Below, piece by piece: positions 1-64,000 of a DNA stretch of 64,000 nucleotides. Numbering within the stretch: the stretch's first letter is position 1; each line of letters begins with the position of its first letter. The notes under the pieces are model-generated. The model worked only from the letters and a program-made list of their open reading frames with translations, searched no databases and had not been told where the DNA came from. The translations under genes and the position numbers were made by a program. The stretch is from Gammaproteobacteria bacterium (GTDB lineage: Bacteria > Pseudomonadota > Gammaproteobacteria > SZUA-140): NCBI GenBank assembly GCA_046754065.1, contig JBHHVB010000008.1:2497-66496 (forward strand). The letters run 5' to 3'.

Positions 1-123
1 CATCCTGGTGTGAATGTTGGGTGTGGTACAGACCACACATTATTCGCAAAGGCAGATGGCAAGGTGGTTTTCGAGAAAAAAGGACCAAAGAAACGTAAAT
101 TCGTCAGTGTAGTCGCTAATTAA
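1..123 (+). CDS. rpmA: 50S ribosomal protein L27, 3' part (truncated by window edge)
   Basis: Frame 1 reads [40 protein letters not shown], the L27 C-terminus; lies upstream of obg as usual. Confidence 0.95.
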
Positions 124-161
124 ACGAATTGATCGTGGAGCCTTTAGGCTCAATGGAATAG

Positions 162-192
162 AAGGCCCCGTCATCGTACGGGGCTTTTTTTA
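162..192 (+). terminator. Rho-independent terminator after rpmA
   Basis: GCCCCGT-catcgt-ACGGGGC hairpin followed by a T-run. Confidence 0.8.
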
Positions 193-201
193 TATTTATA
201 A

Positions 202-1263
<1,062 letters not shown>

Positions 1264-1326
1264 AGCTCATGGTTATATTAAGGTTTATATCGTTTATGTG
1301 CCATTTATGTCATCTGGATTTAAAGA

Positions 1327-2454
1327 ATGAATAGACGTCAGCAGCTCGCAAATTCAAAACGATGGGTCATTAAGGTTGGCAGTTCCCTGTTGACCAATAA
1401 TGGTATGGGGCTAGACGAATCATTGATCAGCCAATGGGTTGAGCAGATCGCGGGCATCCGCAGAGAAAATATTGAGGTGGTGCTTGTTTCATCGGGTGCC
1501 GTGTCAGAAGGTGTAAAACGACTGGGTTGGAAAAAGCGCCCTCATGCGTTACACGAACTGCAGGCTGCAGCAGCGATTGGCCAAATGGGTTTAATTCAGG
1601 CCTATGAATCGAGTTTTCAGGGTTTCGGGATGCACACCGCGCAGGTTTTATTGACTCACGATGATCTTGCCGACAGGCAGCGATATCTCAACGCACGTAG
1701 TACGCTGCGTACATTACTTGATCTGGGCATTGTGCCAGTCATTAATGAAAATGATACCGTCGCAGCGGAGGAGCTTCGATTTGGTGATAATGACACGCTG
1801 GCAGGTCTGGTTGCAAACCTGATCGAGGCAAACATACTAATATTATTGACCGATCAAAAAGGTATGTATGATCTGGATCCACGCAAACACAAGGATGCAA
1901 CATTGATTCGTGAGGCCCATGCAGGTGATGAGCAGCTTGAACGTCTTGCGGCGGCTGGCGGTGTTGGGCAGTGGGGGCAAGGGGGTATGCTGACCAAGGT
2001 AAGGGCTGCCAGCTATGCAGCCAGATCCGGGACCTGTACGATCATCGCGTCTGGTAAAGAGAGTGATGTATTATCGACCATACTTGAAGGGCGGGATACC
2101 GGAACGCTTATCCTGCCGCAACAGGAAGCGCTTGCTGCGCGCAAGCAGTGGTTAGCAGGGCAGTTACAGGTTAAGGGCAGGCTCGTCATTGATGCCGGTG
2201 CGGTGAGGGTTCTAAGGGAATCCGGTAGAAGTTTATTACCCGTCGGTGTGTCGTCAGTGAGCGGCCAGTTTCATCGTGGAGATGTGGTTGTCTGTGTGGA
2301 TGACGCAGGCAGGGAGATTGCGCGAGGATTGGTGAACTATTCGGCAGCTGAAACGCAAAAGCTCAAGGGGCAGGCCAGCGATATGGTGGAATCATTGCTA
2401 GGTTATGTAGATGAGCCGGAGTTGATCCATCGAGATAATCTTGTGCTGATATAA
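1327..2454 (+). CDS. proB: Glutamate 5-kinase with PUA domain
   Basis: [31 protein letters not shown] motifs; obg-proB synteny. Confidence 0.97.
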
Positions 2455-2500
2455 AAGGGATACGCTGCCCGGTATACGACAATTGAAAAAATCAGGGCAA

Positions 2501-2530
2501 TAAAAAACCGGCTGTTCAGCCGGTTTTTTA
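2501..2530. terminator. Bidirectional terminator between proB and rpsT
   Basis: AAAAAACCGGCTG-tt-CAGCCGGTTTTTT inverted repeat between convergent genes. Confidence 0.85.
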
Positions 2531-2549
2531 TTGATTCAGTATAACTTAA

Positions 2550-2816
2550 TCAGGCGTTAATCTCGCGGATTTGTCTGTTCAGGCGACTTTTCTGGCGGGC
2601 TGCCTTATTCTTGTGAATAATACCCTTGCGAGCCATTGCGTCGAGTAGAGGTGCTGCGGACTTGAATGCATCCTGGGCCTTTTCCTGGTTTCCTTCAGAA
2701 ATGGCGTAAACGACCTTTTTGGTCGCAGTGCGCATATTTGAACGTAGGGTTACGTTATGTTTACGATTCTTTTCTGCTTGTCTGGCCCTTTTTCTGGCCT
2801 GTGCTGAGTTTGCCAA
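2550..2816 (-). CDS. rpsT: 30S ribosomal protein S20
   Basis: (TTG)ANSAQARKRARQ...IHKNKAARQKSRL. Confidence 0.97.
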   Translation of the reverse strand: MANSAQARKRARQAEKNRKHNVTLRSNMRTATKKVVYAISEGNQEKAQDAFKSAAPLLDAMARKGIIHKNKAARQKSRLNRQIREINA

Positions 2817-3038
2817 GTTTAATGCTCCTGTGTTCGCGCTTAGTGTTCCAAAGGGCGCATACTATGCGGATTTTTCGCCTATTTGTCAATAATATCGCCG
2901 CTATTTTTGCGTTTGCCACGGATTATCAGGATCTTTTTGTGCGTTACGGTGTACACAGGTATTATGCTGATTTTATAGAAAAATTCTATATAGTAAGGCG
3001 GACTCGCAGGAACCCTATACAACTTACAAAGACGAGTT

Positions 3039-4604
3039 ATGAGCAAGAAACTGGTGAAATCTACCGCCACAGTCGGTGGTATGACATTTGTCTCGCGAAT
3101 TCTGGGCCTGGTGCGCGATGTCGTGTTTGCCCGGTTTATCGGGGCTGGCCTGGGGGCAGATGCCTTTTTTGTCGCGTTCAAGATTCCGAATTTCCTGAGG
3201 CGATTGTTTGCCGAGGGGGCTTTTTCCCAGGCATTTGTGCCGGTTTTGTCAGAATACCAGAGTCAGAAATCCCACGAAGAAGTCCAGATGCTGGTGAACA
3301 GTGTCTCCGGTGTGCTTGCGCGGACCCTGTTTTTCGTTACTTTAGCCGGCCTCCTTGCTGCACCAATTGTTGTGATGGTTACTGCGCCCGGATTTATTGA
3401 GCATGAGGAGAAATTTGAGCTGACGGCGCAAATGCTGCGGATCACATTTCCCTACCTGTTGTTTATTTCGTTAACCGCGCTGGCGGGTGGCATTCTGAAT
3501 ACCTATGGAAACTTTGCGGTCCCTGCTTTTACGCCGGTCTTTCTGAATATATGCCTGATTGTTGCCGCTGTTTTTGTTGCGCCTTACATCGATCAGCCCG
3601 TTTTGGCGCTGGCGTGGGGAGTTTTTATTGCCGGGATTGTCCAGCTTATTTTTCAGCTTCCGTATCTTGGCCGGATCGGGTTACTGCCGCGGCTCCGGTT
3701 TAATCGGGATCACGAGGGAGTCCAAAGAATCAGGAAACTGATGATGCCAGCGCTTTTCGGTACATCAGTCGTTCAGATTAACCTGTTGTTCGATACGCTG
3801 ATCGCGTCCTTTCTGGTAACCGGTAGCGTGAGTTGGCTATATTTTTCAGATCGTCTGGTGGAATTTCCACTGGGTGTATTTGGCATTGCGCTGGCAACCG
3901 TGATTTTGCCCAGTCTGTCACGAAAACATGCGCAGTCTTCATCAGAGGAATTTTCCCGAACCCTGGACTGGGCGTTGCGCATGGTTGTGTTGATAGGTTT
4001 ACCCGCATCCGTTGGCCTGTTTTTACTGGCCAGCCCGATGCTGACGACGCTGTTTCTCTACGGTGAATTTGGCATTCATGATATGCAGATGGCAACCTAT
4101 AGCCTGTGTGCCTATTCCACAGGATTGTTGGGATTTATTCTTGTCAAGGTGCTGGCCCCGGGTTTTTATGCCCGCCAGGATACTCGCACACCGGTTCGGG
4201 TGGGCATCGTCGCAATGCTTGCCAATATGATACTGAATGTACTGTTTGTTGTGCCGATGGTGCTTGGGGATATCAAGGCACCTCATGCGGGACTGGCCCT
4301 GGCTACCGCCGTCTCATCATTTCTCAATGCGTTTCTCCTATTCCGGATTCTTAAACAACAGCGGATCTATCGAGCCTTGCCAGGCTGGGGTGTGTGGCTA
4401 ACGAGAATACTTGCAGCGTGTACGATGATGGGGCTTGCGCTTCATTTTGGTGTGGAAGACATTGGTTCATGGCTGGGATGGAACTGGTTTGAACGCGTTT
4501 GGCATTTAGCGTTGTGGGTCATTATCGGTATTGTCGTCTATATTGTTGTGCTGCTATTACTAGGCTTGCGACCCAGGCACTGTCGCACCGTGCCCCTGGA
4601 GTAA
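3039..4604 (+). CDS. murJ: Lipid II flippase MurJ
   Basis: SRILGLVRD, FKIPNFLRRLFAEGAF, DRLVEFPLG; many TM segments. Confidence 0.97.
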   Translation: MSKKLVKSTATVGGMTFVSRILGLVRDVVFARFIGAGLGADAFFVAFKIPNFLRRLFAEGAFSQAFVPVLSEYQSQKSHEEVQMLVNSVSGVLARTLFFVTLAGLLAAPIVVMVTAPGFIEHEEKFELTAQMLRITFPYLLFISLTALAGGILNTYGNFAVPAFTPVFLNICLIVAAVFVAPYIDQPVLALAWGVFIAGIVQLIFQLPYLGRIGLLPRLRFNRDHEGVQRIRKLMMPALFGTSVVQINLLFDTLIASFLVTGSVSWLYFSDRLVEFPLGVFGIALATVILPSLSRKHAQSSSEEFSRTLDWALRMVVLIGLPASVGLFLLASPMLTTLFLYGEFGIHDMQMATYSLCAYSTGLLGFILVKVLAPGFYARQDTRTPVRVGIVAMLANMILNVLFVVPMVLGDIKAPHAGLALATAVSSFLNAFLLFRILKQQRIYRALPGWGVWLTRILAACTMMGLALHFGVEDIGSWLGWNWFERVWHLALWVIIGIVVYIVVLLLLGLRPRHCRTVPLE

Positions 4605-4671
4605 GGGATGTGAGTAACATGGGGCGAGCATGCTATACTGTGGCCATTTTATTTAATGGTATTAAACGCGC

Positions 4672-5637
4672 ATGGAATTAATTCGCGGATTACAAAATAT
4701 CCGCCCCGAACATCATGGTTGTGTCGCCACTATCGGGAATTTTGACGGGGTGCATGTTGGGCACCAGGCGGTGCTGGGTCAGCTAGCGGAAGAAGCCTCA
4801 TCGCTGGGTTTGCCTTCAGTAGTGATCACCTTCGAGCCTTACCCTCAAGAATTTTTCCTTAAGGAAAACCTGCCTTCTCGATTGACGCGTTTCAGGGAGA
4901 AAATGCAACTCTTGAGACGATACGCAGTGGATCGTGTATTGTGTTTGCGCTTTGATCGTTCATTCGCTTCCATGAAGGCAGAGAACTTTATTCAACAAGT
5001 TTTGGTATCCGGTCTCGGAATACGCTATCTGGTTGTTGGTGATGACTTCAGGTTCGGTTTCCGGCGCCAGGGTGATCTGTCGATGTTGAAGGCAGCTGGA
5101 AGAGAATTCAAGTTCAAAGTGGTTAACATGCATGCCTTTAATATAGAGGGGGCCCGGGTTAGCAGTACACGGGTTCGCGAGTCATTAATAGCGGGAGAGA
5201 TCAGTACCGCTGAAAAATTGCTGGGTCATGCCTATCGAATGGCGGGCAAGGTCGCCTATGGTGATGGTCGCGGACGTACGATTGGTTTTCCGACCGCGAA
5301 TATTGCGTTAAACCGTCGGGTTACGCCTTTGTCCGGTGTGTTTGCAGTTGAGGTGTTTGGTATCGAAAATGAGCCCTTGAAAGGCGTAGCCAATATCGGG
5401 GTTAGACCAACGGTTGATGGAAGCAAGTGCTTGCTAGAGGTGCATTTGTTCGAATTTGACGGGAATATTTACGGGAAGCATATCCAGATAGAATTCCTTA
5501 AAAAAATAAGGGATGAAAAACGCTTTGATTCCGTTGATGCGTTAATAAAACAGATCAATCTGGATGTGAAGCAGGCCAGGGCCTATTTTGGTTCACGCAT
5601 GGATTGTGCGGATGCATTCCCTGTGTCAGGATATTGA
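4672..5637 (+). CDS. ribF: Riboflavin kinase/FAD synthetase
   Basis: TIGNFDGVHVGH, SSTRVR, GRTIGFPTAN, GVRPTV. Confidence 0.97.
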   Translation: MELIRGLQNIRPEHHGCVATIGNFDGVHVGHQAVLGQLAEEASSLGLPSVVITFEPYPQEFFLKENLPSRLTRFREKMQLLRRYAVDRVLCLRFDRSFASMKAENFIQQVLVSGLGIRYLVVGDDFRFGFRRQGDLSMLKAAGREFKFKVVNMHAFNIEGARVSSTRVRESLIAGEISTAEKLLGHAYRMAGKVAYGDGRGRTIGFPTANIALNRRVTPLSGVFAVEVFGIENEPLKGVANIGVRPTVDGSKCLLEVHLFEFDGNIYGKHIQIEFLKKIRDEKRFDSVDALIKQINLDVKQARAYFGSRMDCADAFPVSGY

Positions 5638-5679
5638 AAGAAATTTAAATTAATGGAACCGGAGTGTTTTTAAAGTTTT

Positions 5680-8514
5680 ATGACCGACTATAAAGAGACA
5701 CTGAATTTGCCCAGGACAGCCTTTTCGATGAAGGCTAACCTCGCTAACCGTGAACCTGAATTTTTGAAAAAATGGCAGGAGATTGATGTTTACGGACAAC
5801 TTAGGGAAAAGCGAAAAGGCAATGAGAAATTTGTACTGCATGATGGCCCGCCGTATGCGAATGGGGATATTCACATTGGGCACGCGGTTAATAAAGTGTT
5901 GAAGGATATCATTATCAAATCAAGATCGTTGGAGGGGTATGACGCACCCTATGTGCCGGGCTGGGATTGTCACGGTTTACCCATTGAATTAATGGTTGAA
6001 AAAAAGGTCGGCAAGGCTGGCCATAAGGTCGATGCGAAAACATTTCGCAAGGCATGTCGCGAATATGCGGCGAAACAGGTTAACAAGCAGAGAGAGGACT
6101 TTAAACGTCTAGGTATTCTGGGTAACTGGGATCATCCCTACCTGACGATGAATTATCAGTTTGAGGCCGATATTATTCGCGCACTGGGCAAGATCATCAA
6201 TGCAGGTCATCTGCATCAGGGCTATAAACCGGTTCACTGGTGTAGCGCCTGCGGATCCGCACTGGCAGAGGCTGAGGTTGAGTACGAGGAGCGCACTTCA
6301 CCTGCGATCGACGTGAAGTTCGGGGTGCTAGACGAAGAAGCGTTGATCGAGCGATGTCATCACGTGCCTGACCACGAAGGCAAGGGGTCAATCTCGGTAG
6401 TGATCTGGACGACAACGCCATGGACATTACCGGCTAACCAGGCGGTTGCACTCAACCCGGAGTTCGAATATGTAGTCGTGCAGTTTGAGGGTAAACATGG
6501 CCATGGTCGATTGCTGTTGGCAGACCAGCTAGTGAAAGATGCGATGGTTCGCTACGGAATTGAAGACTATCGGGTGATTGCCTATTGTTGTGGTAAGGAT
6601 CTCGAGGGAATAAAACTTCAGCATCCTTTTTATGAACGGGAAGTGCCTGTGATTGTCGGTGAGCATGTGACTGCCGAGGCAGGAACCGGTGCCGTACACA
6701 CGGCACCTGGCCATGGACAGGAAGACTATGTCGTTGGCTCTCGTTACAATCTGCCTGTTGATAATCCTGTCGACAACAGAGGACATTTTTTACCGGACAC
6801 ACCACTTTTTGCCGGTGAACATGTTTTTGAGGCGAATGATCATGTCATTGAGGTTTTGAAGGCACGTGGTGCGTTAATGCACGAGGTTGCGATCAAACAT
6901 AGTTACCCGCATTGCTGGCGGCACAAGACACCAATTATATTTCGCGCAACGCCGCAGTGGTTTATCAGCATGTCCCAGAAAAACCTGCGCGATGATGCCA
7001 TGCAGTGCATTAAAAACGTGACCTGGCTTCCTGACTGGGGACAGGCCCGCATCTCGGGTATGGTGGAAAATCGCCCTGACTGGTGTATCTCCAGGCAGCG
7101 TACCTGGGGTGTGCCCATAACCCTTTTAATCCATAAGGAGAGTGGGCAGCCCCATCCGCAAACAGTGGCATTGATCGAGAAGGTTGCTGATCTTGTGGCA
7201 GAGCAGGGTATTGATGCATGGTTTGACCTGGATGTTAGTGACTTGCTGGGTGATGATGCGAACCAGTATGAAAAGATCAGTGATACACTGGACGTTTGGT
7301 TTGATTCCGGCGTCACCCACTTTTGTGTCCTCGGAGACGAGAAGCAGTTACCGTTCCCCGCGGATTTGTATCTCGAAGGCTCCGATCAACATCGAGGCTG
7401 GTTTCAGTCCTCATTATTAACGTCAGTCGCGATGCACGGTCAGGCACCATACAGGGAAGTGCTTACCCATGGGTTTACCGTCGATGCAGACGGCAGAAAA
7501 ATGTCAAAATCCCTGGGTAACGTTATCGCACCGCAAAAGGTTGTGAACTCGCTAGGGGCGGACATATTGCGATTATGGGTTGCATCAACTGATTACCGTG
7601 GTGAGATGAGCGTTTCTGACGAGATATTAAAACGTATGTCAGACGCCTATCGGCGCTTGCGCAATACGTCCAGATTTCTACTGGCTAATCTGAATGGATT
7701 TGACCCGGCATCAGATGTGGTTCCATTTGATGAAATGCTTGCTCTGGATCAATGGGCTGTATACAGGGCCGCATCTTTACAGGATGAAATACGGGCCGCA
7801 TACAAAAGTTATGAATTTCACATCATCTACCAAAAGATACATAACTTTTGTGCGGTAGAGATGGGTGGATTCTATCTGGATATCATAAAGGACCGGCAAT
7901 ATACGACACAGACAGATAGTCTGGCCCGCCGATCAGCCCAGACAGCGATGTATCATATTATTGAGGCACTGGCTCGCTGGCTTGCCCCTATATTGAGTTT
8001 CACCGCTCAAGATATCTGGCAACATATGCCGGGCGAAAGGGATGCATCGGTGCTTCTGGCAGAATGGTATACCTTGCCATCATCCGATCAATCAGACGAT
8101 CTGGATGCTTCGTTCTGGAAGCAGATCATAGCGGTGCGAGATGGCGTCAGTAAGGAACTGGAGCGGCTTAGGGCTGCGGGTAATATCGGTTCATCTCTCG
8201 ATGCTGAAGTCGATTTATATTGTGACAATGAATTGGTTAACCATTTGTCCAGGCTTGAAGATGAATTGCGGTTTGTATTGATCACATCATACGCAAGAGT
8301 CCATAGCATTGAATCGAAGCCGGAAGGTGCGGTAGATGTACCCCTGGTAGTGGGTGGAAAGCTGGCGTTAAAGGTAGACTCATCCAGATGGGGCAAGTGT
8401 GTACGGTGCTGGCATCATCGTGAAGATGTGGGTAGCCATTCTGATCATCCGGAATTGTGCGGGCGGTGTGTTGACAATGTTGCAGGAGATGGAGAGTCAA
8501 GACGCCATGCATAA
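5680..8514 (+). CDS. ileS: Isoleucine--tRNA ligase
   Basis: [27 protein letters not shown]-terminal CxxC..CxxC zinc finger. Confidence 0.99.
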
Positions 8515-8545
8515 ACCGGAATGAGAGCGTGTTAGGAAAATCTGC

Positions 8546-9034
8546 ATGAAAAAATGGCTTGTGTTGTCGTTGGCAGTAATTGTGCTGGACCAGTCTACCA
8601 AACAGCTTGCCGAGAACTCTCTTCAGCTACACGAAACCGTTGGCGTATTGCCTTTCCTTAATATCACACTGGCCTATAATACCGGGGCGGCCTTTAGTTT
8701 TTTAAGTGATGCATCTGGTTGGCAACGGTGGTTTTTTACTGTGCTCGCATTATGCGTTAGTATTTTTCTGGTGGTGTGGATGCATCGGCTTGAATCGGGT
8801 CAACGGCATACAGCGATTGCGTTAGCGCTGATATTAGGTGGTGCGCTCGGAAATGTCTGGGACCGGATCATGCTGGGCTATGTTATTGACTTTATCGATG
8901 TCTTTTATTCGCAATGGCATTGGCCGGCTTTCAATGTGGCTGATTCGGCAATCACGATTGGTGCTGCGATATTGATCGTCGATGCGTTGACAGGTGGGCG
9001 CGGCAACATTTCAGATGAAACTTCAGGGAATTGA
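8546..9034 (+). CDS. lspA: Lipoprotein signal peptidase II
   Basis: NTGAAFS, GNVWDR, VIDFID, FNVADS. Confidence 0.97.
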   Translation: MKKWLVLSLAVIVLDQSTKQLAENSLQLHETVGVLPFLNITLAYNTGAAFSFLSDASGWQRWFFTVLALCVSIFLVVWMHRLESGQRHTAIALALILGGALGNVWDRIMLGYVIDFIDVFYSQWHWPAFNVADSAITIGAAILIVDALTGGRGNISDETSGN

Positions 9035-9064
9035 ACCGGATTAATTGAACAGGGCGATCTATTT

Positions 9065-9997
9065 ATGCAAATCAAGTTAGCCAACCCGCGCGGTTTTTGC
9101 GCCGGCGTTGAACGGGCCATAGAAATCGTGGAGCGAGTGCTGGAGGTGTTTGGCGCGCCCGTATACGTGCGTCACGAGGTCGTGCATAACAAGTTTGTGG
9201 TACAGGGCTTGCGTGACAAGGGCGCAGTATTTGTCGAAGAACTGGACGAAGTGCCCGATAACAAGATCGTTATTTTCAGTGCCCACGGTGTGTCCCAACA
9301 GGTTAGGGAAGAAGCAGATAAGCGAGGCCTGAGAGTGTTTGATGCAACCTGTCCACTGGTTACCAAGGTACATGTCGAGGTGGCCCAGCATGATAAGGAT
9401 GGTAGAGAGTGCATTTTGATTGGTCATGCAGGACACCCTGAGGTTGAAGGGACGCTGGGTCAGTATCGCAGCGCGAATGCGGGTATGCATCTGGTCGAGA
9501 CGCCAGAGGATGTGAATCAATTGTCGGTCAGGGATCCAGCGAACCTTGCATATGTGACCCAAACAACCTTGTCGATGGACGATACGGCAAAAGTGATCGA
9601 CGCGTTGCAATCAAGGTTTCCCGAAATTGTTGGCCCGAAGAAGGATGACATCTGCTACGCAACGCAAAACCGTCAAGACGCTGTAAAGTCATTGGCAGAA
9701 ACCTGTGACCTGATTTTTGTCGTCGGATCGGGTAATAGCTCAAACTCGAACCGATTGAGAGAGATCGCCGAAAAGCACGGTCGACAGGCTTATTTGATTG
9801 ATAATGCTGAGGAAATAGATCAGGGCTGGCTCGCAGGTAAAGACTGTATTGGCGTAACCGCCGGTGCTTCTGTGCCCGAGGTGCTGGTTGCGGATGTTAT
9901 CAGCCGATTACAGATGTTAGGTGCAGAATCTGTAGATGAGACAACAGGCTTATCAGAAAACGTGATCTTTTCCCTGCCAAAGAGTTTGCAAGGGTAG
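9065..9997 (+). CDS. ispH: 4-hydroxy-3-methylbut-2-enyl diphosphate reductase
   Basis: [29 protein letters not shown]. Confidence 0.98.
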
Positions 9998-10008
9998 CAA
10001 CCACCCGT

Positions 10009-10389
10009 TTACCAGCAGTTGGCTGGTCCTTTAACACCACGAGAGTCTAAAGTCAGTGGCGTACAGGATGAGTCGCTGGCCTGCGCACCCTGGGCAGCCG
10101 CCGACATGACAACACAGCTGTTGATGGTAGAACCGGCGCAGGCTGCAGAACTAACGCTATAGTAACCTTCGCCAGAAGTTGCAGTCATTGCCGCATTGTA
10201 GGTATTGTTTTCGGTGAAGTATCGTTCCTGGTTTACAGCAGTATTCAATAATACTGAATATCCATCTGCACGACGCGATTCCCTGACATTATTTTGATAA
10301 GAAGGGAATGCGATGGCAAGCAGGATGCCAATCACTGCAACCGCGACCATCAGTTCGATAAGTGTAAATCCTGAATTTTGTCTTTTCAT
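10009..10389 (-). CDS. pilE: Type IV minor pilin PilE
   Basis: G/FTLIELMV prepilin site, C-terminal CW; ATG 10389 with GGAG RBS. Confidence 0.9.
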   Translation of the reverse strand: MKRQNSGFTLIELMVAVAVIGILLAIAFPSYQNNVRESRRADGYSVLLNTAVNQERYFTENNTYNAAMTATSGEGYYSVSSAACAGSTINSCVVMSAAAQGAQASDSSCTPLTLDSRGVKGPANCW

Positions 10390-10431
10390 GCTATGATCTC
10401 CAGTTTGCACGTAATACCAGTATCGGCGCAT

Positions 10432-13400
10432 TTATTCCTCACGCCAGTATAATTTCTGCATCGAGTTATCAATTGGTATGTCAGTAAGACATTCCGGTCC
10501 TACACAGACTAGTGGTGGATTCCCTTTTGGAAAGAGAATCGTTACTTCGGGTGGAATACCACCGCGAACCAACGTCTTCTTTCTGTCGGATTTCGTCAAA
10601 CTATTTACGTCCCCTACCAAATCCAGATTTTGGACTGGTGTTGCATCAAAGAGACTGATTGCATATAAAGTCGCAACGCCTCTGCTCGGGGAACAAGATG
10701 TCTGAGTTGATGCGACAGGGGTGAAAGTCGTAAACAGAATCATGTTGTTTATAGTTGTTGCGATACCTTGTACTTTTTCTCCCTCATAAATGCCCCCATT
10801 GTGCAGTTTAATATACCAGCCACTGCCGCTATTAAGGCTCGTCAATGCAGCAGACTTTTGGGATGCGCTGCCTTCGCCAATGATATTATCGGTAGCATCG
10901 TAGAGGTCTGACTCAGTGACGAATGTATAGGATGTCGGTGTCGTGAACACATCCGGATCGCGGAATGAGTAAAAGGTTTCCTGTATCGATTTATCGAGTG
11001 GATGTGCCCTGTAACCTGAGCCGATATTAATATAGAAGGTGTGAGCACCGTTGAATTTTGAATAGACCACATCGGGTGCATAGTAAAAGCGTCTGGCATC
11101 AGCAGCAGTCGCGCCACCAAATTTTGCGACGACACCACCAGTCGCCAGGTTTGAAACGCCCGTGTTACCCGCGTTATCAAAGTCGAAACGCCATATTTGA
11201 CCTTTCATGTCGCCGACATACATAAGGTCTGTGTAACCGTCTGCATCGATATCAACGGGTTTGATGTCAGATGGAATACTGTTCGTCATGGCTGTCAACG
11301 GTAGATTAGATCCTGCAGGACCGGCCCACCAAAGGCGCTGTCCGGTCGTTGCGTCGACGATATAGATTGCTCGGCCTTGTGTATCGGCAGTGGATGGGCC
11401 AGATACGTCTTGATTAGTATCGTATCCACCACCGAAGATCAACACGTTCTTCTCAATACCATTAATTTTGATCTTTGAGTGTATGGGTGCTGACCATGTC
11501 TCGCCCAGCTCGGTAAAATCACCGGTACCACCGATGATGCGCCACTTGAGGACTGGTGCACTACGGTTGGTGACATCGAGCGCATAGTAATTTCGGCCAC
11601 CTCTACGCATACCAATGTAAACATAAACATGTTCACCGCTTTCGATAATATTATTTTGATTTGCGTCATTCACCCATGCGGTTATCGGACCGTCCAGGCC
11701 GTAAGGGTGTGGTTCTGCGGATGAACCCAGATAGAATTTATCCAGGTTGGGTAATACTTCCTGAGGAATGAAAGAAAACAATTCCGCGCCCGTTGATGCA
11801 TTAAAGGCATGCAGATAGCCTTCATTGGTTCCCACAAATAATGTGATGTCAGGACTGGTATCAGTACCGCCGTAGGTGACCAGTAATGGCTTGGAGTGAA
11901 GTGGATCTCCCATGCTTTGACGTGAATCATTGGTGTTTCCATCCTCATTTTCATCAAAAACGTCGATACCGCGTGACCATTGCAATAGACTCGTTCGGTA
12001 GGCATCTGTTTGCGTTGGGATTCCTAGCATCGACTTTGTGATAGCTGCATTGCTTTCATGAAATGCGTTAGTTGAAGAGGTTAACGATTCATTATTCGGT
12101 GCTGAAGTTCCTGTATAGGTATAAATATTGCGGGTAGTTCCTAATATGCTGGCTGCACCACCGAGGGCGACATTGTCACCATCGGGTGCGATGGCCGCTG
12201 GTGTCCAAAAGCTGGTCGAATTTTTATCGAAGAAGCCTGTGTTGGGGTCAACCGCCGGTTGTCCGCCTGCGTCAGTGATGATGACTGGTTGGCCGGCGAG
12301 TTTATAGTGCTTCAGGTTTCCTGCCCACTTGGGTGAACCGGATGGTCTAAATAGTGCAAAATACAGTTCGTCACGGTGTGTCAGGCGGTTGAATGCATTC
12401 ACTGCCACTGCAGGCGCAACAAATGTATCGTTGGTTGCCAAAATATTGGTAATTATCGACGTGAATGCATCGGTAAGGCCAGATGTATCACTGGCTGTGT
12501 AGTATTGTCCGCCACCCTTGGTAGCAGTGTCTTGTAACAACTGCTGGTTGGTATGGAAACCAATGGTGTAAGTAATAATGTTTTGCGTATCATTCAGGTC
12601 GTTACGCTGGTCTTTGGTATATGTGTAGTGGGCCAGCTCATCGAGACAGTCATCAGAACTATATCCACAAGAGCCCGCTATACCGCTAAAACCAGGTAAT
12701 GAATTGATCTGTGAGTCGGCATCACCATCATAGGTAGGCTGCCCATCGGTCAATAACACCGTAAAATTTTTCTGGCATTGAAAGTCGATTGGGCTAAGGT
12801 ATTTTGATGAATTTCCAGAGACCAGTACCCCTGAATGATTAGTCCCTGGCGAGGTAGAGTTGCCAAAAAATACGTTACCGCCTCTGTAAAACTGAACTGA
12901 CTCATAAAGCGTTTCTGCCAGAGGCGTATACCCGCCAGGTGAAAGCGCGCTAACGGCTGATTTGATACCGGCTCGGGTCGTATCGTTCAGTTCCTGCATT
13001 GGCAACAAGAAATAACCGCCTTTATTAGCTGACCGAGACTTATTATCGAAACGCATCACCGTGGTGTTAATACCCGATGTGCTGTCCATTAGTTTGTTAA
13101 ACACATCTTGTACAATTTGTAGTCGGGTCATTTGGACGGAGCCACCACCGCCGCCCCCTCCACCACTGGCAGCTTTCCAGTTCAGGTAATTTGCGCTATA
13201 AAGCGTGTAGGCTTTGCCAGTTTTATTCCAGTTGATTGACTTGTTATTCGTGGAAATCCATGGGCCGCCGTTTTTCTCATCAGCGGGATAATAATTGCTG
13301 CTGACGCCATCGCCATGGCTGCCATAGTCGTTTTTGCATTCGACAAGATCGTCATGGTCCTTTTTGCTTAATGAGCTCCATCTTCTTTTGCCCTTTTTGA

Positions 13401-13797
13401 GTCTGTAACGGGCCAGTTTTCCGAGATAATAGCCACTGCCTGTTGTCAATGCAGCTGTCGAGTCACCACACATATTGGAACTTGCATGGAACCAGTCATC
13501 AGTAGAGCAAGAAGGCGCCTTGCCTTTGCTGTTCCAATAGACTTTTGAAGTATCACAACTGCCAGGGTAGGTTTGGGCTGGGTCATAGCTACCGGAGCCC
13601 CCAGTGACAACAACGGGGACGGTTACCTTGCTTCCCATACTGCCGGATGTATCAATGATAAATGTTACATTCGGTTTGACGCTGTTTAGGCCATTGGCTC
13701 CAACGTAGATTTCAGTGTCTTCTGCTAGAGTTACCCTAGAGGTAGCGAGGAGGAACAGAGGCAGCATCAGGAAAATGGTTTGTTTTTTCGTAAACAT
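10432..13797 (-). CDS. pilY1: Type IV pilus adhesin PilY1/PilC
   Basis: Signal peptide, VWA motifs (DTSGSM, LTDG), GDPLHS, GMRRGG, Ca-binding-like DIDADGYTD; start 13797 after GAGG. Confidence 0.92.
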   Translation of the reverse strand: MFTKKQTIFLMLPLFLLATSRVTLAEDTEIYVGANGLNSVKPNVTFIIDTSGSMGSKVTVPVVVTGGSGSYDPAQTYPGSCDTSKVYWNSKGKAPSCSTDDWFHASSNMCGDSTAALTTGSGYYLGKLARYRLKKGKRRWSSLSKKDHDDLVECKNDYGSHGDGVSSNYYPADEKNGGPWISTNNKSINWNKTGKAYTLYSANYLNWKAASGGGGGGGGSVQMTRLQIVQDVFNKLMDSTSGINTTVMRFDNKSRSANKGGYFLLPMQELNDTTRAGIKSAVSALSPGGYTPLAETLYESVQFYRGGNVFFGNSTSPGTNHSGVLVSGNSSKYLSPIDFQCQKNFTVLLTDGQPTYDGDADSQINSLPGFSGIAGSCGYSSDDCLDELAHYTYTKDQRNDLNDTQNIITYTIGFHTNQQLLQDTATKGGGQYYTASDTSGLTDAFTSIITNILATNDTFVAPAVAVNAFNRLTHRDELYFALFRPSGSPKWAGNLKHYKLAGQPVIITDAGGQPAVDPNTGFFDKNSTSFWTPAAIAPDGDNVALGGAASILGTTRNIYTYTGTSAPNNESLTSSTNAFHESNAAITKSMLGIPTQTDAYRTSLLQWSRGIDVFDENEDGNTNDSRQSMGDPLHSKPLLVTYGGTDTSPDITLFVGTNEGYLHAFNASTGAELFSFIPQEVLPNLDKFYLGSSAEPHPYGLDGPITAWVNDANQNNIIESGEHVYVYIGMRRGGRNYYALDVTNRSAPVLKWRIIGGTGDFTELGETWSAPIHSKIKINGIEKNVLIFGGGYDTNQDVSGPSTADTQGRAIYIVDATTGQRLWWAGPAGSNLPLTAMTNSIPSDIKPVDIDADGYTDLMYVGDMKGQIWRFDFDNAGNTGVSNLATGGVVAKFGGATAADARRFYYAPDVVYSKFNGAHTFYINIGSGYRAHPLDKSIQETFYSFRDPDVFTTPTSYTFVTESDLYDATDNIIGEGSASQKSAALTSLNSGSGWYIKLHNGGIYEGEKVQGIATTINNMILFTTFTPVASTQTSCSPSRGVATLYAISLFDATPVQNLDLVGDVNSLTKSDRKKTLVRGGIPPEVTILFPKGNPPLVCVGPECLTDIPIDNSMQKLYWREE

Positions 13798-13870
13798 AAT
13801 AAACCTCACTTGTCATGCATTTTAAGGCATGTGTGTTTTTTCCCCCGATGTATAAATGTAGTTTCCATGT

Positions 13871-14197
13871 TTATAAAATAATCTGTGTTACAGTTTTGTT
13901 TTTAACGTTGTAAATTATCGTGGCACCAACGTTATTCATGCGCTTGAGTACTTTTTTTATCTCAACGGTTTTTCCTTGTTTGGTTACTAGGGTGTTACGA
14001 TCGACCTTAAGCGTGATTTTCGCACACGCGATACATTGCCTTGCAATCAATGTTCCTTCACTTTCTTTATCCATCGATAATGTAAATGTCTCCGTTTCTA
14101 TGGCCTCTTCGATATTGATAAGCTCTGCGTGTATTGATGTTGACATAATCAAAGAGCCTATAACCAGAATAATCGATGATAGTGTTAACTTTTTCAT
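13871..14197 (-). CDS. Small exported protein with CxxC inside the minor-pilin operon (PilY2-like position/role)
   Basis: Sec-type signal peptide (..SIHA/ELI), CIAC, GGAG RBS. Confidence 0.65.
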   Translation of the reverse strand: MKKLTLSSIILVIGSLIMSTSIHAELINIEEAIETETFTLSMDKESEGTLIARQCIACAKITLKVDRNTLVTKQGKTVEIKKVLKRMNNVGATIIYNVKNKTVTQIIL

Positions 14198-14236
14198 ATC
14201 AGTGTTCTCCAGTGATAAACCAACCTGTCATGTTTG

Positions 14237-14683
14237 TTAAATGCCACCAGGTCCAGTTACATCAACGCCTTGAATATTGGTTCTGGTTGCCTTGGCACCA
14301 TTGATAAGTCCGTTGCCCGTTATTTCGAATTGATGGCTGACCAACTTGCCAATAGATGCGCCTTCTTTTATTGACGTTCCCTGATAGGCAATGCTCGAGG
14401 TGCTAATCGTGCTGGAACCAAAGCTGTATTGGGCTTGCGGGGGATTGATCGCAGTGTCTGCAATAAATCCAACATTGGCGGTGATGGCAGCATTGATAGC
14501 TGATTCCGCAGCCTGAAAAGCAACATGACTGTTCTGCGAATTTGCAGCCATATTTTCTTCCAGCGAGGTAGAGCTCATTGAGGTTACACCGAGTATGGTC
14601 ATAACGACCAGAATAAGCAGGCTGATGACCAGTGCAGAACCATTTTGCCTTTTGATTGATGAGGGGTATGTGCTTTCCATCAT
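14237..14683 (-). CDS. pilX: Minor pilin PilX
   Basis: G/SALVISL without Glu5, AFQAAESAI. Confidence 0.88.
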   Translation of the reverse strand: MMESTYPSSIKRQNGSALVISLLILVVMTILGVTSMSSTSLEENMAANSQNSHVAFQAAESAINAAITANVGFIADTAINPPQAQYSFGSSTISTSSIAYQGTSIKEGASIGKLVSHQFEITGNGLINGAKATRTNIQGVDVTGPGGI

Positions 14684-14710
14684 ATTTATCCATTAATGCC
14701 TTTTTACGAT

Positions 14711-15406
14711 TTAACCCGCCTTGTTGCGTAGCGTTGCTGTGGTTGTAAACGTATGTCGGATTCGTTTGTCACCGTTGTTGACGGCTGACGCAACGTTGTC
14801 TTCGATCGTTCTGGCGACTAGCGTAACTCTAACGCTGGTGACATTATTCATATTTAGCATAGGTGGACCTGGGAAACTTGCGACGACGTAATGATTTGCA
14901 TCGGCGTCATTATCCAGGTCCTCTCCATAGAGGATTTGCATGCCTTCTATACCCTCGACGAGTAATTGAGGTGTGACGCTCCCATTGCCGAGGCACATCA
15001 GGTTTGCGTTTTGAATATAATAGGTGTTCACAGCAGTTCCAGCAGGCGTTGCCTGCTCCAGACAATCGACTGCTGATTGATAGCTAACAGTGATCGTATC
15101 GCCGGCATTTCCATTGGCGCACGCCTCTGTTTCTCTATCACAACCCTGAATCGCATTACCCGCGAATGCGTTACCAGGAAAGCCGGCGATTCGAATATCT
15201 TTTTGTAGGTGTTCGATAGCAAAGCGACCGTTTTCTTGTAAACGTGACAGTGCTTCCTGAAGTCTATAGGTGGCCTGATTGCTGGAAAATATCTGAATTA
15301 CGCCTGCTAATAGAATCAAGCTCACAACGAGCGCAACCATCAGTTCAACCAAGGTGATGCCTCGTTGGTGAGAAAAGGTATTCATTGAGTTATCTGAATA
15401 ATTCAT
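14711..15406 (-). CDS. pilW: Minor pilin PilW
   Basis: G/ITLVELMV, LQENGRFA, DIRIAGF, LVEGIE..QILYG, LRN; ATGA overlap with pilV stop. Confidence 0.9.
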   Translation of the reverse strand: MNYSDNSMNTFSHQRGITLVELMVALVVSLILLAGVIQIFSSNQATYRLQEALSRLQENGRFAIEHLQKDIRIAGFPGNAFAGNAIQGCDRETEACANGNAGDTITVSYQSAVDCLEQATPAGTAVNTYYIQNANLMCLGNGSVTPQLLVEGIEGMQILYGEDLDNDADANHYVVASFPGPPMLNMNNVTSVRVTLVARTIEDNVASAVNNGDKRIRHTFTTTATLRNKAG

Positions 15407-15912
15407 GGTTGCATCAACATTTGAAAACATTTCAGGTCGGCAGGGTTGTTGGCATCGCAGCCAGTGCCTGTGGCACCGCTACGGGTATCATCCCACATCA
15501 CAGTAATAGTGAATGTTGATCCGGCACCAGCGCCTGATACAGTGCCTATGCCTGAGGGTAGAACACTGCCCAGGGATGTTAACCACTCAAATGCATCATA
15601 TTGAGCCATTTGTGCGGACGTACACCCTGCAGCAGTTGAAATACATTGTGGATCAGCAGGTTTGATAGTAATACTGTCGTAATTACCAGCAGCGACACCC
15701 TGGAGATTTGCAGATAAACGTTCAGCCATATCGCTCGCCAGGAGTGAAACCTGGGTGCGTGAATAGGCGCTGTGATTTGCTCGTAAGCCAGTTAGTTGCA
15801 GTCCGGCAATTCCCAGTAGGCCAATCGATAGAATGACAATCGTCACCAGGATTTCAATAATGGTAAATCCCTGTTGTCTTGAGCAAAGCGAATTGTAAAA
15901 AAATCGACTCAT
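15403..15912 (-). CDS. pilV: Minor pilin PilV
   Basis: G/FTIIEIL, SIGLLGIAGLQ, LPSG.G, ITVMW. Confidence 0.92.
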   Translation of the reverse strand: MSRFFYNSLCSRQQGFTIIEILVTIVILSIGLLGIAGLQLTGLRANHSAYSRTQVSLLASDMAERLSANLQGVAAGNYDSITIKPADPQCISTAAGCTSAQMAQYDAFEWLTSLGSVLPSGIGTVSGAGAGSTFTITVMWDDTRSGATGTGCDANNPADLKCFQMLMQP

Positions 15913-15928
15913 GATCTAGTCCTGGTAA

Positions 15929-16414
15929 TCATGTGCAGTTAAGGTCCTGTACAGAAGGATGCCCGGTTAGACTTACGCTAATCTGACGGCCAGTTTCTGC
16001 TGTTCGTTCATCACATAGTTGAAATGTGCTGGCTGCACCATTAAGAAAACCTGAGCCCTTGTAGCCAATTGTTGTCGTTGCATTGGTTAAGCTGCTTTGT
16101 CCGGACAGGGACTCGTAAACGCGCAGTACCTCGGGTGTTGCATCAGTGGTTACAACAATCCAGCCATCCTTCCAGTTTGTTGAGGTACAGCTTATCTGGT
16201 TGTTGCTACTGCATACGTTGACAGTCATACCGCGCTTTATTGCCTCGCTACGTGCGATATTCAACGATGTAATGAGTGTGTTAGCCTGGGTTACGAGCCG
16301 ATTATTCCGAATAAAATCACCAAAGCTTGGTAGTGCGACGGTTATCACTATCGCAGCCACAGCAATGGTGACCAATAATTCAATCAGCGTAAATCCTGCG
16401 TATGCCTTTTTCAT
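15929..16414 (-). CDS. fimT: Minor pilin FimT/FimU (GspH-like)
   Basis: G/FTLIELLV, ARSEAIKR, WKDGWIV. Confidence 0.85.
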   Translation of the reverse strand: MKKAYAGFTLIELLVTIAVAAIVITVALPSFGDFIRNNRLVTQANTLITSLNIARSEAIKRGMTVNVCSSNNQISCTSTNWKDGWIVVTTDATPEVLRVYESLSGQSSLTNATTTIGYKGSGFLNGAASTFQLCDERTAETGRQISVSLTGHPSVQDLNCT

Positions 16415-16607
16415 GCCTATATTGTTACCAATCACATTATTCACTGTCATTTGAATTCAGATGTGCTGTAGCAATTTTCCGATAAACGGTTAATTCCAAT
16501 CTCACGCGCACCTGAATTTTCTATTCCTTGGATATATGCGATCGGCAGGTAATCAGAATAATTTTGTGATAGGGTTAACATTTTTCGTATCTACAGGGTG
16601 TAATCGG

Positions 16608-17693
16608 GTGTCGGATTGCATAATTATTGGCGGCGGCCTGATTGGTATGCTAACCGCGAGGGAGTTATCCGAAAGCGGGTTTGCCGTAACAATTCTTGAT
16701 CGACATGCCGTCGGTAAGGAATCCAGCTGGGCAGGCGGTGGCATCTTGTCGCCACTTTATCCCTGGCGTTATCCTGATCCGGTGAATGAGCTGGCCGTCT
16801 GGGGGCAGAAGGATTACCCTGATTTAGCAAAAAAACTCGCTATTCAAACCGGAATTGATCCGGAGTGGACGCAGTCGGGATTGTTGCTACTGGATGAAGA
16901 GGCCATCAAACCTGCGGTGTCATGGGCAGTGTCACAGAACAGTCAGGTTGAAGTCCTTGAGCGGGATGCTATTCGGGCCTGTGAACAGCAGTTAGGACCT
17001 TATGGTGAAAAAGCGGTTTGGCTACCTGAGATCGCCCAAATTCGAAATCCGCGACTAATCCAGGCACTTAGGCGGAGTCTGGAAGTATCTGGCGTCGATA
17101 TAAAAGAACATGTCGAGGTTGAATCACTGCTGGTAGAAAATGGTCAGATTCAGGGTGTAACGAGCAGTGTGGGTAAGCTCATGGCTGGTAAAATCGTCAT
17201 CGCCGGCGGTGCGTGGAGCGCAAGTCTTTTAAGTGAACATGGGCTATCAATCCCTGTGAAACCGGTAAGGGGACAGATGTTATTGTATAGGACTGAGCCT
17301 GGCCTGATTAGCCGCATCGTGTTGAGTAACGGACGGTATGTGATACCCAGGCGTGATGGCCATGTGCTCGTTGGTAGTACCGTTGAAGATGTGGGATTTG
17401 ACAAGTCCACTACGGACCAGGCTCTCGCAGAATTGAAGTTTGCAGCGGAGAGCATGATTCCGAAACTGGCAAGCCATGATGTCATTCGTCATTGGGCAGG
17501 GCTCAGGCCTGGTTCTGCGGAGGGTGTGCCGTTGATCAGTAAACTACCAGATATTGACGGACTATATATTAATGCCGGGCATTTTCGAAATGGAGTCGTC
17601 CTTGGCCCGGCATCGGCCAGGTTGCTAACGGATATCATACTGGATCGAAGACCAATCGTTCACTCATCACCGTATGCAGTAAAATGGACCTGA
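16608..17693 (+). CDS. thiO: Glycine oxidase ThiO
   Basis: IIGGGLIG, SWAGGGILSPLYPW, PVRGQ, WAGLRP, GHFRNG; divergent from fimT as in Pseudomonas. Start is an estimate (GTG). Confidence 0.9.
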   Translation: MSDCIIIGGGLIGMLTARELSESGFAVTILDRHAVGKESSWAGGGILSPLYPWRYPDPVNELAVWGQKDYPDLAKKLAIQTGIDPEWTQSGLLLLDEEAIKPAVSWAVSQNSQVEVLERDAIRACEQQLGPYGEKAVWLPEIAQIRNPRLIQALRRSLEVSGVDIKEHVEVESLLVENGQIQGVTSSVGKLMAGKIVIAGGAWSASLLSEHGLSIPVKPVRGQMLLYRTEPGLISRIVLSNGRYVIPRRDGHVLVGSTVEDVGFDKSTTDQALAELKFAAESMIPKLASHDVIRHWAGLRPGSAEGVPLISKLPDIDGLYINAGHFRNGVVLGPASARLLTDIILDRRPIVHSSPYAVKWT

Positions 17694-17779
17694 TAAGTGA
17701 TTAAAAAATATCACTTTCTTGATACAAGAGTTGTATCAAGGCACGTCAATCTTTTATACTCCTGCCTGGTTTTCAATAT

Positions 17780-17855
<76 letters not shown>

Positions 17856-17881
17856 CACTTGATAGTTCTTGTAATCACACA

Positions 17882-19222
17882 ATGAATATGTGCATAAAAC
17901 ACGCAGTGGTGCTACTGGTCATCTTGATGAATGCCTGCGTTTCCACTCCACCGGAGAACATGAATAGCGAACGGGTGCTCGTCTATTCGGGTAATCTGGA
18001 TGGGGAGCTGGAGCCGTGTGGTTGTAGTGAAGAGGGTGATCTTGGCGGATTAAAACGTCGCGTAAAGATGGTCGATTCGCTTAGACGCGAGATCCCTGAT
18101 TTGTTTTTGATTTCAAGCGGTGGTCTGTTGATTAGTGAGACACCTCAGGATAAGTTGACCAGCGAATATATCCTCAAAGGACTTGCCAGTCTTGATTACG
18201 ATGCCATTGGCGTACAATGGCGAGACCTGGCATTTGGCGAGGCCTTTTTATCGCGAGCTAACCTGCCATTTGTGACGAATGATGCCAATCCGGGCTTTGC
18301 GGAAACGGAGCGAACGCTTATCCACGGGAAAAAGCAGATTGCCTTTTTTAGCTGGCTGAATACGGCTGACAATCCGATGTCTCAAATGCATGGGGTGAAC
18401 GATCCAGAAAACGGTCAAACAGACGGATTAATGAAATCATTGACTGACGCAAAAGCGTCTGGAAAAACGACTATTTTGAGCACGTCGCTGCCGCTTGAGT
18501 TGGCGCGAAAACTCTTTGACCTTAGTCATATTGACGTGCTAATCATTAAATCTCGCTATGAGTTGTTTGGTGATCCAGAACGAATTGGTTCTACCCTGGT
18601 TCTGCAGCCAGGTTCCAGGGGTATGCGCCTGGGTCGCGTGGACCTCACAGTTGATTCAATGGGAAACATAGCATCATGGCGACATCAAGTTATCCCGTTA
18701 CCCAAATCTGTTGGTGATGCGCAACGTATGGCCTCATGGTATGAAGAATATAATGACAAGGTTAGAGAAGCGTATGAAAAGCGTGTTGCTTTGCGCAAAT
18801 CACTTGAATCTGGGGAGAGCCCTTACGCCGGCGATCAATCATGTTCAGGTTGCCACGTAACGGAGCATCAAAAGTGGTCGTCCAGCAAGCACGCCGAGGC
18901 ATTTTACGCGCTTCAGGATGCCGGCAAGGCGTTCGATCCGGCATGTATTATCTGCCACAGCGTGGGATTTGATAAAGTGGGCGGATTTATTGATGCGGAA
19001 ACAACACCGTCACTGATGCATGTGCAATGTGAATCATGTCATGGTGCTGCGCGCGAGCATGTGGAATCGGCCGGGAAATGGCCGGTAGGAAATGCGACTG
19101 CACGTGGTGAGCAGATCTGCGTGCAGTGCCATAATCATTCTCATAGCCCGTCGTTTGATTTTGCGACGTATTGGCCGCATATTGCGCATGGCATGGTGGA
19201 GGCCGGTCTAAAAGCACCATAA
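17882..19222 (+). CDS. Probable lipoprotein: UshA/5'-nucleotidase-like domain (PCGC) fused to a tetraheme c-type cytochrome domain
   Basis: Lipobox-like MNAC; SGNLDGELEPCGC..GGLKRR; CSGCH, CIICH, CESCH, CVQCH. Confidence 0.85.
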   Translation: MNMCIKHAVVLLVILMNACVSTPPENMNSERVLVYSGNLDGELEPCGCSEEGDLGGLKRRVKMVDSLRREIPDLFLISSGGLLISETPQDKLTSEYILKGLASLDYDAIGVQWRDLAFGEAFLSRANLPFVTNDANPGFAETERTLIHGKKQIAFFSWLNTADNPMSQMHGVNDPENGQTDGLMKSLTDAKASGKTTILSTSLPLELARKLFDLSHIDVLIIKSRYELFGDPERIGSTLVLQPGSRGMRLGRVDLTVDSMGNIASWRHQVIPLPKSVGDAQRMASWYEEYNDKVREAYEKRVALRKSLESGESPYAGDQSCSGCHVTEHQKWSSSKHAEAFYALQDAGKAFDPACIICHSVGFDKVGGFIDAETTPSLMHVQCESCHGAAREHVESAGKWPVGNATARGEQICVQCHNHSHSPSFDFATYWPHIAHGMVEAGLKAP

Positions 19223-19251
19223 TATAACTGGATAATATGTGGTAGAAATCA

Positions 19252-19818
19252 ATGGATGATCAAATACACAATGGCTGGTTATCGACTGCACGCAGAGTGC
19301 CCTCACCGAACTTCGACGAACGTCCCCGGGACATCGATATTAATCTGGTAGTCATCCATGGCATTAGTCTGCCAGCGGGTAAATTCGGAGGTCCTTACAT
19401 AGAGGCCCTGTTTACAAATACGTTAAATCCGCACGACGATGCATCGTTTCCAGAGATTTATCGAATGCGGGTTTCATCACACCTGTTGATCTATCGGAAT
19501 GGTGAAACGGTTCAGTTTGTGCCTTTCACCCACCGGGCATGGCATGCGGGAGACTCCTGTTATCAGGAACGTATCGCATGCAATGATTTTTCAATTGGCA
19601 TCGAACTGGAGGGCTGTGATAACGTTCCTTATGAGGATGTACAGTACCGGAAACTTGCACAATCAATAGTCATTTTAGGCAATCACTATCCCGGGATTAA
19701 TACGCATGATGTTGTAGGCCATTGCGATATCGCGCCTGATCGAAAAACAGACCCGGGTGATGCGTTTGACTGGCGATATCTTGTAAAATTACTGGAAGAA
19801 CCAAAAAATACGGAATAA
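19252..19818 (+). CDS. ampD: 1,6-anhydro-N-acetylmuramyl-L-alanine amidase
   Basis: SPNFDERP, VIHGISLP, RAWHAG, SIGIELEG, GHCDIAP.RKTDPG. Confidence 0.96.
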   Translation: MDDQIHNGWLSTARRVPSPNFDERPRDIDINLVVIHGISLPAGKFGGPYIEALFTNTLNPHDDASFPEIYRMRVSSHLLIYRNGETVQFVPFTHRAWHAGDSCYQERIACNDFSIGIELEGCDNVPYEDVQYRKLAQSIVILGNHYPGINTHDVVGHCDIAPDRKTDPGDAFDWRYLVKLLEEPKNTE

Positions 19819-19822
19819 CCCT

Positions 19823-20734
19823 ATGAAGTTGATCACCATCTTGCTGGTGATATTCGTCGAACGAATTTCAAAGCCCTGGCCTAAAATAAGAAACTATCAC
19901 TGGTTCAACCGTTATGTAGCGTCATTTTACCATCGGTGTCAGAAAACCACATGGCTTGATAACGGCTTTGGTGTACTAATGGTAGTGACCAGCTCGATAT
20001 TGCCAGCTGTTATACCGCAGTATTTCATTGCACAGACCCATGGAAATCTTGGATGGGGCATATCACTGCTGTTTTCACTGCTGGTTTTGTTTTATGTCAT
20101 AGGCCCGCGAACAGAAGACGCATCGATTGATGACTATCTGGTAGCCTGGAAACGGGATGATACAGACGCAGCGTATTTGTCTGCCCGACAACTTCTGGGT
20201 GATGATTCAGTTTTAGAGAGAACAAAAATAACCAGAAAAATTATTGCCTTTATTTTGTTGCAGTCAAACGAGAGGTTTTTAGGCGTGATTTTCTGGTTCG
20301 TTATCCTGGGACCTGCAGGTGCTTTTCTTTATAGATTGAGCTGTGAAATGAAAATGTTCGCGCAGAATAAGGGGAATAATGAGTCGGGGTTTATAGAGGC
20401 GGGTATTCGTCTGCATGCCATTCTGGATTGGTTGCCGGTACGTATTACAGGGCTTGGTTATGCAATGGCGGGTAGTTTTGTCGACGCGATCCAATCCATG
20501 CATCGGGCAATAAAAAACCGGGATACCGACTGGGTGAGTAGAAACCAAAAGGTAGTGATCGAAAGTGGTATGGGTGCGCTGCAGTTAGGTGGAATTAACT
20601 ATGATAGTTTTGAATTAGCGGACGCAAATGTCATTGCGGAACAAATCCAGGCGGCTCGATCCCTGGTGAAACGCAGTTTGATTACCTGGCTGGTGGTTTT
20701 TGCGATATTAACCATCACAGGTTGGTTAAGTTGA
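19823..20734 (+). CDS. ampE: AmpE (CobD/CbiB-related membrane protein)
   Basis: Follows ampD; FLGVIFWFVILGPAGAFLYRL, LDWLPVR, AGSF. Confidence 0.85.
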   Translation: MKLITILLVIFVERISKPWPKIRNYHWFNRYVASFYHRCQKTTWLDNGFGVLMVVTSSILPAVIPQYFIAQTHGNLGWGISLLFSLLVLFYVIGPRTEDASIDDYLVAWKRDDTDAAYLSARQLLGDDSVLERTKITRKIIAFILLQSNERFLGVIFWFVILGPAGAFLYRLSCEMKMFAQNKGNNESGFIEAGIRLHAILDWLPVRITGLGYAMAGSFVDAIQSMHRAIKNRDTDWVSRNQKVVIESGMGALQLGGINYDSFELADANVIAEQIQAARSLVKRSLITWLVVFAILTITGWLS

Positions 20735-20779
20735 TGAGCGATTGGTGTACTGATCGGGCATACATAAGGATAGAGAGAA

Positions 20780-21364
20780 ATGCTGGTTGATCTGATTCGT
20801 CATGGTGAGCCCGTTGGCGGTCGTCGCTACCGAGGGCAAACAGATGATCCTCTGAGTGAGAAAGGGTGGCGACAGATGGAACAGGCAGTCGAGAGAAGTC
20901 AACCTTGGTCTGCCATAGTCACCTCGACATTGAGTCGATGTAGCGAGTTTGCCTATTCGCTGGGAACTAGAATTGGGAAAACTGTGCATGAAGAGGCGCG
21001 CTTTAAAGAGATCGGATTTGGAGAGTGGGAAGGAAAAACGCCAGACGAGTTGCAACAGCTTGGCCCTGATATGTTAAAGCGATTTTTGCATGAACCGGTA
21101 AAATATCCGCCACCCGGTGCCGAGTCGTTATCAGAGTTTTCTTTACGTGTTAGCAGCGCGTGGGAGGAGATACTGGTTAAGCTGCGCGGTGAGCATATTC
21201 TGGTTGTGGCACATGCTGGTGTCATGCGGGCCATCATCGGATATGTACTGAATATGCCAGTAGAGAGTATCTATCGTCTTCAGGTTGATAACGCAGCAAT
21301 TTCCCGAATCAAGATTGATGATGAGCGTCCTGCCACACTGGTGTTTCATAATACCCGCATCTAA
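20780..21364 (+). CDS. Histidine phosphatase, CobC-like (alpha-ribazole phosphatase family)
   Basis: RHGE, EIGFGEWEG, HAGVMR; B12 context. Confidence 0.8.
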   Translation: MLVDLIRHGEPVGGRRYRGQTDDPLSEKGWRQMEQAVERSQPWSAIVTSTLSRCSEFAYSLGTRIGKTVHEEARFKEIGFGEWEGKTPDELQQLGPDMLKRFLHEPVKYPPPGAESLSEFSLRVSSAWEEILVKLRGEHILVVAHAGVMRAIIGYVLNMPVESIYRLQVDNAAISRIKIDDERPATLVFHNTRI

Positions 21365-21367
21365 ATT

Positions 21368-22276
21368 ATGCCAGTTTTTCAGCAGAATATTGGCACAGTA
21401 TTTATCCTACGTTCGATACTAGCCGTTGTTGCCTTTTTATTTTCTGCTACCGGTTGGGCTGTTAGCATCACAGATGTTCGGGGCAGGCTGGTCGAACTAC
21501 AGCAACCAGCTAGTAGAATTATCAGCCTTGCACCAGATATTACAGAGCTACTATTTGCTGCGGGTGCAGGTGACAGCGTGGTCGGCGTGGTTGAATACAG
21601 TGATTACCCGCCTGAAGCATTAAGAATTACCCGAATTGGAAATGCATCACGGATAGATATCGAAGCCATCTTGTCGCTCAAACCTGATCTGGTGATTAGT
21701 TGGCGATCAGGAAACTCGGCCAGAGACATCGAGGCATTGGAGCGCTTTGGTATAAAGGTGTTTGCGATTGAATCCAGCCGACTTGATGATATTCCTTTAC
21801 ACTTGGCCAATATAGCCATGTTGGCTGATACCCGGGCTGATTCAATCATCGAACAATACAATATAAGACTTCAGCAATTAAGATCCGAATACCTAGCAAG
21901 TCAACAAGTGTCCGTGTTCTACCAGGTGTGGGATAAACCGCTAATGACTATTAATCGCAGGCATTTGATTAATGATGCCATTACACTTTGCGGTGGGCGG
22001 AATATTTTTGCCGACATCGATACATTGGTGCCGACCGTGTCGGAAGAGGCAGTACTGGTTGAAAATCCGGCTGTAATTATTTCAACGGAAGACAGTCAGT
22101 CAAAAAGCACGAGGTCAGTCAATCGGCTAGATAGATGGTATCAATGGAAAATGCTGGATGCTGTTAAAAACGGTCACCTCTATACGGTACCATCAGCATT
22201 GATGACAAGAGCGACACCCCGAATCCTGGATGGCGTAGAAAATTTGTGTGGGTTCATCAATAAGGCACGACCTTAA
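21368..22276 (+). CDS. btuF: Cobalamin-binding periplasmic protein
   Basis: RIISLAPDITELLFAAGAG, YSDYPPEA, CGGRNIF, RATPRILDG..LC. Confidence 0.88.
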   Translation: MPVFQQNIGTVFILRSILAVVAFLFSATGWAVSITDVRGRLVELQQPASRIISLAPDITELLFAAGAGDSVVGVVEYSDYPPEALRITRIGNASRIDIEAILSLKPDLVISWRSGNSARDIEALERFGIKVFAIESSRLDDIPLHLANIAMLADTRADSIIEQYNIRLQQLRSEYLASQQVSVFYQVWDKPLMTINRRHLINDAITLCGGRNIFADIDTLVPTVSEEAVLVENPAVIISTEDSQSKSTRSVNRLDRWYQWKMLDAVKNGHLYTVPSALMTRATPRILDGVENLCGFINKARP

Positions 22277-22312
22277 AATTAACCCACCGGAAAATCGGAT
22301 TGAAATACCCGG

Positions 22313-23080
22313 TCAACAGTATTTTTGTTGAATGATGGACAATTCTGGCGTTTCGATATCAGCTTCTGCCGCTAGCTTCAACGCACGTGCCAGGCGTACA
22401 GGCGCAGAGCGCCCCTTGCATTTGTGATCGGGGTCAGCATCGAATGCTTCCACCATGCCTGAAATCAGGCGGTCTCGAGGTAATGTCCGGCCAGTAAGGT
22501 ATTCCTGTATATCAATGACTTCATTGGCGACCTGAGTGGCAAATGTTTGATGATCCGTCCATAACTCACCTACAGTCCCATCAACTGCCAGCCCCGCAAT
22601 ATTGGAAGTCAGAATGTAGACATTTTTACGTACCAGTTCGTACAGCAGATCATCTTCGTGATTCACGATATCGCAAGGTATATCGATTGATTGTAAAGCA
22701 TCATGTATCAGTGAGGCATGTGGACCATAAACAGGCGAAGCTATAATCACCTTTACATCGTGACCCTTCTTTTTTTCAAACCAGACGGATATAACAGTTG
22801 GTGCTTCTATCTGGTGTTTTTGCCAGTCTTCAGGCAATAATTCATTTTGTAACAAGCATAACCGTTTTCGTCAATCTTCAGGGTGATCGGAGAGTGTGGC
22901 GTGTAAATCACCTTCCGCTACCGCAACCAGTACCAATTCTGGAGCAGGGTAGGAAAGGACTGCATCTGCGATCTTGGTAGAGCGTGTTACTGGATAGACA
23001 GGGCGGCCAATTCTCAAAAATGCGCGAGAAAATACCCCGCCCATTTCACCCATACCAATTGATATCACAGATTTTTTCAT
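22313..23080 (-). pseudogene. Rossmann-fold (ketopantoate-reductase-like) gene interrupted by one in-frame TGA at 22873-22871
   Basis: MKKSVISIGMGEMG...HPED*RKRLCLLQNELLP: the two track ORFs are in the same frame. Confidence 0.7.
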
Positions 23081-23087
23081 CTTGTTC

Positions 23088-23648
23088 TCAATCCCGATTT
23101 TCACTTGTGTGCGGTTTCCATAGCTTTTCTTCGTTGCCACTTTGCCGACAAAGTATCCGCGCAATAACAAATAATAAATCAGATAATCGATTGAGATAAA
23201 TTAGTGTTTGCTGGTTGACTGTTGCCTTATGGGATAGACACACAAGGTGGCGTTCTGCTCGTCTGCAGATTGCCCTGGAAAGATGGCATAGTGATGCTGG
23301 CTCGCCCCCACCGGGTAAAATAAAATTTTTTAATGGCGATAACGTCTCATTATGGACATCAAGTGCTGCTTCCAGTTCCGTGACCATTTCGACGTTAATG
23401 ATATTAACGTTTGGCTGGCTTAACTCGGCACCAATATCAAACAGGCGATTCTGAATAGTCTCTAACAAATTTCCTATATCGTCTGGGATAGATGTTGAAG
23501 GCAACATGCCGATACAACAGTTCAGTTCATCGACATCCCCAATCACCTCGATGCGTAGATCATCCTTTGCAACGCGACTGCCATCTGCAAGCCCGGTCGT
23601 TCCCTGATCGCCAGTGCGCGTATATATCCTTGTTAAGCGATGTCCCAT
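23088..23648 (-). CDS. ATP:cob(I)alamin adenosyltransferase, PduO type
   Basis: IYTRTGD.G.T, GDVDELN, FILPGG, RRAER, LNRLSDLLF. Confidence 0.93.
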   Translation of the reverse strand: MGHRLTRIYTRTGDQGTTGLADGSRVAKDDLRIEVIGDVDELNCCIGMLPSTSIPDDIGNLLETIQNRLFDIGAELSQPNVNIINVEMVTELEAALDVHNETLSPLKNFILPGGGEPASLCHLSRAICRRAERHLVCLSHKATVNQQTLIYLNRLSDLLFVIARILCRQSGNEEKLWKPHTSENRD

Positions 23649-23715
23649 TATAATCAATAGCGTAAAAGTGGAAACGCAGTATTGTAACGGTTAATTGAAC
23701 AATCGCGAAACCGAG

Positions 23716-25770
23716 CTAGCTGCCACCAGAGAGTTTGTTGCCGATACTTTTAATAATCTTGCCTGCCTTGATGCCAACAGCAGTTCCAAGGCCAGGACCT
23801 AGTATCGAAGTCCCGATGGTACCGCCTATAACGGCTTCACTTGTTGGTCGCAGGTGAGGTTCATGAGTGGTGCCTGATACAACAATGGGAATGCTGATGA
23901 GGGTGGCAGTGTGTCTGATACCAACATCCAGTTCACCTTTAAGTTGATCGTTCTCATCTATGTTGAGGTCACCATTAGCTACGAGGGCTGACGACGTAAT
24001 GTCGAGTTTTGAAAGGGCTATATGGCCGTTTTTTATGTTTGCATGACCTTTTAGTTGCTTAAACGGTGTTTGTCCACCTACCGTATTATCCTTTGAAAGG
24101 TTGGTGCTTGCCTCCTTCAAGTCGGCACGAAATAGCGTACCATTAATGACATTGAAATCTGCATCTATCAGCGGATTATCAATGAGCGAAGTGAATGTGT
24201 TTCCTGAGAGAAATACCTGTGTCTGACCATCGATGGACCCGGTTAGGGTTTTTTGCTGATGGAATCCGGATAATAAAGATTCTACATCGATGCCTTTTAC
24301 CGCTGCATTGCAAGATGCCTTCCAGTCCTTCCTCCAGGACAGATCGACGGTACCGTTAATCTTTCCATTGTATGCCTCTATAGAGGTATTGCTCATTAAT
24401 ATCCTGTCATTTCTCATTTCCGCATCGGACTTTATCAGGGCATACCGTAAAGTTTCCGTGGCAGAAGCACGGGTGAATATCGACCCTTCCGAAGCCCTGA
24501 GATTACCTGATAACACCGGATGTTTTATGAGTTGGGAAAACCTGTTTGCCCTTAGATCAACATTAACGATCCCGTTTAAAATGCCGGTGACCACCTTTCG
24601 TTTTATTATATGGGTTACCAGCGGTTCGAGTTCAATACCAGCCAATTGAATTTGGCCGTCCAGTTGCCACCCTGTTTGCCAGGATAAACGGGGATTACCT
24701 GACGCCCTGCCTTGATAAATGACCAGCTCAGCATCCCTGGTTGCGAGGCTGGTTCGAGTTAGTTTCCCGTTGGCAGAGAATTTGTTAAATACCACTATGG
24801 GTTGAGATGGACTATCAGTAAATACCTTGCCATCTGTAATTGAAAATGGACCCTCAATCAAAGGTTGTTGAAGAAGCAGGTTTATTTTTTTGCCTTTGAG
24901 ATGGATGGCCAGATCACCACTGAATTGTCCAGTAAATCCTCGACCGTTGAAGACCTTGATGATTGGGGCCATATTGATGTCTGTTGCGTTGACCCTGCCG
25001 TCAACAGAAAAGTTCTTTTTCCAGTCAAGTGTCACCTTGGCATCAATCAGTCCGTTGTATGTGGTCATCGAGATCCGGGAAAAATCCATTTGTCCGCTGC
25101 GAAGTGAGCCGTTGGCAGATAACTCTGATATTTTCAGCTTTGGTCCAATGGGGAGGAGCCAGTTTCTGGCAGTCAAATTTATCGCGTAGTGATCGTCTTG
25201 CCTTGAGAGTAATGCGTTTATCGAACCATCTGATCGCAGAATTTTTATCTTTTCGGGTACCAGGGCCTGGGTAAGCGTCATGTTAATCTTGTATGGCCCA
25301 TACCTGGATTCATCTGCACGTATTGTTATCCCGTCGATTGTGATCTTATCGACATTTATTTGCGTATTGGCCTGGTTCATCGAAGCATTGTTCCTGAATT
25401 GTTTTATTTGGCTTTGAACGAACAGCTGATTGGTTGCGACACCCGAGAAATAAAGATGTTTGATGGAAAATTGTCCATCGATTAGCCTTTTAAAATCCGG
25501 CAATACTGACATCGATTTTATAAATATTTCACCGCTTGTTTTGTTATTGCCCACCATACTGATGCCCTCGGCCGTCAATACGGGGATTGGTAAAAGACGA
25601 AATCCTGCGTCTTCAATGCGTACCGTTTTTTCAAGTGCCGTTGAAAGCCGTTTTTCTATTTCAGGTTTGTAAGATTCTAATGAGATAAAATAGGGAATAA
25701 ATACCAGACCATAGATGACTACAACCAACAATATGAGTGTTTTTGGGGCTTTTTCCGGAAATAACTTCAT
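23716..25770 (-). CDS. AsmA-like protein with internal repeats
   Basis: N-terminal TM followed by ESYKPEIE..LS.AL; beta-rich body; C-terminal GGQTPF..L.G...VSGT..P. Confidence 0.75.
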   Translation of the reverse strand: MKLFPEKAPKTLILLVVVIYGLVFIPYFISLESYKPEIEKRLSTALEKTVRIEDAGFRLLPIPVLTAEGISMVGNNKTSGEIFIKSMSVLPDFKRLIDGQFSIKHLYFSGVATNQLFVQSQIKQFRNNASMNQANTQINVDKITIDGITIRADESRYGPYKINMTLTQALVPEKIKILRSDGSINALLSRQDDHYAINLTARNWLLPIGPKLKISELSANGSLRSGQMDFSRISMTTYNGLIDAKVTLDWKKNFSVDGRVNATDINMAPIIKVFNGRGFTGQFSGDLAIHLKGKKINLLLQQPLIEGPFSITDGKVFTDSPSQPIVVFNKFSANGKLTRTSLATRDAELVIYQGRASGNPRLSWQTGWQLDGQIQLAGIELEPLVTHIIKRKVVTGILNGIVNVDLRANRFSQLIKHPVLSGNLRASEGSIFTRASATETLRYALIKSDAEMRNDRILMSNTSIEAYNGKINGTVDLSWRKDWKASCNAAVKGIDVESLLSGFHQQKTLTGSIDGQTQVFLSGNTFTSLIDNPLIDADFNVINGTLFRADLKEASTNLSKDNTVGGQTPFKQLKGHANIKNGHIALSKLDITSSALVANGDLNIDENDQLKGELDVGIRHTATLISIPIVVSGTTHEPHLRPTSEAVIGGTIGTSILGPGLGTAVGIKAGKIIKSIGNKLSGGS

Positions 25771-25876
25771 AATCCGTCAATATAAATAGGAAGATTAGTC
25801 GTGCTTATTCGATCAATGCCATATAGTGCATATCGGCCAATTGATCAGGGAATTAACGACTTATACCCTGCTTCTA

Positions 25877-25892
25877 TGTGATCTTTGTCTCA
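25877..25892. promoter_or_regulatory. Candidate CRP/Vfr site upstream of asmA-like gene
   Basis: TGTGA-tctttg-TCTCA, 9/10 match to TGTGA-N6-TCACA, intergenic. Confidence 0.4.
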
Positions 25893-25926
25893 AACGACGC
25901 TATTTGTTAGCGTTGCTGCTATAAAC

Positions 25927-26685
25927 CTAGATTTCCTCGAGTCGGTAGATGACCGGGAACTCGAGGTCGATACCATTATTGCTTAGCCACCGGGAAACCT
26001 GCGGAATGATTGCGAGTTGTTGCAGGCTTTTCATCGCTGCGTTATCCAGGCTACGATGGCCAGAGCTGCTTATCATGCGGATGTTACTTAAACGACCAGA
26101 TGTAGAGATGTGAAAACCCAAATGTACCGTACCTTGCCAACCCCTTTTTCGTGCCAGCATAGGATATTTAAATGATCTGATCAGTGCATCGTCAATGATT
26201 TCGGTGAGTTGTTTTGTTATAGATAAACCAGTTGCCTCGTTTCGAGTATCGATTGATTGATCGGCGATTACTACCCCGTTGTTCAATTGATTATTACTCA
26301 ATGATACGGACGGTCGATTCTGTTCAGGGTGTAGGGATGAGTTGTCATGACCTGGTTTGCCGTCATCAGCCATGACAGACGTTTTGAGAAATGGTGAGTC
26401 CTTGGGGCCGATGCCGTTGTCCAGATAAGGTACCGTGTATTTAGCTACAGATTGCTGTTTCTTGATACGCCCGGAGGAAGAAACGTCTTGCCGAGTGTTA
26501 TTAATGTTATCTGAGTGTGCGTGGTTTGGCCTATTGCGCGCAACTGGACTTGAAAATACCGTCTCCAGGATCGTTACCTGAAGTGGACTTCCGGTTGGTA
26601 AGCCATTTTGTATAGACATCGTCCATATGGCCAGGAACAGGATATGCAATAAGACGGACGCGGGTATAAAATATCGCATAGCCAT
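25927..26685 (-). CDS. TonB family energy transducer
   Basis: SVLLH TM motif; YPMLARKRGWQG, SSG..SLDNAA; follows btuB. Confidence 0.85.
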   Translation of the reverse strand: MAMRYFIPASVLLHILFLAIWTMSIQNGLPTGSPLQVTILETVFSSPVARNRPNHAHSDNINNTRQDVSSSGRIKKQQSVAKYTVPYLDNGIGPKDSPFLKTSVMADDGKPGHDNSSLHPEQNRPSVSLSNNQLNNGVVIADQSIDTRNEATGLSITKQLTEIIDDALIRSFKYPMLARKRGWQGTVHLGFHISTSGRLSNIRMISSSGHRSLDNAAMKSLQQLAIIPQVSRWLSNNGIDLEFPVIYRLEEI

Positions 26686-26736
26686 TTTAACTGTGTGAAA
26701 TACGCTTGATAAAATGGGTAAACAACAGAAATGCAC

Positions 26737-28530
26737 CTATTCTTCGGGTTGATAACGCAACCCGATTGTTATCGTTTGGGCTGCAGTGTTAAAACCCTTG
26801 GCAGTTTCATAACGCTTGTCAAACAGGTTTTCTACGCTGGCATAGCAATCCAGCGTCTTGCTAATATTGAGTACACTACCCACATTGACCAATCCATAAC
26901 CTGCATTATAATCTGTGGAGAATGCCGAATCCTTTCTTTTGCCTGATGCAAGCATTTCAACGGTTACTCGATACCGGTTGCCTTGCCAGGTGACGGAAGA
27001 CGTTACGCTGTGTTTGGCGCGTCTGGCGAGGTCTTCTCCGGTATCTTCGTTTTCCGGTTTTTGTGTGATCGCATTGATGCTCACCGCGACCCGCTTGAAT
27101 TTGGCCGAATAGTTCGCATCGATGCCGCGAATGTGCGCTTTCCCCGTATTTTTCATCAACGAACTGGTTAGGTCATACTCAATAAGATCATGTATCTTGT
27201 TGTCAAAAATATTGATCGAGAGCTGCTGTTGCTTGCTGAATTGATGTGACAGGCCTAACTCTGTATTCCGCGAATTCTCCGGGGACAGGTTTGGATTCCC
27301 GCCAAATCCAAATCGGTCAGTACTATCCGGAGCGCGAAATGCAGTGCCAGAGCCTAATGTTACCCGGGTGTTATGATTGATGCGATAACCATACTCAATT
27401 CCCCAGGTCGTATGGCTACCAAATCCGTCATGGTCTGTTGATCTTGCTGACAAAAGTAAATGATTGTTTCCTGTTTGCATGTCATTTTGTACAAATGCGG
27501 CATTAACATTTGTATCTTCATCAAATCCTGAACCGAATACAGCCGAAGCGGTATGTTCCCTGGAAATCCAGATGCCTGTTGTCAAAAGGTTTTCATCATT
27601 GAGCTGAATATCATTTTGCCAGTCAATGCTGTTTCTTTGGGTATGGGCAAAATCGTTGCTTTGGTTTTGATCAATCTCATCGGTAATGTGACCCAGTGTC
27701 AATGATGTAGCCCATTCATCCGATGGGTTGGCTTTTAGTGTTAATCCCGATGCAGAGTTGCTGAAGTCCTGATCTACCGATGTGTCAAAAAAATCCAGAT
27801 ACTCGGTGTTGCCTTGTGCCTGCCAATGGCTTAATTCAACCGCTAACAAAGAGAATGCAATGCCAAGATGGGTGTTGATGGTTGTGTTATCATGACCTCG
27901 ACTGACAGCGCTGGAGCTTTTTGGCGAAAACCCGTTTGACTCAAGCCAGTTAGCAGTGATGCCCGCGCGTACATTCTCTCTCCGGTACTGAAGATCAACA
28001 TTGGCATTGTTGGAATCATACCTGCCATGTTCCACAGATAGTGAGCTGCGCATTTTGTTGGTTGCCTGACGGGTAATAATATTTATGACACCACCAATAG
28101 CCTCGGAGCCATACAGGGTTGAACGTGGACCCTTGACGATTTCTATGCGCTCAATATTATCTGCTGAAATATTCTGCAGTGCGGCACCGCCAATCGTGCC
28201 GGGATTAATCTTCAGTCCGTCGATCATTACCAGTGTATGATTACTATCAGTACCACGGATGAACAGCGATGTTGCCTGACCTGGTCCGCCATTGCGTGCC
28301 ACATCGAGTCCGGCATGAAGGCTCAATAATCCTGCAACGTCTGTCGCTGGGGAGGTTTCAATTTCCTGCCGGTTGATAATGATGACAGGTGCCAGCGTGT
28401 TATCTGCAATCTGTGCCGTTCTGGTAGCAGTCACGACAACGGGAGCGGAGGCCATCTCTTCGGCCATGGATGTCATTGAAACGAAAAAGGTTGAAGGCAA
28501 AATAAATAGTCTGGTCAGGCGATTTTTCAT
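26737..28530 (-). CDS. btuB: TonB-dependent vitamin B12 receptor
   Basis: VVVTATR TonB box, IRGTDSNH, IEIVKGPRSTLYGSEAIGGVINI; downstream of a cobalamin riboswitch. Confidence 0.9.
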   Translation of the reverse strand: MKNRLTRLFILPSTFFVSMTSMAEEMASAPVVVTATRTAQIADNTLAPVIIINRQEIETSPATDVAGLLSLHAGLDVARNGGPGQATSLFIRGTDSNHTLVMIDGLKINPGTIGGAALQNISADNIERIEIVKGPRSTLYGSEAIGGVINIITRQATNKMRSSLSVEHGRYDSNNANVDLQYRRENVRAGITANWLESNGFSPKSSSAVSRGHDNTTINTHLGIAFSLLAVELSHWQAQGNTEYLDFFDTSVDQDFSNSASGLTLKANPSDEWATSLTLGHITDEIDQNQSNDFAHTQRNSIDWQNDIQLNDENLLTTGIWISREHTASAVFGSGFDEDTNVNAAFVQNDMQTGNNHLLLSARSTDHDGFGSHTTWGIEYGYRINHNTRVTLGSGTAFRAPDSTDRFGFGGNPNLSPENSRNTELGLSHQFSKQQQLSINIFDNKIHDLIEYDLTSSLMKNTGKAHIRGIDANYSAKFKRVAVSINAITQKPENEDTGEDLARRAKHSVTSSVTWQGNRYRVTVEMLASGKRKDSAFSTDYNAGYGLVNVGSVLNISKTLDCYASVENLFDKRYETAKGFNTAAQTITIGLRYQPEE

Positions 28531-28646
28531 GATTCTCCTCTCTACGCACACCCGCGTAAAATCTAGTGACACGTTGGGAAAGGGGGAGAATATCAAAAGT
28601 CGGTACCCCGGTTACGCCCACCGCGCTTTCGGTTATTGTTGGGTAT

Positions 28647-28850
28647 GTTCGGGCCGGTCTCCGGACTCACAAGCAGACATTAGCCAGGTTTGGCGCCTTC
28701 CCGTCATCTCATCATGAGACTATTGCAGTGGCAGTGTGCCAAACATTAAACTTGTTTACCGTTGCGGGGGCAGTGTCGGGATTGCAGATAACCATTGCGC
28801 ACCGACTTCCCGTTTAATCCGTCCAGCAATAGCTGTCAGGACACCTAAAC
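28647..28850 (-). ncRNA. Cobalamin riboswitch
   Basis: Minus strand: AGGTG..ACGGGAAGTCGGTG..AATCCCGACACTGCCCCCGCAACGGTAA..GCCACTG..GGGAAGG..GAGTCCGGAGACCGGCC (B12 box). Confidence 0.95.
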
Positions 28851-28904
28851 AAAAAGCCTGCATTCCTCGTGATGAAGTCGATTGAAGATTACAGGCCCGC
28901 AACT

Positions 28905-29564
28905 CTACAGGGAATTAAAGCGGTCTGTCAAGCGATGGTGCCATCCAGTTTTGAATGTTTCATCCAGTACAAATAAATCTTCGGGACGATCTATATCTCT
29001 CAATGGTTCAAGCGTTTGCCACCGCCAGTTTAGTGATTGAAGACGCTGTGTTGTCATCTCGAATACCTGATTACTTCCCCATGTTATGTTTGAGAATAGA
29101 GAATGATCCATTTTTGACAGCCCAAGCAAAACATAACCACCATCTAGTGCAGGCCCTATTACCGCATCTTGCCCGGTATTCAACAGGTTAATAGCCTGTT
29201 TCAGATAGTTGTCAGTTAGATCCGGGCAGTCGGTCCCGATGATAATGGCGTTTTGAAAACTCAAAAGTTTCTCGGACAGCGCAAAGGCCATGCGTTGACC
29301 TAAATCATCACCATGCTGCTGTTTTAGATGGACGGGAAATCGCTGTTTACATTGCTGGAAAAATTGATCATTGGTTTCCGGGTGGCACCAGAGTTCGGTA
29401 TGACAGAAAGGCGTGGTTGAGTTCGTTTCAAGGCAATGGGTGACCAGTTTTTTGTGCAGTTCTGCAGCGTTGTATGGTCCTATCGCGGGTATCAAGCGGG
29501 TCTTGACCTGACCCACCCTGGGTGCCTTGGTAAAAATAATCAGACAGGTGTCTTGTTGTTGCAT
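28905..29564 (-). CDS. TIGR04282-type (DUF2064) glycosyltransferase-like protein
   Basis: FTKAP..G.VKTRL, DLGQRM, IGTDCP, GPALDGGY.LLG, DIDRPED. Confidence 0.88.
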   Translation of the reverse strand: MQQQDTCLIIFTKAPRVGQVKTRLIPAIGPYNAAELHKKLVTHCLETNSTTPFCHTELWCHPETNDQFFQQCKQRFPVHLKQQHGDDLGQRMAFALSEKLLSFQNAIIIGTDCPDLTDNYLKQAINLLNTGQDAVIGPALDGGYVLLGLSKMDHSLFSNITWGSNQVFEMTTQRLQSLNWRWQTLEPLRDIDRPEDLFVLDETFKTGWHHRLTDRFNSL

Positions 29565-29579
29565 CGGTTACAGGTTTAT

Positions 29580-30266
29580 TTATTGGTAACGCTTCGCCAG
29601 CTTTCCTGGATCGGTACCAAAAAAATAGGCAATACGTATCCGCCACATTAAAAGAACGGTTGATAAGATGCCGTTATTCTCCCAGCGACGACTTGATGTC
29701 AGAATAGTATCTTTCAGGCAAGCTGGCCTCCCAACACGCTCTTTTAACGTTTTGCTCAACGCAACATCTTCCATTAGTGGAATGTCGGGGTAACCACCAA
29801 TCTGGTTAAAACATGCTCTGGTGATAAAAATACCTTGATCACCGGTTGCGATACCGGAAAGCCGGGATCGAACATTCATCATGAACTCGACAACGCGAAG
29901 CAGACGGCTTTTACCATTTAGTTTAATATTGAATCTTCCCCATTGATGCTGCTTCTTTTGCAGCGTCTCAATAATCAGATTCGCAGCGTTATCAGGTAGC
30001 AGGCTGTCAGCGTGTAAGAATAAAAGAAATTCGCCAGTTGCGTATCTGGCTCCGGTGTTCATTTGCCGCGCGCGACCTGGGGGGGCGGAGATCAGGCTAT
30101 CAACCAGGTTTTCAGCGGTCGGTACGGTAGCGTCCGTACTGCCCCCATCAACCAGAATAATCTCAAGGCCGGAGTGTCGTAATACCTGCAGTGGTTTAAG
30201 TACACCAAGGATGTTTGGTTCCTCGTTGAGCGTTGGGATTATGATAGAAATCTTGTTTAAATTCAT
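29580..30266 (-). CDS. TIGR04283-type family 2 glycosyltransferase
   Basis: SIIIPTLNE, VDGGSTD, GRARQMN.GA, FLHAD, GDQGIF, LMEDV, TSSRRW. Confidence 0.88.
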   Translation of the reverse strand: MNLNKISIIIPTLNEEPNILGVLKPLQVLRHSGLEIILVDGGSTDATVPTAENLVDSLISAPPGRARQMNTGARYATGEFLLFLHADSLLPDNAANLIIETLQKKQHQWGRFNIKLNGKSRLLRVVEFMMNVRSRLSGIATGDQGIFITRACFNQIGGYPDIPLMEDVALSKTLKERVGRPACLKDTILTSSRRWENNGILSTVLLMWRIRIAYFFGTDPGKLAKRYQ

Positions 30267-30301
30267 CGTTAAGTCATACGCTCATAACTAGTCTGCAGTC
30301 G

Positions 30302-31264
30302 TCAGGACAACGCACCACCACAACTACTGCCTTGTCCGGCAGTACAGCCATAGCAATGATCTTTTACAATTATGGGGTGCTTTTCAATCTGAATCTGCCC
30401 GATATCACCAATCTTCATGGGTCTGTTTTCCTTGGTATTGATGTTAAGCCCAAGTATTTGATTGAAATCGCAGTCGTAAAGATACCCCTGCCAGTCGATA
30501 CTAATCAATGATCGGCACATGACAGATTTCAGATTGTCCTCTTGATACGCATCTCTCAATAACGACATATATTGAGTAAACTGCTTTTTTGAAATCAGCG
30601 TGCTGCCAAATCGCTTAATAGGCATATTGGTAATGGTGAACAATTCGTTGAATACGACGCCATAGTGCTCTGCCAGATGTTTCTTATAGTCCGATTCGAG
30701 CGATGATTGCGGTGGAGGGAGCGTAGCGCCCTGTGGATTGTAGACAAGGTTAAGAATGAGACCGCTGCCCTTGTTTCCATAGCCTAGCGCGTTTAATTTC
30801 CTGAGGGCTTCAATGCTTGTAGCAAAGACGCCGTTGCCGCGTTGCCGGTTAACATTCTCTTCGAGATAGCAGGGAAGTGACGCGACTATCTCCACCTGTT
30901 GTTGCGCCAAAAAGGTAGCGAGATCCTCCTGGCCTGCTTCACATAAAATGGTCAGGTTGCATCGATCCATCACATGAATACCTAACTGGCGTGCGGCGGT
31001 TACCAGTTTTCTGAAATGCGGGTTCAACTCAGGTGCGCCACCGGTCAGGTCAATCTTTTTTATATCCGAGTGTTCGAGGTAATGAATAACCTCGTTGATT
31101 ATATCCTCTGGCATGGTTTCCTTGCGCCTGGGCCCAGCATTTACATGGCAATGTAAACATTGTTGATTGCAAACATAACCAAGATTGATTTGCAGTGTGT
31201 CAAGTTTCCTCCGATGAAGCGTTGGAAAGTCTGTTTCTTCAAGTAATGGTAATGTCGCGTGCAT
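30302..31264 (-). CDS. arsS: Arsenosugar biosynthesis radical SAM protein ArsS
   Basis: LQINLG..CNQQCLHCHV, DLTGGAPELNP, YDCDFNQ, C-terminal HCYGCTAGQGSSCGG. Confidence 0.88.
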   Translation of the reverse strand: MHATLPLLEETDFPTLHRRKLDTLQINLGYVCNQQCLHCHVNAGPRRKETMPEDIINEVIHYLEHSDIKKIDLTGGAPELNPHFRKLVTAARQLGIHVMDRCNLTILCEAGQEDLATFLAQQQVEIVASLPCYLEENVNRQRGNGVFATSIEALRKLNALGYGNKGSGLILNLVYNPQGATLPPPQSSLESDYKKHLAEHYGVVFNELFTITNMPIKRFGSTLISKKQFTQYMSLLRDAYQEDNLKSVMCRSLISIDWQGYLYDCDFNQILGLNINTKENRPMKIGDIGQIQIEKHPIIVKDHCYGCTAGQGSSCGGALS

Positions 31265-31378
31265 CGTTATCCTCTGAATCAATTTCCAGTCAATGTCTCC
31301 AAAAATGCGCTTGCTAACGCTATAATAGTCGCTACAGTTAATGTTATCAGCTAGCCGAATAGTACCAGTTTGATGGCG

Positions 31379-31640
31379 TCATGATGAGAGGATCTTTTTC
31401 TCAGTCCAGCTTATCCTTAACAGGACTCCGCTGCCGACATGAGTCGTAACCACGGGGGCCGGGGGCTCCCAATGGCGTTGCAGCAAGGACCAGTAGCGAA
31501 GTGCCGACATTAGCAATGAGGCTACTTTGATTATTCATTGGCGTGATCCGGTGTGCCAGAATCTGTAATACCTTGAATCCACCCCACAGGCAACCGATGC
31601 CCATTACCACTGCAAAACTGAAAATCGATAAGTTCTGTTC
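31379..31640 (-). pseudogene. C-terminal remnant of a PiT/PHO4 phosphate transporter
   Basis: GG.KV..LA.RIT...AN..TS.LVL.ATPLGAP, then P-VVTTHV in another frame after a 7-bp duplication at 31453-31466. Confidence 0.7.
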
Positions 31641-31761
31641 GGTCTGCTGGAACCAACGCGTGTTCAACGTTAAAACCGTTTTTACTGTCCGCAAACACCA
31701 GTGTGGGTAATAAGCCGAATGTGAGTATAATTAATTGAAGATAAAACCTTATCGAATTCAT
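31640..31761 (-). pseudogene. 5' remnant of an exported protein (DUF3179-like N-terminus)
   Basis: Signal peptide plus KNGFNVEHALVPAD, then an abrupt switch to PiT-like sequence. Confidence 0.45.
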
Positions 31762-32000
31762 GGTCTATAAACAGAGTAAGCGCTTTTTTTCCGATTGCTG
31801 ATACTCTGTCGACGTGGATGGAACAAACTTACACGAATCCAACCAGGTTTAAATCTCGTTAGAGTTTAGGCCCTTCTTTTTTCAGGGAATTACTACTGGT
31901 GTAATCTCCACAAATTGGCCCTATGATATTGAAACTAAGAGTATAATTCGATACAATTCAAAGTTTGCTGCATTATTTAGCGTGCAAAGGCCTGACAGAT

Positions 32001-32016
32001 TGTGATACTTGTCACG
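32001..32016. promoter_or_regulatory. Candidate CRP/Vfr site upstream of pnt
   Basis: TGTGA-tacttg-TCACG, 9/10 match, about 200 bp before pntA. Confidence 0.45.
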
Positions 32017-32214
32017 GAATTCATTTAAAGATTTCCGCATGATGGTCGTATTGATAACACAATAATGCAATAGATAAGCAGTGATAATTTAGCTTCGCTC
32101 AAGGACAGAAGCGGCTTAAGCCGGGTTAACAACGGTCAAGTCTGATCATATAGATCGAGCAAATTATTCTGTTCGAAATCCCTAAAATTTTATTAACATT
32201 TGGAGTATTGCCGT

Positions 32215-33354
32215 ATGCCAATACGTGTGGCTGTGCCAAAAGAATCGTTTGCAGGTGAGAATCGCATTGCGTTGGTTCCCGATGTGATTGCCCGACTGAG
32301 TAAGCAGGGTTGTGATATCGTGATCGAAAAAGGTGCAGGTGAAAACGCCTTTTTTACCGATGAGATGCTGGAAAATTCAGGTGCAAGACTTGTCGAGTCA
32401 GATATGCTTTATGGTGAGGCAGATCTCGTTGTCCGGGTCCAACCACCAACCATCGAGGAAATCGACAGGATAAATGAATCAGGTATTCTTATATCATTTT
32501 TACAGCCTCATCGCCATCCGGATGAAGTGGCAAAACTACGTGATCGCAATATCACCAGCTTTGCGATGGAACTGGTGCCCAGAATTACCAGGGCACAGTC
32601 GATGGATGCGCTGTCTTCTCAGGCGACAGTTGCGGGTTATAAGGCAGTTTTAATTGCGGCGGAACGTTCCAGCAAGTTTTTTCCCATGTTAACCACGGCG
32701 GCCGGGACGATCCGGCCAGCCAGGGTTCTGATACTGGGTGCAGGCGTGGCTGGACTGCAGGCGATTGCGACTGCACGTCGTCTTGGAGCGATAGTGGAGG
32801 CCTATGATGTGCGTCGAGCTGCGAGAGAGCAGGTTGAATCACTGGGTGCAAAATTTCTCCAGGTCGAAATGGATGCGGAAGCGGAAGGTGGCTATGCTCG
32901 CGAGTTAAACGAGGAAGAAAAACAGCGCGAACGCGAAATGCTGATTACCAGTATTGGTGAAGCTGACGTTGTGATTACCACGGCGCAAATTCCTGGTAGG
33001 GATGCGCCTCGCCTCATAGGAAAAGAAATGGTTGCAGAAATGAAGCCCGGTGCTGTCATCATTGATTTGGCCGCTGAATCAGGCGGTAACTGTGAACTGA
33101 CACAGGCCGGTCAGGAGGTTAGCCACAATGGTATATTGATTTGTGGTCCGGTCAATATTTCCAGCACAATCCCTGTGCACGCCAGTGAGATGTATGCAAA
33201 GAATGTATTGAATTTACTGGCGCTTATAACCAAAGATGGTGAATTGCTTGAACTGGACTGGGAAGATGAGATTCTATCCGGCAGTGTGCTGACACATGAT
33301 CGTCAAATTAAGCATGAACCAACTCAACAGCTTGTAGAAGGAGGTGCATCGTGA
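32215..33354 (+). CDS. pntA: NAD(P) transhydrogenase alpha subunit, part 1 (soluble domain I)
   Basis: ENRIALVP, RITRAQSMDALSSQ, GAGVAGLQA, DLAAESGGNC. Confidence 0.95.
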   Translation: MPIRVAVPKESFAGENRIALVPDVIARLSKQGCDIVIEKGAGENAFFTDEMLENSGARLVESDMLYGEADLVVRVQPPTIEEIDRINESGILISFLQPHRHPDEVAKLRDRNITSFAMELVPRITRAQSMDALSSQATVAGYKAVLIAAERSSKFFPMLTTAAGTIRPARVLILGAGVAGLQAIATARRLGAIVEAYDVRRAAREQVESLGAKFLQVEMDAEAEGGYARELNEEEKQREREMLITSIGEADVVITTAQIPGRDAPRLIGKEMVAEMKPGAVIIDLAAESGGNCELTQAGQEVSHNGILICGPVNISSTIPVHASEMYAKNVLNLLALITKDGELLELDWEDEILSGSVLTHDRQIKHEPTQQLVEGGAS

Positions 33355-33647
33355 TTGAAGGTGCATGGGCTGCATTATTTATATTTGTATTGGCTGGTTT
33401 CACCGGTTATGAGGTCATTAGCCGGGTACCATCTATACTTCATACGCCATTGATGTCAGGTTCCAACTTTGTTCATGGTATCGTGCTGGTTGGTGCCATG
33501 GTCGCACTTGGTCATGCTGACACTATACTCGAACAGGTCATTGGTTTTATCGGTGTTGCGCTTGGAGCTGGGAATGCAGCGGGCGCATATGTTGTAACCG
33601 AGAGAATGCTTGAGATGTTTGAAGAAAAGAAGAAGAAGGGGGCCTGA
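33351..33647 (+). CDS. NAD(P) transhydrogenase alpha subunit, part 2 (membrane)
   Basis: VPSILHTPLMSGSN, VTERMLEMF. Confidence 0.93.
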   Translation: MIEGAWAALFIFVLAGFTGYEVISRVPSILHTPLMSGSNFVHGIVLVGAMVALGHADTILEQVIGFIGVALGAGNAAGAYVVTERMLEMFEEKKKKGA

Positions 33648-33649
33648 TT

Positions 33650-35014
33650 GTGGAACATCTGATTCAAGCAGCCTATTTCGTAACAGTCATCCTGTTCATA
33701 ATGGGGCTCAAACGCATGAGCTCTCCGGTAACAGCGCGTAGCGGTATTGTATGGGCTGGTGCTGCAATGGCAATAGCGGTGATTGTGACCTTGTTCTGGC
33801 CCGGTATGCACAATATTATCTTAATGCTAATCGCCATAGCCATTGGTGGATCGGCAGCATGGATAAGTGGCAAGAAGGTCGAGATGACCGGGATGCCACA
33901 AATGGTCGCAATCTATAATGGTGTCGGCGGTGGTGCCGCCGGTGCTATTGCCGCAGTTGAACTGTTAAGAGGCGATATCCATGGTACCGGTATGATCATG
34001 CTGGCTGTAGGTGGTGGGCTAATCGGTGCGGTTGCATTTAGCGGTAGTATGGTCGCGTTCTCGAAACTGCAGGGTCTTTTAACTGGCCGTCCGATAACAT
34101 TCATCATGCAGCAGAAGCTGAACATCGCTGTCTTCATTTTAATGTTATTGTTGGCGATTGGATTATTAACCGATAATAGTGTGTCGTTAATTCTGGTATT
34201 TTTCCTCGTAGCACTGGTTTTCGGTGTGTTGATGACATTACCCATTGGTGGTGCAGACATGCCGGTTGTTATCTCGCTTTACAACGCATTAACCGGTATG
34301 GCAGTCGGGTTTGAAGGCTTTGCGATTGGAAACGCAGCGATGATTATCGCCGGAACTGTCGTCGGTTCTGCCGGTACCTTGTTAACACAATTAATGTCCA
34401 GGGCAATGAACCGTCCATTGAGCAATATCCTTTTCGGCGGCTTTGGTAAGGATGTAGAACAGGGGCAAGGCGAAATTGAAGGATCTCTTAAACCGACTTC
34501 AGCTGAAGACGCTGCGATAATGATGGCCTATGCATCAAAAGTGATTATCGTAACCGGGTACGGGATGGCTGTCGGTCAGGCGCAACATAAGGTGCGTGAA
34601 TTAACAGATTTGCTGGAGGCCAAGGGCGTCGATGTAAAATTTGCGATTCACCCGGTCGCAGGGCGCATGCCCGGTCATATGAACGTGTTACTCGCTGAAG
34701 CTGGCATACCCTATGACAAGTTGTATGACCTTGAAGAAATCAATGCAGATTTTCCGGCTACCGATGTGTCGTTAGTGATCGGTGCGAACGACGTAGTAAA
34801 CCCAAGGGCGCGTAGTGATTCATCAAGCCCTATTTATGGCATGCCCATTCTGGATGTCGATAAGTCCGAGAACGTGCTTGTTATCAAACGCGGCAAGGGG
34901 ACGGGATTCGCTGGTATAGAAAATGAACTTTTTTACCAGGACAATACACGAATGCTCTATGGTGATGCACAGTCCATGGTAAATGAGCTGGTTCAGCAGG
35001 TTAAACAGCTTTAG
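33650..35014 (+). CDS. pntB: NAD(P) transhydrogenase beta subunit
   Basis: GGADMPVVIS, HPVAGRMPGHMNVLLAEA, GANDVVNP. Confidence 0.96.
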   Translation: MEHLIQAAYFVTVILFIMGLKRMSSPVTARSGIVWAGAAMAIAVIVTLFWPGMHNIILMLIAIAIGGSAAWISGKKVEMTGMPQMVAIYNGVGGGAAGAIAAVELLRGDIHGTGMIMLAVGGGLIGAVAFSGSMVAFSKLQGLLTGRPITFIMQQKLNIAVFILMLLLAIGLLTDNSVSLILVFFLVALVFGVLMTLPIGGADMPVVISLYNALTGMAVGFEGFAIGNAAMIIAGTVVGSAGTLLTQLMSRAMNRPLSNILFGGFGKDVEQGQGEIEGSLKPTSAEDAAIMMAYASKVIIVTGYGMAVGQAQHKVRELTDLLEAKGVDVKFAIHPVAGRMPGHMNVLLAEAGIPYDKLYDLEEINADFPATDVSLVIGANDVVNPRARSDSSSPIYGMPILDVDKSENVLVIKRGKGTGFAGIENELFYQDNTRMLYGDAQSMVNELVQQVKQL

Positions 35015-35033
35015 CTGTAAATTTTGTTTTAAT

Positions 35034-35065
35034 AAAAAAGCCCGCGATGAATCGCGGGCTTTTTT
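35034..35065. terminator. Bidirectional terminator
   Basis: AAAAAAGCCCGCGAT-ga-ATCGCGGGCTTTTTT between convergent genes. Confidence 0.9.
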
Positions 35066-35089
35066 ATGTCCGGAAAATTCACAAATTGA

Positions 35090-35350
35090 TCATTCCTTGT
35101 TATTTGTCATTTCCTTATCGATAGTTTGCTGAATTCTTTGCCGAGCATCCTCTGGGAGATTCAAGGTATCGGGCATATCATTTTGAATTAACCTGTCAGT
35201 GGCTTGATGAATTATCTTTATCTGTGTCGCATAGCGTGCGCACATCCGGCATATAAATAAATGAAACTTAAGTGCAATGTGCTCCTTAAAAGATAGTGGC
35301 CTGTCAATCATGTCCGAAGCCAGTTTTGATGCTTGTTTACAAGATAACAT
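35090..35350 (-). CDS. zf-HC2 (ZAS) anti-sigma factor
   Basis: C..AS.L.S...D..L, HLFICRMC (HxxxCxxC); overlaps the sigma stop codon. Confidence 0.88.
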   Translation of the reverse strand: MLSCKQASKLASDMIDRPLSFKEHIALKFHLFICRMCARYATQIKIIHQATDRLIQNDMPDTLNLPEDARQRIQQTIDKEMTNNKE

Positions 35351-35931
35351 TATTTCTCAGATCCAGTCGTTTCGTTGCCAAACCAGTTGGCCTCAAGGCA
35401 TTGACGCAGGCGCATGCGCGATCTTGAAAGCATCACCCACATGTTGTTAGTAGTAGAAATATCCAAAACCTTACAGACCTCTTTGCTTGGTAGCCCGTTA
35501 ATCTCTCTGAGAACGAATAAATCCGCTAAATGATCGGGCAGGTTTTGTATACAGCGTTGAAATACCTGCCAAAATTCCTTTTTCTCAAGATCGCTATCCG
35601 GGTTTGCCCATTCTTTTAGGGCAACATTCCAGTGCCCACGATGGTCAAATTTGTCCTCCTGAGTATCGCGGGCTAGATCAATATTCTCAATCTGAGTCTC
35701 GTACTTGTGCTTGCGAAAGTGGTCGACCATCTTGTGTTTGAGAATGCCTATTAGCCAGGTTTTTTCAGATGATTGTCCGGCAAACCGTTTGCTCGCTTTA
35801 AGTGCTGCTAGCAAAGTTTCCTGTACCAGATCCTCAGCCAGCGCAGGTTCGCGAACCCGCATCAATGCGTATCGATACAAAGCATCGCCGTATTGCGTTA
35901 CCCAACTGGTTGGATCTGTTGATGTGTGCAT
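35350..35931 (-). CDS. ECF sigma-70 factor
   Basis: AEDLVQETLL, TWLIGILKHK, WVMLSRSRMRLRQCL...WF. Confidence 0.9.
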   Translation of the reverse strand: MHTSTDPTSWVTQYGDALYRYALMRVREPALAEDLVQETLLAALKASKRFAGQSSEKTWLIGILKHKMVDHFRKHKYETQIENIDLARDTQEDKFDHRGHWNVALKEWANPDSDLEKKEFWQVFQRCIQNLPDHLADLFVLREINGLPSKEVCKVLDISTTNNMWVMLSRSRMRLRQCLEANWFGNETTGSEK

Positions 35932-36037
35932 AAAGATTCTGAGTGATGGCTCCGCTGTGTGCGACAGGATAACACCGTAGCGGATGGCAGTAAAATTGAA
36001 CCGGCGGCAAAGGTTGTCTCGCAATATACAGCTATAT

Positions 36038-37480
36038 TCAGTTTCCTCGTAAACGAAAGATTCGTTTAATCCATTTTCTGGTCAATGGTGTCAGATTTTT
36101 CTTCATGCGTTCATCTGATATGCGGTGATTTATCTGTGCTAGCGTGGGATAAATGTGAATAACACCAGACAAATCTGAAGCTTTCATTTTCATTGCTAAG
36201 GCTAATGTGTATTCATGAATGAGTTCTCCGGCATGTGAACCAACCAGTGCGGCACCGAGCAGTCTGCCTTTTTTATTGGTGATGATCTTGCCAAATCCGG
36301 TGGTATCTCCATCGGTCTGGGCTCGATCTATATCTTCAAACGGAAACTTGTAACATCTGTAGTCGATTTTTTGCTGTCGAGCTTCTTCTTCTGACAGTCC
36401 CACTCGAGCCAGTTCAGGATCAGTGAAGGTGCACCACGGGATGACTCTTTTTTCAATTTTTGCAGGCAACCTGAACAGGGTGTTTCGCAATACGATGCCG
36501 GCATGGTGTTCTGCCATATGAGTGAATTGGTGCGAACCGGTAATATCTCCGCATGCAAAGATACGTCTGTTCGATGTGCGCAGGCGATCATCAGTAACGA
36601 TATGGCCATGCTCAACTTCGATACCTGCTGCGTCGAGTCCCAGATTATCTACATTGGATTTCCGCCCTGTCGCGACCAGCAGGTGTGTCGCCTTTATCGT
36701 CTGCACCTGATTGTTTTCTTTTGAGGTAAAGGTTAGGCGGATATTTTCCGTAGAACCCTCAATTCTTTCTATATTATTGTTTTGGTAAAATCGGATGTTT
36801 TCATTTTTTAACCTTTCTTTGACCACGTCTGCAAGATCATGATCTTCTTTCGGTAAGATCCGCGTTCCGCGTTGCACAACGGTCACGTCAGAACCCAGGC
36901 GAGAGAAAGCCTGGGCCATTTCAAGACCAATTGGACCAGTTCCCAAAACGAGCAGATGTGGAACGGGTTCATCGCTAGAGAATATCGTTTCATTAGTGAG
37001 ATACGGTGTATTATTGATGCCATCAATCGAGGGTATTGCTGGACGGGAGCCGGTTGCTATGACGAAATGTCGTGCTGTGATCGTTCGGCCATTCACCTCG
37101 AAAGTGGAGGGGGAAGTAAATTGTCCTGCGCCAAAGATAACATCAATACCCATAGCGCGAAATCGATCGGGGCTATCGTGGACCTCGATTGTTTTGATCA
37201 CCTGTGAGACGCGTTGCATAATATCAGGCAGACTGATTTCAGGATGATGAGGTGTAATGCCGAATCGTTGACTGTCACGCATGGTGTTTGCGACCTTTGC
37301 GCTGTTTAGCAACGTCTTGCTGGGCACACAGCCATAATGCAGGCAGTCACCGCCTAGCGCGTTCTTTTCAATCAGCGCAACCTTGGCGCCTAGCGATGCA
37401 CCGCCAGCCGCGACGACAAGACCACCGGCGCCGCCGCCGATGACGCACAGATCAAATTCAGGTGTTTTCATTAGAAGCAT
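36038..37480 (-). CDS. Class I pyridine nucleotide-disulfide oxidoreductase (mercuric-reductase/LpdA-like, no MerA C-terminal CC)
   Basis: GGGAGG, GGDCLHYGCVPSK, FTH.A, TDPE, HIYPT. Confidence 0.85.
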   Translation of the reverse strand: MLLMKTPEFDLCVIGGGAGGLVVAAGGASLGAKVALIEKNALGGDCLHYGCVPSKTLLNSAKVANTMRDSQRFGITPHHPEISLPDIMQRVSQVIKTIEVHDSPDRFRAMGIDVIFGAGQFTSPSTFEVNGRTITARHFVIATGSRPAIPSIDGINNTPYLTNETIFSSDEPVPHLLVLGTGPIGLEMAQAFSRLGSDVTVVQRGTRILPKEDHDLADVVKERLKNENIRFYQNNNIERIEGSTENIRLTFTSKENNQVQTIKATHLLVATGRKSNVDNLGLDAAGIEVEHGHIVTDDRLRTSNRRIFACGDITGSHQFTHMAEHHAGIVLRNTLFRLPAKIEKRVIPWCTFTDPELARVGLSEEEARQQKIDYRCYKFPFEDIDRAQTDGDTTGFGKIITNKKGRLLGAALVGSHAGELIHEYTLALAMKMKASDLSGVIHIYPTLAQINHRISDERMKKNLTPLTRKWIKRIFRLRGN

Positions 37481-37679
37481 GGCTAAAAATATTTTTAGTT
37501 GGATTAGTAAGTAGTCGTAAAAACGATTAAATAGTTACATGGAACTGTATTGGAATAGGAAATATTCAGCTAGATTCAGGCTCAGGTTCTGCTTAGGAAA
37601 GCTGGTTGTCTGTAGCCGATTAGTCAGCGGGTGCAGTTCAATGGTAGAAAGGGAGCTTCCCAAGCTCTTAATGTGGGTT

Positions 37680-37754
37680 AATCCACCACATCCCTGTGGC
37701 GTACCCTTTGCAGGGCAACCTTCGGCTGTTCCGTTTCATTCCAGGTGAAACGGT
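37680..37754 (+). mobile_element. 75-nt structured T-loop insertion element (variant A)
   Basis: Hairpins CCACA/TGTGG, CCCT/AGGG, CAACC/GGCTG, CCGTTTCA-ttccagg-TGAAACGG, ends GGT. Confidence 0.6.
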
Positions 37755-37825
37755 GATGTCGGCCTTCCATGGCCGCTAGCCTGCTGGCAGCTAAAGCTGT
37801 CCCATTTTGTTCCGGACAAAATGGT
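37755..37825 (+). mobile_element. 71-nt structured T-loop insertion element (variant B)
   Basis: GATGTC start; GGCC/GGCC, GCC/GGC, CAGC-taaa-GCTG, CCATTTTG-ttccgga-CAAAATGG, ends GGT. Confidence 0.6.
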
Positions 37826-37864
37826 CGATTCCCGTTAATATGACGGGAATCCGGTGTTTCAAAA

Positions 37865-37996
37865 GCGGGTGTAGTTCAGTGGTAGAACGGGAGCTTCCCA
37901 AGCTCTTAATGTGGGTTGATGTCAGCCATCCCTGACTTCCACCCTTCGGGCAGCTAAAGCTGTCCCATTTTGTTCCGGACAAAATGGTCGATTCCC
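37865..37996 (+). pseudogene. Second tRNA-Gly(CCC) copy with one 71-nt T-loop insert
   Basis: Exact 53 nt 5' part 37865-37917, insert 37918-37988, CGATTCCC, no acceptor 3' strand. Confidence 0.8.
37918..37988 (+). mobile_element. 71-nt structured T-loop insertion element (variant C)
   Basis: GTCAG-ccatcc-CTGAC, CCC-ttc-GGG, CAGC-taaa-GCTG, CCATTTTG-ttccgga-CAAAATGG-T. Confidence 0.6.
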
Positions 37997-38027
37997 GTTA
38001 ATATGACGGGAATCCGGTGTTTCAAAA

Positions 38028-38101
38028 GCGGGTGTAGTTCAGTGGTAGAACGGGAGCTTCCCAAGCTCTTAATGTGGGTTCGATTCCCATCACCCGCTCC
38101 A
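38028..38101 (+). tRNA. tRNA-Gly(CCC), intact
   Basis: 74 nt GCGGGTGTAGTTCAGTGGTAGAACG..TT-CCC-AA..GTGGGTTCGATTCCCATCACCCGCTCCA. Confidence 0.96.
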
Positions 38102-38102
38102 G

Positions 38103-38975
38103 TTAATTCAAAAAGACCGAGCGCGCATCAAACACCGGGCCATCTACGCAAACACGCTTCATTGCAGGACCATCTTCGGTCATGACCTTTACCGTGCAAC
38201 CGGCGCAACCGCCTACCGCACAAGCCATCAATTCCTCAAGTGATACCTGACATGGTAGCCGATAGTCGTTAGCCAGTTTGGCAACCGCTTCCAGCATCGG
38301 GTGAGGACCGCAGGAGAAGATTTCAACTTCTTGCCGTTGTTCATCGGCCAATGCGTCGAGCCAGTTCCGAGCAAGGTCGGTGATGTAGCCGTCAAAGCAG
38401 CCCGGGTAACCCTGAAGACTTGTCAGGCGACAGGGGATTTGCCAGTCCTCCAGTAGTGGCATAGAGGCAATGACACCATCAGGCATTCCCGGAATCATGA
38501 TATGAGACGGGCGTAGCGTAAACGGAAATGGTACCTCGGAGCCTATCATAACCATGGGATTAAGCTGCCCGTTAAATTTCCTGCATTCGTCTGCCAGATA
38601 AATCATCGGTGGCATACCGATGCCACCACCCAGCAGTAGCGGACGTGGCCTGTTTTCGTGCAATACAAACGGATTGCCTATCGGGCCCAGTATGCTGATC
38701 TTCTCCCCTTTATTTCGTTGGGAAAGTAACAGGGTGCCCTCACCAAAAACGCGATACATTAGCTCTATCCAGCCGGTTTCCGTGTTTGCGCGCAAAATGG
38801 ATATCGGGCGCCTCATCGGCAGTTGCGAGTTGGTCTGAATATGGACAAAGCTTCCCGGTTTTGCCAGCCCGGCTATTTCCGGTGCATGCAGACGAATCAC
38901 AAACTGGTTTCCATCATAAGGGATGTGATCGAGTATTTCACAATCGGTTACTCGAATTGTGTTTCGATGATTCAT
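38103..38975 (-). CDS. pyrK: Dihydroorotate dehydrogenase electron transfer subunit
   Basis: RRPISI, GPIGN.F, GGGIG, CGP..ML, MACAVGGCAGC..VCVDGPVF. Confidence 0.88.
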   Translation of the reverse strand: MNHRNTIRVTDCEILDHIPYDGNQFVIRLHAPEIAGLAKPGSFVHIQTNSQLPMRRPISILRANTETGWIELMYRVFGEGTLLLSQRNKGEKISILGPIGNPFVLHENRPRPLLLGGGIGMPPMIYLADECRKFNGQLNPMVMIGSEVPFPFTLRPSHIMIPGMPDGVIASMPLLEDWQIPCRLTSLQGYPGCFDGYITDLARNWLDALADEQRQEVEIFSCGPHPMLEAVAKLANDYRLPCQVSLEELMACAVGGCAGCTVKVMTEDGPAMKRVCVDGPVFDARSVFLN

Positions 38976-38981
38976 TAGTGT

Positions 38982-40259
38982 CTAGGCTCGCTCATATACC
39001 AGCTTTCCTGCCGATAACGTATACCTGACCTGGCCAGCAAACTCCCAATCCACAAACGGTGTGTTCTTGCCCTGGCTAACGATATCCTTTTCATGAAAGA
39101 TCCAATGTTGGTCAGGATCAAAAATACAAATATCAGCACACTCGCCAACGGTTAATGTTCCCGTATCCAGCCCCAGAATTTGTGACGGGTTGCATGTGAG
39201 GCTGGCAATCGCCTGGTTCAGGGACAAGTGCCCGTTATGATATAGGTGCAAGGTCAATGGTAGAAGCGTTTCCAGAGTGCTCATTCCTGGTGCGGCGACG
39301 CTGAAGGGAGCCAGTTTTGCATCTCGTTCATGGGGTTGATGATCAGAACAGATGGCAGAGATAGCACCACTGCCTACGGCCTTGCGTAGCCCCTCGAGAT
39401 CGCGCTGCGTACGCAGTGGTGGGCGTACATGACAGCGGCTATCAAAATCAAGAATATCGTTTTCTGTTAAATGCAATTGATGAGCACAAACATCAGCCGT
39501 GACTGAAAGTCCGTCATGTTGCGCGCGTGCGATCATATACGCCGAGCGTTTGCATGAAATAAGTGAAAAATGGGCGCGGATGCCAATCTGTTCAATTAAT
39601 GCGAGGCAGCTGGCAACCGCCACGGTCTCGGCCGCTTCCGGGATACCGGGTAATCCCAGTCGTGTTGCAACGGGTCCTTCATTCGCACTTCCGTTGTTGC
39701 ACAATGCATGATCTTCAGGATTGATAAATACGGTGAGATCATGGGTGGCCGCATATTCCATGGCTCGCCGCATGATCAGCGTGTTGGCAACCGGATACAT
39801 CGCATTGGTTACACCCACGCAACCAGCGGTCTTTAGTGCATGCATTTCGCTAAGGTGCGTTCCGTTCAGATTTTGCGTCAGCGCACCCAACGGAAGTACT
39901 CTTGCGAATCCGGCCTCTTCAGCGCGACGCTGAATCAATGTGGCGACAGCTGGTGTATCAACGACTGGATCAGTGTCGGGTGGACAGCAGAGCGTCGTAA
40001 TACCTGCACTGACTGCAGCACGGGTCTCGCTCGCTATTGTTGCCTTGTTTTCCAGGCCAGGTTCCCGGCAATGCGCGCGCAAATCGACAACGCCCGGGCA
40101 AACAACCAGTCCTGTGGCATCAATTATTTTTTCTGTAACGAACCCGTCAGGCGAATGGTCGATCGCAGCAATTTCCCCGTTGGAGATAAACAGGTCAGTG
40201 GTTTTATCAATCTGGTTTGCCGGATCAATGACATGACCGTTTTTTACATGGATATGCAT
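38982..40259 (-). CDS. pyrC: Dihydroorotase-like protein, probably inactive PyrC'
   Basis: DLRAHCREPG (first His of HxH lost), SDHQPH, KNTPF; coupled to pyrB. Confidence 0.88.
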   Translation of the reverse strand: MHIHVKNGHVIDPANQIDKTTDLFISNGEIAAIDHSPDGFVTEKIIDATGLVVCPGVVDLRAHCREPGLENKATIASETRAAVSAGITTLCCPPDTDPVVDTPAVATLIQRRAEEAGFARVLPLGALTQNLNGTHLSEMHALKTAGCVGVTNAMYPVANTLIMRRAMEYAATHDLTVFINPEDHALCNNGSANEGPVATRLGLPGIPEAAETVAVASCLALIEQIGIRAHFSLISCKRSAYMIARAQHDGLSVTADVCAHQLHLTENDILDFDSRCHVRPPLRTQRDLEGLRKAVGSGAISAICSDHQPHERDAKLAPFSVAAPGMSTLETLLPLTLHLYHNGHLSLNQAIASLTCNPSQILGLDTGTLTVGECADICIFDPDQHWIFHEKDIVSQGKNTPFVDWEFAGQVRYTLSAGKLVYERA

Positions 40260-41248
40260 TATCTGTTCTCTTGCAAATTTTGCTCGGGGCTGCTGTACAT
40301 CGCCATGGACATCACTGCCATTCGAACAGCGATGCCATGCGATACCTGTTCCAGAATCAGTGATCGATCTCCATCAGCAATGGCTGAATCAATTTCTACG
40401 CCGCGATTGATGGGGCCGGGATGCATGACGATGACATCGGTATGAGCAAATTTCAGTTTGTCTTCTGTTAACCCATACAGCTGATAGTACTCATGCTCGC
40501 TTGGCAGCATTGCGCCTTGCATACGTTCTCGCTGCAAACGCAACATAATAACAACATCAATATCTCTGAGCCCTTGCTTGAGGTCGTGATACACATGTAC
40601 ACCCAGCGATTCCACATCGCCCGGTAATAGTGTTTTGGGGGATATAACTCGAACTTCTTCTACACCGAGTGTATTAAGTGCATGAATTTGTGAGCGAGCG
40701 ACACGCGAGTGCATGATGTCGCCGACAATGGCTACTCGCAATTTATAAAAGTCCTGTTTATGGCGTCTAATCGTAAACATATCAAGCATTGCCTGCGTAG
40801 GATGGGCGTGCCGTCCATCGCCGGCATTAACCACGCTGATATGTGGCGCGGCATTTTTTGCGATAAAATGTGCTGCGCCGCTGTTGGGGTGTCGCACAAC
40901 AAACATATCACAGTGCATCGCTTCAAGGTTGCGAATGGTGTCCAGCAGTGTTTCTCCCTTGCTCGTTGCAGATGCTGCAATATTAATATTGAGCACGTCG
41001 GCTGATAGTCGCTTTGCGGCCAGTTCGAATGTGGTTCGGGTGCGGGTACTGTTTTCGAAAAACAGGTTAACAATGGTTTTACCGCGTAGTAGCGGAACCT
41101 TTTTAACGCTTTGTTCGGTGACGCTGGTAAACGATTCTGCAGCATCAAGAATATCCATCAACATCTGTCGTTTCAGACCCTCAATCGTCAAAAAATGGCA
41201 AAGTTTTCCATTTTGATCGAGTTGAAGATTATTGATGCTCTTATTCAT
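40259..41248 (-). CDS. pyrB: Aspartate carbamoyltransferase catalytic subunit
   Basis: [29 protein letters not shown]. Confidence 0.98.
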
Positions 41249-41254
41249 GGTTGC

Positions 41255-41755
41255 CTAGCTTAATATCAACGAAAGTGGTTCGGGTCCCTGCAGCTTAATA
41301 TGTTGCTCGTCACCCAGTTCCATATGCTGGCCTGTGCAGTCTGCCTGAATTGGCAGCTCCCTGCCGCTACGTTCTACCAGAACGACGAGGCTAACCGATG
41401 CCGGTCGGCCATAATCGAAAATCTCATTGAGAGCGGCGCGAATGGTACGACCCGTGTACAGGACGTCATCAACAAGAATGATATGTCTGTCATCAACGCT
41501 GGAAGGCAGCCTGGAAGGCTTAACCTGGGGATTCATACCAATGCGTGTGAAGTCGTCTCGATAGAATGAGATATCCAGAGATCCTAGCGGTTCCTGTAAT
41601 GAAAGTGCCTGATGAAGCCTGCCAGCAATCCACGCCCCACCGGTATGTATGCCAATCATGAGTGGATCAGAAATCTGGTTGTTTGCGATCAACGATTCTA
41701 TTTGTGGCGGCAATTTTTCTATCAGCGGACTAGCGTCAATCGTTTTTATATTCAT
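41255..41755 (-). CDS. pyrR: PyrR regulator / uracil phosphoribosyltransferase
   Basis: LDISFYRDD, LVDDVLYTGRTIRAAL, RELPI. Confidence 0.95.
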   Translation of the reverse strand: MNIKTIDASPLIEKLPPQIESLIANNQISDPLMIGIHTGGAWIAGRLHQALSLQEPLGSLDISFYRDDFTRIGMNPQVKPSRLPSSVDDRHIILVDDVLYTGRTIRAALNEIFDYGRPASVSLVVLVERSGRELPIQADCTGQHMELGDEQHIKLQGPEPLSLILS

Positions 41756-41759
41756 GTAA

Positions 41760-42191
41760 TTAATCCAGTTTTTCCTGGTGTTGCTGCTCACTGAAAAATG
41801 TCTGCAGGATCAGTTGGGCAGCAATATGATCAATAATTTTATTGCGTTTTTTTTTATTGTCCAGCATCCCGGCTGCCTCAGCAGACGATAACCGTTCGTC
41901 TGCAAAATATACAGGTAAATGGTATCTGCCCTGTAGACTGGCGGCGAAGCGATCAGCAGCGTGAGTCATTTCCTGCTGCTCACCACTCATATCAAGCGGT
42001 TTGCCAACAACCAGTGCATCAGGACGCCATTCATCAACAATCTTGCTGATGCCTTGCCAGTCGGGCTGGTTTTTTACATATCGGAGAGTAACAAGCGCCT
42101 GCGCAGTGCTAGTCAGTTCCTGCCCAACTGCGATGCCTATTTTTTTTGTGCCGTAATCAAAAGCGAGAAAAGTACGCTCTCCGCGCCTCAT
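41760..42191 (-). CDS. yqgF: YqgF/RuvX nuclease
   Basis: AFDYGTKKIGIAVG, DERLSS, D..AA.LIL. Confidence 0.93.
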   Translation of the reverse strand: MRRGERTFLAFDYGTKKIGIAVGQELTSTAQALVTLRYVKNQPDWQGISKIVDEWRPDALVVGKPLDMSGEQQEMTHAADRFAASLQGRYHLPVYFADERLSSAEAAGMLDNKKKRNKIIDHIAAQLILQTFFSEQQHQEKLD

Positions 42192-42748
42192 GCATGTCCT
42201 ACATCGGCAGACAGGCGGGTCAAATCAACGCCGGTAAGAGCGGCTGCGGCATGCCACCGTTGTTCATAAGGTGTATCAAAAATGATACTGGTGTCAGCAG
42301 GTGTGCTTATCCATGTATTGTCCGAGATCTCTTTCTCTAGTTGGCCTGCACCCCATCCGGCATAGCCCAACGCAATCAGACTTTTTTCTGGTCCGCGTCC
42401 GGTTGCGATTGCCTCAAGAATATCCCGAGAAGAGGTGACACCGATATCATCGGTTACACGCAAGATCGATTCCCAAACTCCATGGGGTCGATGAATAACA
42501 AAACCGCGTTCATTTTGTACGGGGCCACCGAGGTAAATAGGCGATTCATTGATGTCAGGGTCCTCACTATCAATATCCATTTGTTCAAAGACCTCGCCCA
42601 GTTCGATATCCAGCGGTCGATTAATAACAATTCCCATAGCGCCTTCATGGTTGTGTTCACAAATGTAGGTTACGCTGTGGAAAAAATTAGGGTCTTCCAG
42701 TGATGGCATTGCGATCAGGAATTGATTCGTTAACGATATATCATTCAT
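42188..42748 (-). CDS. algH: YqgE/AlgH family protein
   Basis: FLIAMP, GGPV, GYAGWGAGQLE.E, GHA end. Confidence 0.93.
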   Translation of the reverse strand: MNDISLTNQFLIAMPSLEDPNFFHSVTYICEHNHEGAMGIVINRPLDIELGEVFEQMDIDSEDPDINESPIYLGGPVQNERGFVIHRPHGVWESILRVTDDIGVTSSRDILEAIATGRGPEKSLIALGYAGWGAGQLEKEISDNTWISTPADTSIIFDTPYEQRWHAAAALTGVDLTRLSADVGHA

Positions 42749-42850
42749 GGCGGCAAGTATCTCATATCAGGGTGGTGTGAAAAAGGAATTAAGCTCACAC
42801 TTAATAGAATTTTGATTAAATTCAATAAAAGTCGTTAAATGTGCGATTTG

Positions 42851-43735
42851 TTAATGGGTATGCAGCCTGTTATTACTTTGAAACTGCCAGGTTCTAAGGA
42901 TCTTGAGAATGTCGGTGTCTTTTTTGATTTCATCAGTTAATGGCGCAAACGGAGCCGCGAGATTAACGATTCGTTTTGCCGCATCATCGAGAATCTGGTG
43001 TCCGGAAGAACGGAGTAAATTAATTTTATGCACGGAGCCATCCTGCCTGATCTGAACCTCAAGCATTAATGTTCCAGACAGGTTTTGTCTTTTTGCGGCC
43101 TCCGGATAATTCAGATTTCCAATTTTCTCTATTTTTCGACGCCAGCTATCGAGATAAAAGGCATAATCAGATTCTTTCGAATTTGCGCCAACCACTGTGG
43201 ATCTTGGGCGCTTAGAGTAGGCCTGCATTTGTTGTTCGATTTCCCCCCTCAGGCTATTGATCTCTTCAAGACTTCGGGTCAACATTTCAGTAGTTGTAAG
43301 CGTGGTTTCTGGTGTAGCAACTTTTTGTTTTTCGACTTGAATCTTTTCAGGCGCAGCCTGTTTTGTAATGACCATAGCCGCTTTGGGCGGGTTACTGGAC
43401 GGAGGGGATGTTTCCGGTGTCTTGAGCATATTTCTTCCAGCTCCTGTCGAGGGGGCAGGCGTGGATGCAGGTGACGTAGGGTGTACCTGTTTTTGCGTTG
43501 TGCCACCACCTTCAAGATTTGCCTGAGCCAGATAGTCGGCATCTTCGGGACTTTTATCGTCCCGAGCATGAACCAGTGTAACCTCCAGCGTTGGCGGGGC
43601 ATTATCCTCGGGTTTGGTTTCGTCTTCAGGCGCAAACGTAATGTTGATAACTATTCCGTGAACGAACACGGCCATGATTAGTGTAAACAGAAACCGGTCA
43701 GATGAACTGGCTGGATTGTAGGTTGCGGTGGCCAA
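42851..43735 (-). CDS. TonB family protein (TonB3-like)
   Basis: P.DADYLAQAN..GGG, WRRKIE.IGNLNYP, SSG..ILDDAA, RTWQF. Confidence 0.88.
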   Translation of the reverse strand: MATATYNPASSSDRFLFTLIMAVFVHGIVINITFAPEDETKPEDNAPPTLEVTLVHARDDKSPEDADYLAQANLEGGGTTQKQVHPTSPASTPAPSTGAGRNMLKTPETSPPSSNPPKAAMVITKQAAPEKIQVEKQKVATPETTLTTTEMLTRSLEEINSLRGEIEQQMQAYSKRPRSTVVGANSKESDYAFYLDSWRRKIEKIGNLNYPEAAKRQNLSGTLMLEVQIRQDGSVHKINLLRSSGHQILDDAAKRIVNLAAPFAPLTDEIKKDTDILKILRTWQFQSNNRLHTH

Positions 43736-43741
43736 AACTTG

Positions 43742-44272
43742 TCAGTCCCTTATTTTGGACAACATCATAGTGGTAATTATACCACTGACAGTTCCGAAAA
43801 TAACTGCGGCTGTCATCAGTACCGGCAGCAGTGAAAACAGTGCCGGGTGGGGAATAAACAGCAGATACGCGATGTAGAACTGGCCTGCCATATGAGCCAT
43901 CGCAGCGAGCAGGCTATATCCAAATGGACCAAATACCCGGCCAGGGAAAAGGCTTGTCACGCCTAATACACAAAGACTGGCAATCGCGCCACTCAGGCTC
44001 AGGATAAAAGTCGGGGACAGAAAAGTGCCAATGATAAGGCTGCCAACAATAACCCGCATTAAGGAAACCCATACAGCACTCCGCCACCCGTAAGTACATA
44101 ACACGGCAATAGTAATGACATTGGCCAGTCCCGGTTTAATGCCAGGAACCGGTGATGGCAGCGCGCTTTCAATAACGTGGATTGAAATTGCGAGTGCCGC
44201 CAGCCACGCAATCACATGATCCTCTCGCGTGGTTTTTACCAGGATTGTCGATTGTTGCGGGCTGTCCGTCAC
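43742..44272 (-). CDS. Gx transporter family membrane protein
   Basis: IH.IES.LP.P.PGIKPGLAN, H..GQ. Confidence 0.85.
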   Translation of the reverse strand: MTDSPQQSTILVKTTREDHVIAWLAALAISIHVIESALPSPVPGIKPGLANVITIAVLCTYGWRSAVWVSLMRVIVGSLIIGTFLSPTFILSLSGAIASLCVLGVTSLFPGRVFGPFGYSLLAAMAHMAGQFYIAYLLFIPHPALFSLLPVLMTAAVIFGTVSGIITTMMLSKIRD

Positions 44273-44295
44273 GGTGAAAGTTTGATTTACTGTGC

Positions 44296-44658
44296 TCAGA
44301 AATTAATCGTATCGAAGCGTTGCTCCTTGCCAAGTACAGCAACGGTAATGCGGTTCGGGAAGCAGACAGCAACATCACCGCCATGATCCAGCCAGCCGCT
44401 GTGAATACACTGTTTATTGGTACAGGGAGAATCACTGAAGCGTATTTTTCCATCATGAATCTCGATGGTGCTGGTACCGAGATTACCTTCAATCTGGAGT
44501 GTTTGGTCGTATGACAGCGAGGTAATAAGTTTTTCTTTCCCGCCGACGATGATGCGGGCTGCGTCACCCTGTGTACTGTTTTGCCAATATTGAATATATA
44601 GCGCTGGAAGGAGCACTAAAGCAAAAATGAAAACAGCGATGTCAGCTTTTGTCATCAT
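44296..44658 (-). CDS. NusG domain II-containing exported protein
   Basis: N-terminal TM; SPC..K.C...GW.....VC.PN. Confidence 0.85.
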   Translation of the reverse strand: MMTKADIAVFIFALVLLPALYIQYWQNSTQGDAARIIVGGKEKLITSLSYDQTLQIEGNLGTSTIEIHDGKIRFSDSPCTNKQCIHSGWLDHGGDVAVCFPNRITVAVLGKEQRFDTINF

Positions 44659-45725
44659 GATTCAACAGGTGTAATGATAATTTCCTTTTCAATATTTTGT
44701 TCAAAATGGATGCGCTCAGCCATCTCGGGCGTCATGTGAATATTCATATGCTCATCAATCAGCATCACCCGGGATATATGCATTTGCCTGGCGATTTTTT
44801 GCCACTGGTCAGGGCCAGCGACAAAAAGTGCTGTAGCGGCCGCATCTGCAGTGGCGCCATCACTATGAATAACGGTTACAGAGCGTGTGCCTTTAGCCGG
44901 AAAACCGGTTCTGGGATCGATAATATGGTGAAAACGCTCCCCCTGATAGTCATAATATCGCTCATAATTGCCTGATGTAAAAACACTTTCATCACCGTTA
45001 GTGGTGATCGATGCAATGACGCCCTGTCCATCCGGGTGTCTGATGCCGATTCGCCATGGTCTGTTGCCATGTGTACCGATAGCGCGTAAATCGCCGCCAG
45101 CATTGATGATCGCATTGTTGATGCCATGATTCTTTAAAATTGATATCGCCTGGTCGACTGCATAACCCTTGGCAAAGCCGCCAAGGTCTAACTCAATCTC
45201 GGAATTGCTGCTACTGAGCGAGAGGGCGTCAAAATGCAATTGCTGCATGTTGGGGGCCTCGGCGACCAGTTTGCGAATTTCCCGAACAGCAGGTGGAGGA
45301 GGGGCTGGAGGATCATCACTGTGAAATCCCCATAGGGTTATCAACTTGCCTATGGCCGGGTTAAAAAGATGATCGCTGGCGATAGCGAGGTCTCTGGCTA
45401 GCACCAGGTGTTCGTATTCAACGGTCGTCAGATTAACGGTTTCTCCATTAGCCAAATGCTTATTTATCTCAACCAGTCGTCCGGGGTTCCAGGCGTGCCA
45501 TTTTTGATGAACTGCGTTCAGTCTGTTTTCGATTTCATGGATAACCGTGTCAGCCTTGTCCTTTTTGATATTCCATATCGAAATATCGATCAACGTACCT
45601 AGGCTAACCAGTTGTGCGTGGTAGGTCTTGTCCTTTTCCCCGCATGCAGTCAGGGCCTGCAAGGCAAAGATTAACAGCAGAAATCGGACTAAATAATGAT
45701 GAGGAAAATAACGTGGCGAAGTCAT
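44655..45725 (-). CDS. apbE: FAD:protein FMN transferase (lipoprotein)
   Basis: LTAC lipobox, DLGGFAKGY, NAGGD, TSGNYER, HIIDPRTG, ADAAATA. Confidence 0.93.
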   Translation of the reverse strand: MTSPRYFPHHYLVRFLLLIFALQALTACGEKDKTYHAQLVSLGTLIDISIWNIKKDKADTVIHEIENRLNAVHQKWHAWNPGRLVEINKHLANGETVNLTTVEYEHLVLARDLAIASDHLFNPAIGKLITLWGFHSDDPPAPPPPAVREIRKLVAEAPNMQQLHFDALSLSSSNSEIELDLGGFAKGYAVDQAISILKNHGINNAIINAGGDLRAIGTHGNRPWRIGIRHPDGQGVIASITTNGDESVFTSGNYERYYDYQGERFHHIIDPRTGFPAKGTRSVTVIHSDGATADAAATALFVAGPDQWQKIARQMHISRVMLIDEHMNIHMTPEMAERIHFEQNIEKEIIITPVES

Positions 45726-46669
45726 TGTAACCTGGAGGCGATTTTATCCATTAATATAGCACTAATATTTAGCGAATAAATGTTATCCAGTTCACGAATA
45801 CAGGTTGGGCTGGTTACATTAATTTCTGTCAGATAGTCACCTATAACATCAATACCTACGAACATCAGTCCCTTTTCCTTTAGCACATCCTTGATCTGGG
45901 CGCATATCCAGTGGTCGCGTTCAGTTAGCGGTACCCCAACACCTTTCCCTCCCATCGCAAGATTGGCCCTGGTTTCGCCTGCGGGAGGTATACGGGCTAG
46001 GGCGTAAGGCACGGGCTCTCCATCAATTAGCAGAATGCGCTTGTCACCTTTGGTGATTTCAGGAATATATCGTTGTACCATGACAGGTTGCTGAAACTGG
46101 TCTGTCATGGTTTCGATGATTACGTTTATGTTAGGGTCACCGGTTTTTACCCGAAACACCGAAGCGCCCCCCATCGCAGACAGGGGTTTTAGAATGATAT
46201 CCTGGTGTCGATCGAGGAACGATTTGATCAGATCTGATCTCGAGGTAACCAGTGTTGGTGGTGTGCATTGGGGTGACCAGGCAGTGTACAGCTTTTCATT
46301 GGCATCGCGGAGCGATTGAGGCTTGTTGACAATAAGCAAGCCGTCAGCCTCTGCCTGTTCCAGAATATAGGTCGAGTATATGTAGTTCATATCAAAAGGC
46401 GGGTCCTTTCGCATCAACAATACATCCAGCGAACCCAGCGGTCGTGCCTCGGCGCCACCCAGTGTATACCACCGTTGCAAATCGTCGTAGACAGTGATGT
46501 CCTGCATCAGGGCGTAGCTTTGGCCATTTATCAGGTAGAGATCCTGTTGTTCTATGTAGGACAGTTGCCAATCCCGTGATTGCGCCTCCAGCATCATCGC
46601 GAGTGTGCTGTCCTTTTTCGGATTAATGAGCCCAATCGGATCCATAACAATGCCCATTTTGATACTCAT
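45722..46669 (-). CDS. gshB: Glutathione synthetase
   Basis: VMDP..KKDST, MRKDPPF, NEKL, GDKR, EINVTSPT. Confidence 0.97.
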   Translation of the reverse strand: MSIKMGIVMDPIGLINPKKDSTLAMMLEAQSRDWQLSYIEQQDLYLINGQSYALMQDITVYDDLQRWYTLGGAEARPLGSLDVLLMRKDPPFDMNYIYSTYILEQAEADGLLIVNKPQSLRDANEKLYTAWSPQCTPPTLVTSRSDLIKSFLDRHQDIILKPLSAMGGASVFRVKTGDPNINVIIETMTDQFQQPVMVQRYIPEITKGDKRILLIDGEPVPYALARIPPAGETRANLAMGGKGVGVPLTERDHWICAQIKDVLKEKGLMFVGIDVIGDYLTEINVTSPTCIRELDNIYSLNISAILMDKIASRLQ

Positions 46670-46691
46670 AATTCAGGGAATGATATATACG

Positions 46692-47984
46692 TTAGTGTTC
46701 AGCTATTTCCCTGGCCGCAGCCAGTAGTGCTAGTCTGGCCATCACACCATAGGCGTAAAACCTGTTTGGATTCGCATCAGGGGCCATGTTGTGTTCTGGC
46801 GCGACACAGGGTTCAGCAAATGCGAGTGGTTCGAAGTGCATTCCAGGTGCATTGAGATTTTCATTAACACCCCGACGGGTGTGAACCCGATAAAACCCGC
46901 CTACAACAAAGTGATCTATCATATAAACGACGGGTTCCGCCACGGAGGATGCATCTCCCCATGTTTCGAAGGTATAGATGCCCTCCTGGAGAATGACCTG
47001 CGTAACCTCCATGCCGCTTTTGGACGCGGACATTCGGGTGCGTTGTTTACGATTGAGCCTTTGGACCTGTTCGGTATTGGTGACAGTCATGATACCCATA
47101 CCGTAGGTTCCAGCATCCGCCTTGATTACGACAAATGGTTCTTTATCAATTTGATACTCATCGTATTTTTTTTGGATCGCTGTAAGCAACGTGCTGACAT
47201 TCTGCTCCAGGCAGGCTTCCCCTTCACGCTTCATAAAGTTGATTTCGCCACACTTCAAAAATAGCGGATCGATAAGCCAGGGATCGATATCGATCATGGT
47301 TGAAAATTCTTCGGCAACTTTTCGATAGTGCGTGAAGTGGTCTGATTTAAGACGATTTGACCAGCCTAACGCCAACGGTGGGAAAACGGGTTGCTCGATA
47401 CCCACGAGCATTTCTGGTTTCCCGGAAGACAAGTCATTATTGAGAAGAACCATGCAAGGTTCAAAATCCTCTAACAAAACCTTGTTATTCTTTCTTACGA
47501 GTGGCTCAAGTAACAGCGTTAGACCTGATTCGAGCTCGATCGATTGGGGTGATTGAATCTCGCTAGCTAGCGACCCAATTCGCAGGTCGTAGCCTGCCTT
47601 GATAAAAATTTCCTGGAGTGAGGCCAGGCTTTCCAGGTAAAACGTATTTCTTGTGTGGTTTTCCGGAATCAGAATGATCTTGTTAGCCGTTGGACAAATT
47701 CGTTCAACTGCGGATTGTAATGCGTGAACAGCGAGCGTTGTAAACGCCGGACTAAGGTTGTTAAAACCAGCAGGGAAAAGATTGGTATCGACGGGTGCCA
47801 GTTTAAACCCTGCATTTCGAAGGTCTACAGATGCGTAAAAGGGCGCAGCGGTTCGCTGCCACTGGCTGCGAAACCATGATTCGATCGAGGACTGGTTTGC
47901 CAGAAGATGCTTTTCTATGATCTGTAACGGGCCATCCAGTACTGTGGTCAGATGTGGTACAGGCTGAAGATGTTCTATAGTCAT
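46692..47984 (-). CDS. gshA: Glutamate--cysteine ligase (betaproteobacterial/Acidithiobacillus type)
   Basis: PFYASVDLRNAGFKLAPVDTNLFPAGFNNL, KADAGTYGMG, ENLNAPG; adjacent to gshB. Confidence 0.92.
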   Translation of the reverse strand: MTIEHLQPVPHLTTVLDGPLQIIEKHLLANQSSIESWFRSQWQRTAAPFYASVDLRNAGFKLAPVDTNLFPAGFNNLSPAFTTLAVHALQSAVERICPTANKIILIPENHTRNTFYLESLASLQEIFIKAGYDLRIGSLASEIQSPQSIELESGLTLLLEPLVRKNNKVLLEDFEPCMVLLNNDLSSGKPEMLVGIEQPVFPPLALGWSNRLKSDHFTHYRKVAEEFSTMIDIDPWLIDPLFLKCGEINFMKREGEACLEQNVSTLLTAIQKKYDEYQIDKEPFVVIKADAGTYGMGIMTVTNTEQVQRLNRKQRTRMSASKSGMEVTQVILQEGIYTFETWGDASSVAEPVVYMIDHFVVGGFYRVHTRRGVNENLNAPGMHFEPLAFAEPCVAPEHNMAPDANPNRFYAYGVMARLALLAAAREIAEH

Positions 47985-48552
47985 GGATAAGAGCTGTATA
48001 TCGGTAAGATTTAATCAAATGTATATTAGGGGAAAAAACTGTATTAAGAAACCTTGGAAATGTTTGTTATCACATGATTTATGACCGAATTGCCAATTTT
48101 CAATACCTTATCTACATGAAAAAATTGAAAAAATATCTTGTTGTGGATTTATGTTTACCTATGCACCAATTCGGGTTGTGCAGATTCGATCCAGCGATGG
48201 CCCACGGAATGCCCGTTTTTGGCAGGTCAAATCATTATGTCTAGTGTAAAAAATAATGGGAACGGGGGCATAAATCGCTGTATAATTCGATCCAGGGGAA
48301 CCCGGCTATATCTTCCGAGAATGTTCAGGCATTGACCTGAACGAAATGTTATAAAAATGATCATAACTAAGTGATGCCGGCTCAGAAATATGATTGATTC
48401 ATCGATGCGCATGGGTTGCCGCTTGTCCATCATCATGCTTGAAATTAGCCGGGATGGCGATGAAAGGCATAAAGTCTGGAAAATGGGGCTAAATGATCCA
48501 TTTGTCTTTAACATGATTGATGAAGGGAAAATAACTGATGCCAGGTTGAATT

Positions 48553-49005
48553 GTGTTTTGGGACTCTAACTTAAACAGTAACAAGAATATCCGTGTTTTA
48601 GTCGTTGACGACAGTACGGCTATTCAGACGATTACCAGGTCCCTTTTGGTAAAAGAGGGCTTCGAGGTCTGTACTGCAAGTAATGGCTATGAAGCGTTGG
48701 CAAAAGTGGTGGATTTTCAACCCAGGGTAATCCTGCTGGATGACAGCATGCCTCGTCTGGATGGATATGAGACCTGTGCCGTTATCAAAAATCATGACCG
48801 GTATAACCGAATTTTCGTCGTCATGTTATTAAGTCAGGATGGTCTGATCGACAGGGCAAGAGGACACATGGCAGGCGTTGATCATTTTCTGACAAAACCT
48901 TTCACACGAGAGGAGCTACTTGGTGTTATCAGGCCTTTTCAACCCGATAGCAACGATGAATTTGAAGAAAAGTCTGGTTCAAAGGAAGTGCTGATTAAGA
49001 ATTGA
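48553..49005 (+). CDS. pilG: PilG-like response regulator
   Basis: VDDS, LLD.SMPRLDGY.TCA.IK, DGLIDRARG..AG...LTKPF; divergent from gsh genes as in Pseudomonas. Confidence 0.85.
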   Translation: MFWDSNLNSNKNIRVLVVDDSTAIQTITRSLLVKEGFEVCTASNGYEALAKVVDFQPRVILLDDSMPRLDGYETCAVIKNHDRYNRIFVVMLLSQDGLIDRARGHMAGVDHFLTKPFTREELLGVIRPFQPDSNDEFEEKSGSKEVLIKN

Positions 49006-49069
49006 AAAAAATTATGTGTTCGTAGCCGAAACGAACCACTATAAATAATCAAATTGAAGAGTCTTAACT

Positions 49070-49717
49070 ATGTTTGAATATAAAGCTAAGGCTATGGATG
49101 GTCAGCAGGTAGATATGGATATACCTACACATTCTGAAAATCAAGGGTACCAGAACTGGCATGATCACGGTTTTGATTCAGAACGTATCAGTATCGTCCC
49201 CCCGATTGTTGCTCCTGAGGAAAGTGACCGGATAGTTGTTGCAACGCGTGCTAAAAACAGTTTTGACCAATCGGACCGGGAATTAATGGCCGGTCTGCAA
49301 CTGTTAACCGGGGACTTGCGAATTTATTTCCCGCTTGATGTGATTAGCTCGGTTTGTGCCCGTCCTGCGATCAAGCCTATACCTTGTAGCCAACCCTGGG
49401 TTGCCGGACTCGCCAATATTGACGGGCAGCTAGTGACGGTTATAGACCTGTCACGATTCATCGGTCTTGAAGAACAAGTTGATAATCAATATGTTGTCCT
49501 GATCAAGCGCCCAGATAATCCGGTTGGTTTGCTGGTTAATGGTGTGCCTCGGATCAAGTGCCTGAATCCTGAGATGACTAGCAAAGATATTCCACGCTCT
49601 TTGTCGATAATCAGCGATTCCATCGATGGAATAATAAAAGAAAACAATATCTTGTCTGTTATAATCAGCGTAAGGAAGTTCCTGTCCAGTGATCGATTCG
49701 TTAATTTGTCTCGATGA
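49070..49717 (+). CDS. pilI: PilI/CheW-like adaptor (divergent)
   Basis: PIP.SQPWV.GLANIDGQL..VIDL..F; GLLV. Confidence 0.78.
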   Translation: MFEYKAKAMDGQQVDMDIPTHSENQGYQNWHDHGFDSERISIVPPIVAPEESDRIVVATRAKNSFDQSDRELMAGLQLLTGDLRIYFPLDVISSVCARPAIKPIPCSQPWVAGLANIDGQLVTVIDLSRFIGLEEQVDNQYVVLIKRPDNPVGLLVNGVPRIKCLNPEMTSKDIPRSLSIISDSIDGIIKENNILSVIISVRKFLSSDRFVNLSR

Positions 49718-49812
49718 CCTTTAAGTAACCGGGGGCTGCCAAATCGTCGCTTTTGCCACCATTTGAGAATTAAAACAATAATAGATATCTCTATCAGGTT
49801 GTAGGAATCATA

Positions 49813-51876
49813 GTGAAGATAAAAAAGAAATTCGGTGCATCGAGAAAAGCGTGCGCAGGTCTGTCTTACCCGGTTGTGCTGCTGGGCTTACTGGGTTTGG
49901 TTGTCGTAGTCATTACCGTGTTGTTGGCTTATACAGTTGTTCAGCTAAAAGACAATATCAGGTTAAATGACTTGCTAAATGAAGAACGGGTGCTTGTGGA
50001 GAAAATAGGATATGACGTCAATTTAATATCAAACCTGGATCTAAATGGATTTGCGCTGCTTGAACAGGATTTGGATAGACTGGGGGGGCTGTTTAACGAA
50101 ATAAAACAATCCGTCAATACCGGGGATCATGGTGGAGATATTGTTAGCGCGATGAACCAGCTTGAAAGCGAGTGGTTCAGGCTTAGAAACGACCTGACGG
50201 GACTCGCGTCTCACCAACCGTCTTTAGCCGAAATTTACCAGATTGTCGAAGGTATCAGAGGCGTTGTAGCAGATATAAAGACTGAGCTGGGCAGCATTGA
50301 GCGTGACATGGCAAATATTGAACTGTCAGCGTCTGATGCGTTTTTGTTAGCCCAGCAGTCAACCCTGATTCAACGCTTGTCCTACAATGTGGAGCAACTG
50401 GTTTTTGGAGGGAATCATACTGATCGGCTTTCGGTGTACGAGAGAATCGGAAGTGATTCCGCCGTGTTTGAGCAGACACTACAGGACTTTATTAAAGGCG
50501 ATAAATTAACAGGAAAAAATGGTGGAGGTGCAGCGCGGGTTAGGGAAAGTTTGCTCAAGATAAACAAACACTTTGTTGATATTTCCGGGAGGATAAACGG
50601 GTTAATTGGTGTTGAGCAAGACCTGATAGACATGATAGCGCAATCCAGGGGTGTATCGGTGTTACTGGCTGTGTTTAGCGAAACTAGCGCAACATTGTCT
50701 CATGCCTATAGCGCTTATTTACAGAATAATACAACCTCCATGCGTGCCGGGTATATTTTAAGCAGTATGGCTATTCTTTTTATCACGATGTTGGGGTTTC
50801 AGCTCAAGTTGATACTTCGTAACGAGTTCATCAATGCGGAACATGCTGAGTCCAGTACCTTGGCAGCCTTTGTTGTCGGTGAGCTGGAGAGAATAAAATC
50901 GGGAGATTACCGGCAAATATCCAGCGCCTCAGCCCAAATACCTTCGCAAATTGTAGACGCATTTAATCATTTTTTATCAGGCATCGAAGGTCAAAAGTCA
51001 TCCGCCGACAACGTGACCACAGGGGTGGCGAAACTTGCCCAGGACATCAAGGTAACCGTTCTCCGTACGGTTGGTGTCGCGGATAAACTGGCAGACCAGA
51101 TTGATTGCCTTAATTCACATAACGACGTACTCACTACCGGTATTTCCAGAATTTCAACCGAGTTACCCCGCATGAAGGATTTGATCAAGGAACTCACAGA
51201 CAGCGAGGCTAGTTTTCCTGCTGCATTTTCGCAGATAAAAGCAGAATCCGATGCATTGTGCGAAGCCGTAAGCGATGCCTCGAGGGAAATTGAAAATCTG
51301 GCTGGCAGTATGGGTAATATTGGCGTGGTTACAGATCGAGTGCAGGCAGCAGGCAACCAAATCAATCTATTATCCTTGAACGCGGCAATTGAAATCGGAC
51401 ATAGCAAGAAGGAGGTTGAGCTTATTTTATCAGCAGAGGAAATTCAGCGAAGTGCCGAGCGAATATTGTCCGATGTTGATGAGTTAAATTCATTGGTAAC
51501 TACTGTCCAGTCGCAAGTGGAGCACATATCTCTGAATATCGATCAACATCGGGACAGATTTATGGAATCAGTCACGCTGGATAATGACATTTCCGGGGAT
51601 GCAAGTGGATCAGGGAAAATAACCAATGAATTTGAGAAACAATTCTATGGGCTTGTTAAGAATATCAAGGAGCAGATCGACGCGAATAAAATGATGACTG
51701 ATGAGTTGGCAAATGTTCAGCAATCTGTCGTAGCGGCCTCGGCAGAGATTAATGCTATGATGGCTCAACTGGATGCCCTCGTTAAGGCATCTGTAAACGG
51801 GGGAGGTTCCATTGGTCGCTCCGGTGCCGGTACTGAAAGATCTCCTGATAAAATGGATAAAGCTAACCTTCACTAG
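49813..51876 (+). CDS. pilJ: PilJ-like chemoreceptor, degenerate
   Basis: Two TMs, Q..LIQRL periplasmic motif, QINLLSLNAAIE..AEEIQRSAER. Confidence 0.75.
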   Translation: MKIKKKFGASRKACAGLSYPVVLLGLLGLVVVVITVLLAYTVVQLKDNIRLNDLLNEERVLVEKIGYDVNLISNLDLNGFALLEQDLDRLGGLFNEIKQSVNTGDHGGDIVSAMNQLESEWFRLRNDLTGLASHQPSLAEIYQIVEGIRGVVADIKTELGSIERDMANIELSASDAFLLAQQSTLIQRLSYNVEQLVFGGNHTDRLSVYERIGSDSAVFEQTLQDFIKGDKLTGKNGGGAARVRESLLKINKHFVDISGRINGLIGVEQDLIDMIAQSRGVSVLLAVFSETSATLSHAYSAYLQNNTTSMRAGYILSSMAILFITMLGFQLKLILRNEFINAEHAESSTLAAFVVGELERIKSGDYRQISSASAQIPSQIVDAFNHFLSGIEGQKSSADNVTTGVAKLAQDIKVTVLRTVGVADKLADQIDCLNSHNDVLTTGISRISTELPRMKDLIKELTDSEASFPAAFSQIKAESDALCEAVSDASREIENLAGSMGNIGVVTDRVQAAGNQINLLSLNAAIEIGHSKKEVELILSAEEIQRSAERILSDVDELNSLVTTVQSQVEHISLNIDQHRDRFMESVTLDNDISGDASGSGKITNEFEKQFYGLVKNIKEQIDANKMMTDELANVQQSVVAASAEINAMMAQLDALVKASVNGGGSIGRSGAGTERSPDKMDKANLH

Positions 51877-54611
51877 TGGTAAAAATGCATAACCGGGCTG
51901 AAATAAAAGTAATCCATGATACGGTAAAGCAAGAGGCGATTTCAGATCTTGTTGCAGCAAAGACAATTGTTAACGCCCTCGCAGAAAATGATGGCCGCCC
52001 GCGTTTGAATGAACTCACTCGGCTTATATCACAGACTCGGAGTGGGTTGGTCATGATTTCCTGTGATGCTGAGATTCGCCTGATCGATGATATTGCAAAT
52101 TATATTAACACGCACTTTGTTCATGACAGGGATATCGATCCCACAAAGTTAAGATTGATGATTCAGGCGCTCAATACGGCGATCTACCGTTTGGATAGCC
52201 TGGATGGTGCTGGTATGGAAGAAACATTACTTGGGGACGGTGCCGGGCGTGTGGAGCAGACATCCAGTGGCGCATCAATGAAAATCTGTTCTGGTGGAAC
52301 GTTGACCGCAACCTTGAACGAGGTAAGCGAAGCTATCGAACCGCCTCCTAACGCCTCGCTAGAAGCGACCCCAAGCTTAAAGAAGCCTGTTTCATTTCCG
52401 GATCGAGGTTCATTAAGCAAGGATATAGATGAGTTTTTTATTCAGGAGTCAGCTGCTTTGCTTGCATCTGTCATTGAATGCTATGAAGAATGGCGACAAT
52501 CGCCCGATAAAACGTCGCTGGAAAAATCCTTGTATGATGCCTTGATCAATATGAAGAACAGGGCGTTAATCGCCGGTGTTGACGAAGTTGCAGAACTTTT
52601 CCATTATCTGACTGATATCCTGCGTATTAAGGATGAGCCTGGATTGGTTAACCAGAACGATGTGTTCGGGTTTTTTGAGGAATCTTTCTCCGGGTTACAA
52701 ACCATATTTCAGCAAATGCGCCAGCACCTGCCCGTGGCAGGTATGAATAACTTACTGGAACGTATGAATAATGTGATTAGTAAATCACACTACTCATGTG
52801 TGGATAAGAGCAGGATTTCAGACGATGCACGGTCTGGAATTGCCGGGCGTTCTGGAGGCGGCGAGATTGACGAAAGTAATCGAATCGAGGAATTTAAAAA
52901 ACTTCATCTTGATAACAATGATCTTCGCAAACAAATCGAACGCCATTGCAGGATCAATCATTCATTGTTGAGTTCATTGTCGCAGACAATTGAAAGTCTG
53001 GATCAGGGGGTCGAAGATTTCCTCAATTACAGTGTAAGCCATCGTTACAAAGATTCTTCAGCTACCAATAGCGAAACAAACCAATCGGGCAAATTGCTAA
53101 ATATTGAGACATCTCTCGGTGCACGCCGGATAAAAGACCGCTTGTTGGCCTCAACGGCCAAAATTAAAAAGATCAGGGATAAACTCGGATCAACGGGAAA
53201 GTTGACCGAAAAAACGCTTTTGCAACTTGCGCGTACCAGCGAGGAATTTAGTCGGACTATTGAATCATCGGAATCCGAGTTTTTGGGTCACCACATACCT
53301 GAATTGATGCGGCTTATTGAAACTAGTGCGGCTCGTCACGATAAAATAATCAAGTTAGTCGTGATGGGGGAGGATGTAAACATAAGTCAACAAATATTCA
53401 AATGCTTATGGAATCCGTTAACCCAGTTGCTGGATTGCGCCATCGAAAACGCAATCGCATTACCCGATGCAAGAAGCAGATCGGGTAAAGACGAATGTGC
53501 TGAATTGACGTTTGCTGTCGCGCAGGACGGGTCTGATCTGGTGATGACTGTTAATCTGGACGATGACGGGATTGACCTTGATAATCATGCCTGCCTCGAG
53601 GAGACAGATGCACATTTCCTTGAGACTTATGAGAACCTTGTGGTAGCCGTGTCATCTGTCGGGGGAAGTGTTAATACCCATTTTTCTCATGAAAGTGGTA
53701 ACAAGATTGTAATTCGCATACCAAAGCTTGTCAGACGACAGCAGGTTTTGATGATCGATGTTGATGGAGAATTTTACGGGATTCCGATTGCTGATATTGA
53801 GGACGTCGTTCATGGTTCCCAATCGGAATTGAAATTCGTATCGTCTTTGCATAAAACGCGTTATGTTTTTGGCGGGCATATCTACCGTCCAGGGCATTTG
53901 GGTCGATTGCTCACCGGCCGTTCAGAGACAGAGTATCTACCAAAGTCCGATAGTGAAGTTGTTTTATTAGTGAATATTCAAGGAGAGAGGTTTGCTTTGG
54001 TGGCCAATTCACTATTGGGTTCACGTGAAGTGATGGTTAGGCCACCAGACTGTCAGCTAAGTACCGTCAAGGTGATTTCCGGGACCGCCTTGATGAATGA
54101 TGAAATATTGTTTGTACTTGATCTTGCGGAATTGCTTGAAATAGATCGTTCTGGATTTTCAGCTGCCGACGTGGAATCAGAGGGTGGAGACCAGGCTAGA
54201 TCGAATGTGACCGCGATGATTGTTACAGATGCTGGGGACAGCGTGATCAACCAGGTGCTTGAAAGTTATAAAATTAAAGTGGTAATGGCCTGTGATGGGG
54301 AGCATGCTATGTCTCTGCTAGATGGGCAACTGCCGGATATAATCTTGATCAGGGAATCTTCCGATAATGTCGATGGCCATGAATTGTTAGGCAGGATACG
54401 GTTTAATGATCGCTTAAGGAATATTCCCGCAATCTTGTTCACGAGTTCAGAGTTTTTAACGTATAATCCCAATGAAGATAGTTTTAGTCGTGAATCAGGT
54501 GCCGGGCTGGAGGTGGGTGATATGTCTCATATATTTGATGCTCAAGATTGTCTGATCAACAACGAGTATGAGTTGATCGATAACATCTATTCACTTGTCG
54601 GGTGTCGGTAA
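51876..54611 (+). CDS. chpA: ChpA/CheA-like protein, shortened and lacking phosphorelay residues
   Basis: Order of Hpt-like (EFFIQES), HATPase-like, CheW and REC-like domains; operon position. Confidence 0.72.
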   Translation: MVKMHNRAEIKVIHDTVKQEAISDLVAAKTIVNALAENDGRPRLNELTRLISQTRSGLVMISCDAEIRLIDDIANYINTHFVHDRDIDPTKLRLMIQALNTAIYRLDSLDGAGMEETLLGDGAGRVEQTSSGASMKICSGGTLTATLNEVSEAIEPPPNASLEATPSLKKPVSFPDRGSLSKDIDEFFIQESAALLASVIECYEEWRQSPDKTSLEKSLYDALINMKNRALIAGVDEVAELFHYLTDILRIKDEPGLVNQNDVFGFFEESFSGLQTIFQQMRQHLPVAGMNNLLERMNNVISKSHYSCVDKSRISDDARSGIAGRSGGGEIDESNRIEEFKKLHLDNNDLRKQIERHCRINHSLLSSLSQTIESLDQGVEDFLNYSVSHRYKDSSATNSETNQSGKLLNIETSLGARRIKDRLLASTAKIKKIRDKLGSTGKLTEKTLLQLARTSEEFSRTIESSESEFLGHHIPELMRLIETSAARHDKIIKLVVMGEDVNISQQIFKCLWNPLTQLLDCAIENAIALPDARSRSGKDECAELTFAVAQDGSDLVMTVNLDDDGIDLDNHACLEETDAHFLETYENLVVAVSSVGGSVNTHFSHESGNKIVIRIPKLVRRQQVLMIDVDGEFYGIPIADIEDVVHGSQSELKFVSSLHKTRYVFGGHIYRPGHLGRLLTGRSETEYLPKSDSEVVLLVNIQGERFALVANSLLGSREVMVRPPDCQLSTVKVISGTALMNDEILFVLDLAELLEIDRSGFSAADVESEGGDQARSNVTAMIVTDAGDSVINQVLESYKIKVVMACDGEHAMSLLDGQLPDIILIRESSDNVDGHELLGRIRFNDRLRNIPAILFTSSEFLTYNPNEDSFSRESGAGLEVGDMSHIFDAQDCLINNEYELIDNIYSLVGCR

Positions 54612-55680
54612 ATTGTTGCCTGATCACAACAATGTGCCTTTACGCGTTGCAATAGTGACGAATTCCCCGCAGCCAAATGAAACGCTTTCTGATTATATGC
54701 GGTCATTTGGTTTAAATGTTGTGCTAAACGCTCCTCTTTCTGTCAAAACGCTCGGTAAGCTCCGGGAAAATAACATAGATGTTTTACTGGTAGATCTTGG
54801 AATGGGAGGAGTCCCCAAAGAAGAGTGTATTGAATTGCTGCATGGCGAGCTCGATATACCCGTACTTTATAATGATGGGCTAGTTACTTCCGGAGACGAT
54901 GAGCAGGACGAAAGCCAGATGATGATGCTGAGCCAAAAACTGGCTCAAGCGTGTGGTAGAAAACTGCCAATAGTTGATAACGGAGATAGTGATAGATCAG
55001 TTTTGAATGCTGATGATAGAGAAAGACTAAAAGTGATTGATGAGTCGAACATTACACCGATGCCGATAAATCCGACTACTGAAAAGCATGGTATTGCGGA
55101 TCGAGTATGGGTGCTTGTGGGTTCAATAGGCAGTATTAATGCGATAATGCAGTTTTTGTGCAGAATACCTGCCGATTTTCCTGCTGCATTTATTATCTCG
55201 CTGAAAATTGATGAGCGAATTCTCCCGATGTATAAAAAAGTTGTCGAGGAAAACACCGCATTCCGGGTTTTTTTGGCAGAGCACGGGCATGCGCTAAAAC
55301 GAGGTGAAGTTATTATCGCCTCTCAAGTCAATCATTTGTCAATTAATGCAAATGGTGAGGTGCAAATGTATTCCCCGTTGGCAGAGTTCGGTTGGAATGA
55401 GCACCGGGATGACTTGATGAGAGCAGTGGCTCAACAATACCACGATCATGCTGGTGTTATCGTTTTTAGCGGTATTAGTCACGACGGGATCGATGGTTGT
55501 CGGGCGATTACCGAATGTGGGGGAATGGTTTGGGTTCAGAGTGCGGACAGTTGTTTGTACAAAAGCATGCCGGATTTTGTCCGTGATATGTGTAGCGTTA
55601 CCTACAGTGATTCGCCAGAACTGATGGCCGTCCATTTGGCCGAGGATGTTAGGCAAGTTCAGTTGGCAAACGCAGTTTAA
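54595..55680 (+). CDS. chpB: ChpB/CheB-like methylesterase, degenerate
   Basis: RVWVLVGSIG, IVFSG..HDG..G, GG.VW.Q...SC...SMPD. Confidence 0.78.
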   Translation: MSGVGKLLPDHNNVPLRVAIVTNSPQPNETLSDYMRSFGLNVVLNAPLSVKTLGKLRENNIDVLLVDLGMGGVPKEECIELLHGELDIPVLYNDGLVTSGDDEQDESQMMMLSQKLAQACGRKLPIVDNGDSDRSVLNADDRERLKVIDESNITPMPINPTTEKHGIADRVWVLVGSIGSINAIMQFLCRIPADFPAAFIISLKIDERILPMYKKVVEENTAFRVFLAEHGHALKRGEVIIASQVNHLSINANGEVQMYSPLAEFGWNEHRDDLMRAVAQQYHDHAGVIVFSGISHDGIDGCRAITECGGMVWVQSADSCLYKSMPDFVRDMCSVTYSDSPELMAVHLAEDVRQVQLANAV

Positions 55681-55687
55681 TCAAGCG

Positions 55688-56455
55688 TTAATCAGCTTGC
55701 CGGGAAAAGTCCCCCCATAATGTCTGAATTGCCGCGATTGCCGCGATGCTGGCAGTTTCTGTTCTTAGAATTCTCGGGCCGATTTTTACCGGAATAAAAC
55801 CAACATTTTTAACACTGGAGATTTCGTGCGGGCTGAGACCACCTTCTGGTCCGATTAATAATGAAACATTGTGGTCTGTCATCATTATATTGGACAACAC
55901 ATTGGTGCTTAAGGGGTCAAGTACCAGTCGGGTAGGTTGTTGAGCAATATCTCCTGTATTCTTTTTTTCACCTTCGAGCCACTCCTCGAAGGTCGCTGGT
56001 GTAGTAATCGTGGGAATATTGGCTCGACCACATTGCTCGCAGGCGCTAATCAGGATTGATTGCCAATGTTTATGTTTTTTTGTGGCCCTGTCTTCCTCCA
56101 GCTTAACCACACTGCGTTCGGTAATTAACGGAATAATTGCGTTGACGCCTAATTCGGTAGATTTTTGTAAGGTGTAGTCCATGCGTTCTCCACGTGAGAC
56201 TCCCTGAATGAGCGTTAGATGAATAGGGGATTCAGTTCTATTTTCACAGGCCTGACCCAGGCAGATCGTTGTTGACCTTCTTTCAACGGAGGTTACCGTT
56301 GCTTCGAATTCGCCATCTTGTTCATTGAAAATGAAGATTGGTGCGCCGGGTTTAAGGCGTAAAACACGCGCTATATATTTGCTGGTGTCTTCATCAAGCA
56401 TAACATGCGGTACATTTGCCAAATTAGCGCTACAATATATTCTCGGTTTTCGCAT
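55688..56455 (-). CDS. rsmE: 16S rRNA m3U1498 methyltransferase
   Basis: VLRL, QKSTELGV, ACEQCGR, IGPEGG, GPRILRTETA. Confidence 0.96.
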   Translation of the reverse strand: MRKPRIYCSANLANVPHVMLDEDTSKYIARVLRLKPGAPIFIFNEQDGEFEATVTSVERRSTTICLGQACENRTESPIHLTLIQGVSRGERMDYTLQKSTELGVNAIIPLITERSVVKLEEDRATKKHKHWQSILISACEQCGRANIPTITTPATFEEWLEGEKKNTGDIAQQPTRLVLDPLSTNVLSNIMMTDHNVSLLIGPEGGLSPHEISSVKNVGFIPVKIGPRILRTETASIAAIAAIQTLWGDFSRQAD

Positions 56456-56468
56456 TGGCGTATTTCTA

Positions 56469-57818
56469 TCAGCTCCGGGTTGCCTGTTGTATGCCTTCCC
56501 ACGCTACACGGGAAATTGTGGCTATTTGCTCATCATTGATTACATAAGGAGGCATGAAGTAGATAACGTTACCCAAAGGTCGTAAAAGCACACCGTTTTT
56601 CAATGCGAATTTATAGACTTTCAATCCTCTTCTTTCCTGCCAGGGGAACGGTTCCAGGGTATCCTTATTCTTTACCATTTCAATAGCGAGTATCATTCCG
56701 CGTTGTCTTACGTCACCTATATGGGGATGTTCTATAAATCCGGCGGTATGGCGGCCCATTGAATTGATCAACAATCGGTTTTTTTCGATAATTTGCTCTT
56801 CCTGGAAAATTTTAAGCGTCGCGAGCGCTGCGGCGCAACCAAGTGGATTGCCGGTATAGCTATGTGAATGTAGGAATGCCCGCATGCTTTGGTAATCATC
56901 AAAGAAGGCGTCATAGACCTGGTCGGTCGTCAGCGTTACAGATAATGGCAGATATCCACCTGTCAGTCCTTTTGAAAGGCACATAAAGTCAGGGCAAATA
57001 TTAGCCTGTTCGCTGGCGAATAACGTGCCTGTGCGTCCAAACCCCACAGCGATTTCGTCTACAATCAGATGGACATTATAGCGATCACATGCTTCTCTCA
57101 ATAATTCCAGATACACAGGATGATACATTCTCATGTTGCCGGCACATTGTACCAGGGGCTCTATGACAACTGCGCAAACTTCATGGTGGTGAGTTTGAAG
57201 AGTCTGTTCCATTTCTTTAAACAGTTGTTCGGCATGTTCCTTCGCAGATACATCCGGCATTTTGTGGAAGCAATCCGGGGAGGTGACCGATATTGTATCC
57301 ATTAGCAGAGGACCGTAGGTTTGTTTGTACAGATCTACATTGCCGACAGCCAAAGCGCCCAAGGTCTCTCCATGATAGCTGTTAGTCAGCGTTATAAAGC
57401 GGGTTTTGCCATGCTCACCACAATTACGCCAGTAGTGGTAGCTCATTTTCATGGCCACCTCGATGGCAGACGAGCCATTATCTGCATAAAAGCAACGAGT
57501 GAGCCCTTTTGGCGTCAATTCAACAAGTTGTTCAGAAAGCTGGATGACGGGCTCGTGAGTAAACCCCGCTAACAGGACATGTTCTAGATTGTCGAGTTGA
57601 GAACAAATGGCCTGATTAATCGTGGGGTTTCCGTGTCCGAAAAGGTTTACCCACCAGGAGCTGATTGCATCGATATATCGATTTCCATCAAAATCTTCTA
57701 ACCATACCCCGTCTCCTTTTTTTATGGGTATCAACGGTAAATGAGCATGATCCTTCATTTGTGTGCACGGATGCCATAGAACAGACAGGTCTCTCTTGGT
57801 AAGCGATTTATTTGACAT
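56469..57818 (-). CDS. bioA: DAPA aminotransferase
   Basis: WHPCTQM, SSWW, DEIAVGFGRTG, SKGLTGGY, HSHSYTGN. Confidence 0.96.
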   Translation of the reverse strand: MSNKSLTKRDLSVLWHPCTQMKDHAHLPLIPIKKGDGVWLEDFDGNRYIDAISSWWVNLFGHGNPTINQAICSQLDNLEHVLLAGFTHEPVIQLSEQLVELTPKGLTRCFYADNGSSAIEVAMKMSYHYWRNCGEHGKTRFITLTNSYHGETLGALAVGNVDLYKQTYGPLLMDTISVTSPDCFHKMPDVSAKEHAEQLFKEMEQTLQTHHHEVCAVVIEPLVQCAGNMRMYHPVYLELLREACDRYNVHLIVDEIAVGFGRTGTLFASEQANICPDFMCLSKGLTGGYLPLSVTLTTDQVYDAFFDDYQSMRAFLHSHSYTGNPLGCAAALATLKIFQEEQIIEKNRLLINSMGRHTAGFIEHPHIGDVRQRGMILAIEMVKNKDTLEPFPWQERRGLKVYKFALKNGVLLRPLGNVIYFMPPYVINDEQIATISRVAWEGIQQATRS

Positions 57819-58075
57819 TGTGATAGAATTCTCAATTTAGGTAAGCATTGAAATTTTAACACTAACCTGTTTGTTGGCTTTATACAAACTGACCAGCGTA
57901 AATGTAAGCTGAAAACGTCTGATACAGGCTGATAATTCAGGCGGTGTAGACGTGATTGGCTATACTATGATCAAAGCAGATCAGCTTGTCGAAAAATGAA
58001 ATTTCATTAAACTGTGCTGCACGTACATATGTGCTTTGAAATTAATTCGTTAAACTAGATAGTAAGGAGATTGAT

Positions 58076-58675
58076 ATGAGTGTGTTAGTTACAAAACAGG
58101 CTCCGGATTTTACCGCCACAGCGGTGATGGCAGACAACAGCATGAATGAAGAGTTTAGTCTGTCAGACTATCGCGGCAAATATGTTGTACTATTTTTCTA
58201 TCCGCTGGATTTTACATTCGTATGTCCGTCCGAATTGATCGCGTTCGATCACCGTTTGGCAGAATTTGAAAAGAGAAATGTTCAGGTTATCGGATGCTCA
58301 GTGGATTCGCACTTCTCTCACCTGGCGTGGAAGAATACTGAAATTAAAAATGGCGGGATTGGGCAGGTGAAATATCCGTTGGTAGCAGATTTGACCAAGG
58401 GTATTGGCCGTGATTACGATGTGCTATTTGATGATGCAGTGACATTGCGTGGTTCATTTCTTATTGACAAAGATGGAGTAGTGCGTCACCAGGTTGTCAA
58501 TGATTTGCCATTAGGTAGAAATATCGATGAAATGTTGCGTATGGTTGATGCGCTGCAGTTTACTGAAGAACACGGCGAAGTATGTCCAGCCGGCTGGACG
58601 GAAGGTCAAAAGGGTATGACGGCCTCTACTGAGGGTGTCGCAGAATATCTTGCATCTGAGGCAGACAAACTGTAA
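58076..58675 (+). CDS. 2-Cys peroxiredoxin (AhpC/TsaA)
   Basis: FYPLDFTFVCP, GRN..E, GEVCPAGW. Confidence 0.95.
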   Translation: MSVLVTKQAPDFTATAVMADNSMNEEFSLSDYRGKYVVLFFYPLDFTFVCPSELIAFDHRLAEFEKRNVQVIGCSVDSHFSHLAWKNTEIKNGGIGQVKYPLVADLTKGIGRDYDVLFDDAVTLRGSFLIDKDGVVRHQVVNDLPLGRNIDEMLRMVDALQFTEEHGEVCPAGWTEGQKGMTASTEGVAEYLASEADKL

Positions 58676-58689
58676 ATACCTGAATTCTT

Positions 58690-58720
58690 AAAACGGGCGG
58701 CGTTGGCTGCCCGTTTTTTT
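58690..58720. terminator. Bidirectional terminator
   Basis: AAAACGGGCGGC-gttg-GCTGCCCGTTTTTT. Confidence 0.8.
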
Positions 58721-58724
58721 GGAT

Positions 58725-59708
58725 TTACGCTTCCTCTCCAGATTTTTTATCTTCAGCTTCTTCGCTGGAATCTTTATTATCCGCTGATGTGCCGTCACTC
58801 TGAGAGGATTCTGGTTCATCCAGATCGTCAAGATCGAGGTCAATTTCTCCAAGTAGTGCATCAATATCATCCTGATCCGTTGGTTCAGACTCAGGCTCGG
58901 GTTCAGGCTCGGGTTCGGGTTCAGGCTCGGGTTCGGGTTCAGGCTCGGGTTCGGGCTCAGGCTCGGGTTCAGGCTCAGGCTCAGGCTCGGGTTCAGGCTC
59001 AGGCTCGGGTTCAGGCTCAGGCTCGGGTTCGGGCTCAGGCTCGGGTTCGGGCTCAGGCTCAGGCTCGGGTTCGGGCTCAGGCTCGGGTTCCTCAAGTGGA
59101 ACCTCCTGATGATTTTCATCGACGACGATTCCCTCCTTCTCTTTTCCTGGTTCTTCCGCCCTGGTCGCATCGAGTATGCCGCTGTTGAATGCTGAAGTGT
59201 ATTCGCTGAGCGCTGCCTTCATTTCGGCCTGGGTTTGATGAAGTTCTGTTGCCAGCTTGTCATTTTCTTCCTTAAGTGAATCAACCGTATTTGATAGCGC
59301 AATGAATTCCTCATTATTAGTGATATCGCCGCCGACGGTTTCCAGGTGTAGTTGATGATAGACATTGATTGTTTCTTTCATATTTTCCGCAAAGGCTTCG
59401 ATATGTTCCTTGTCCTGGTGGGTATAGCTATCGACAAGGCTGTGCATGAGCACCTGTTCCTGTTTAATGATTTTGGTAACGGTCTCCTGGGATTTTTCAG
59501 GGTCAAACTCATAATGTTCGACGAGCATGTCGTGGAGCATCTCCTGGCGGGCTACTTCAACTTCCTTGATTTTTTCGCTGAGTTCCTCGGGAATGACGCT
59601 GGCTGTACGCTTGCGAATATACAAAAATGTCAGAACACCAGAAATAATCAATAAAACAAGGCATATTTCTGCGAGGACTATTGTTGATGTTGCGTAGAAA
59701 CTATTCAT
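58725..59708 (-). CDS. Membrane-anchored coiled-coil protein with (EP)33 linker and acidic tail
   Basis: N-terminal TM, helical acidic region, EP repeat; ATG overlaps the stop of the upstream VWA gene. Confidence 0.75.
58893..59090 (-). repeat. 33 x 6-bp repeat GARCCY encoding (EP)33
   Basis: 198 bp of GAA/GAG-CCC/CCT units. Confidence 0.95.
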
Positions 59709-61596
59709 GGGATGTTTCACTCCATGGGTTGAAATTAGATTTTAATCTGCTGAGCACCTTTTCCCTGTTTTTGTAAGTAAACCATAAGCCGGCTATCAAT
59801 AATCCATTAAAGATTATCACTTGAGATGCCACGATTAGCCAATTAGGATCGCTGCCTTCATCAGGATTTTCATTGTCGGCAGGAATATCCTCCTGTTCTG
59901 ATTCAGACGTCAGTTCTGCTTCATCGATAACATGCTCACCATTTTCAGGTATATCCGTGGCGTCGTGTTCTTTTAATGAAGCTATTTCTTCGGCAAAGAT
60001 TTCGTTGTCCTCTTCAGAGCCACCAAAATACAATGGCCCCGTTCGCTTGGTGACAGGCTTTCCACTGCTGCGTTCGCCGGAGATATTCAGCATGATTTTA
60101 TGCCTGGTGTCATGAGAATATTCGTTCAAATCCAGTTGCCATTCCGTTTCACTCGCGCGTGTGACCGGATGGTGACTACTCTCTCCATTTGCGTCCGTAA
60201 TGTCCGCTTCAATCTGCATGCTGTCCGGATCGATCATGCCAGACCGAGGGGTAACAACGATACGCTCGAAAACGGCGTCCTCGTGTTCATTGTAATACTC
60301 ACTGATTCCAGTAATGACTGGGCTGTCATACACGTTTATAGTTTGCCGATGAGTTCTCTGGAATGTTGTACCATCGATGTCTACTATCAGCTCATGCCTG
60401 CCTTCTACCAGGGTATCATCGAGGATGATGCTGTAGGTACCATCATCACGTTCCTCGTCTGCTCTCCGTCCATTGTCAAGGAGTGTCCAGGCCCAGATTT
60501 CACCGCCTTGCTGCTTTTGCGTTAGCTTTACCTGAATAAAATGCAGAAAGTCCTTCTCTTTGATAATGCCATCCCGCTGGGTTAGCGTAACGAGAAAGGT
60601 ATATTTATCACCCAGGCTTATGTTGTTTGGCAGGTCCGTTGTAATGGTGCGTAGGTTGGTAATGACCATGACACGATTGTCAGGATCGGATTTGGCATTC
60701 ACTTTCCATTCGCCCACTATTGGACTGTCTATCGTAATCAGGTTATATCGTTCTTCGTGATGCCAGTTGACGTTTTCGGATATCGAGTCTTCTGAAAAGG
60801 TGCTGCCATCTGGCCTGGTGACGATCAGTGGCTCGTCATCAGTTGAGCGGAAGATTAATAATGTTAATTCTTTGATGCTGTCATCAACCAGTACCTTGTT
60901 TTCTACAAGCGGAAGCATATCCGGATTCGCAGCCTTCTCAAACATACGTAAAAAGATTCGTTCGAGTCCGTCTGCTGTTTTTGCCTTTTCATGCCAACCG
61001 TCGGTGGTTGCTGCCAGTTGTTTTAACAACACCTCATCGGCCTCACCGGATAGTGCTATCGTATGAATCGTAACGCCCGCTTTTTTTAGTCGAGGTAATA
61101 TTGAACTGATGATCCGTTCGCGGGATTGATCGTTTAGGCGAGAATTTTTTGAAATATCAACCAAACCGTCGGTAAGAAGGATGACGCTGCGTTGTTGTGT
61201 TTTATCGGGTTCCTTCCAGTTCCATGTCGATTTATCGAGAGCTTCTTCAATATGGGTAAACAGACCTTTGGAGTGAATTTCACTGGCGGCATTTTTGGCA
61301 TTGGTTTTCCAGGACTTATCAACTCGATCATAGGGAACAAGCATATTCACAAATTTACCAAAGGTCCAAACACCTGCGCTGGTGCCGGTTGGGAGCAGGC
61401 TGGTAAGCATGCGCAGGGCCGGTCTGCGTAAATTCTCAGGGTCGTTCCATTTCATGCTGCCGGAGACATCGATGAGAATTCTAATATCACTCGTTGCCTG
61501 GGGTTCTGGTGGCTCGACAGACCATGCAGATGGAACCACCGAGAAAAATATCCACAGTGCAGATAAGGTCAGCTTCTTTCCTTGCTTCAGATACAA
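59701..61596 (-). CDS. Exported VWA-domain protein with C-terminal TM anchor
   Basis: Signal peptide, DVSGSM..NDP.NLR MIDAS, LTDG, DNG...D...DDGTYS motif, C-terminal TM. Start codon uncertain. Confidence 0.8.
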
Positions 61597-61856
61597 AATC
61601 CGGTTTCCCTGATTACCAATTAATCTAACTATCGGCTTAACTAATTGATTCTTTATATGATTATATACACGGATTTATCATACCGTCGGTATATTATCCA
61701 TGCCTTGAATATTAGTGTTGTTTTTATTGTTCAACCTAGAAAAACCAAGTAAAACAGTAGGATAATGAGGCTGTGATTGGGATGATAATCGTATTGGTGC
61801 TGATTTGATAAATTGCTATAAGTCCTTATTAAATAAAGGGAAATAGGAAAATAAAG

Positions 61857-61886
61857 TTGCGCTATACCCGACCGGTTTGCTATGTT
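61857..61886 (+). promoter_or_regulatory. Candidate sigma70 promoter for small ORF 1
   Basis: TTGCGC-N18-TATGTT with a TGn extended -10. Confidence 0.45.
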
Positions 61887-61944
61887 ACCTGGGCTTTATT
61901 GAATTTGTAAATATTAATAGTCTGACAATTGGGAGAGAAGAATA

Positions 61945-62049
61945 ATGTCACAAAAATCAGCAAGTGATCACGATACGTTATTGGTAGTGGCTATTGGTAC
62001 CATTGTTTTGTCACTAGGACTTTTCGCTGTAAACGTGCTTGCGGCATAA
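61945..62049 (+). CDS. 34-aa single-TM small protein (not in ORF track)
   Basis: GGGAGA RBS, MSQKSASDHDTLLVVAIGTIVLSLGLFAVNVLAA*. Confidence 0.6.
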   Translation: MSQKSASDHDTLLVVAIGTIVLSLGLFAVNVLAA

Positions 62050-62067
62050 GTAGTCCGACGTCTGGGC

Positions 62068-62087
62068 GGTCCCACTTGTGTGGGACC
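62068..62087. terminator. Hairpin between convergent genes
   Basis: GGTCCCAC-ttgt-GTGGGACC, no U-tract. Confidence 0.5.
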
Positions 62088-62088
62088 A

Positions 62089-63123
62089 TCACGACAAAAG
62101 GCTTTTCTTACCGGCTCTTAAACCTAGTTGTAATATATGCTGAATAAACATTTCATAATCTAATCCTGCGGTGTTTGCAGAATGTGCGCATTCCTCATTA
62201 TGCGCGATGGCAGGGTTAGGATTGGCCTCCAGCATAAACACCTTACCGTCAGGTTGAAGACGTAAATCAAACCGGGCGTAGCCATTTAAGTCTAGTATCC
62301 TGTACGCACGCTTGCATAGGCTAGAAATTTTGTTTGTTAGCTCCGCGGGCAGTTTATTAACCGCTTCGTAACTAATATTCCAGCGATCTCGATACTTCTC
62401 GTTCCACTTCACGCGAGAGGTTGCAATGGGAATGATTTGATCGTTGTCCTGATTGAATATAAGTTCCCTGAATGGCCAGACGGTGAGCCGCTTGTTGCCA
62501 ATAACAGTGACGTAAAGCTCTCTGCCATCGATATACTGCTCTGCAATTGCGTGGCCCTGTCTGCTTTCATGGATCATTTGAACACGTTCCATTAATTGTT
62601 GTTCGTTCTCGATGTATGATGCCTGAGAAATGCCTGCAGATCCTTCTTCCATCAGAGGCTTTACGATCATTGGAAATACAAGCTTTCCCGGCAGTTTGAT
62701 TTTCCGATCCTTATTAAAAACGTGAAATTTTGGCACATTGATATGATGGTGAGAAAAAAGTATTTTCGATAAGGATTTATCGCGTGCCAGTAAAAGCCCT
62801 CTGGGATTACACCCTGTATAGGGCAATTTCATCATTTCCAGGTAACTCACTACGTAATAATCGAAGGCTGGATTACCTGCAAACTCTTCCAGTAAATTAA
62901 AAACGATATCGGGTTGCCAGGTGTTTATCGCATCTCTTATCGGTGTAAGGTCATCGTCTGCGCCGACTACTTTTACTTCGTGCCCCAGCGCGAGCAGGGC
63001 CGACTTAACGTCGAATTCAGTTAGAAATGTATTTATTCGCGGATCCTCTGGCGAATCCAGGTCTTCCGGTGGCACCAGCGTGTGGTGCACCAGCATCATT
63101 ACTTTTAACTTTTTTTTATCCAT
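62089..63123 (-). CDS. D-Ala-D-Ala ligase-like ATP-grasp enzyme
   Basis: FNLLEEF, PYTG, DK.LSK, IVKP..E.GS.GI, EQYIDGRE, GYARFD.R, LEANPNP. Confidence 0.85.
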   Translation of the reverse strand: MDKKKLKVMMLVHHTLVPPEDLDSPEDPRINTFLTEFDVKSALLALGHEVKVVGADDDLTPIRDAINTWQPDIVFNLLEEFAGNPAFDYYVVSYLEMMKLPYTGCNPRGLLLARDKSLSKILFSHHHINVPKFHVFNKDRKIKLPGKLVFPMIVKPLMEEGSAGISQASYIENEQQLMERVQMIHESRQGHAIAEQYIDGRELYVTVIGNKRLTVWPFRELIFNQDNDQIIPIATSRVKWNEKYRDRWNISYEAVNKLPAELTNKISSLCKRAYRILDLNGYARFDLRLQPDGKVFMLEANPNPAIAHNEECAHSANTAGLDYEMFIQHILQLGLRAGKKSLLS

Positions 63124-63309
63124 GATGTATTGGTGGTTAAAAGGCGGCGAGCAACCAAAGCATCATACTATGGGTGTCAAGCAAGCCTCGGAATCGATTA
63201 CCTAGATACAGATAAATTGGTGAACTATTTCTGGCATCGGATATCGAAACCAGTAGGCAATCACGCAACAACCGAGTAATTAAGTCAGGTAATAACATTA
63301 CAAATAGTA

Positions 63310-63338
63310 TTGACTTATATCCGTGACTTTACTAAGGT
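63310..63338 (+). promoter_or_regulatory. Candidate sigma70 promoter for small ORF 2
   Basis: TTGACT-N17-TAAGGT. Confidence 0.5.
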
Positions 63339-63406
63339 ATTGGCTGTTTTAAAACAGGTAAAACTACTAAGAAAAATCCACACGACAGCGATGTATGGAG
63401 GTTAAC

Positions 63407-63502
63407 ATGCCAGATAGAGACGCAACTTCGGATGATGCACTCATCGTAATTTATATAGCGATTGTAACATTTGCATTAGGTATGCTTGGAATGTCCTTCT
63501 GA
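63407..63502 (+). CDS. 31-aa single-TM small protein (not in ORF track)
   Basis: GGAGG RBS, MPDRDATSDDALIVIYIAIVTFALGMLGMSF*. Confidence 0.62.
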   Translation: MPDRDATSDDALIVIYIAIVTFALGMLGMSF

Positions 63503-63531
63503 TTTTTCAGACGGGAATTTCAGAATTCCTT

Positions 63532-63571
63532 AAACAAAAAGGCCCTCAATCATGAGGGCCTTTTTGTTTTT
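63532..63571. terminator. Rho-independent terminator after small ORF 2
   Basis: AAACAAAAAGGCCCTCA-atca-TGAGGGCCTTTTTGTTT. Confidence 0.88.
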
Positions 63572-63649
63572 GCCTGCAGGTCACCATTTCGACTTGTTCG
63601 TGGGTATAATTTACGCTAACAGGCCAAAGTATATTCATGAATAAATTGT

Positions 63650-64000
63650 ATGAAATTGCAAAGAAAATTATTAGAGATTCTTTCCGATGGTTGTTTTCAC
63701 TCCGGACAGCAATTGGGTGAGTCATTAGGTGTGTCACGCAGTGCGATCTGGAAACAAATAAAAAATTTCACGGAACAAAACGTTGAAGTTCATGCGGTAA
63801 GAGGCAAGGGTTATCGACTTGCCAAGCCTATAGAATTGCTGGATCAATCAAAAATACTTGGGTTTATGGATTCAGCTGCGCATCCGTTACTGGGTAAACT
63901 CGAGATTCACCAGGTAATTGATTCTACAAATCGTTATCTCATGTTAAAGGCCAACACAGGCATGCCCTCCGGCTATGCCTGCTTCGCAGAATCTCAGCAG
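63650..64000 (+). CDS. birA: Bifunctional biotin ligase/repressor BirA, 5' part (truncated by window edge)
   Basis: MKLQRKLLEILSDGCFHSGQQLGESLGVSRSAIWKQI..RGKGYRL..IDSTN..AESQ. Confidence 0.93.
   Translation, partial: MKLQRKLLEILSDGCFHSGQQLGESLGVSRSAIWKQIKNFTEQNVEVHAVRGKGYRLAKPIELLDQSKILGFMDSAAHPLLGKLEIHQVIDSTNRYLMLKANTGMPSGYACFAESQQ

Follow-up and report, generated by a model that had tools for sequence, protein, structure and literature searches.

What kind of genetic unit interrupts copies of tRNA genes again and again at one and the same point of the T-loop, and does so without leaving duplicated bases behind? This question is posed by an intergenic region (positions 37481–38102) in a 64,000-nucleotide stretch of gammaproteobacterial DNA, referred to below as the window, that lies between a gene for a pyridine-nucleotide-disulfide oxidoreductase and a PyrK-like gene. 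The surroundings consist of housekeeping genes only, with no mobile genes among them. A sequence-only reading of this DNA had described three related elements here, located between GGGTT and CGATTCCC of tRNA-Gly copies, two of them arranged head to tail and all terminating in GGT, and the coordinates given for them match the sequence. On the basis of the analysis described below, we consider it probable that these elements (E1, E2 and E3) are members of a widespread family of approximately 72-nt, non-autonomous mobile DNA repeats that insert precisely, prefer tRNA T-loops and are mobilised in trans.

Organization of the tRNA-Gly locus

All features of the locus are on the forward (+) strand, and the three elements are intergenic. 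First comes a 5′ fragment of tRNA-Gly(CCC) (37627–37679; nt 1–53, GCGGGTG...GTGGGTT) that ends in GGGTT and carries three differences from the intact gene (94.3% identity over 53 nt); its Rfam tRNA score of 26.2 bits falls below the threshold of 29. E1 (37680–37754, 75 nt, four hairpins) follows at the junction within the T-loop and abuts E2 (37755–37825, 71 nt), to which it is joined head to tail. The next 39 nt (37826–37864, in full CGATTCCCGTTAATATGACGGGAATCCGGTGTTTCAAAA) comprise CGATTCCC, which corresponds to the 3′ half of the T-loop and T-stem, an inverted repeat that can form the hairpin GATTCCCGT/ACGGGAATC, and a spacer, without an acceptor 3′ strand. A second 5′ fragment (37865–37917; nt 1–53), 100% identical to the intact gene over its 53 nt, precedes E3 (37918–37988, 71 nt), after which CGATTCCC, the hairpin and the spacer recur as a 100% identical copy (37989–38027). 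The region closes with an intact tRNA-Gly(CCC) gene (38028–38101), recognized by ARAGORN and scoring 71.1 bits with the Rfam tRNA model. No other copy of this isoacceptor was detected in the assembly, and the gene provides a paralogous 'empty site', GGGTT^CGATTCCC.

When an element is removed from its fragment, GGGTT is joined to CGATTCCC, which is the sequence of the intact gene, and no target duplication is left; this agrees with what had been deduced before. The insertion cut can also be placed one base leftward because both the flank and the element end in T. The description of the hosts as tRNA-Gly copies is correct as to sequence, which is that of tRNA-Gly(CCC), but needs amendment as to extent: since the hairpin GTTAATATGACGGGAATCCGGTGTTTCAAAA, rather than a tRNA 3′ end, follows CGATTCCC, the tRNA never resumes and the hosts are only 5′ fragments that lack the acceptor 3′ strand.

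Much of the locus is also organized as two units of a 163-nt tandem repeat (37754–38079; 94% in the repeat search), each composed of an element, the spacer and a tRNA 5′ fragment. The last 40 nt of E2 and E3 and the 91 nt that follow them are identical (131 nt, 100%), whereas their first 31 nt differ. Repetition of this sort raises the suspicion of an assembly artefact in a repeat-rich metagenome bin, as does the state of the source assembly, which consists of 144 contigs and carries other copies of the element at contig ends. Unitigs from four sequencing runs, all of one sample that is probably the source, span 37300–37815, 37786–37917 and 37888–37978, with depth approximately doubled across 37781–37928. 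They support each junction and bridge every junction type, no alternative joints were reported, and the architecture is seen again in unrelated genomes, complete chromosomes included. We therefore judge an artefact to be extremely improbable. The earlier worry about misassembly is answered for the junctions, but it stands for the copy number of the 163-nt unit, which the unitigs do not fix. An orthologous empty site was sought beside the PyrK-like gene, which is present in 25 of 26 family genomes; at none of the loci of this gene in 13 relatives does a tRNA-Gly lie within 1.5 kb.

Architecture and covariation

A covariance model built from four copies (R1) matches those copies with E-values between 1e-15 and 1e-18. 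E1 is the most divergent of the window copies (79.5 bits, E 2.4e-15), and E2 and E3 score 83.8 bits and 89.9 bits (E 8.9e-18), respectively. In the family consensus, a 5′ GAYG is followed in order by hairpin 1 (loop ATCCNT), a CCC-TNC-GGG mini-hairpin, a variable hairpin 3, the trinucleotide TCC, hairpin 4 (loop YTCCNGR) and a 3′ GT. Folding as single-stranded DNA gave z-scores of −3.1, −3.6 and −3.8 for E1, E2 and E3, and a z-score of −6.4 for a further copy on contig C1 that was folded one base short at its 5′ end; none of 200 shuffles equalled any of the four. Hairpin 4 of E1 has three stem pairs altered on both sides relative to E2–E4. The four hairpins and compensatory stem changes noticed in the initial reading are real, both in the alignment and in the folds.

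Covariation was assessed over a wider set of 106 model matches (102 distinct) that came from 80 loci of a motif scan and whose alignment was fitted to the model. In this set 96.6% of 1969 cells are paired, versus 70.5% in shuffles, double-sided changes are found at 16 of 20 pairs, and the covariation score is 0.593, versus at most 0.076 when the pairing partners are slid. The motif by which the sample was chosen fixes CATCCNTG and CCCTNCGGG, so that what is counted for the loops of hairpins 1 and 2 is in part circular; neither hairpin 3 nor the stems are affected, and the stems of hairpins 1, 3 and 4 lie outside the motif.

Copies elsewhere in the source genome

R1 has eight good matches in the source genome. 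Every clear copy is located at TT^CGA or TT^CAA of a tRNA T-loop and has an intact gene beside it. A fourth copy, identified by BLAST on contig C1, has as its host a duplicated 33-nt 3′ fragment, 37 nt upstream of which a tRNA-Ile2(CAU) gene ends that itself contains a group I intron (82.7 bits in Rfam); the junctions of this copy read TGGTCGTAGGTT on the left and CGAGTCCTACCGGGCCCACCA on the right of the element. Another copy lies in antisense orientation within a full-length but decayed tRNA-Gln copy that adjoins an intact tRNA-Gln(CTG) gene, and the host of the Asn copy, which is split across two contig ends, is a 3′ fragment of tRNA-Asn, 89 nt past the intact gene. Two further contig ends carry 3′ ends of the element (the contig-end copies being those of C4/C60, C109 and C133). 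A truncated left half is found on contig C32.

For Gly-CCC, Gln-CTG and Asn-GTT there is exactly one intact gene each, and it adjoins the copy that was hit. The association also holds when viewed from the tRNA side, as an element is present in each of the five tRNA fragments internal to contigs, a count that leaves aside two others situated at contig ends. Some weak 85-nt model matches in this genome are not copies of the family, but lie inside an unrelated 385-nt MITE.

Insertion precision and target choice

Comparison of tRNA-Ile2, Gln, Asn, Lys and Glu fragments with their intact neighbours reveals in each case an exact addition, with no duplicated target bases. The same precision is evident outside tRNA genes. 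In the complete chromosome G061, a composite repeat exists with and without an inverted element, the empty form reading ...GTTGAGGG directly joined to AACATGTGCC, and the filled form contains no duplication. Among 91 distinct flank pairs, the base preceding the element (−1) is T in 69, and the base following it (+1) is C in 57 and G in 21. The elements are discrete units, inserted precisely after T and usually before C, less often before G, without duplication.

Preference for tRNA genes varies with the sample. In copies from relatives of the same class, the right flank is T-loop-like (C-R-A-N-Y-Y) in 18 of 32 cases, and 15 of the 32 copies have an intact tRNA gene no more than 400 nt away. 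For the wider sample, selected by motif, the corresponding counts are 10 of 98 and, within approximately 400 nt, 15 of 98; by a rough estimate, chance alone would place about 1.5% of positions in such a genome within this distance of a tRNA gene. Insertions are found on either strand of the T-loop, the sense site being GGTT^CGA and the antisense site GGATT^CGAACC. T-loop DNA cut as TT^CRA is strongly favoured in either orientation, yet other targets are used too, and the general rule is T^C. The T-loop specificity proposed at the outset accordingly describes all clear source-genome copies and more than half of the class-relative copies, but fails as a rule for the wider sample.

Hosts other than tRNA genes include composite repeats and, in several phyla, palindromes of the form CTTTCTTTGGTTACTTTCTT...AAGAAAGTAACCAAAGAA. 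Complementarity between the two flanks, the expected sign of insertion into hairpin loops or of a closing helix, does not reach significance (p 0.07). Several copies lie inside larger palindromes. The order GGGTT–E1–E2 is consistent with a second hit, because the 5′ half of the target survives a first insertion.

These host arrangements bear on whether the fragments might be scars of tRNA-targeting integrative elements, in which case they would be attL and attR remnants and the element would be conserved DNA from the end of an island. The 3′ fragments of tRNA-Ile2, Asn and Lys do start near tRNA position 44 and run to CCA, and they resemble what we take to be attR sites of T-loop-type integrases. 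It is hard to reconcile with this explanation that both halves of one T-loop flank the element, that the supposed islands would measure merely 29 to 100 nt, and that 5′ fragments occur as well (in the window and for Gln). Most family members reside away from tRNA genes, and these copies already contradict an island origin, as does the clean filled/empty pair inside a non-tRNA repeat. Thus we rate island scars as very unlikely.

Distribution of the family

R1 matches are present in 20 of 61 related genomes (the source genome counted), with at most 15 matches in one genome. A motif scan that included one genome per species yielded at least 123 stretches in named genomes, and the matches listed are mostly from Gammaproteobacteria. 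Genera among the matches listed are Stenotrophomonas, Thermomonas, Microbulbifer, Rheinheimera, Serratia, Pseudomonas, Halomonas, Methylophaga and Sedimenticola, and the other groups among them are Zetaproteobacteria, Magnetococcales, Desulfobulbia, Nitrospira and Holophagaceae bins. The covariance-model search that had been suggested for the three copies therefore does recover homologs well beyond the source genome. Five copy-rich genomes contain at least 15, 23, 47, 60 and 72 matches, counts that are lower bounds because 150 candidates were scored per genome. Copy-rich genomes also carry head-to-tail arrays of the 72-nt unit, including arrays of 11 and 6 units. In the family as a whole, tandem arrays range from 5 to 11 units, inverted pairs have spacers of 11–24 nt, and copies additionally nest inside other repeats.

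A blastn search of complete E. coli genomes with E3 gave no match. The motif has three matches in the phage contigs of IMG/VR, and the element is therefore not phage-borne as a rule. As to plasmids, the only indication is the unannotated Serratia/Yersinia context of one copy. With Rfam 15, no family scores at or above its gathering threshold on the window elements or on those of four other loci, and only tRNA matches pass; the best non-tRNA match on a window element is DUF3085, at 17.7 bits versus a threshold of 40.6. This outcome is in keeping with the initial failure to assign the element to a named family. Searching of full-text literature did not turn up a description of the element, a scope that older papers on tRNA-linked repeats lie outside. 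Papers from the 1980s exist on tRNA-linked repeats and on tRNA pseudogenes of Photobacterium, and these may bear on novelty. The family of which E1–E3 are members is large and apparently has no name yet.

Constraint on DNA or on RNA

A conserved set of hairpins could be maintained because it functions in RNA or because it functions in single-stranded DNA. G·U combinations occupy 20 of the 1969 cells (1.0%) and A·C combinations 23 (1.2%), and both are rarer than other mismatches. On the given strand the small loops are T-N-C with a closing C-G pair, which on the complement become G-N-A, again closed by C-G, with CTNCG occurring 153 times and CGNAG five times on the given strand of 93 elements. 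C(GNA)G triloops form unusually stable DNA mini-hairpins. With DNA parameters, the complementary strand is the more stable one in 86 of 93 copies (Wilcoxon p 5e-13). Of 25 elements flanked by co-directional reading frames, 12 have the same orientation as the frames and 13 the opposite one (by a crude frame call), and this lack of bias speaks against a strand-specific RNA role. Open reading frames cross the element in 41 of 96 cases, which in GC-rich DNA is uninformative. Because the covariation is strictly Watson–Crick and strand-symmetric and the complement carries C(GNA)G triloops, DNA hairpins are indicated rather than RNA hairpins, and our structural comparisons point to a fold that matters as DNA and not as RNA.

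We nevertheless considered that the element might act as RNA, either as an intron-like or self-processing insert of tRNAs, as the sequence-only reading had offered as one option, or as a transcribed module that binds a protein. Strong conservation of structure and the retention of loop motifs across phyla would suit such a function. The loop of hairpin 1 on the complementary strand, CANGGATG, resembles what we presume to be the binding consensus of CsrA/RsmE, and arrays with 5 to 11 tandem units would be comparable to sponge RNAs that have many sites. Arguing the other way are the near-equal numbers of G·U and A·C and of the two orientations, as well as hosts that are truncated or pseudogenic tRNA fragments without acceptor 3′ strands. 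Taking the element out in silico gives back a detectable full tRNA for just 2 of 127 copies, in both of which the element is antisense. These are the tRNA-Gln copy of the source genome and a tRNA-Met copy of a Woeseiaceae bin, and both adjoin an identical or near-identical intact gene. Moreover, no ribozyme, intron or Csr/Rsm family of Rfam reaches threshold on the element. The intron proposal is not supported by these observations, and we regard RNA function in general as quite unlikely.

The search for a mobiliser

If the elements move as DNA, an enzyme that moves them might be encoded nearby or elsewhere in the same genomes. Reading of the genes surrounding the window elements disclosed no mobilising gene, which, together with the pairing seen in 96.6% of cells, bears out the earlier characterization of the element as structure-conserved and non-autonomous. 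The sequence-only reading had raised mobilisation by HUH/Y1 nucleases. Y1_Tnp is present in 44 of the 61 relatives, and none of the Y1 genes of the source genome has an element beside it. The Pfam Y1_Tnp model finds no match in the element-bearing genomes G049 (97% complete, seven copies), G038, G052 and G012, nor in the complete chromosome G061, which contains at least 23 copies of the element. Five copies in G061 have the same score of 68.3 bits, and four are identical in sequence among the copies examined. A mode of movement through single-stranded DNA fits the observations, then, but the Y1 enzymes themselves are not matched in genomes such as G061 and G049. Likewise, IS110 has no match in G061, G065 and G050, and IS91 has none in four of five genomes.

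A model of the left half alone was used to look for a larger unit bounded by element ends, and none was found. Its matches in G061 and G065 are whole elements or a truncated piece within a 2267-nt tandem duplication that encodes a protein with HTH and AAA domains. The genes located between pairs of elements are unremarkable, namely one for an oxidoreductase, and rplS together with one for a Xer-like recombinase. Three complete chromosomes, considered without reference to their origins, are free of the long same-strand runs of copies expected from an IS200/IS605-type element with a strong lagging-strand bias, although many of the copies there are carried within other repeats. We infer that the E1–E3 family is moved in trans by an enzyme that these searches did not reveal.

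The main rival to mobilisation in trans is homology-driven spread between repeats, for which no transposase would be needed. Gene conversion between dispersed repeats, or annealing over short homologies, would transfer the element, which would loop out as a compact, tightly folded bulge, with T-arm DNA (GGTTCGAATCC-like sequences, present in every tRNA gene) and other repeats as the source of homology. This account gains from the fact that none of Y1, IS110 and IS91, all of them transposase families whose insertions leave no target duplication, is consistently present and from the geometry of the fold, which brings the two ends of the element near each other. It gains also from the nature of many flanks, which are repeats themselves: T-arms, the composite repeats of G061, and in several phyla the palindrome CTTTCTTTGGTT..AACCAAAGAAAG. 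Since some flanks are repeats, recombination between repeats is possible for those copies. However, many flanks in the wider sample look unique, the flank consensus is merely T^C, and the homology offered by T-arms is very short (approximately 5 to 11 nt per side). In addition, copies in different tRNA genes of one genome differ considerably. Overall, we consider the annealing or conversion route unlikely, and we retain movement in trans as the working explanation.

Comparison with known repeats and mobile elements

The element has much in common with REP, BIME and REPIN sequences. Like these, it is short, non-coding, present in high copy number, hairpin-forming, and variable in sequence but conserved in structure, and it occurs in inverted doublets, clusters and mosaics with other repeats, with an unpaired tag (here GAYG) beside a hairpin and a presumed movement in trans as single-stranded DNA. 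A REP, however, is one imperfect palindrome of 20–40 nt with a GTAG (or CGTC) tag, whereas the element has four ordered hairpins in approximately 72 nt and GAYG as its tag. Head-to-tail arrays are common for the element, and tRNA T-loop DNA is preferred, unlike in REPs and REPINs. Furthermore, genomes with REPs carry a cognate RAYT (a Y1 HUH enzyme), which is typically flanked by the repeats, while G061 and G049 are without a Y1_Tnp match.

One group of REPs merits separate mention. By Di Nocera et al. 2013 (PMC3733652), REPs with a CGTC tag are said to 'apparently lack a dedicated transposase'; they are described there as single hairpins with 8–9 bp stems that start with A/T pairs, loops of 4–5 nt and a CCA tail, found mostly in Alphaproteobacteria, some of them inside larger palindromes. 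The CGTC tag reads GACG on the other strand, which is the start of many element copies, but the stem, loop, tail and host features do not fit.

Elements of the IS200/IS605 group and the miniature PATEs derived from them share with the family the absence of target duplication and of terminal inverted repeats, as well as a subterminal hairpin at each end, with loops that resemble one another (in the element, hairpins 1 and 4 have TCC in common). They also keep a conserved 5′ target base after insertion, which permits a second hit, as for E1 ahead of E2. Differences are found in the target, which for the element is only T or TT, with no tetranucleotide or pentanucleotide consensus in the 91 flank pairs, and in the right-end hairpin, which reaches to 1 nt from the end. 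In contrast to IS200/IS605, a full-length parent encoding TnpA was not found, a Y1 transposase is not consistently present, and there are no obvious strand runs along chromosomes.

A MITE of the type with terminal inverted repeats (TIRs) and a DDE transposase is a poor description, given that the ends GAYG... and ...GT are not inverted repeats and that filled/empty pairs contain no duplication. Integron attC sites are similar in being conserved in structure and variable in sequence, in their size (57–141 nt), and in recombining as one folded DNA strand without duplication. Unlike attC sites, the element lacks the RYYYAAC/GTTRRRY (R″/R′) ends, which neither the 60 aligned left halves nor the 3′ ends contain, and it shows no overall palindrome, no cassette arrays with ORFs, and a junction other than G^TT. 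Finally, the non-canonical tRNA introns of archaea and red algae also lie at the T-loop of tRNA genes. Those introns are RNA, reside in functional genes and are spliced by an endonuclease, whereas the hosts here are broken, both orientations occur and the constraint resembles that on DNA. We read the element, by these comparisons, as REP/BIME-like without the defining features of a REP/RAYT system, an IS200/IS605 derivative, a TIR-type MITE, an attC site or an intron.

Proposed explanation and its implications

In the mechanism we propose, the elements would act as folded single-stranded DNA, with the complement of the given strand as the better-folding strand, and an enzyme acting in trans would move them. 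An insertion into an essential single-copy tRNA gene would survive only after local duplication of that gene, and tolerance of hits by locally duplicated genes would explain why tRNA-borne copies sit in truncated or decayed spares beside an intact gene. For the window, the proposal is that elements inserted into two spare copies of tRNA-Gly(CCC), in one case on two occasions (giving E1 ahead of E2), and that the locus may later have been reshaped by the 163-nt tandem duplication or by gene conversion.

A bolder version of this proposal can be offered only tentatively, as a possibility we would not presently bet on. Here the family would represent a new class of hairpin-forming single-stranded DNA element, with a mobiliser outside Y1 HUH, IS110 and IS91 or supplied by a host enzyme, that homes to the T-loop, the best-conserved stretch of tRNA genes, on both strands and persists because its hits select for local tRNA duplication. 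On this version it would repeatedly promote the duplication of tRNA genes and the formation of tRNA pseudogenes and tRNA-linked repeats in Proteobacteria.

Some consequences are practical. Short-read assemblies break at the element, as illustrated by the copies at contig ends here, and annotation of tRNAs and other ncRNAs can be misled, since one disrupted copy exceeds the Rfam tRNA threshold. The points that we consider most deserving of attention are the preference for T-loops, the four-hairpin design at the level of DNA, and the missing mobiliser. If the explanation is true, many bacteria would carry a compact mobile repeat of folded DNA without a recognisable transposase, and the family would present a clean case for a new mobilising activity or for a demonstrated use of host enzymes. 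A true preference for T-loops would mean that the element mutates tRNA genes, and it would explain both tandem tRNA pseudo-copies and repeats linked to tRNA genes.

Arrays and truncated copies of the element

Head-to-tail arrays of 5 to 11 units of the approximately 72-nt, four-hairpin element, repeating with an exact 72-nt period, were found at two Rheinheimera loci (L075 and L099) and on contig C3 of the copy-rich genome G065, where they occupy G065:C3:2323419-2324211 and G065:C3:2120409-2120841. A further array on the same contig (G065:C3:2343087-2343854) has a period of approximately 173 nt. Elsewhere on this contig (locus L195, G065:C3:265500-274500), a 2267-nt unit coding for an HTH and AAA_22 protein is tandemly duplicated, and three copies of a 36-nt truncated left half of the element are spaced exactly 2267 nt apart across the duplication.

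At window position 37844, in the hairpin 3' of element copy E2, the window carries C where the unitigs of all four sequencing runs carry T, which may reflect a difference between the two repeat units or a population variant.

Complementary-strand loops

On the complementary strand of all element copies, the apex of hairpin 1 (loop and closing pair) reads CANGGATG, as at window positions 37686-37699 and 37925-37936, and the loop of hairpin 4 includes NGGA. These loops resemble the CsrA/RsmE binding consensus. The element shows no orientation bias that would support an RNA role.

Neighbouring genes and repeats

In the window's own genome (G000), a group I intron that matches Rfam RF00028 at 82.7 bits interrupts the anticodon loop of a tRNA-Ile2(CAU)-like gene (G000:C1:78119-78357, corresponding to L001 2620-2858, minus strand in both), for which ARAGORN made no call. 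One element copy resides 37 nt downstream of this gene, within a duplicated 3' fragment.

The same genome carries a 385-nt MITE at G000:C5:37589-37973 and in at least 10 other places (on C1, C3, C6, C7, C11, C12, C24, C45 and C143, among others), frequently at contig ends. This MITE, which is presumably IS5-like, is bounded by the terminal inverted repeats CCCGAATATTTCACCAAGG and shows an apparent duplication of CTAG. Some of its hairpins have CATCCATG loops, and the element covariance model matches it weakly, over 85 nt. In genome G061, a composite repeat has a left end similar to the terminal repeat of this MITE.

Elements are also enclosed by a recurrent long palindrome that occurs in several phyla (..CTTTCTTTGGTTACTTTCTT | E | G..CAAGAAAGTAACCAAAGAA.., where E is the element), as observed at L044, L073, L074 and L111 (Stenotrophomonas) and at L078, L086, L087, L112, L120 and L122. 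This palindrome seems to be a further widespread repeat and to act as a host site.

A copy shared between genera

One element copy, together with homologous flanks, is common to Serratia proteamaculans, S. quinivorans and Pseudomonas lundensis (L081, L091 and L107), and is partially present in plasmid records from Serratia and Yersinia (NZ_MT039221.1 and NZ_MT039226.1). This distribution suggests that the copy is carried on a transferable element.

Follow-up and report, generated by a model that had tools for sequence, protein, structure and literature searches.

What keeps a chemosensory operon in frame when its enzymes no longer carry the residues that their chemistry requires? This question is raised by a locus in a Gammaproteobacteria bacterium (SZUA-140; assembly GCA_046754065.1, here G000), in a stretch of 64,000 nt (contig JBHHVB010000008.1, positions 2,497-66,496) that we refer to as the window. 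The Pil-Chp signalling system normally steers type IV pili, and in Pseudomonas aeruginosa the gene order is pilGHIJK-chpABC at the equivalent genomic position. At positions 48553-55680 of the window (+ strand) we found five co-directional open reading frames (ORFs) with zero internal stops, which encode, from the gshA side to the rsmE side, a PilG-like single-domain response regulator (48553..49005; 150 aa), a PilI-like CheW adaptor (49070..49717; 215 aa), a PilJ-like transmembrane receptor (49813..51876; 687 aa), a ChpA-like pseudokinase (51876..54611; 911 aa) and a ChpB-like protein with an esterase fold (54595..55680; 361 aa). The pilJ/chpA and chpA/chpB junctions overlap by 1 nt and 17 nt, respectively. 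A first-pass annotation of this DNA had reported five long uninterrupted ORFs with overlapping junctions, and our ORF check reproduced them to the nucleotide.

By genomic position and gene order, the locus belongs to Pil-Chp. Three genomes of the class that belong to other families (G026, G036 and G040) have a canonical pilG/H/I/J(/K)-chpA(/B/C) operon flanked by the same genes. The gshB/gshA flank adjoins canonical pilG in all three, and in G026 and G040 the rsmE/bioA flank is found after canonical chpC. These flanks, together with the canonical operons at the same position in relatives, support the earlier proposal of an in situ Pil-Chp ortholog. The upstream flank in the window reads pyrC'-pyrB-pyrR, algH, tonB, gshB, gshA, with gshB and gshA at 45722..47984 (- strand; Pfam and NCBIfam), and the other flank is rsmE-bioA at 55688..57818 (- strand; NCBIfam, 300.6 and 841.2 bits). 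The operon had been placed between gshB and rsmE/bioA; this was accurate on the rsmE/bioA side, whereas on the upstream side gshA (46692-47984, - strand) comes first and gshB lies one gene beyond. Only five ORFs separate gshA from rsmE; the locus has no pilH, pilK or chpC, as had been claimed, and Pfam detected no CheR, second single-domain regulator or second CheW among the five. An assembly or annotation artefact might be suspected in a draft genome of 144 contigs, but the locus and its conserved flanks are contained in a single contig, composition is even throughout the region and an independent genome contains the same architecture, leaving this explanation a practically negligible probability.

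The annotation had further described the whole operon as catalytically eroded, which holds for the kinase, its receiver, the esterase and the receptor tip, but not for the PilG-like and PilI-like proteins. The PilG-like protein (Pfam Response_reg, 81.4 bits) shares 52-53% identity with canonical PilG of two other families, as opposed to 27-31% with PilH/CheY, and its alignment shows the DD pair, acceptor D, S and K of a PilG-type regulator. It is the sole protein of the locus that keeps every phosphorylation residue. The PilI-like protein matches Pfam CheW (66 bits) over residues 80-207, behind an N-terminal extension of ~75 aa, and of the reference proteins compared with it pairwise, PilI of G026 matches it best (23% identity, E 2.5e-13). 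The PilJ-like protein is collinear with canonical PilJ and retains its topology; its MCPsignal score, however, is 19.8 bits, under the Pfam cut-off of 34.6, and 24.3 bits in a scan of the genome in which 12 other receptors passed. At its signalling tip, NLLSLNAAIE is kept and IGHSKKEV-ELILSA stands in place of canonical AGE.GRGFAVVA. It has neither the above-cut-off MCPsignal match nor the conserved hairpin tip of a methyl-accepting protein.

The ChpA-like protein is still recognizable as a member of its class. In Pfam, it matched CheW (45.5 bits) and, below threshold, Response_reg (24.1 bits; cut-off 30.2), with no match to Hpt, H-kinase_dim or HATPase_c along its 911 aa, and its scores in the NCBIfam CheA models (92.9 and 47.6 bits) stayed below the cut-offs of 950 and 793. 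The top 150 matches of an exhaustive HMMER search were all long ChpA-type proteins, at no more than 194 bits compared with 2011 bits for the self-match. Foldseek aligned the protein with CheA P3-P5 at an E value of 3.6e-21, and both the P5 CheW-like domain and the overall P3-P4-P5 fold are present. The AF2 model has a mean pLDDT of 75.1, a confidence that reflects an alignment consisting mostly of canonical ChpA sequences. Among the 172 columns conserved in at least 90% of 28 canonical ChpA, 59 are retained; structural Gly/Pro and core positions are preserved, and the domains are confidently predicted to be folded.

The catalytic positions show a different picture. Two Hpt-like domains lie at the N terminus. 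Xpt-A (aa 6-110; 51891..52205, + strand) is a four-helix domain (helices at pLDDT 76-95) with Ser at the His position; its counterparts in the alignment are the N-terminal Xpt domains of a canonical ChpA, which naturally have no His. Xpt-B (aa 182-306; 52419..52793, + strand) aligns with the kinase-proximal Hpt of canonical ChpA (i-E 2.2e-6), but its acceptor His is replaced by Ile: column H224 is His in 28/28 canonical proteins, Ile here and Ala in the sister-genus genome G006. The ChpA-like protein accordingly contains no Hpt domain with a phosphorylatable His, and an Hpt search at E<=0.1 returned none on the contig of the locus and nine elsewhere in the genome. The P3-like dimerisation hairpin (aa 333-465; 52872..53270, + strand), with helices at 333-396 and 405-465 (pLDDT 64-79), keeps 7/36 conserved columns. 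The P4-like domain (aa 467-619; 53274..53732, + strand) keeps 10/43 and still matches the P4 fold (Foldseek TM 0.72-0.77), but is a degenerate ATPase domain that no longer qualifies as HATPase_c. Its N box reads QLLDCAIENAIA rather than canonical HLLRNA.DHGIE, with N521 changed to C; GRGVG is missing, the G1 box is altered, and the F and G2 boxes and the ATP lid are deleted, query residues 572-590 standing opposite chain residues 107-160 in the alignment with a PDB CheA. The P5 CheW-like domain (aa 620-760; 53733..54155, + strand) retains 11/25 conserved columns (Foldseek 4jpb_A, TM 0.81). The C-terminal pseudo-receiver (aa 779-857; 54210..54446, + strand; pLDDT 81-93) carries the changes D784 to T, D826 to R and K888 to D, the second of which removes the acceptor Asp. 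Because the N-box Asn, the lid and the G2 box are gone, the ChpA-like protein is predicted to be unable to bind ATP normally; its Hpt-like domains, moreover, offer no His as acceptor.

The ChpB-like protein has the methylesterase fold (Pfam CheB_methylest, 109.8 bits; cut-off 24), with scores of 77.1 and 75 bits in the NCBIfam CheB models (cut-offs 342 and 293). In place of the Ser-His-Asp triad, which is present in canonical ChpB of G026 and in three CheB paralogs of the G000 genome, it has Ser (GSIGS), Lys (SLKIDE) and Asp. The claim that signature residues are gone from PilJ, ChpA and ChpB is therefore real, with the qualification that the ChpB-like protein loses only the His. Divergent enzymes that are still active through unconventional residues would fit the retained Bergerat-type P4 fold, the esterase fold and the remaining Ser and Asp of the triad. 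We consider this highly improbable, given that the ATP lid is physically deleted, that no His, Ser or Thr occupies the Xpt-B acceptor column and that the triad His is replaced differently in every lineage (K, Y or R, or H retained; Ser-Tyr-Thr at the triad positions in G006), a scatter that a newly recruited catalytic residue would not be expected to show. Every enzyme of the operon is a putative pseudoenzyme, with folds, reading frames and codon usage kept. Because kinase and methylesterase have lost the residues needed for catalysis, the role in which the proteins persist is probably not enzymatic.

The distribution of the system in the family bears on whether it survives for a purpose at all. 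PilT was matched in 36/36 family genomes, whereas PilG and ChpA-like proteins were matched in two and neither was found in the other 34, which indicates that pili in this family can do without the system. No full-length ChpA or PilG match was obtained in any of the nine other genera. G006 contains a syntenic, equally degenerate and fully open four-gene version (~2,000 codons) that lacks the CheW gene (pilI) and the ChpA receiver, so that no fixed complex composition is conserved. In five of the nine genera, which were inspected at the locus, we observed one deletion (G011), three reductions to a single gene (G003, G005 and G014) and one uninformative case. The operon proteins share 24-44% identity with those of G006, as compared with 67-71% for gshA/gshB/bioA and 91% for PilT; P5, with 32%, is among the better-kept parts. 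Operon dN is 4-5 times that of the flanking genes, and pN is near the codon-shuffled baseline for the receptor (0.559 versus 0.576) and the kinase (0.543 versus 0.572), suggesting that most of their positions are seemingly free to vary. These data fit a relic: a family that no longer needs Pil-Chp, in which selection is relaxed, catalytic residues were lost first and the genes linger with little or no function until they are deleted, as happened in sister genera. Such slow loss is the main rival of our reading and a serious one, although on balance we regard it as unlikely.

The state of the frames speaks against a relic. Synonymous sites are saturated between the G000 and G006 orthologs (pS 0.73-0.93), and with saturation against the only ortholog dN/dS cannot be estimated for the window's own genes; despite this divergence, ~2,300 codons in G000, like those of G006, are free of stops. 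In a neutral simulation, all five frames stayed open in 10/2000 runs at 0.02 substitutions/site and in 0/2000 at 0.05, so that frames close after ~2-5% divergence, in line with the original argument that open frames over 7 kb do not fit neutral decay. Codon usage is also normal: in-frame scores fall between the 17th and 55th percentiles of 682 long ORFs, and off-frame scores do not exceed 0. PilG and the ChpB-like protein are clearly under their shuffled pN, and the preserved structural positions of the ChpA-like protein point the same way. The esterase-only ChpB-like remnants of a sister genus (non-canonical Ser-Arg-Glu) are under purifying selection, with dN/dS of 0.29-0.39 (0.17-0.22 for their flanking genes). 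From the open frames in two genera, the neutral simulation and the codon usage, we infer that selection maintains the pseudoenzymes.

Our preferred explanation, to which we give slightly better than even confidence, is that the five genes are a vertically inherited, in-place descendant of pilGHIJK-chpABC, kept under selection as a pseudoenzyme remnant that perhaps acts as a scaffold for PilG. An ancestral canonical operon would have been reduced in place to pilG-pilI-pilJ-chpA-chpB, and its proteins would still be produced and selected for a non-catalytic job. This job would most likely be to dock PilG or place it near the pilus machine, through the Hpt-like and P5 domains of a receptor/CheW/pseudokinase assembly. 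We infer this scaffold role, which resembles that of FimL, a ChpA paralog without the His, in Pseudomonas. A pilus machine is encoded: the genome contains PilB, PilC, two PilT/U-type ATPases, a FimV homolog and minor pilins, the operon of the latter (10009-16450, - strand) having open frames, as the first-pass annotation had stated.

Any phosphorylation of PilG would have to draw its phosphoryl group from outside the operon. The annotation had envisaged a paralogous active system elsewhere; a search of the genome, however, found no second pilGHIJ-chpA. Another reading is a phosphorelay completed in trans, in which one of three CheA elsewhere in the genome, or a small phosphodonor, phosphorylates PilG, while P5, PilI and PilJ couple the kinase to the receptor, as happens in split CheA pairs. 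It is compatible with the intact phosphorylation residues of PilG, with the comparatively well-kept P5 and with the three CheA with canonical motifs that the genome encodes elsewhere (C9, of the flagellar type, C13, Wsp-like, and C25). We nevertheless judge it quite unlikely, since these three clusters each come with a receptor and CheW of their own and none is a pilus-type system, since the receptor tip that is expected to bind P5/CheW is itself degenerate and since no orphan Hpt-kinase of the G003 kind was seen in the G000 genome.

Returning to the scaffold reading, it may be extended to the pathway as a whole: more tentatively, at less than even confidence, we propose that the entire pathway was converted into a CheA-class pseudokinase array around PilG that works by binding and positioning instead of phosphotransfer, with the relatives as intermediate stages. 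If so, a receptor, a CheA-class kinase, its receiver and a methylesterase would all have turned into pseudoenzymes around a phosphorylatable PilG, and related genera would preserve intermediate stages in the dismantling or rewiring of a pathway.

Comparison with known systems delimits what is particular to this locus. It resembles the Pil-Chp system of P. aeruginosa in its position between gshA/gshB and rsmE/bioA (seen in the three canonical relatives), in the order G, I, J, A, B with its PilG ortholog, and in a ChpA-type architecture of Xpt domains, P3-P4-P5 and a C-terminal receiver. It differs in the three missing genes, in a ChpA with two Xpt domains that is shorter than the canonical 1000-2750 aa and lacks the His, the ATP-binding motifs and the acceptor Asp, and in the broken ChpB triad and the lost PilJ tip motif. 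Another parallel is FimL, described as ChpA-derived, with two Hpt-like domains that have Gln at the acceptor sites and, as here, no phospho-acceptor His (PMC3019171). According to PMC12632253, PilG localises to the pole in P. aeruginosa only with the help of FimL and FimV, and a scaffold function has been suggested for those Xpt domains of ChpA that are not phosphorylated. FimL, however, is a separate paralog beside an active ChpA, whereas here the only ChpA is His-less and still carries degenerate P3-P4-P5 and a receiver. In Caulobacter, DivL likewise is described as keeping a histidine-kinase fold for sensing or scaffolding a response regulator, not for catalysis (PMC4211667). DivL is of the HisKA type and acts in cell-cycle control within a pathway that is otherwise enzymatically active, in contrast to a CheA-class protein in a receptor array. 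CheA3 and CheA4 of Rhodobacter sphaeroides exemplify split or incomplete CheA pairs, in which each protein is without a working P1 or P4 and needs a partner. Like the ChpA-like protein, they are CheA-class proteins that are incomplete on their own, but there a partner from the same cluster provides the activity that is missing, and no such partner is encoded here. Finally, bacterial pseudo-receiver domains are described as common (PMC12632262), and the C-terminal domain of the ChpA-like protein, a receiver fold without the acceptor Asp, conforms to them; at this locus, however, it is one of several simultaneous degenerations within one pathway.

On the + strand of the window, positions 48553 to 55680 hold five co-directional ORFs that encode proteins of 150, 215, 687, 911, and 361 amino acids, with an overlap of 1 nt between the third and fourth ORFs and of 17 nt between the fourth and fifth, and an even GC content of 43 to 46%. 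The first-pass annotation had described five uninterrupted ORFs at the Pil-Chp position; all five are indeed open, and canonical Pil-Chp operons occur at the same flanks in other genomes. Pfam searches revealed a receiver domain in the 150-aa protein (PilG-like; 81.4 bits), a CheW domain in the 215-aa protein (PilI-like; 66 bits), and a CheB_methylest domain in the 361-aa protein (ChpB-like; 109.8 bits). The sole match of the 687-aa receptor (PilJ-like) was MCPsignal, below threshold (19.8 bits; cut-off, 34.6). The 911-aa protein (ChpA-like) matched CheW (45.5 bits) and, below threshold, a receiver (24.1 bits; cut-off, 30.2), with no Pfam match to Hpt, H-kinase_dim, or HATPase_c. The NCBIfam CheA and CheB models scored 92.9 and 77.1 bits, against cut-offs of 950 and 342, respectively. 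As had been annotated, pilH, pilK, and chpC are missing from the locus, judging from the window ORFs and Pfam.

The downstream flank consists of rsmE and bioA. On the upstream side, gshB had been named as the neighbor; the adjoining gene is gshA (46692-47984, - strand), which is of the "ferrooxidans" type (TIGR02049, 594.5 bits), and gshB (45722-46669, - strand) lies one gene further out, followed by an ApbE-family gene, tonB, algH, pyrR, pyrB, and a pyrC-like gene. The position of gshA between gshB and pilG is common to the window and to G036 and G026, which belong to other families of the class. In three of three such genomes (G026, G036, and G040), pilG, pilH, pilI, pilJ, and a chpA encoding 1,883 to 2,187 aa are found at the same flanks, and G026 carries the full pilG-H-I-J-K-chpA-B-C set between gshA and rsmE. 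In an exhaustive HMMER search of 1.84 billion representatives, the best 150 matches of the ChpA-like protein were all long ChpA-type proteins (937 to 2,752 aa; 22 to 30% identity), with a top score of 194 bits, compared to 2,011 bits for the protein itself. Because the flanks are shared and the matches are of the ChpA type, the window operon is, on the basis of synteny and homology, a strongly derived, in-place ortholog of Pil-Chp.

Promoter and terminator scans of the region gave results no better than those for shuffled sequence. The 570-bp gshA/pilG intergenic region contains a 95-aa ORF (48227-48514, - strand) that has no Pfam or NCBIfam match and is probably not a gene. Elsewhere in the window, positions 58725 to 61596 (- strand) encode a 631-aa VWA-domain protein and then a 331-aa protein that has an acidic repeat rich in Pro and Glu and a weak PARP-repeat match (31.9 bits, under the cut-off); an overlapping 161-aa ORF is open on the opposite strand.

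To describe the signature residues, the proteins were aligned with their canonical counterparts from G026, G036, and G040, with three CheA/CheB paralogs of the window's own genome (G000), with 28 ChpA-type proteins from the HMMER search, and with solved CheA structures; the columns come from these alignments, and the motif names and roles are established ones. Signature residues of the kinase, phosphotransfer, receiver, and esterase functions have been lost. In the ChpA-like protein, the kinase-proximal Hpt-like domain (aa 182 to 306) has Ile where 28 of 28 canonical proteins have His (H224), and the N-terminal Hpt-like domain (aa 6 to 110), which is similar to those Xpt domains of canonical ChpA that naturally lack His, has Ser at this position. 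The N box reads QLLDCAIENAIA in place of HLLRNA.DHGIE, with Asn replaced by Cys, the G1 box is altered, and the F and G2 (GRGVG) boxes are deleted; in the alignment with Thermotoga CheA, residues 572 to 590 occupy the place of chain residues 107 to 160. The C-terminal receiver has Arg in place of the acceptor Asp (D826R), Thr in place of the first acidic residue, and Asp in place of the conserved Lys. Of the 172 columns with ≥90% conservation across the 28 canonical proteins, the ChpA-like protein retains 59, including 10/43 in P4, 11/25 in P5, and 23/49 in the receiver. The PilJ-like protein is collinear with PilJ and, as judged by eye, has two apparent hydrophobic membrane-spanning segments; its hairpin tip reads IGHSKKEV-ELILSA, compared to AGE.GRGFAVVA in canonical PilJ. 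The initial claim that signature residues were gone from all three proteins thus holds for the ChpA-like protein and the PilJ-like tip, and in part for the ChpB-like protein, which has Lys at the His position but retains Ser (GSIGS) and Asp. The PilG-like protein keeps the DD pair, the acceptor Asp, Ser/Thr, and Lys, and is 52 to 53% identical to canonical PilG and only 27 to 31% to PilH or CheY.

By modeling, the ChpA-like folds are retained, with confident prediction of each domain, despite this loss of residues. The AlphaFold2 model, built from a 31-sequence alignment that consists mostly of canonical ChpA and thus favors the canonical fold, has a mean pLDDT of 75.1, with ranges of 76 to 95 for Xpt-A, 81 to 96 for Xpt-B, 64 to 79 for the P3 hairpin, 68 to 91 for P5, and 81 to 93 for the receiver; P4 scores 85 to 94 and is low only at residues 569 to 576, the site of the missing lid. 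Using Foldseek, the model matched CheA P3-P5 structures (6s1k_A, E value of 3.6e-21), with TM scores of 0.72 to 0.77 for P4 alone and 0.81 for P5. Unconventional catalysis, considered beside both the predicted folds and the missing residues, appears highly improbable to us.

The G000 genome (2.79 Mb, 144 contigs, 99.98% complete) contains 12 matches to the CheW domain, and 12 of its receptors pass the MCPsignal cut-off; all fall into three clusters except for two CheW genes on a short contig (C86). The clusters are a flagellar-type cluster on contig C9; a Wsp-like cluster, named from gene order and alignments only (C13, 29287-38344, + strand), that comprises an MCP, CheW, a 425-aa gene in the CheR position, CheW, CheA-receiver, CheB, and a 349-aa gene in the WspR position; and a STAS/CheD/RsbU-type cluster (C25, 2762-15086, - strand). 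The order of the latter begins with STAS, CheY, CheA, CheW, a 940-aa receptor with several PAS-like repeats, CheR, CheD, and CheB, and it also includes a second receptor, STAS, and a receiver/PP2C-like/HATPase protein; on visual inspection of the sequences, it resembles an alternative-function cluster with coupling to partner switching. None of the three is pilus-type, and the suggestion that a paralogous active Pil-Chp system might exist elsewhere is rejected by this genome search. An ORF with two Hpt domains on C27 was rejected as a Pil-Chp component, as inspection by eye identified it as a hybrid sensor kinase that combines a periplasmic domain with PAS, HisKA, and receiver domains. Canonical motifs are present in all three CheA proteins. 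A whole-genome scan detected nine Hpt domains elsewhere and none on the operon's contig at an E value of ≤0.1. We consider it unlikely that the phosphorelay is completed in trans.

The pilus machinery of G000 includes PilB (873.7 bits), an adjoining PilC-like gene (418 bits, under the 700-bit equivalog cut-off), two PilT/PilU-family ATPases, and FimV. The minor-pilin operon (window 10009-16450, - strand) is open throughout, in agreement with its annotation as intact, and encodes GspH/FimU-like, PilV-like, and PilW proteins, two small ORFs, a 1,125-aa PilY1 with a modest domain match (44.2 bits), and, where pilE would lie, a 140-aa ORF. Adjoining it, a 446-aa protein (17882-19222, + strand) has a cytochrome c554/c'-type domain (46.6 bits).

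The family comprises 36 species genomes in 11 genera, with no second genome of the window's genus among them; the related genomes with record information are uncultured metagenome-assembled genomes. PilT is present in 36 of 36, at 81 to 91% identity, the highest value among the 35 others being that of G006, from a sister genus (91%; others, 81 to 88%). Matches to the ChpA-like protein (E value of ≤1e-12) and to PilG (≤1e-20) were obtained only in G000 and G006. A word-based protein search retrieved only the query itself at >25% identity, and neither the exhaustive HMMER search nor a JGI metagenome scan revealed a close cluster. G006 has a syntenic four-gene operon (PilG-like, PilJ-like, ChpA-like, and ChpB-like) that lacks the CheW gene and the ChpA receiver. 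It is degenerate at the same places with different residues: in its ChpA-like protein, the Hpt His is replaced by Ala, the N-box Asn by Phe, and the G2 box is SSGIQ; the ChpB triad is Ser-Tyr-Thr, and the receptor tip is altered. Its HATPase_c domain is still above the Pfam cut-off (34.8 bits).

Inspection of the gshA/rsmE junction in five other genera showed a stepwise reduction of Pil-Chp across the family. In G011, gshA directly adjoins rsmE, whereas other junctions hold lone ORFs consisting of the ChpB esterase domain only: a 252-aa ORF in G005 (Thr-His-Asp), a 216-aa ORF in G014 (Ser-Arg-Glu), and, in three further species, a Ser-Arg-Glu ORF in the order gshB-gshA-ORF-rsmE. These five stand-alone ORFs of 216 to 264 aa (L042, 8964-9722, - strand; L040, 140-790, - strand; L050, 3690-4484; L052, 5815-6591; L053, 5839-6531) have triads that we call non-canonical, with Thr-His-Asp in a single case and Ser-Arg-Glu in the other four. 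Between gshA and rsmE, G003 carries a 476-aa "mini-ChpA" (L038, 839-2269, + strand). Its single Hpt domain (29.5 bits) has the canonical His, and its HATPase_c domain (62.1 bits) is canonical throughout, with all of the N, G1, F, and G2 boxes. The protein lacks the P5/CheW domain and the receiver, and the genes pilG, pilI, and pilJ are absent from its surroundings; it is an orphan Hpt-kinase remaining from Pil-Chp. Three more genomes of this genus have 484- to 488-aa ORFs matching the same ChpA-like query region. In G010, gshA is followed by unrelated genes on a short contig stretch without operon, rsmE, or bioA match, which is uninformative.

This pattern of reduction favors the main rival explanation, a slow loss under relaxed selection that would make the operon a relic, as do the near-saturated pN values. 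In the comparison of the window with G006, saturation of synonymous sites affects every gene, including the flanks (pS 0.73 to 0.93). The dN values were 0.21 to 0.25 for gshA, gshB, and bioA, 0.53 for rsmE and PilG, 0.70 for ChpB, 0.97 for ChpA, and 1.03 for the PilJ-like gene. Since shuffling the partner's codons gives a pN of 0.55 to 0.58, the receptor (0.559) and kinase (0.543) are almost at baseline, and dN/dS is therefore uninformative; PilG (0.397) and ChpB (0.457) are clearly below it. All frames are open in both genera despite this divergence, which argues for selection on the reading frames. So does a neutral simulation of the five genes, in which the number of runs, out of 2000, with every frame still open was 148 at 0.01 substitutions per site, 10 at 0.02, and 0 at 0.05; the first-pass argument that 7 kb without stops speaks against neutral decay is thus upheld, with frames closing by 0.02 to 0.05 substitutions per site. 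Codon usage argues in the same direction, with in-frame scores between the 17th and 55th percentiles of 682 long ORFs in G000 and no score above zero in either of the other frames. Furthermore, the four Ser-Arg-Glu esterase-only remnants, from a sister genus, have dN/dS values of 0.29 to 0.39 (dS 0.53 to 0.81), compared to 0.17 to 0.22 for their flanking genes; in this family, a gene for a ChpB-like domain can thus be under selection with an unusual catalytic triad. Taken together, we lean, with some reservation, toward pseudoenzymes retained under selection for a non-catalytic role, and consider the relic explanation distinctly less probable.

As such retained pseudoenzymes, the Pil-Chp-like proteins are, we infer, produced by the cell and active in a non-catalytic capacity. 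The most parsimonious mechanism would be a receptor/CheW/pseudokinase assembly to which PilG binds or which holds it in position. The predicted complex of PilG with the N-terminal 330 residues of the ChpA-like protein, run without controls, scored 0.22 and 0.25 relative to a mark of 0.32, which is evidence neither for nor against. The intact acceptor site of PilG suggests that it may still be phosphorylated, by a source outside the operon.

The usual description of chemosensory arrays is that of kinase machines. If our reading is true, a CheA-class protein that has array-forming domains but is unable to bind ATP or carry phosphate would be a natural separation-of-function variant, showing what the receptor/CheW/P5 lattice and Hpt-like domains are capable of without catalysis. 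The locus also offers a natural series, from the canonical eight-gene operon of other families to five genes, four genes, single-gene remnants, and full deletion, with the pilus motor unchanged throughout, that could show the order in which a signaling pathway loses its parts. A limited search of the open-access literature for degenerate, pseudo-, or inactive CheA/ChpA retrieved nothing relevant, and a wider one on pseudokinases and CheA yielded no CheA-class pseudokinase, which is no proof of absence; pseudo-histidine kinases such as DivL, and pseudo-receivers, are already known. As a precedent for an assembly that positions PilG, a recent review proposes that non-phosphorylated Xpt domains of ChpA could be protein-binding scaffolds and states that FimV and FimL localize PilG (PMC12632253). 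A further precedent is FimL, described as ChpA-derived, with two Hpt-like domains that have Gln in place of His (PMC3019171). With the window operon, the idea that His-less Hpt domains scaffold PilG, as in FimL, would come to cover a complete pathway.
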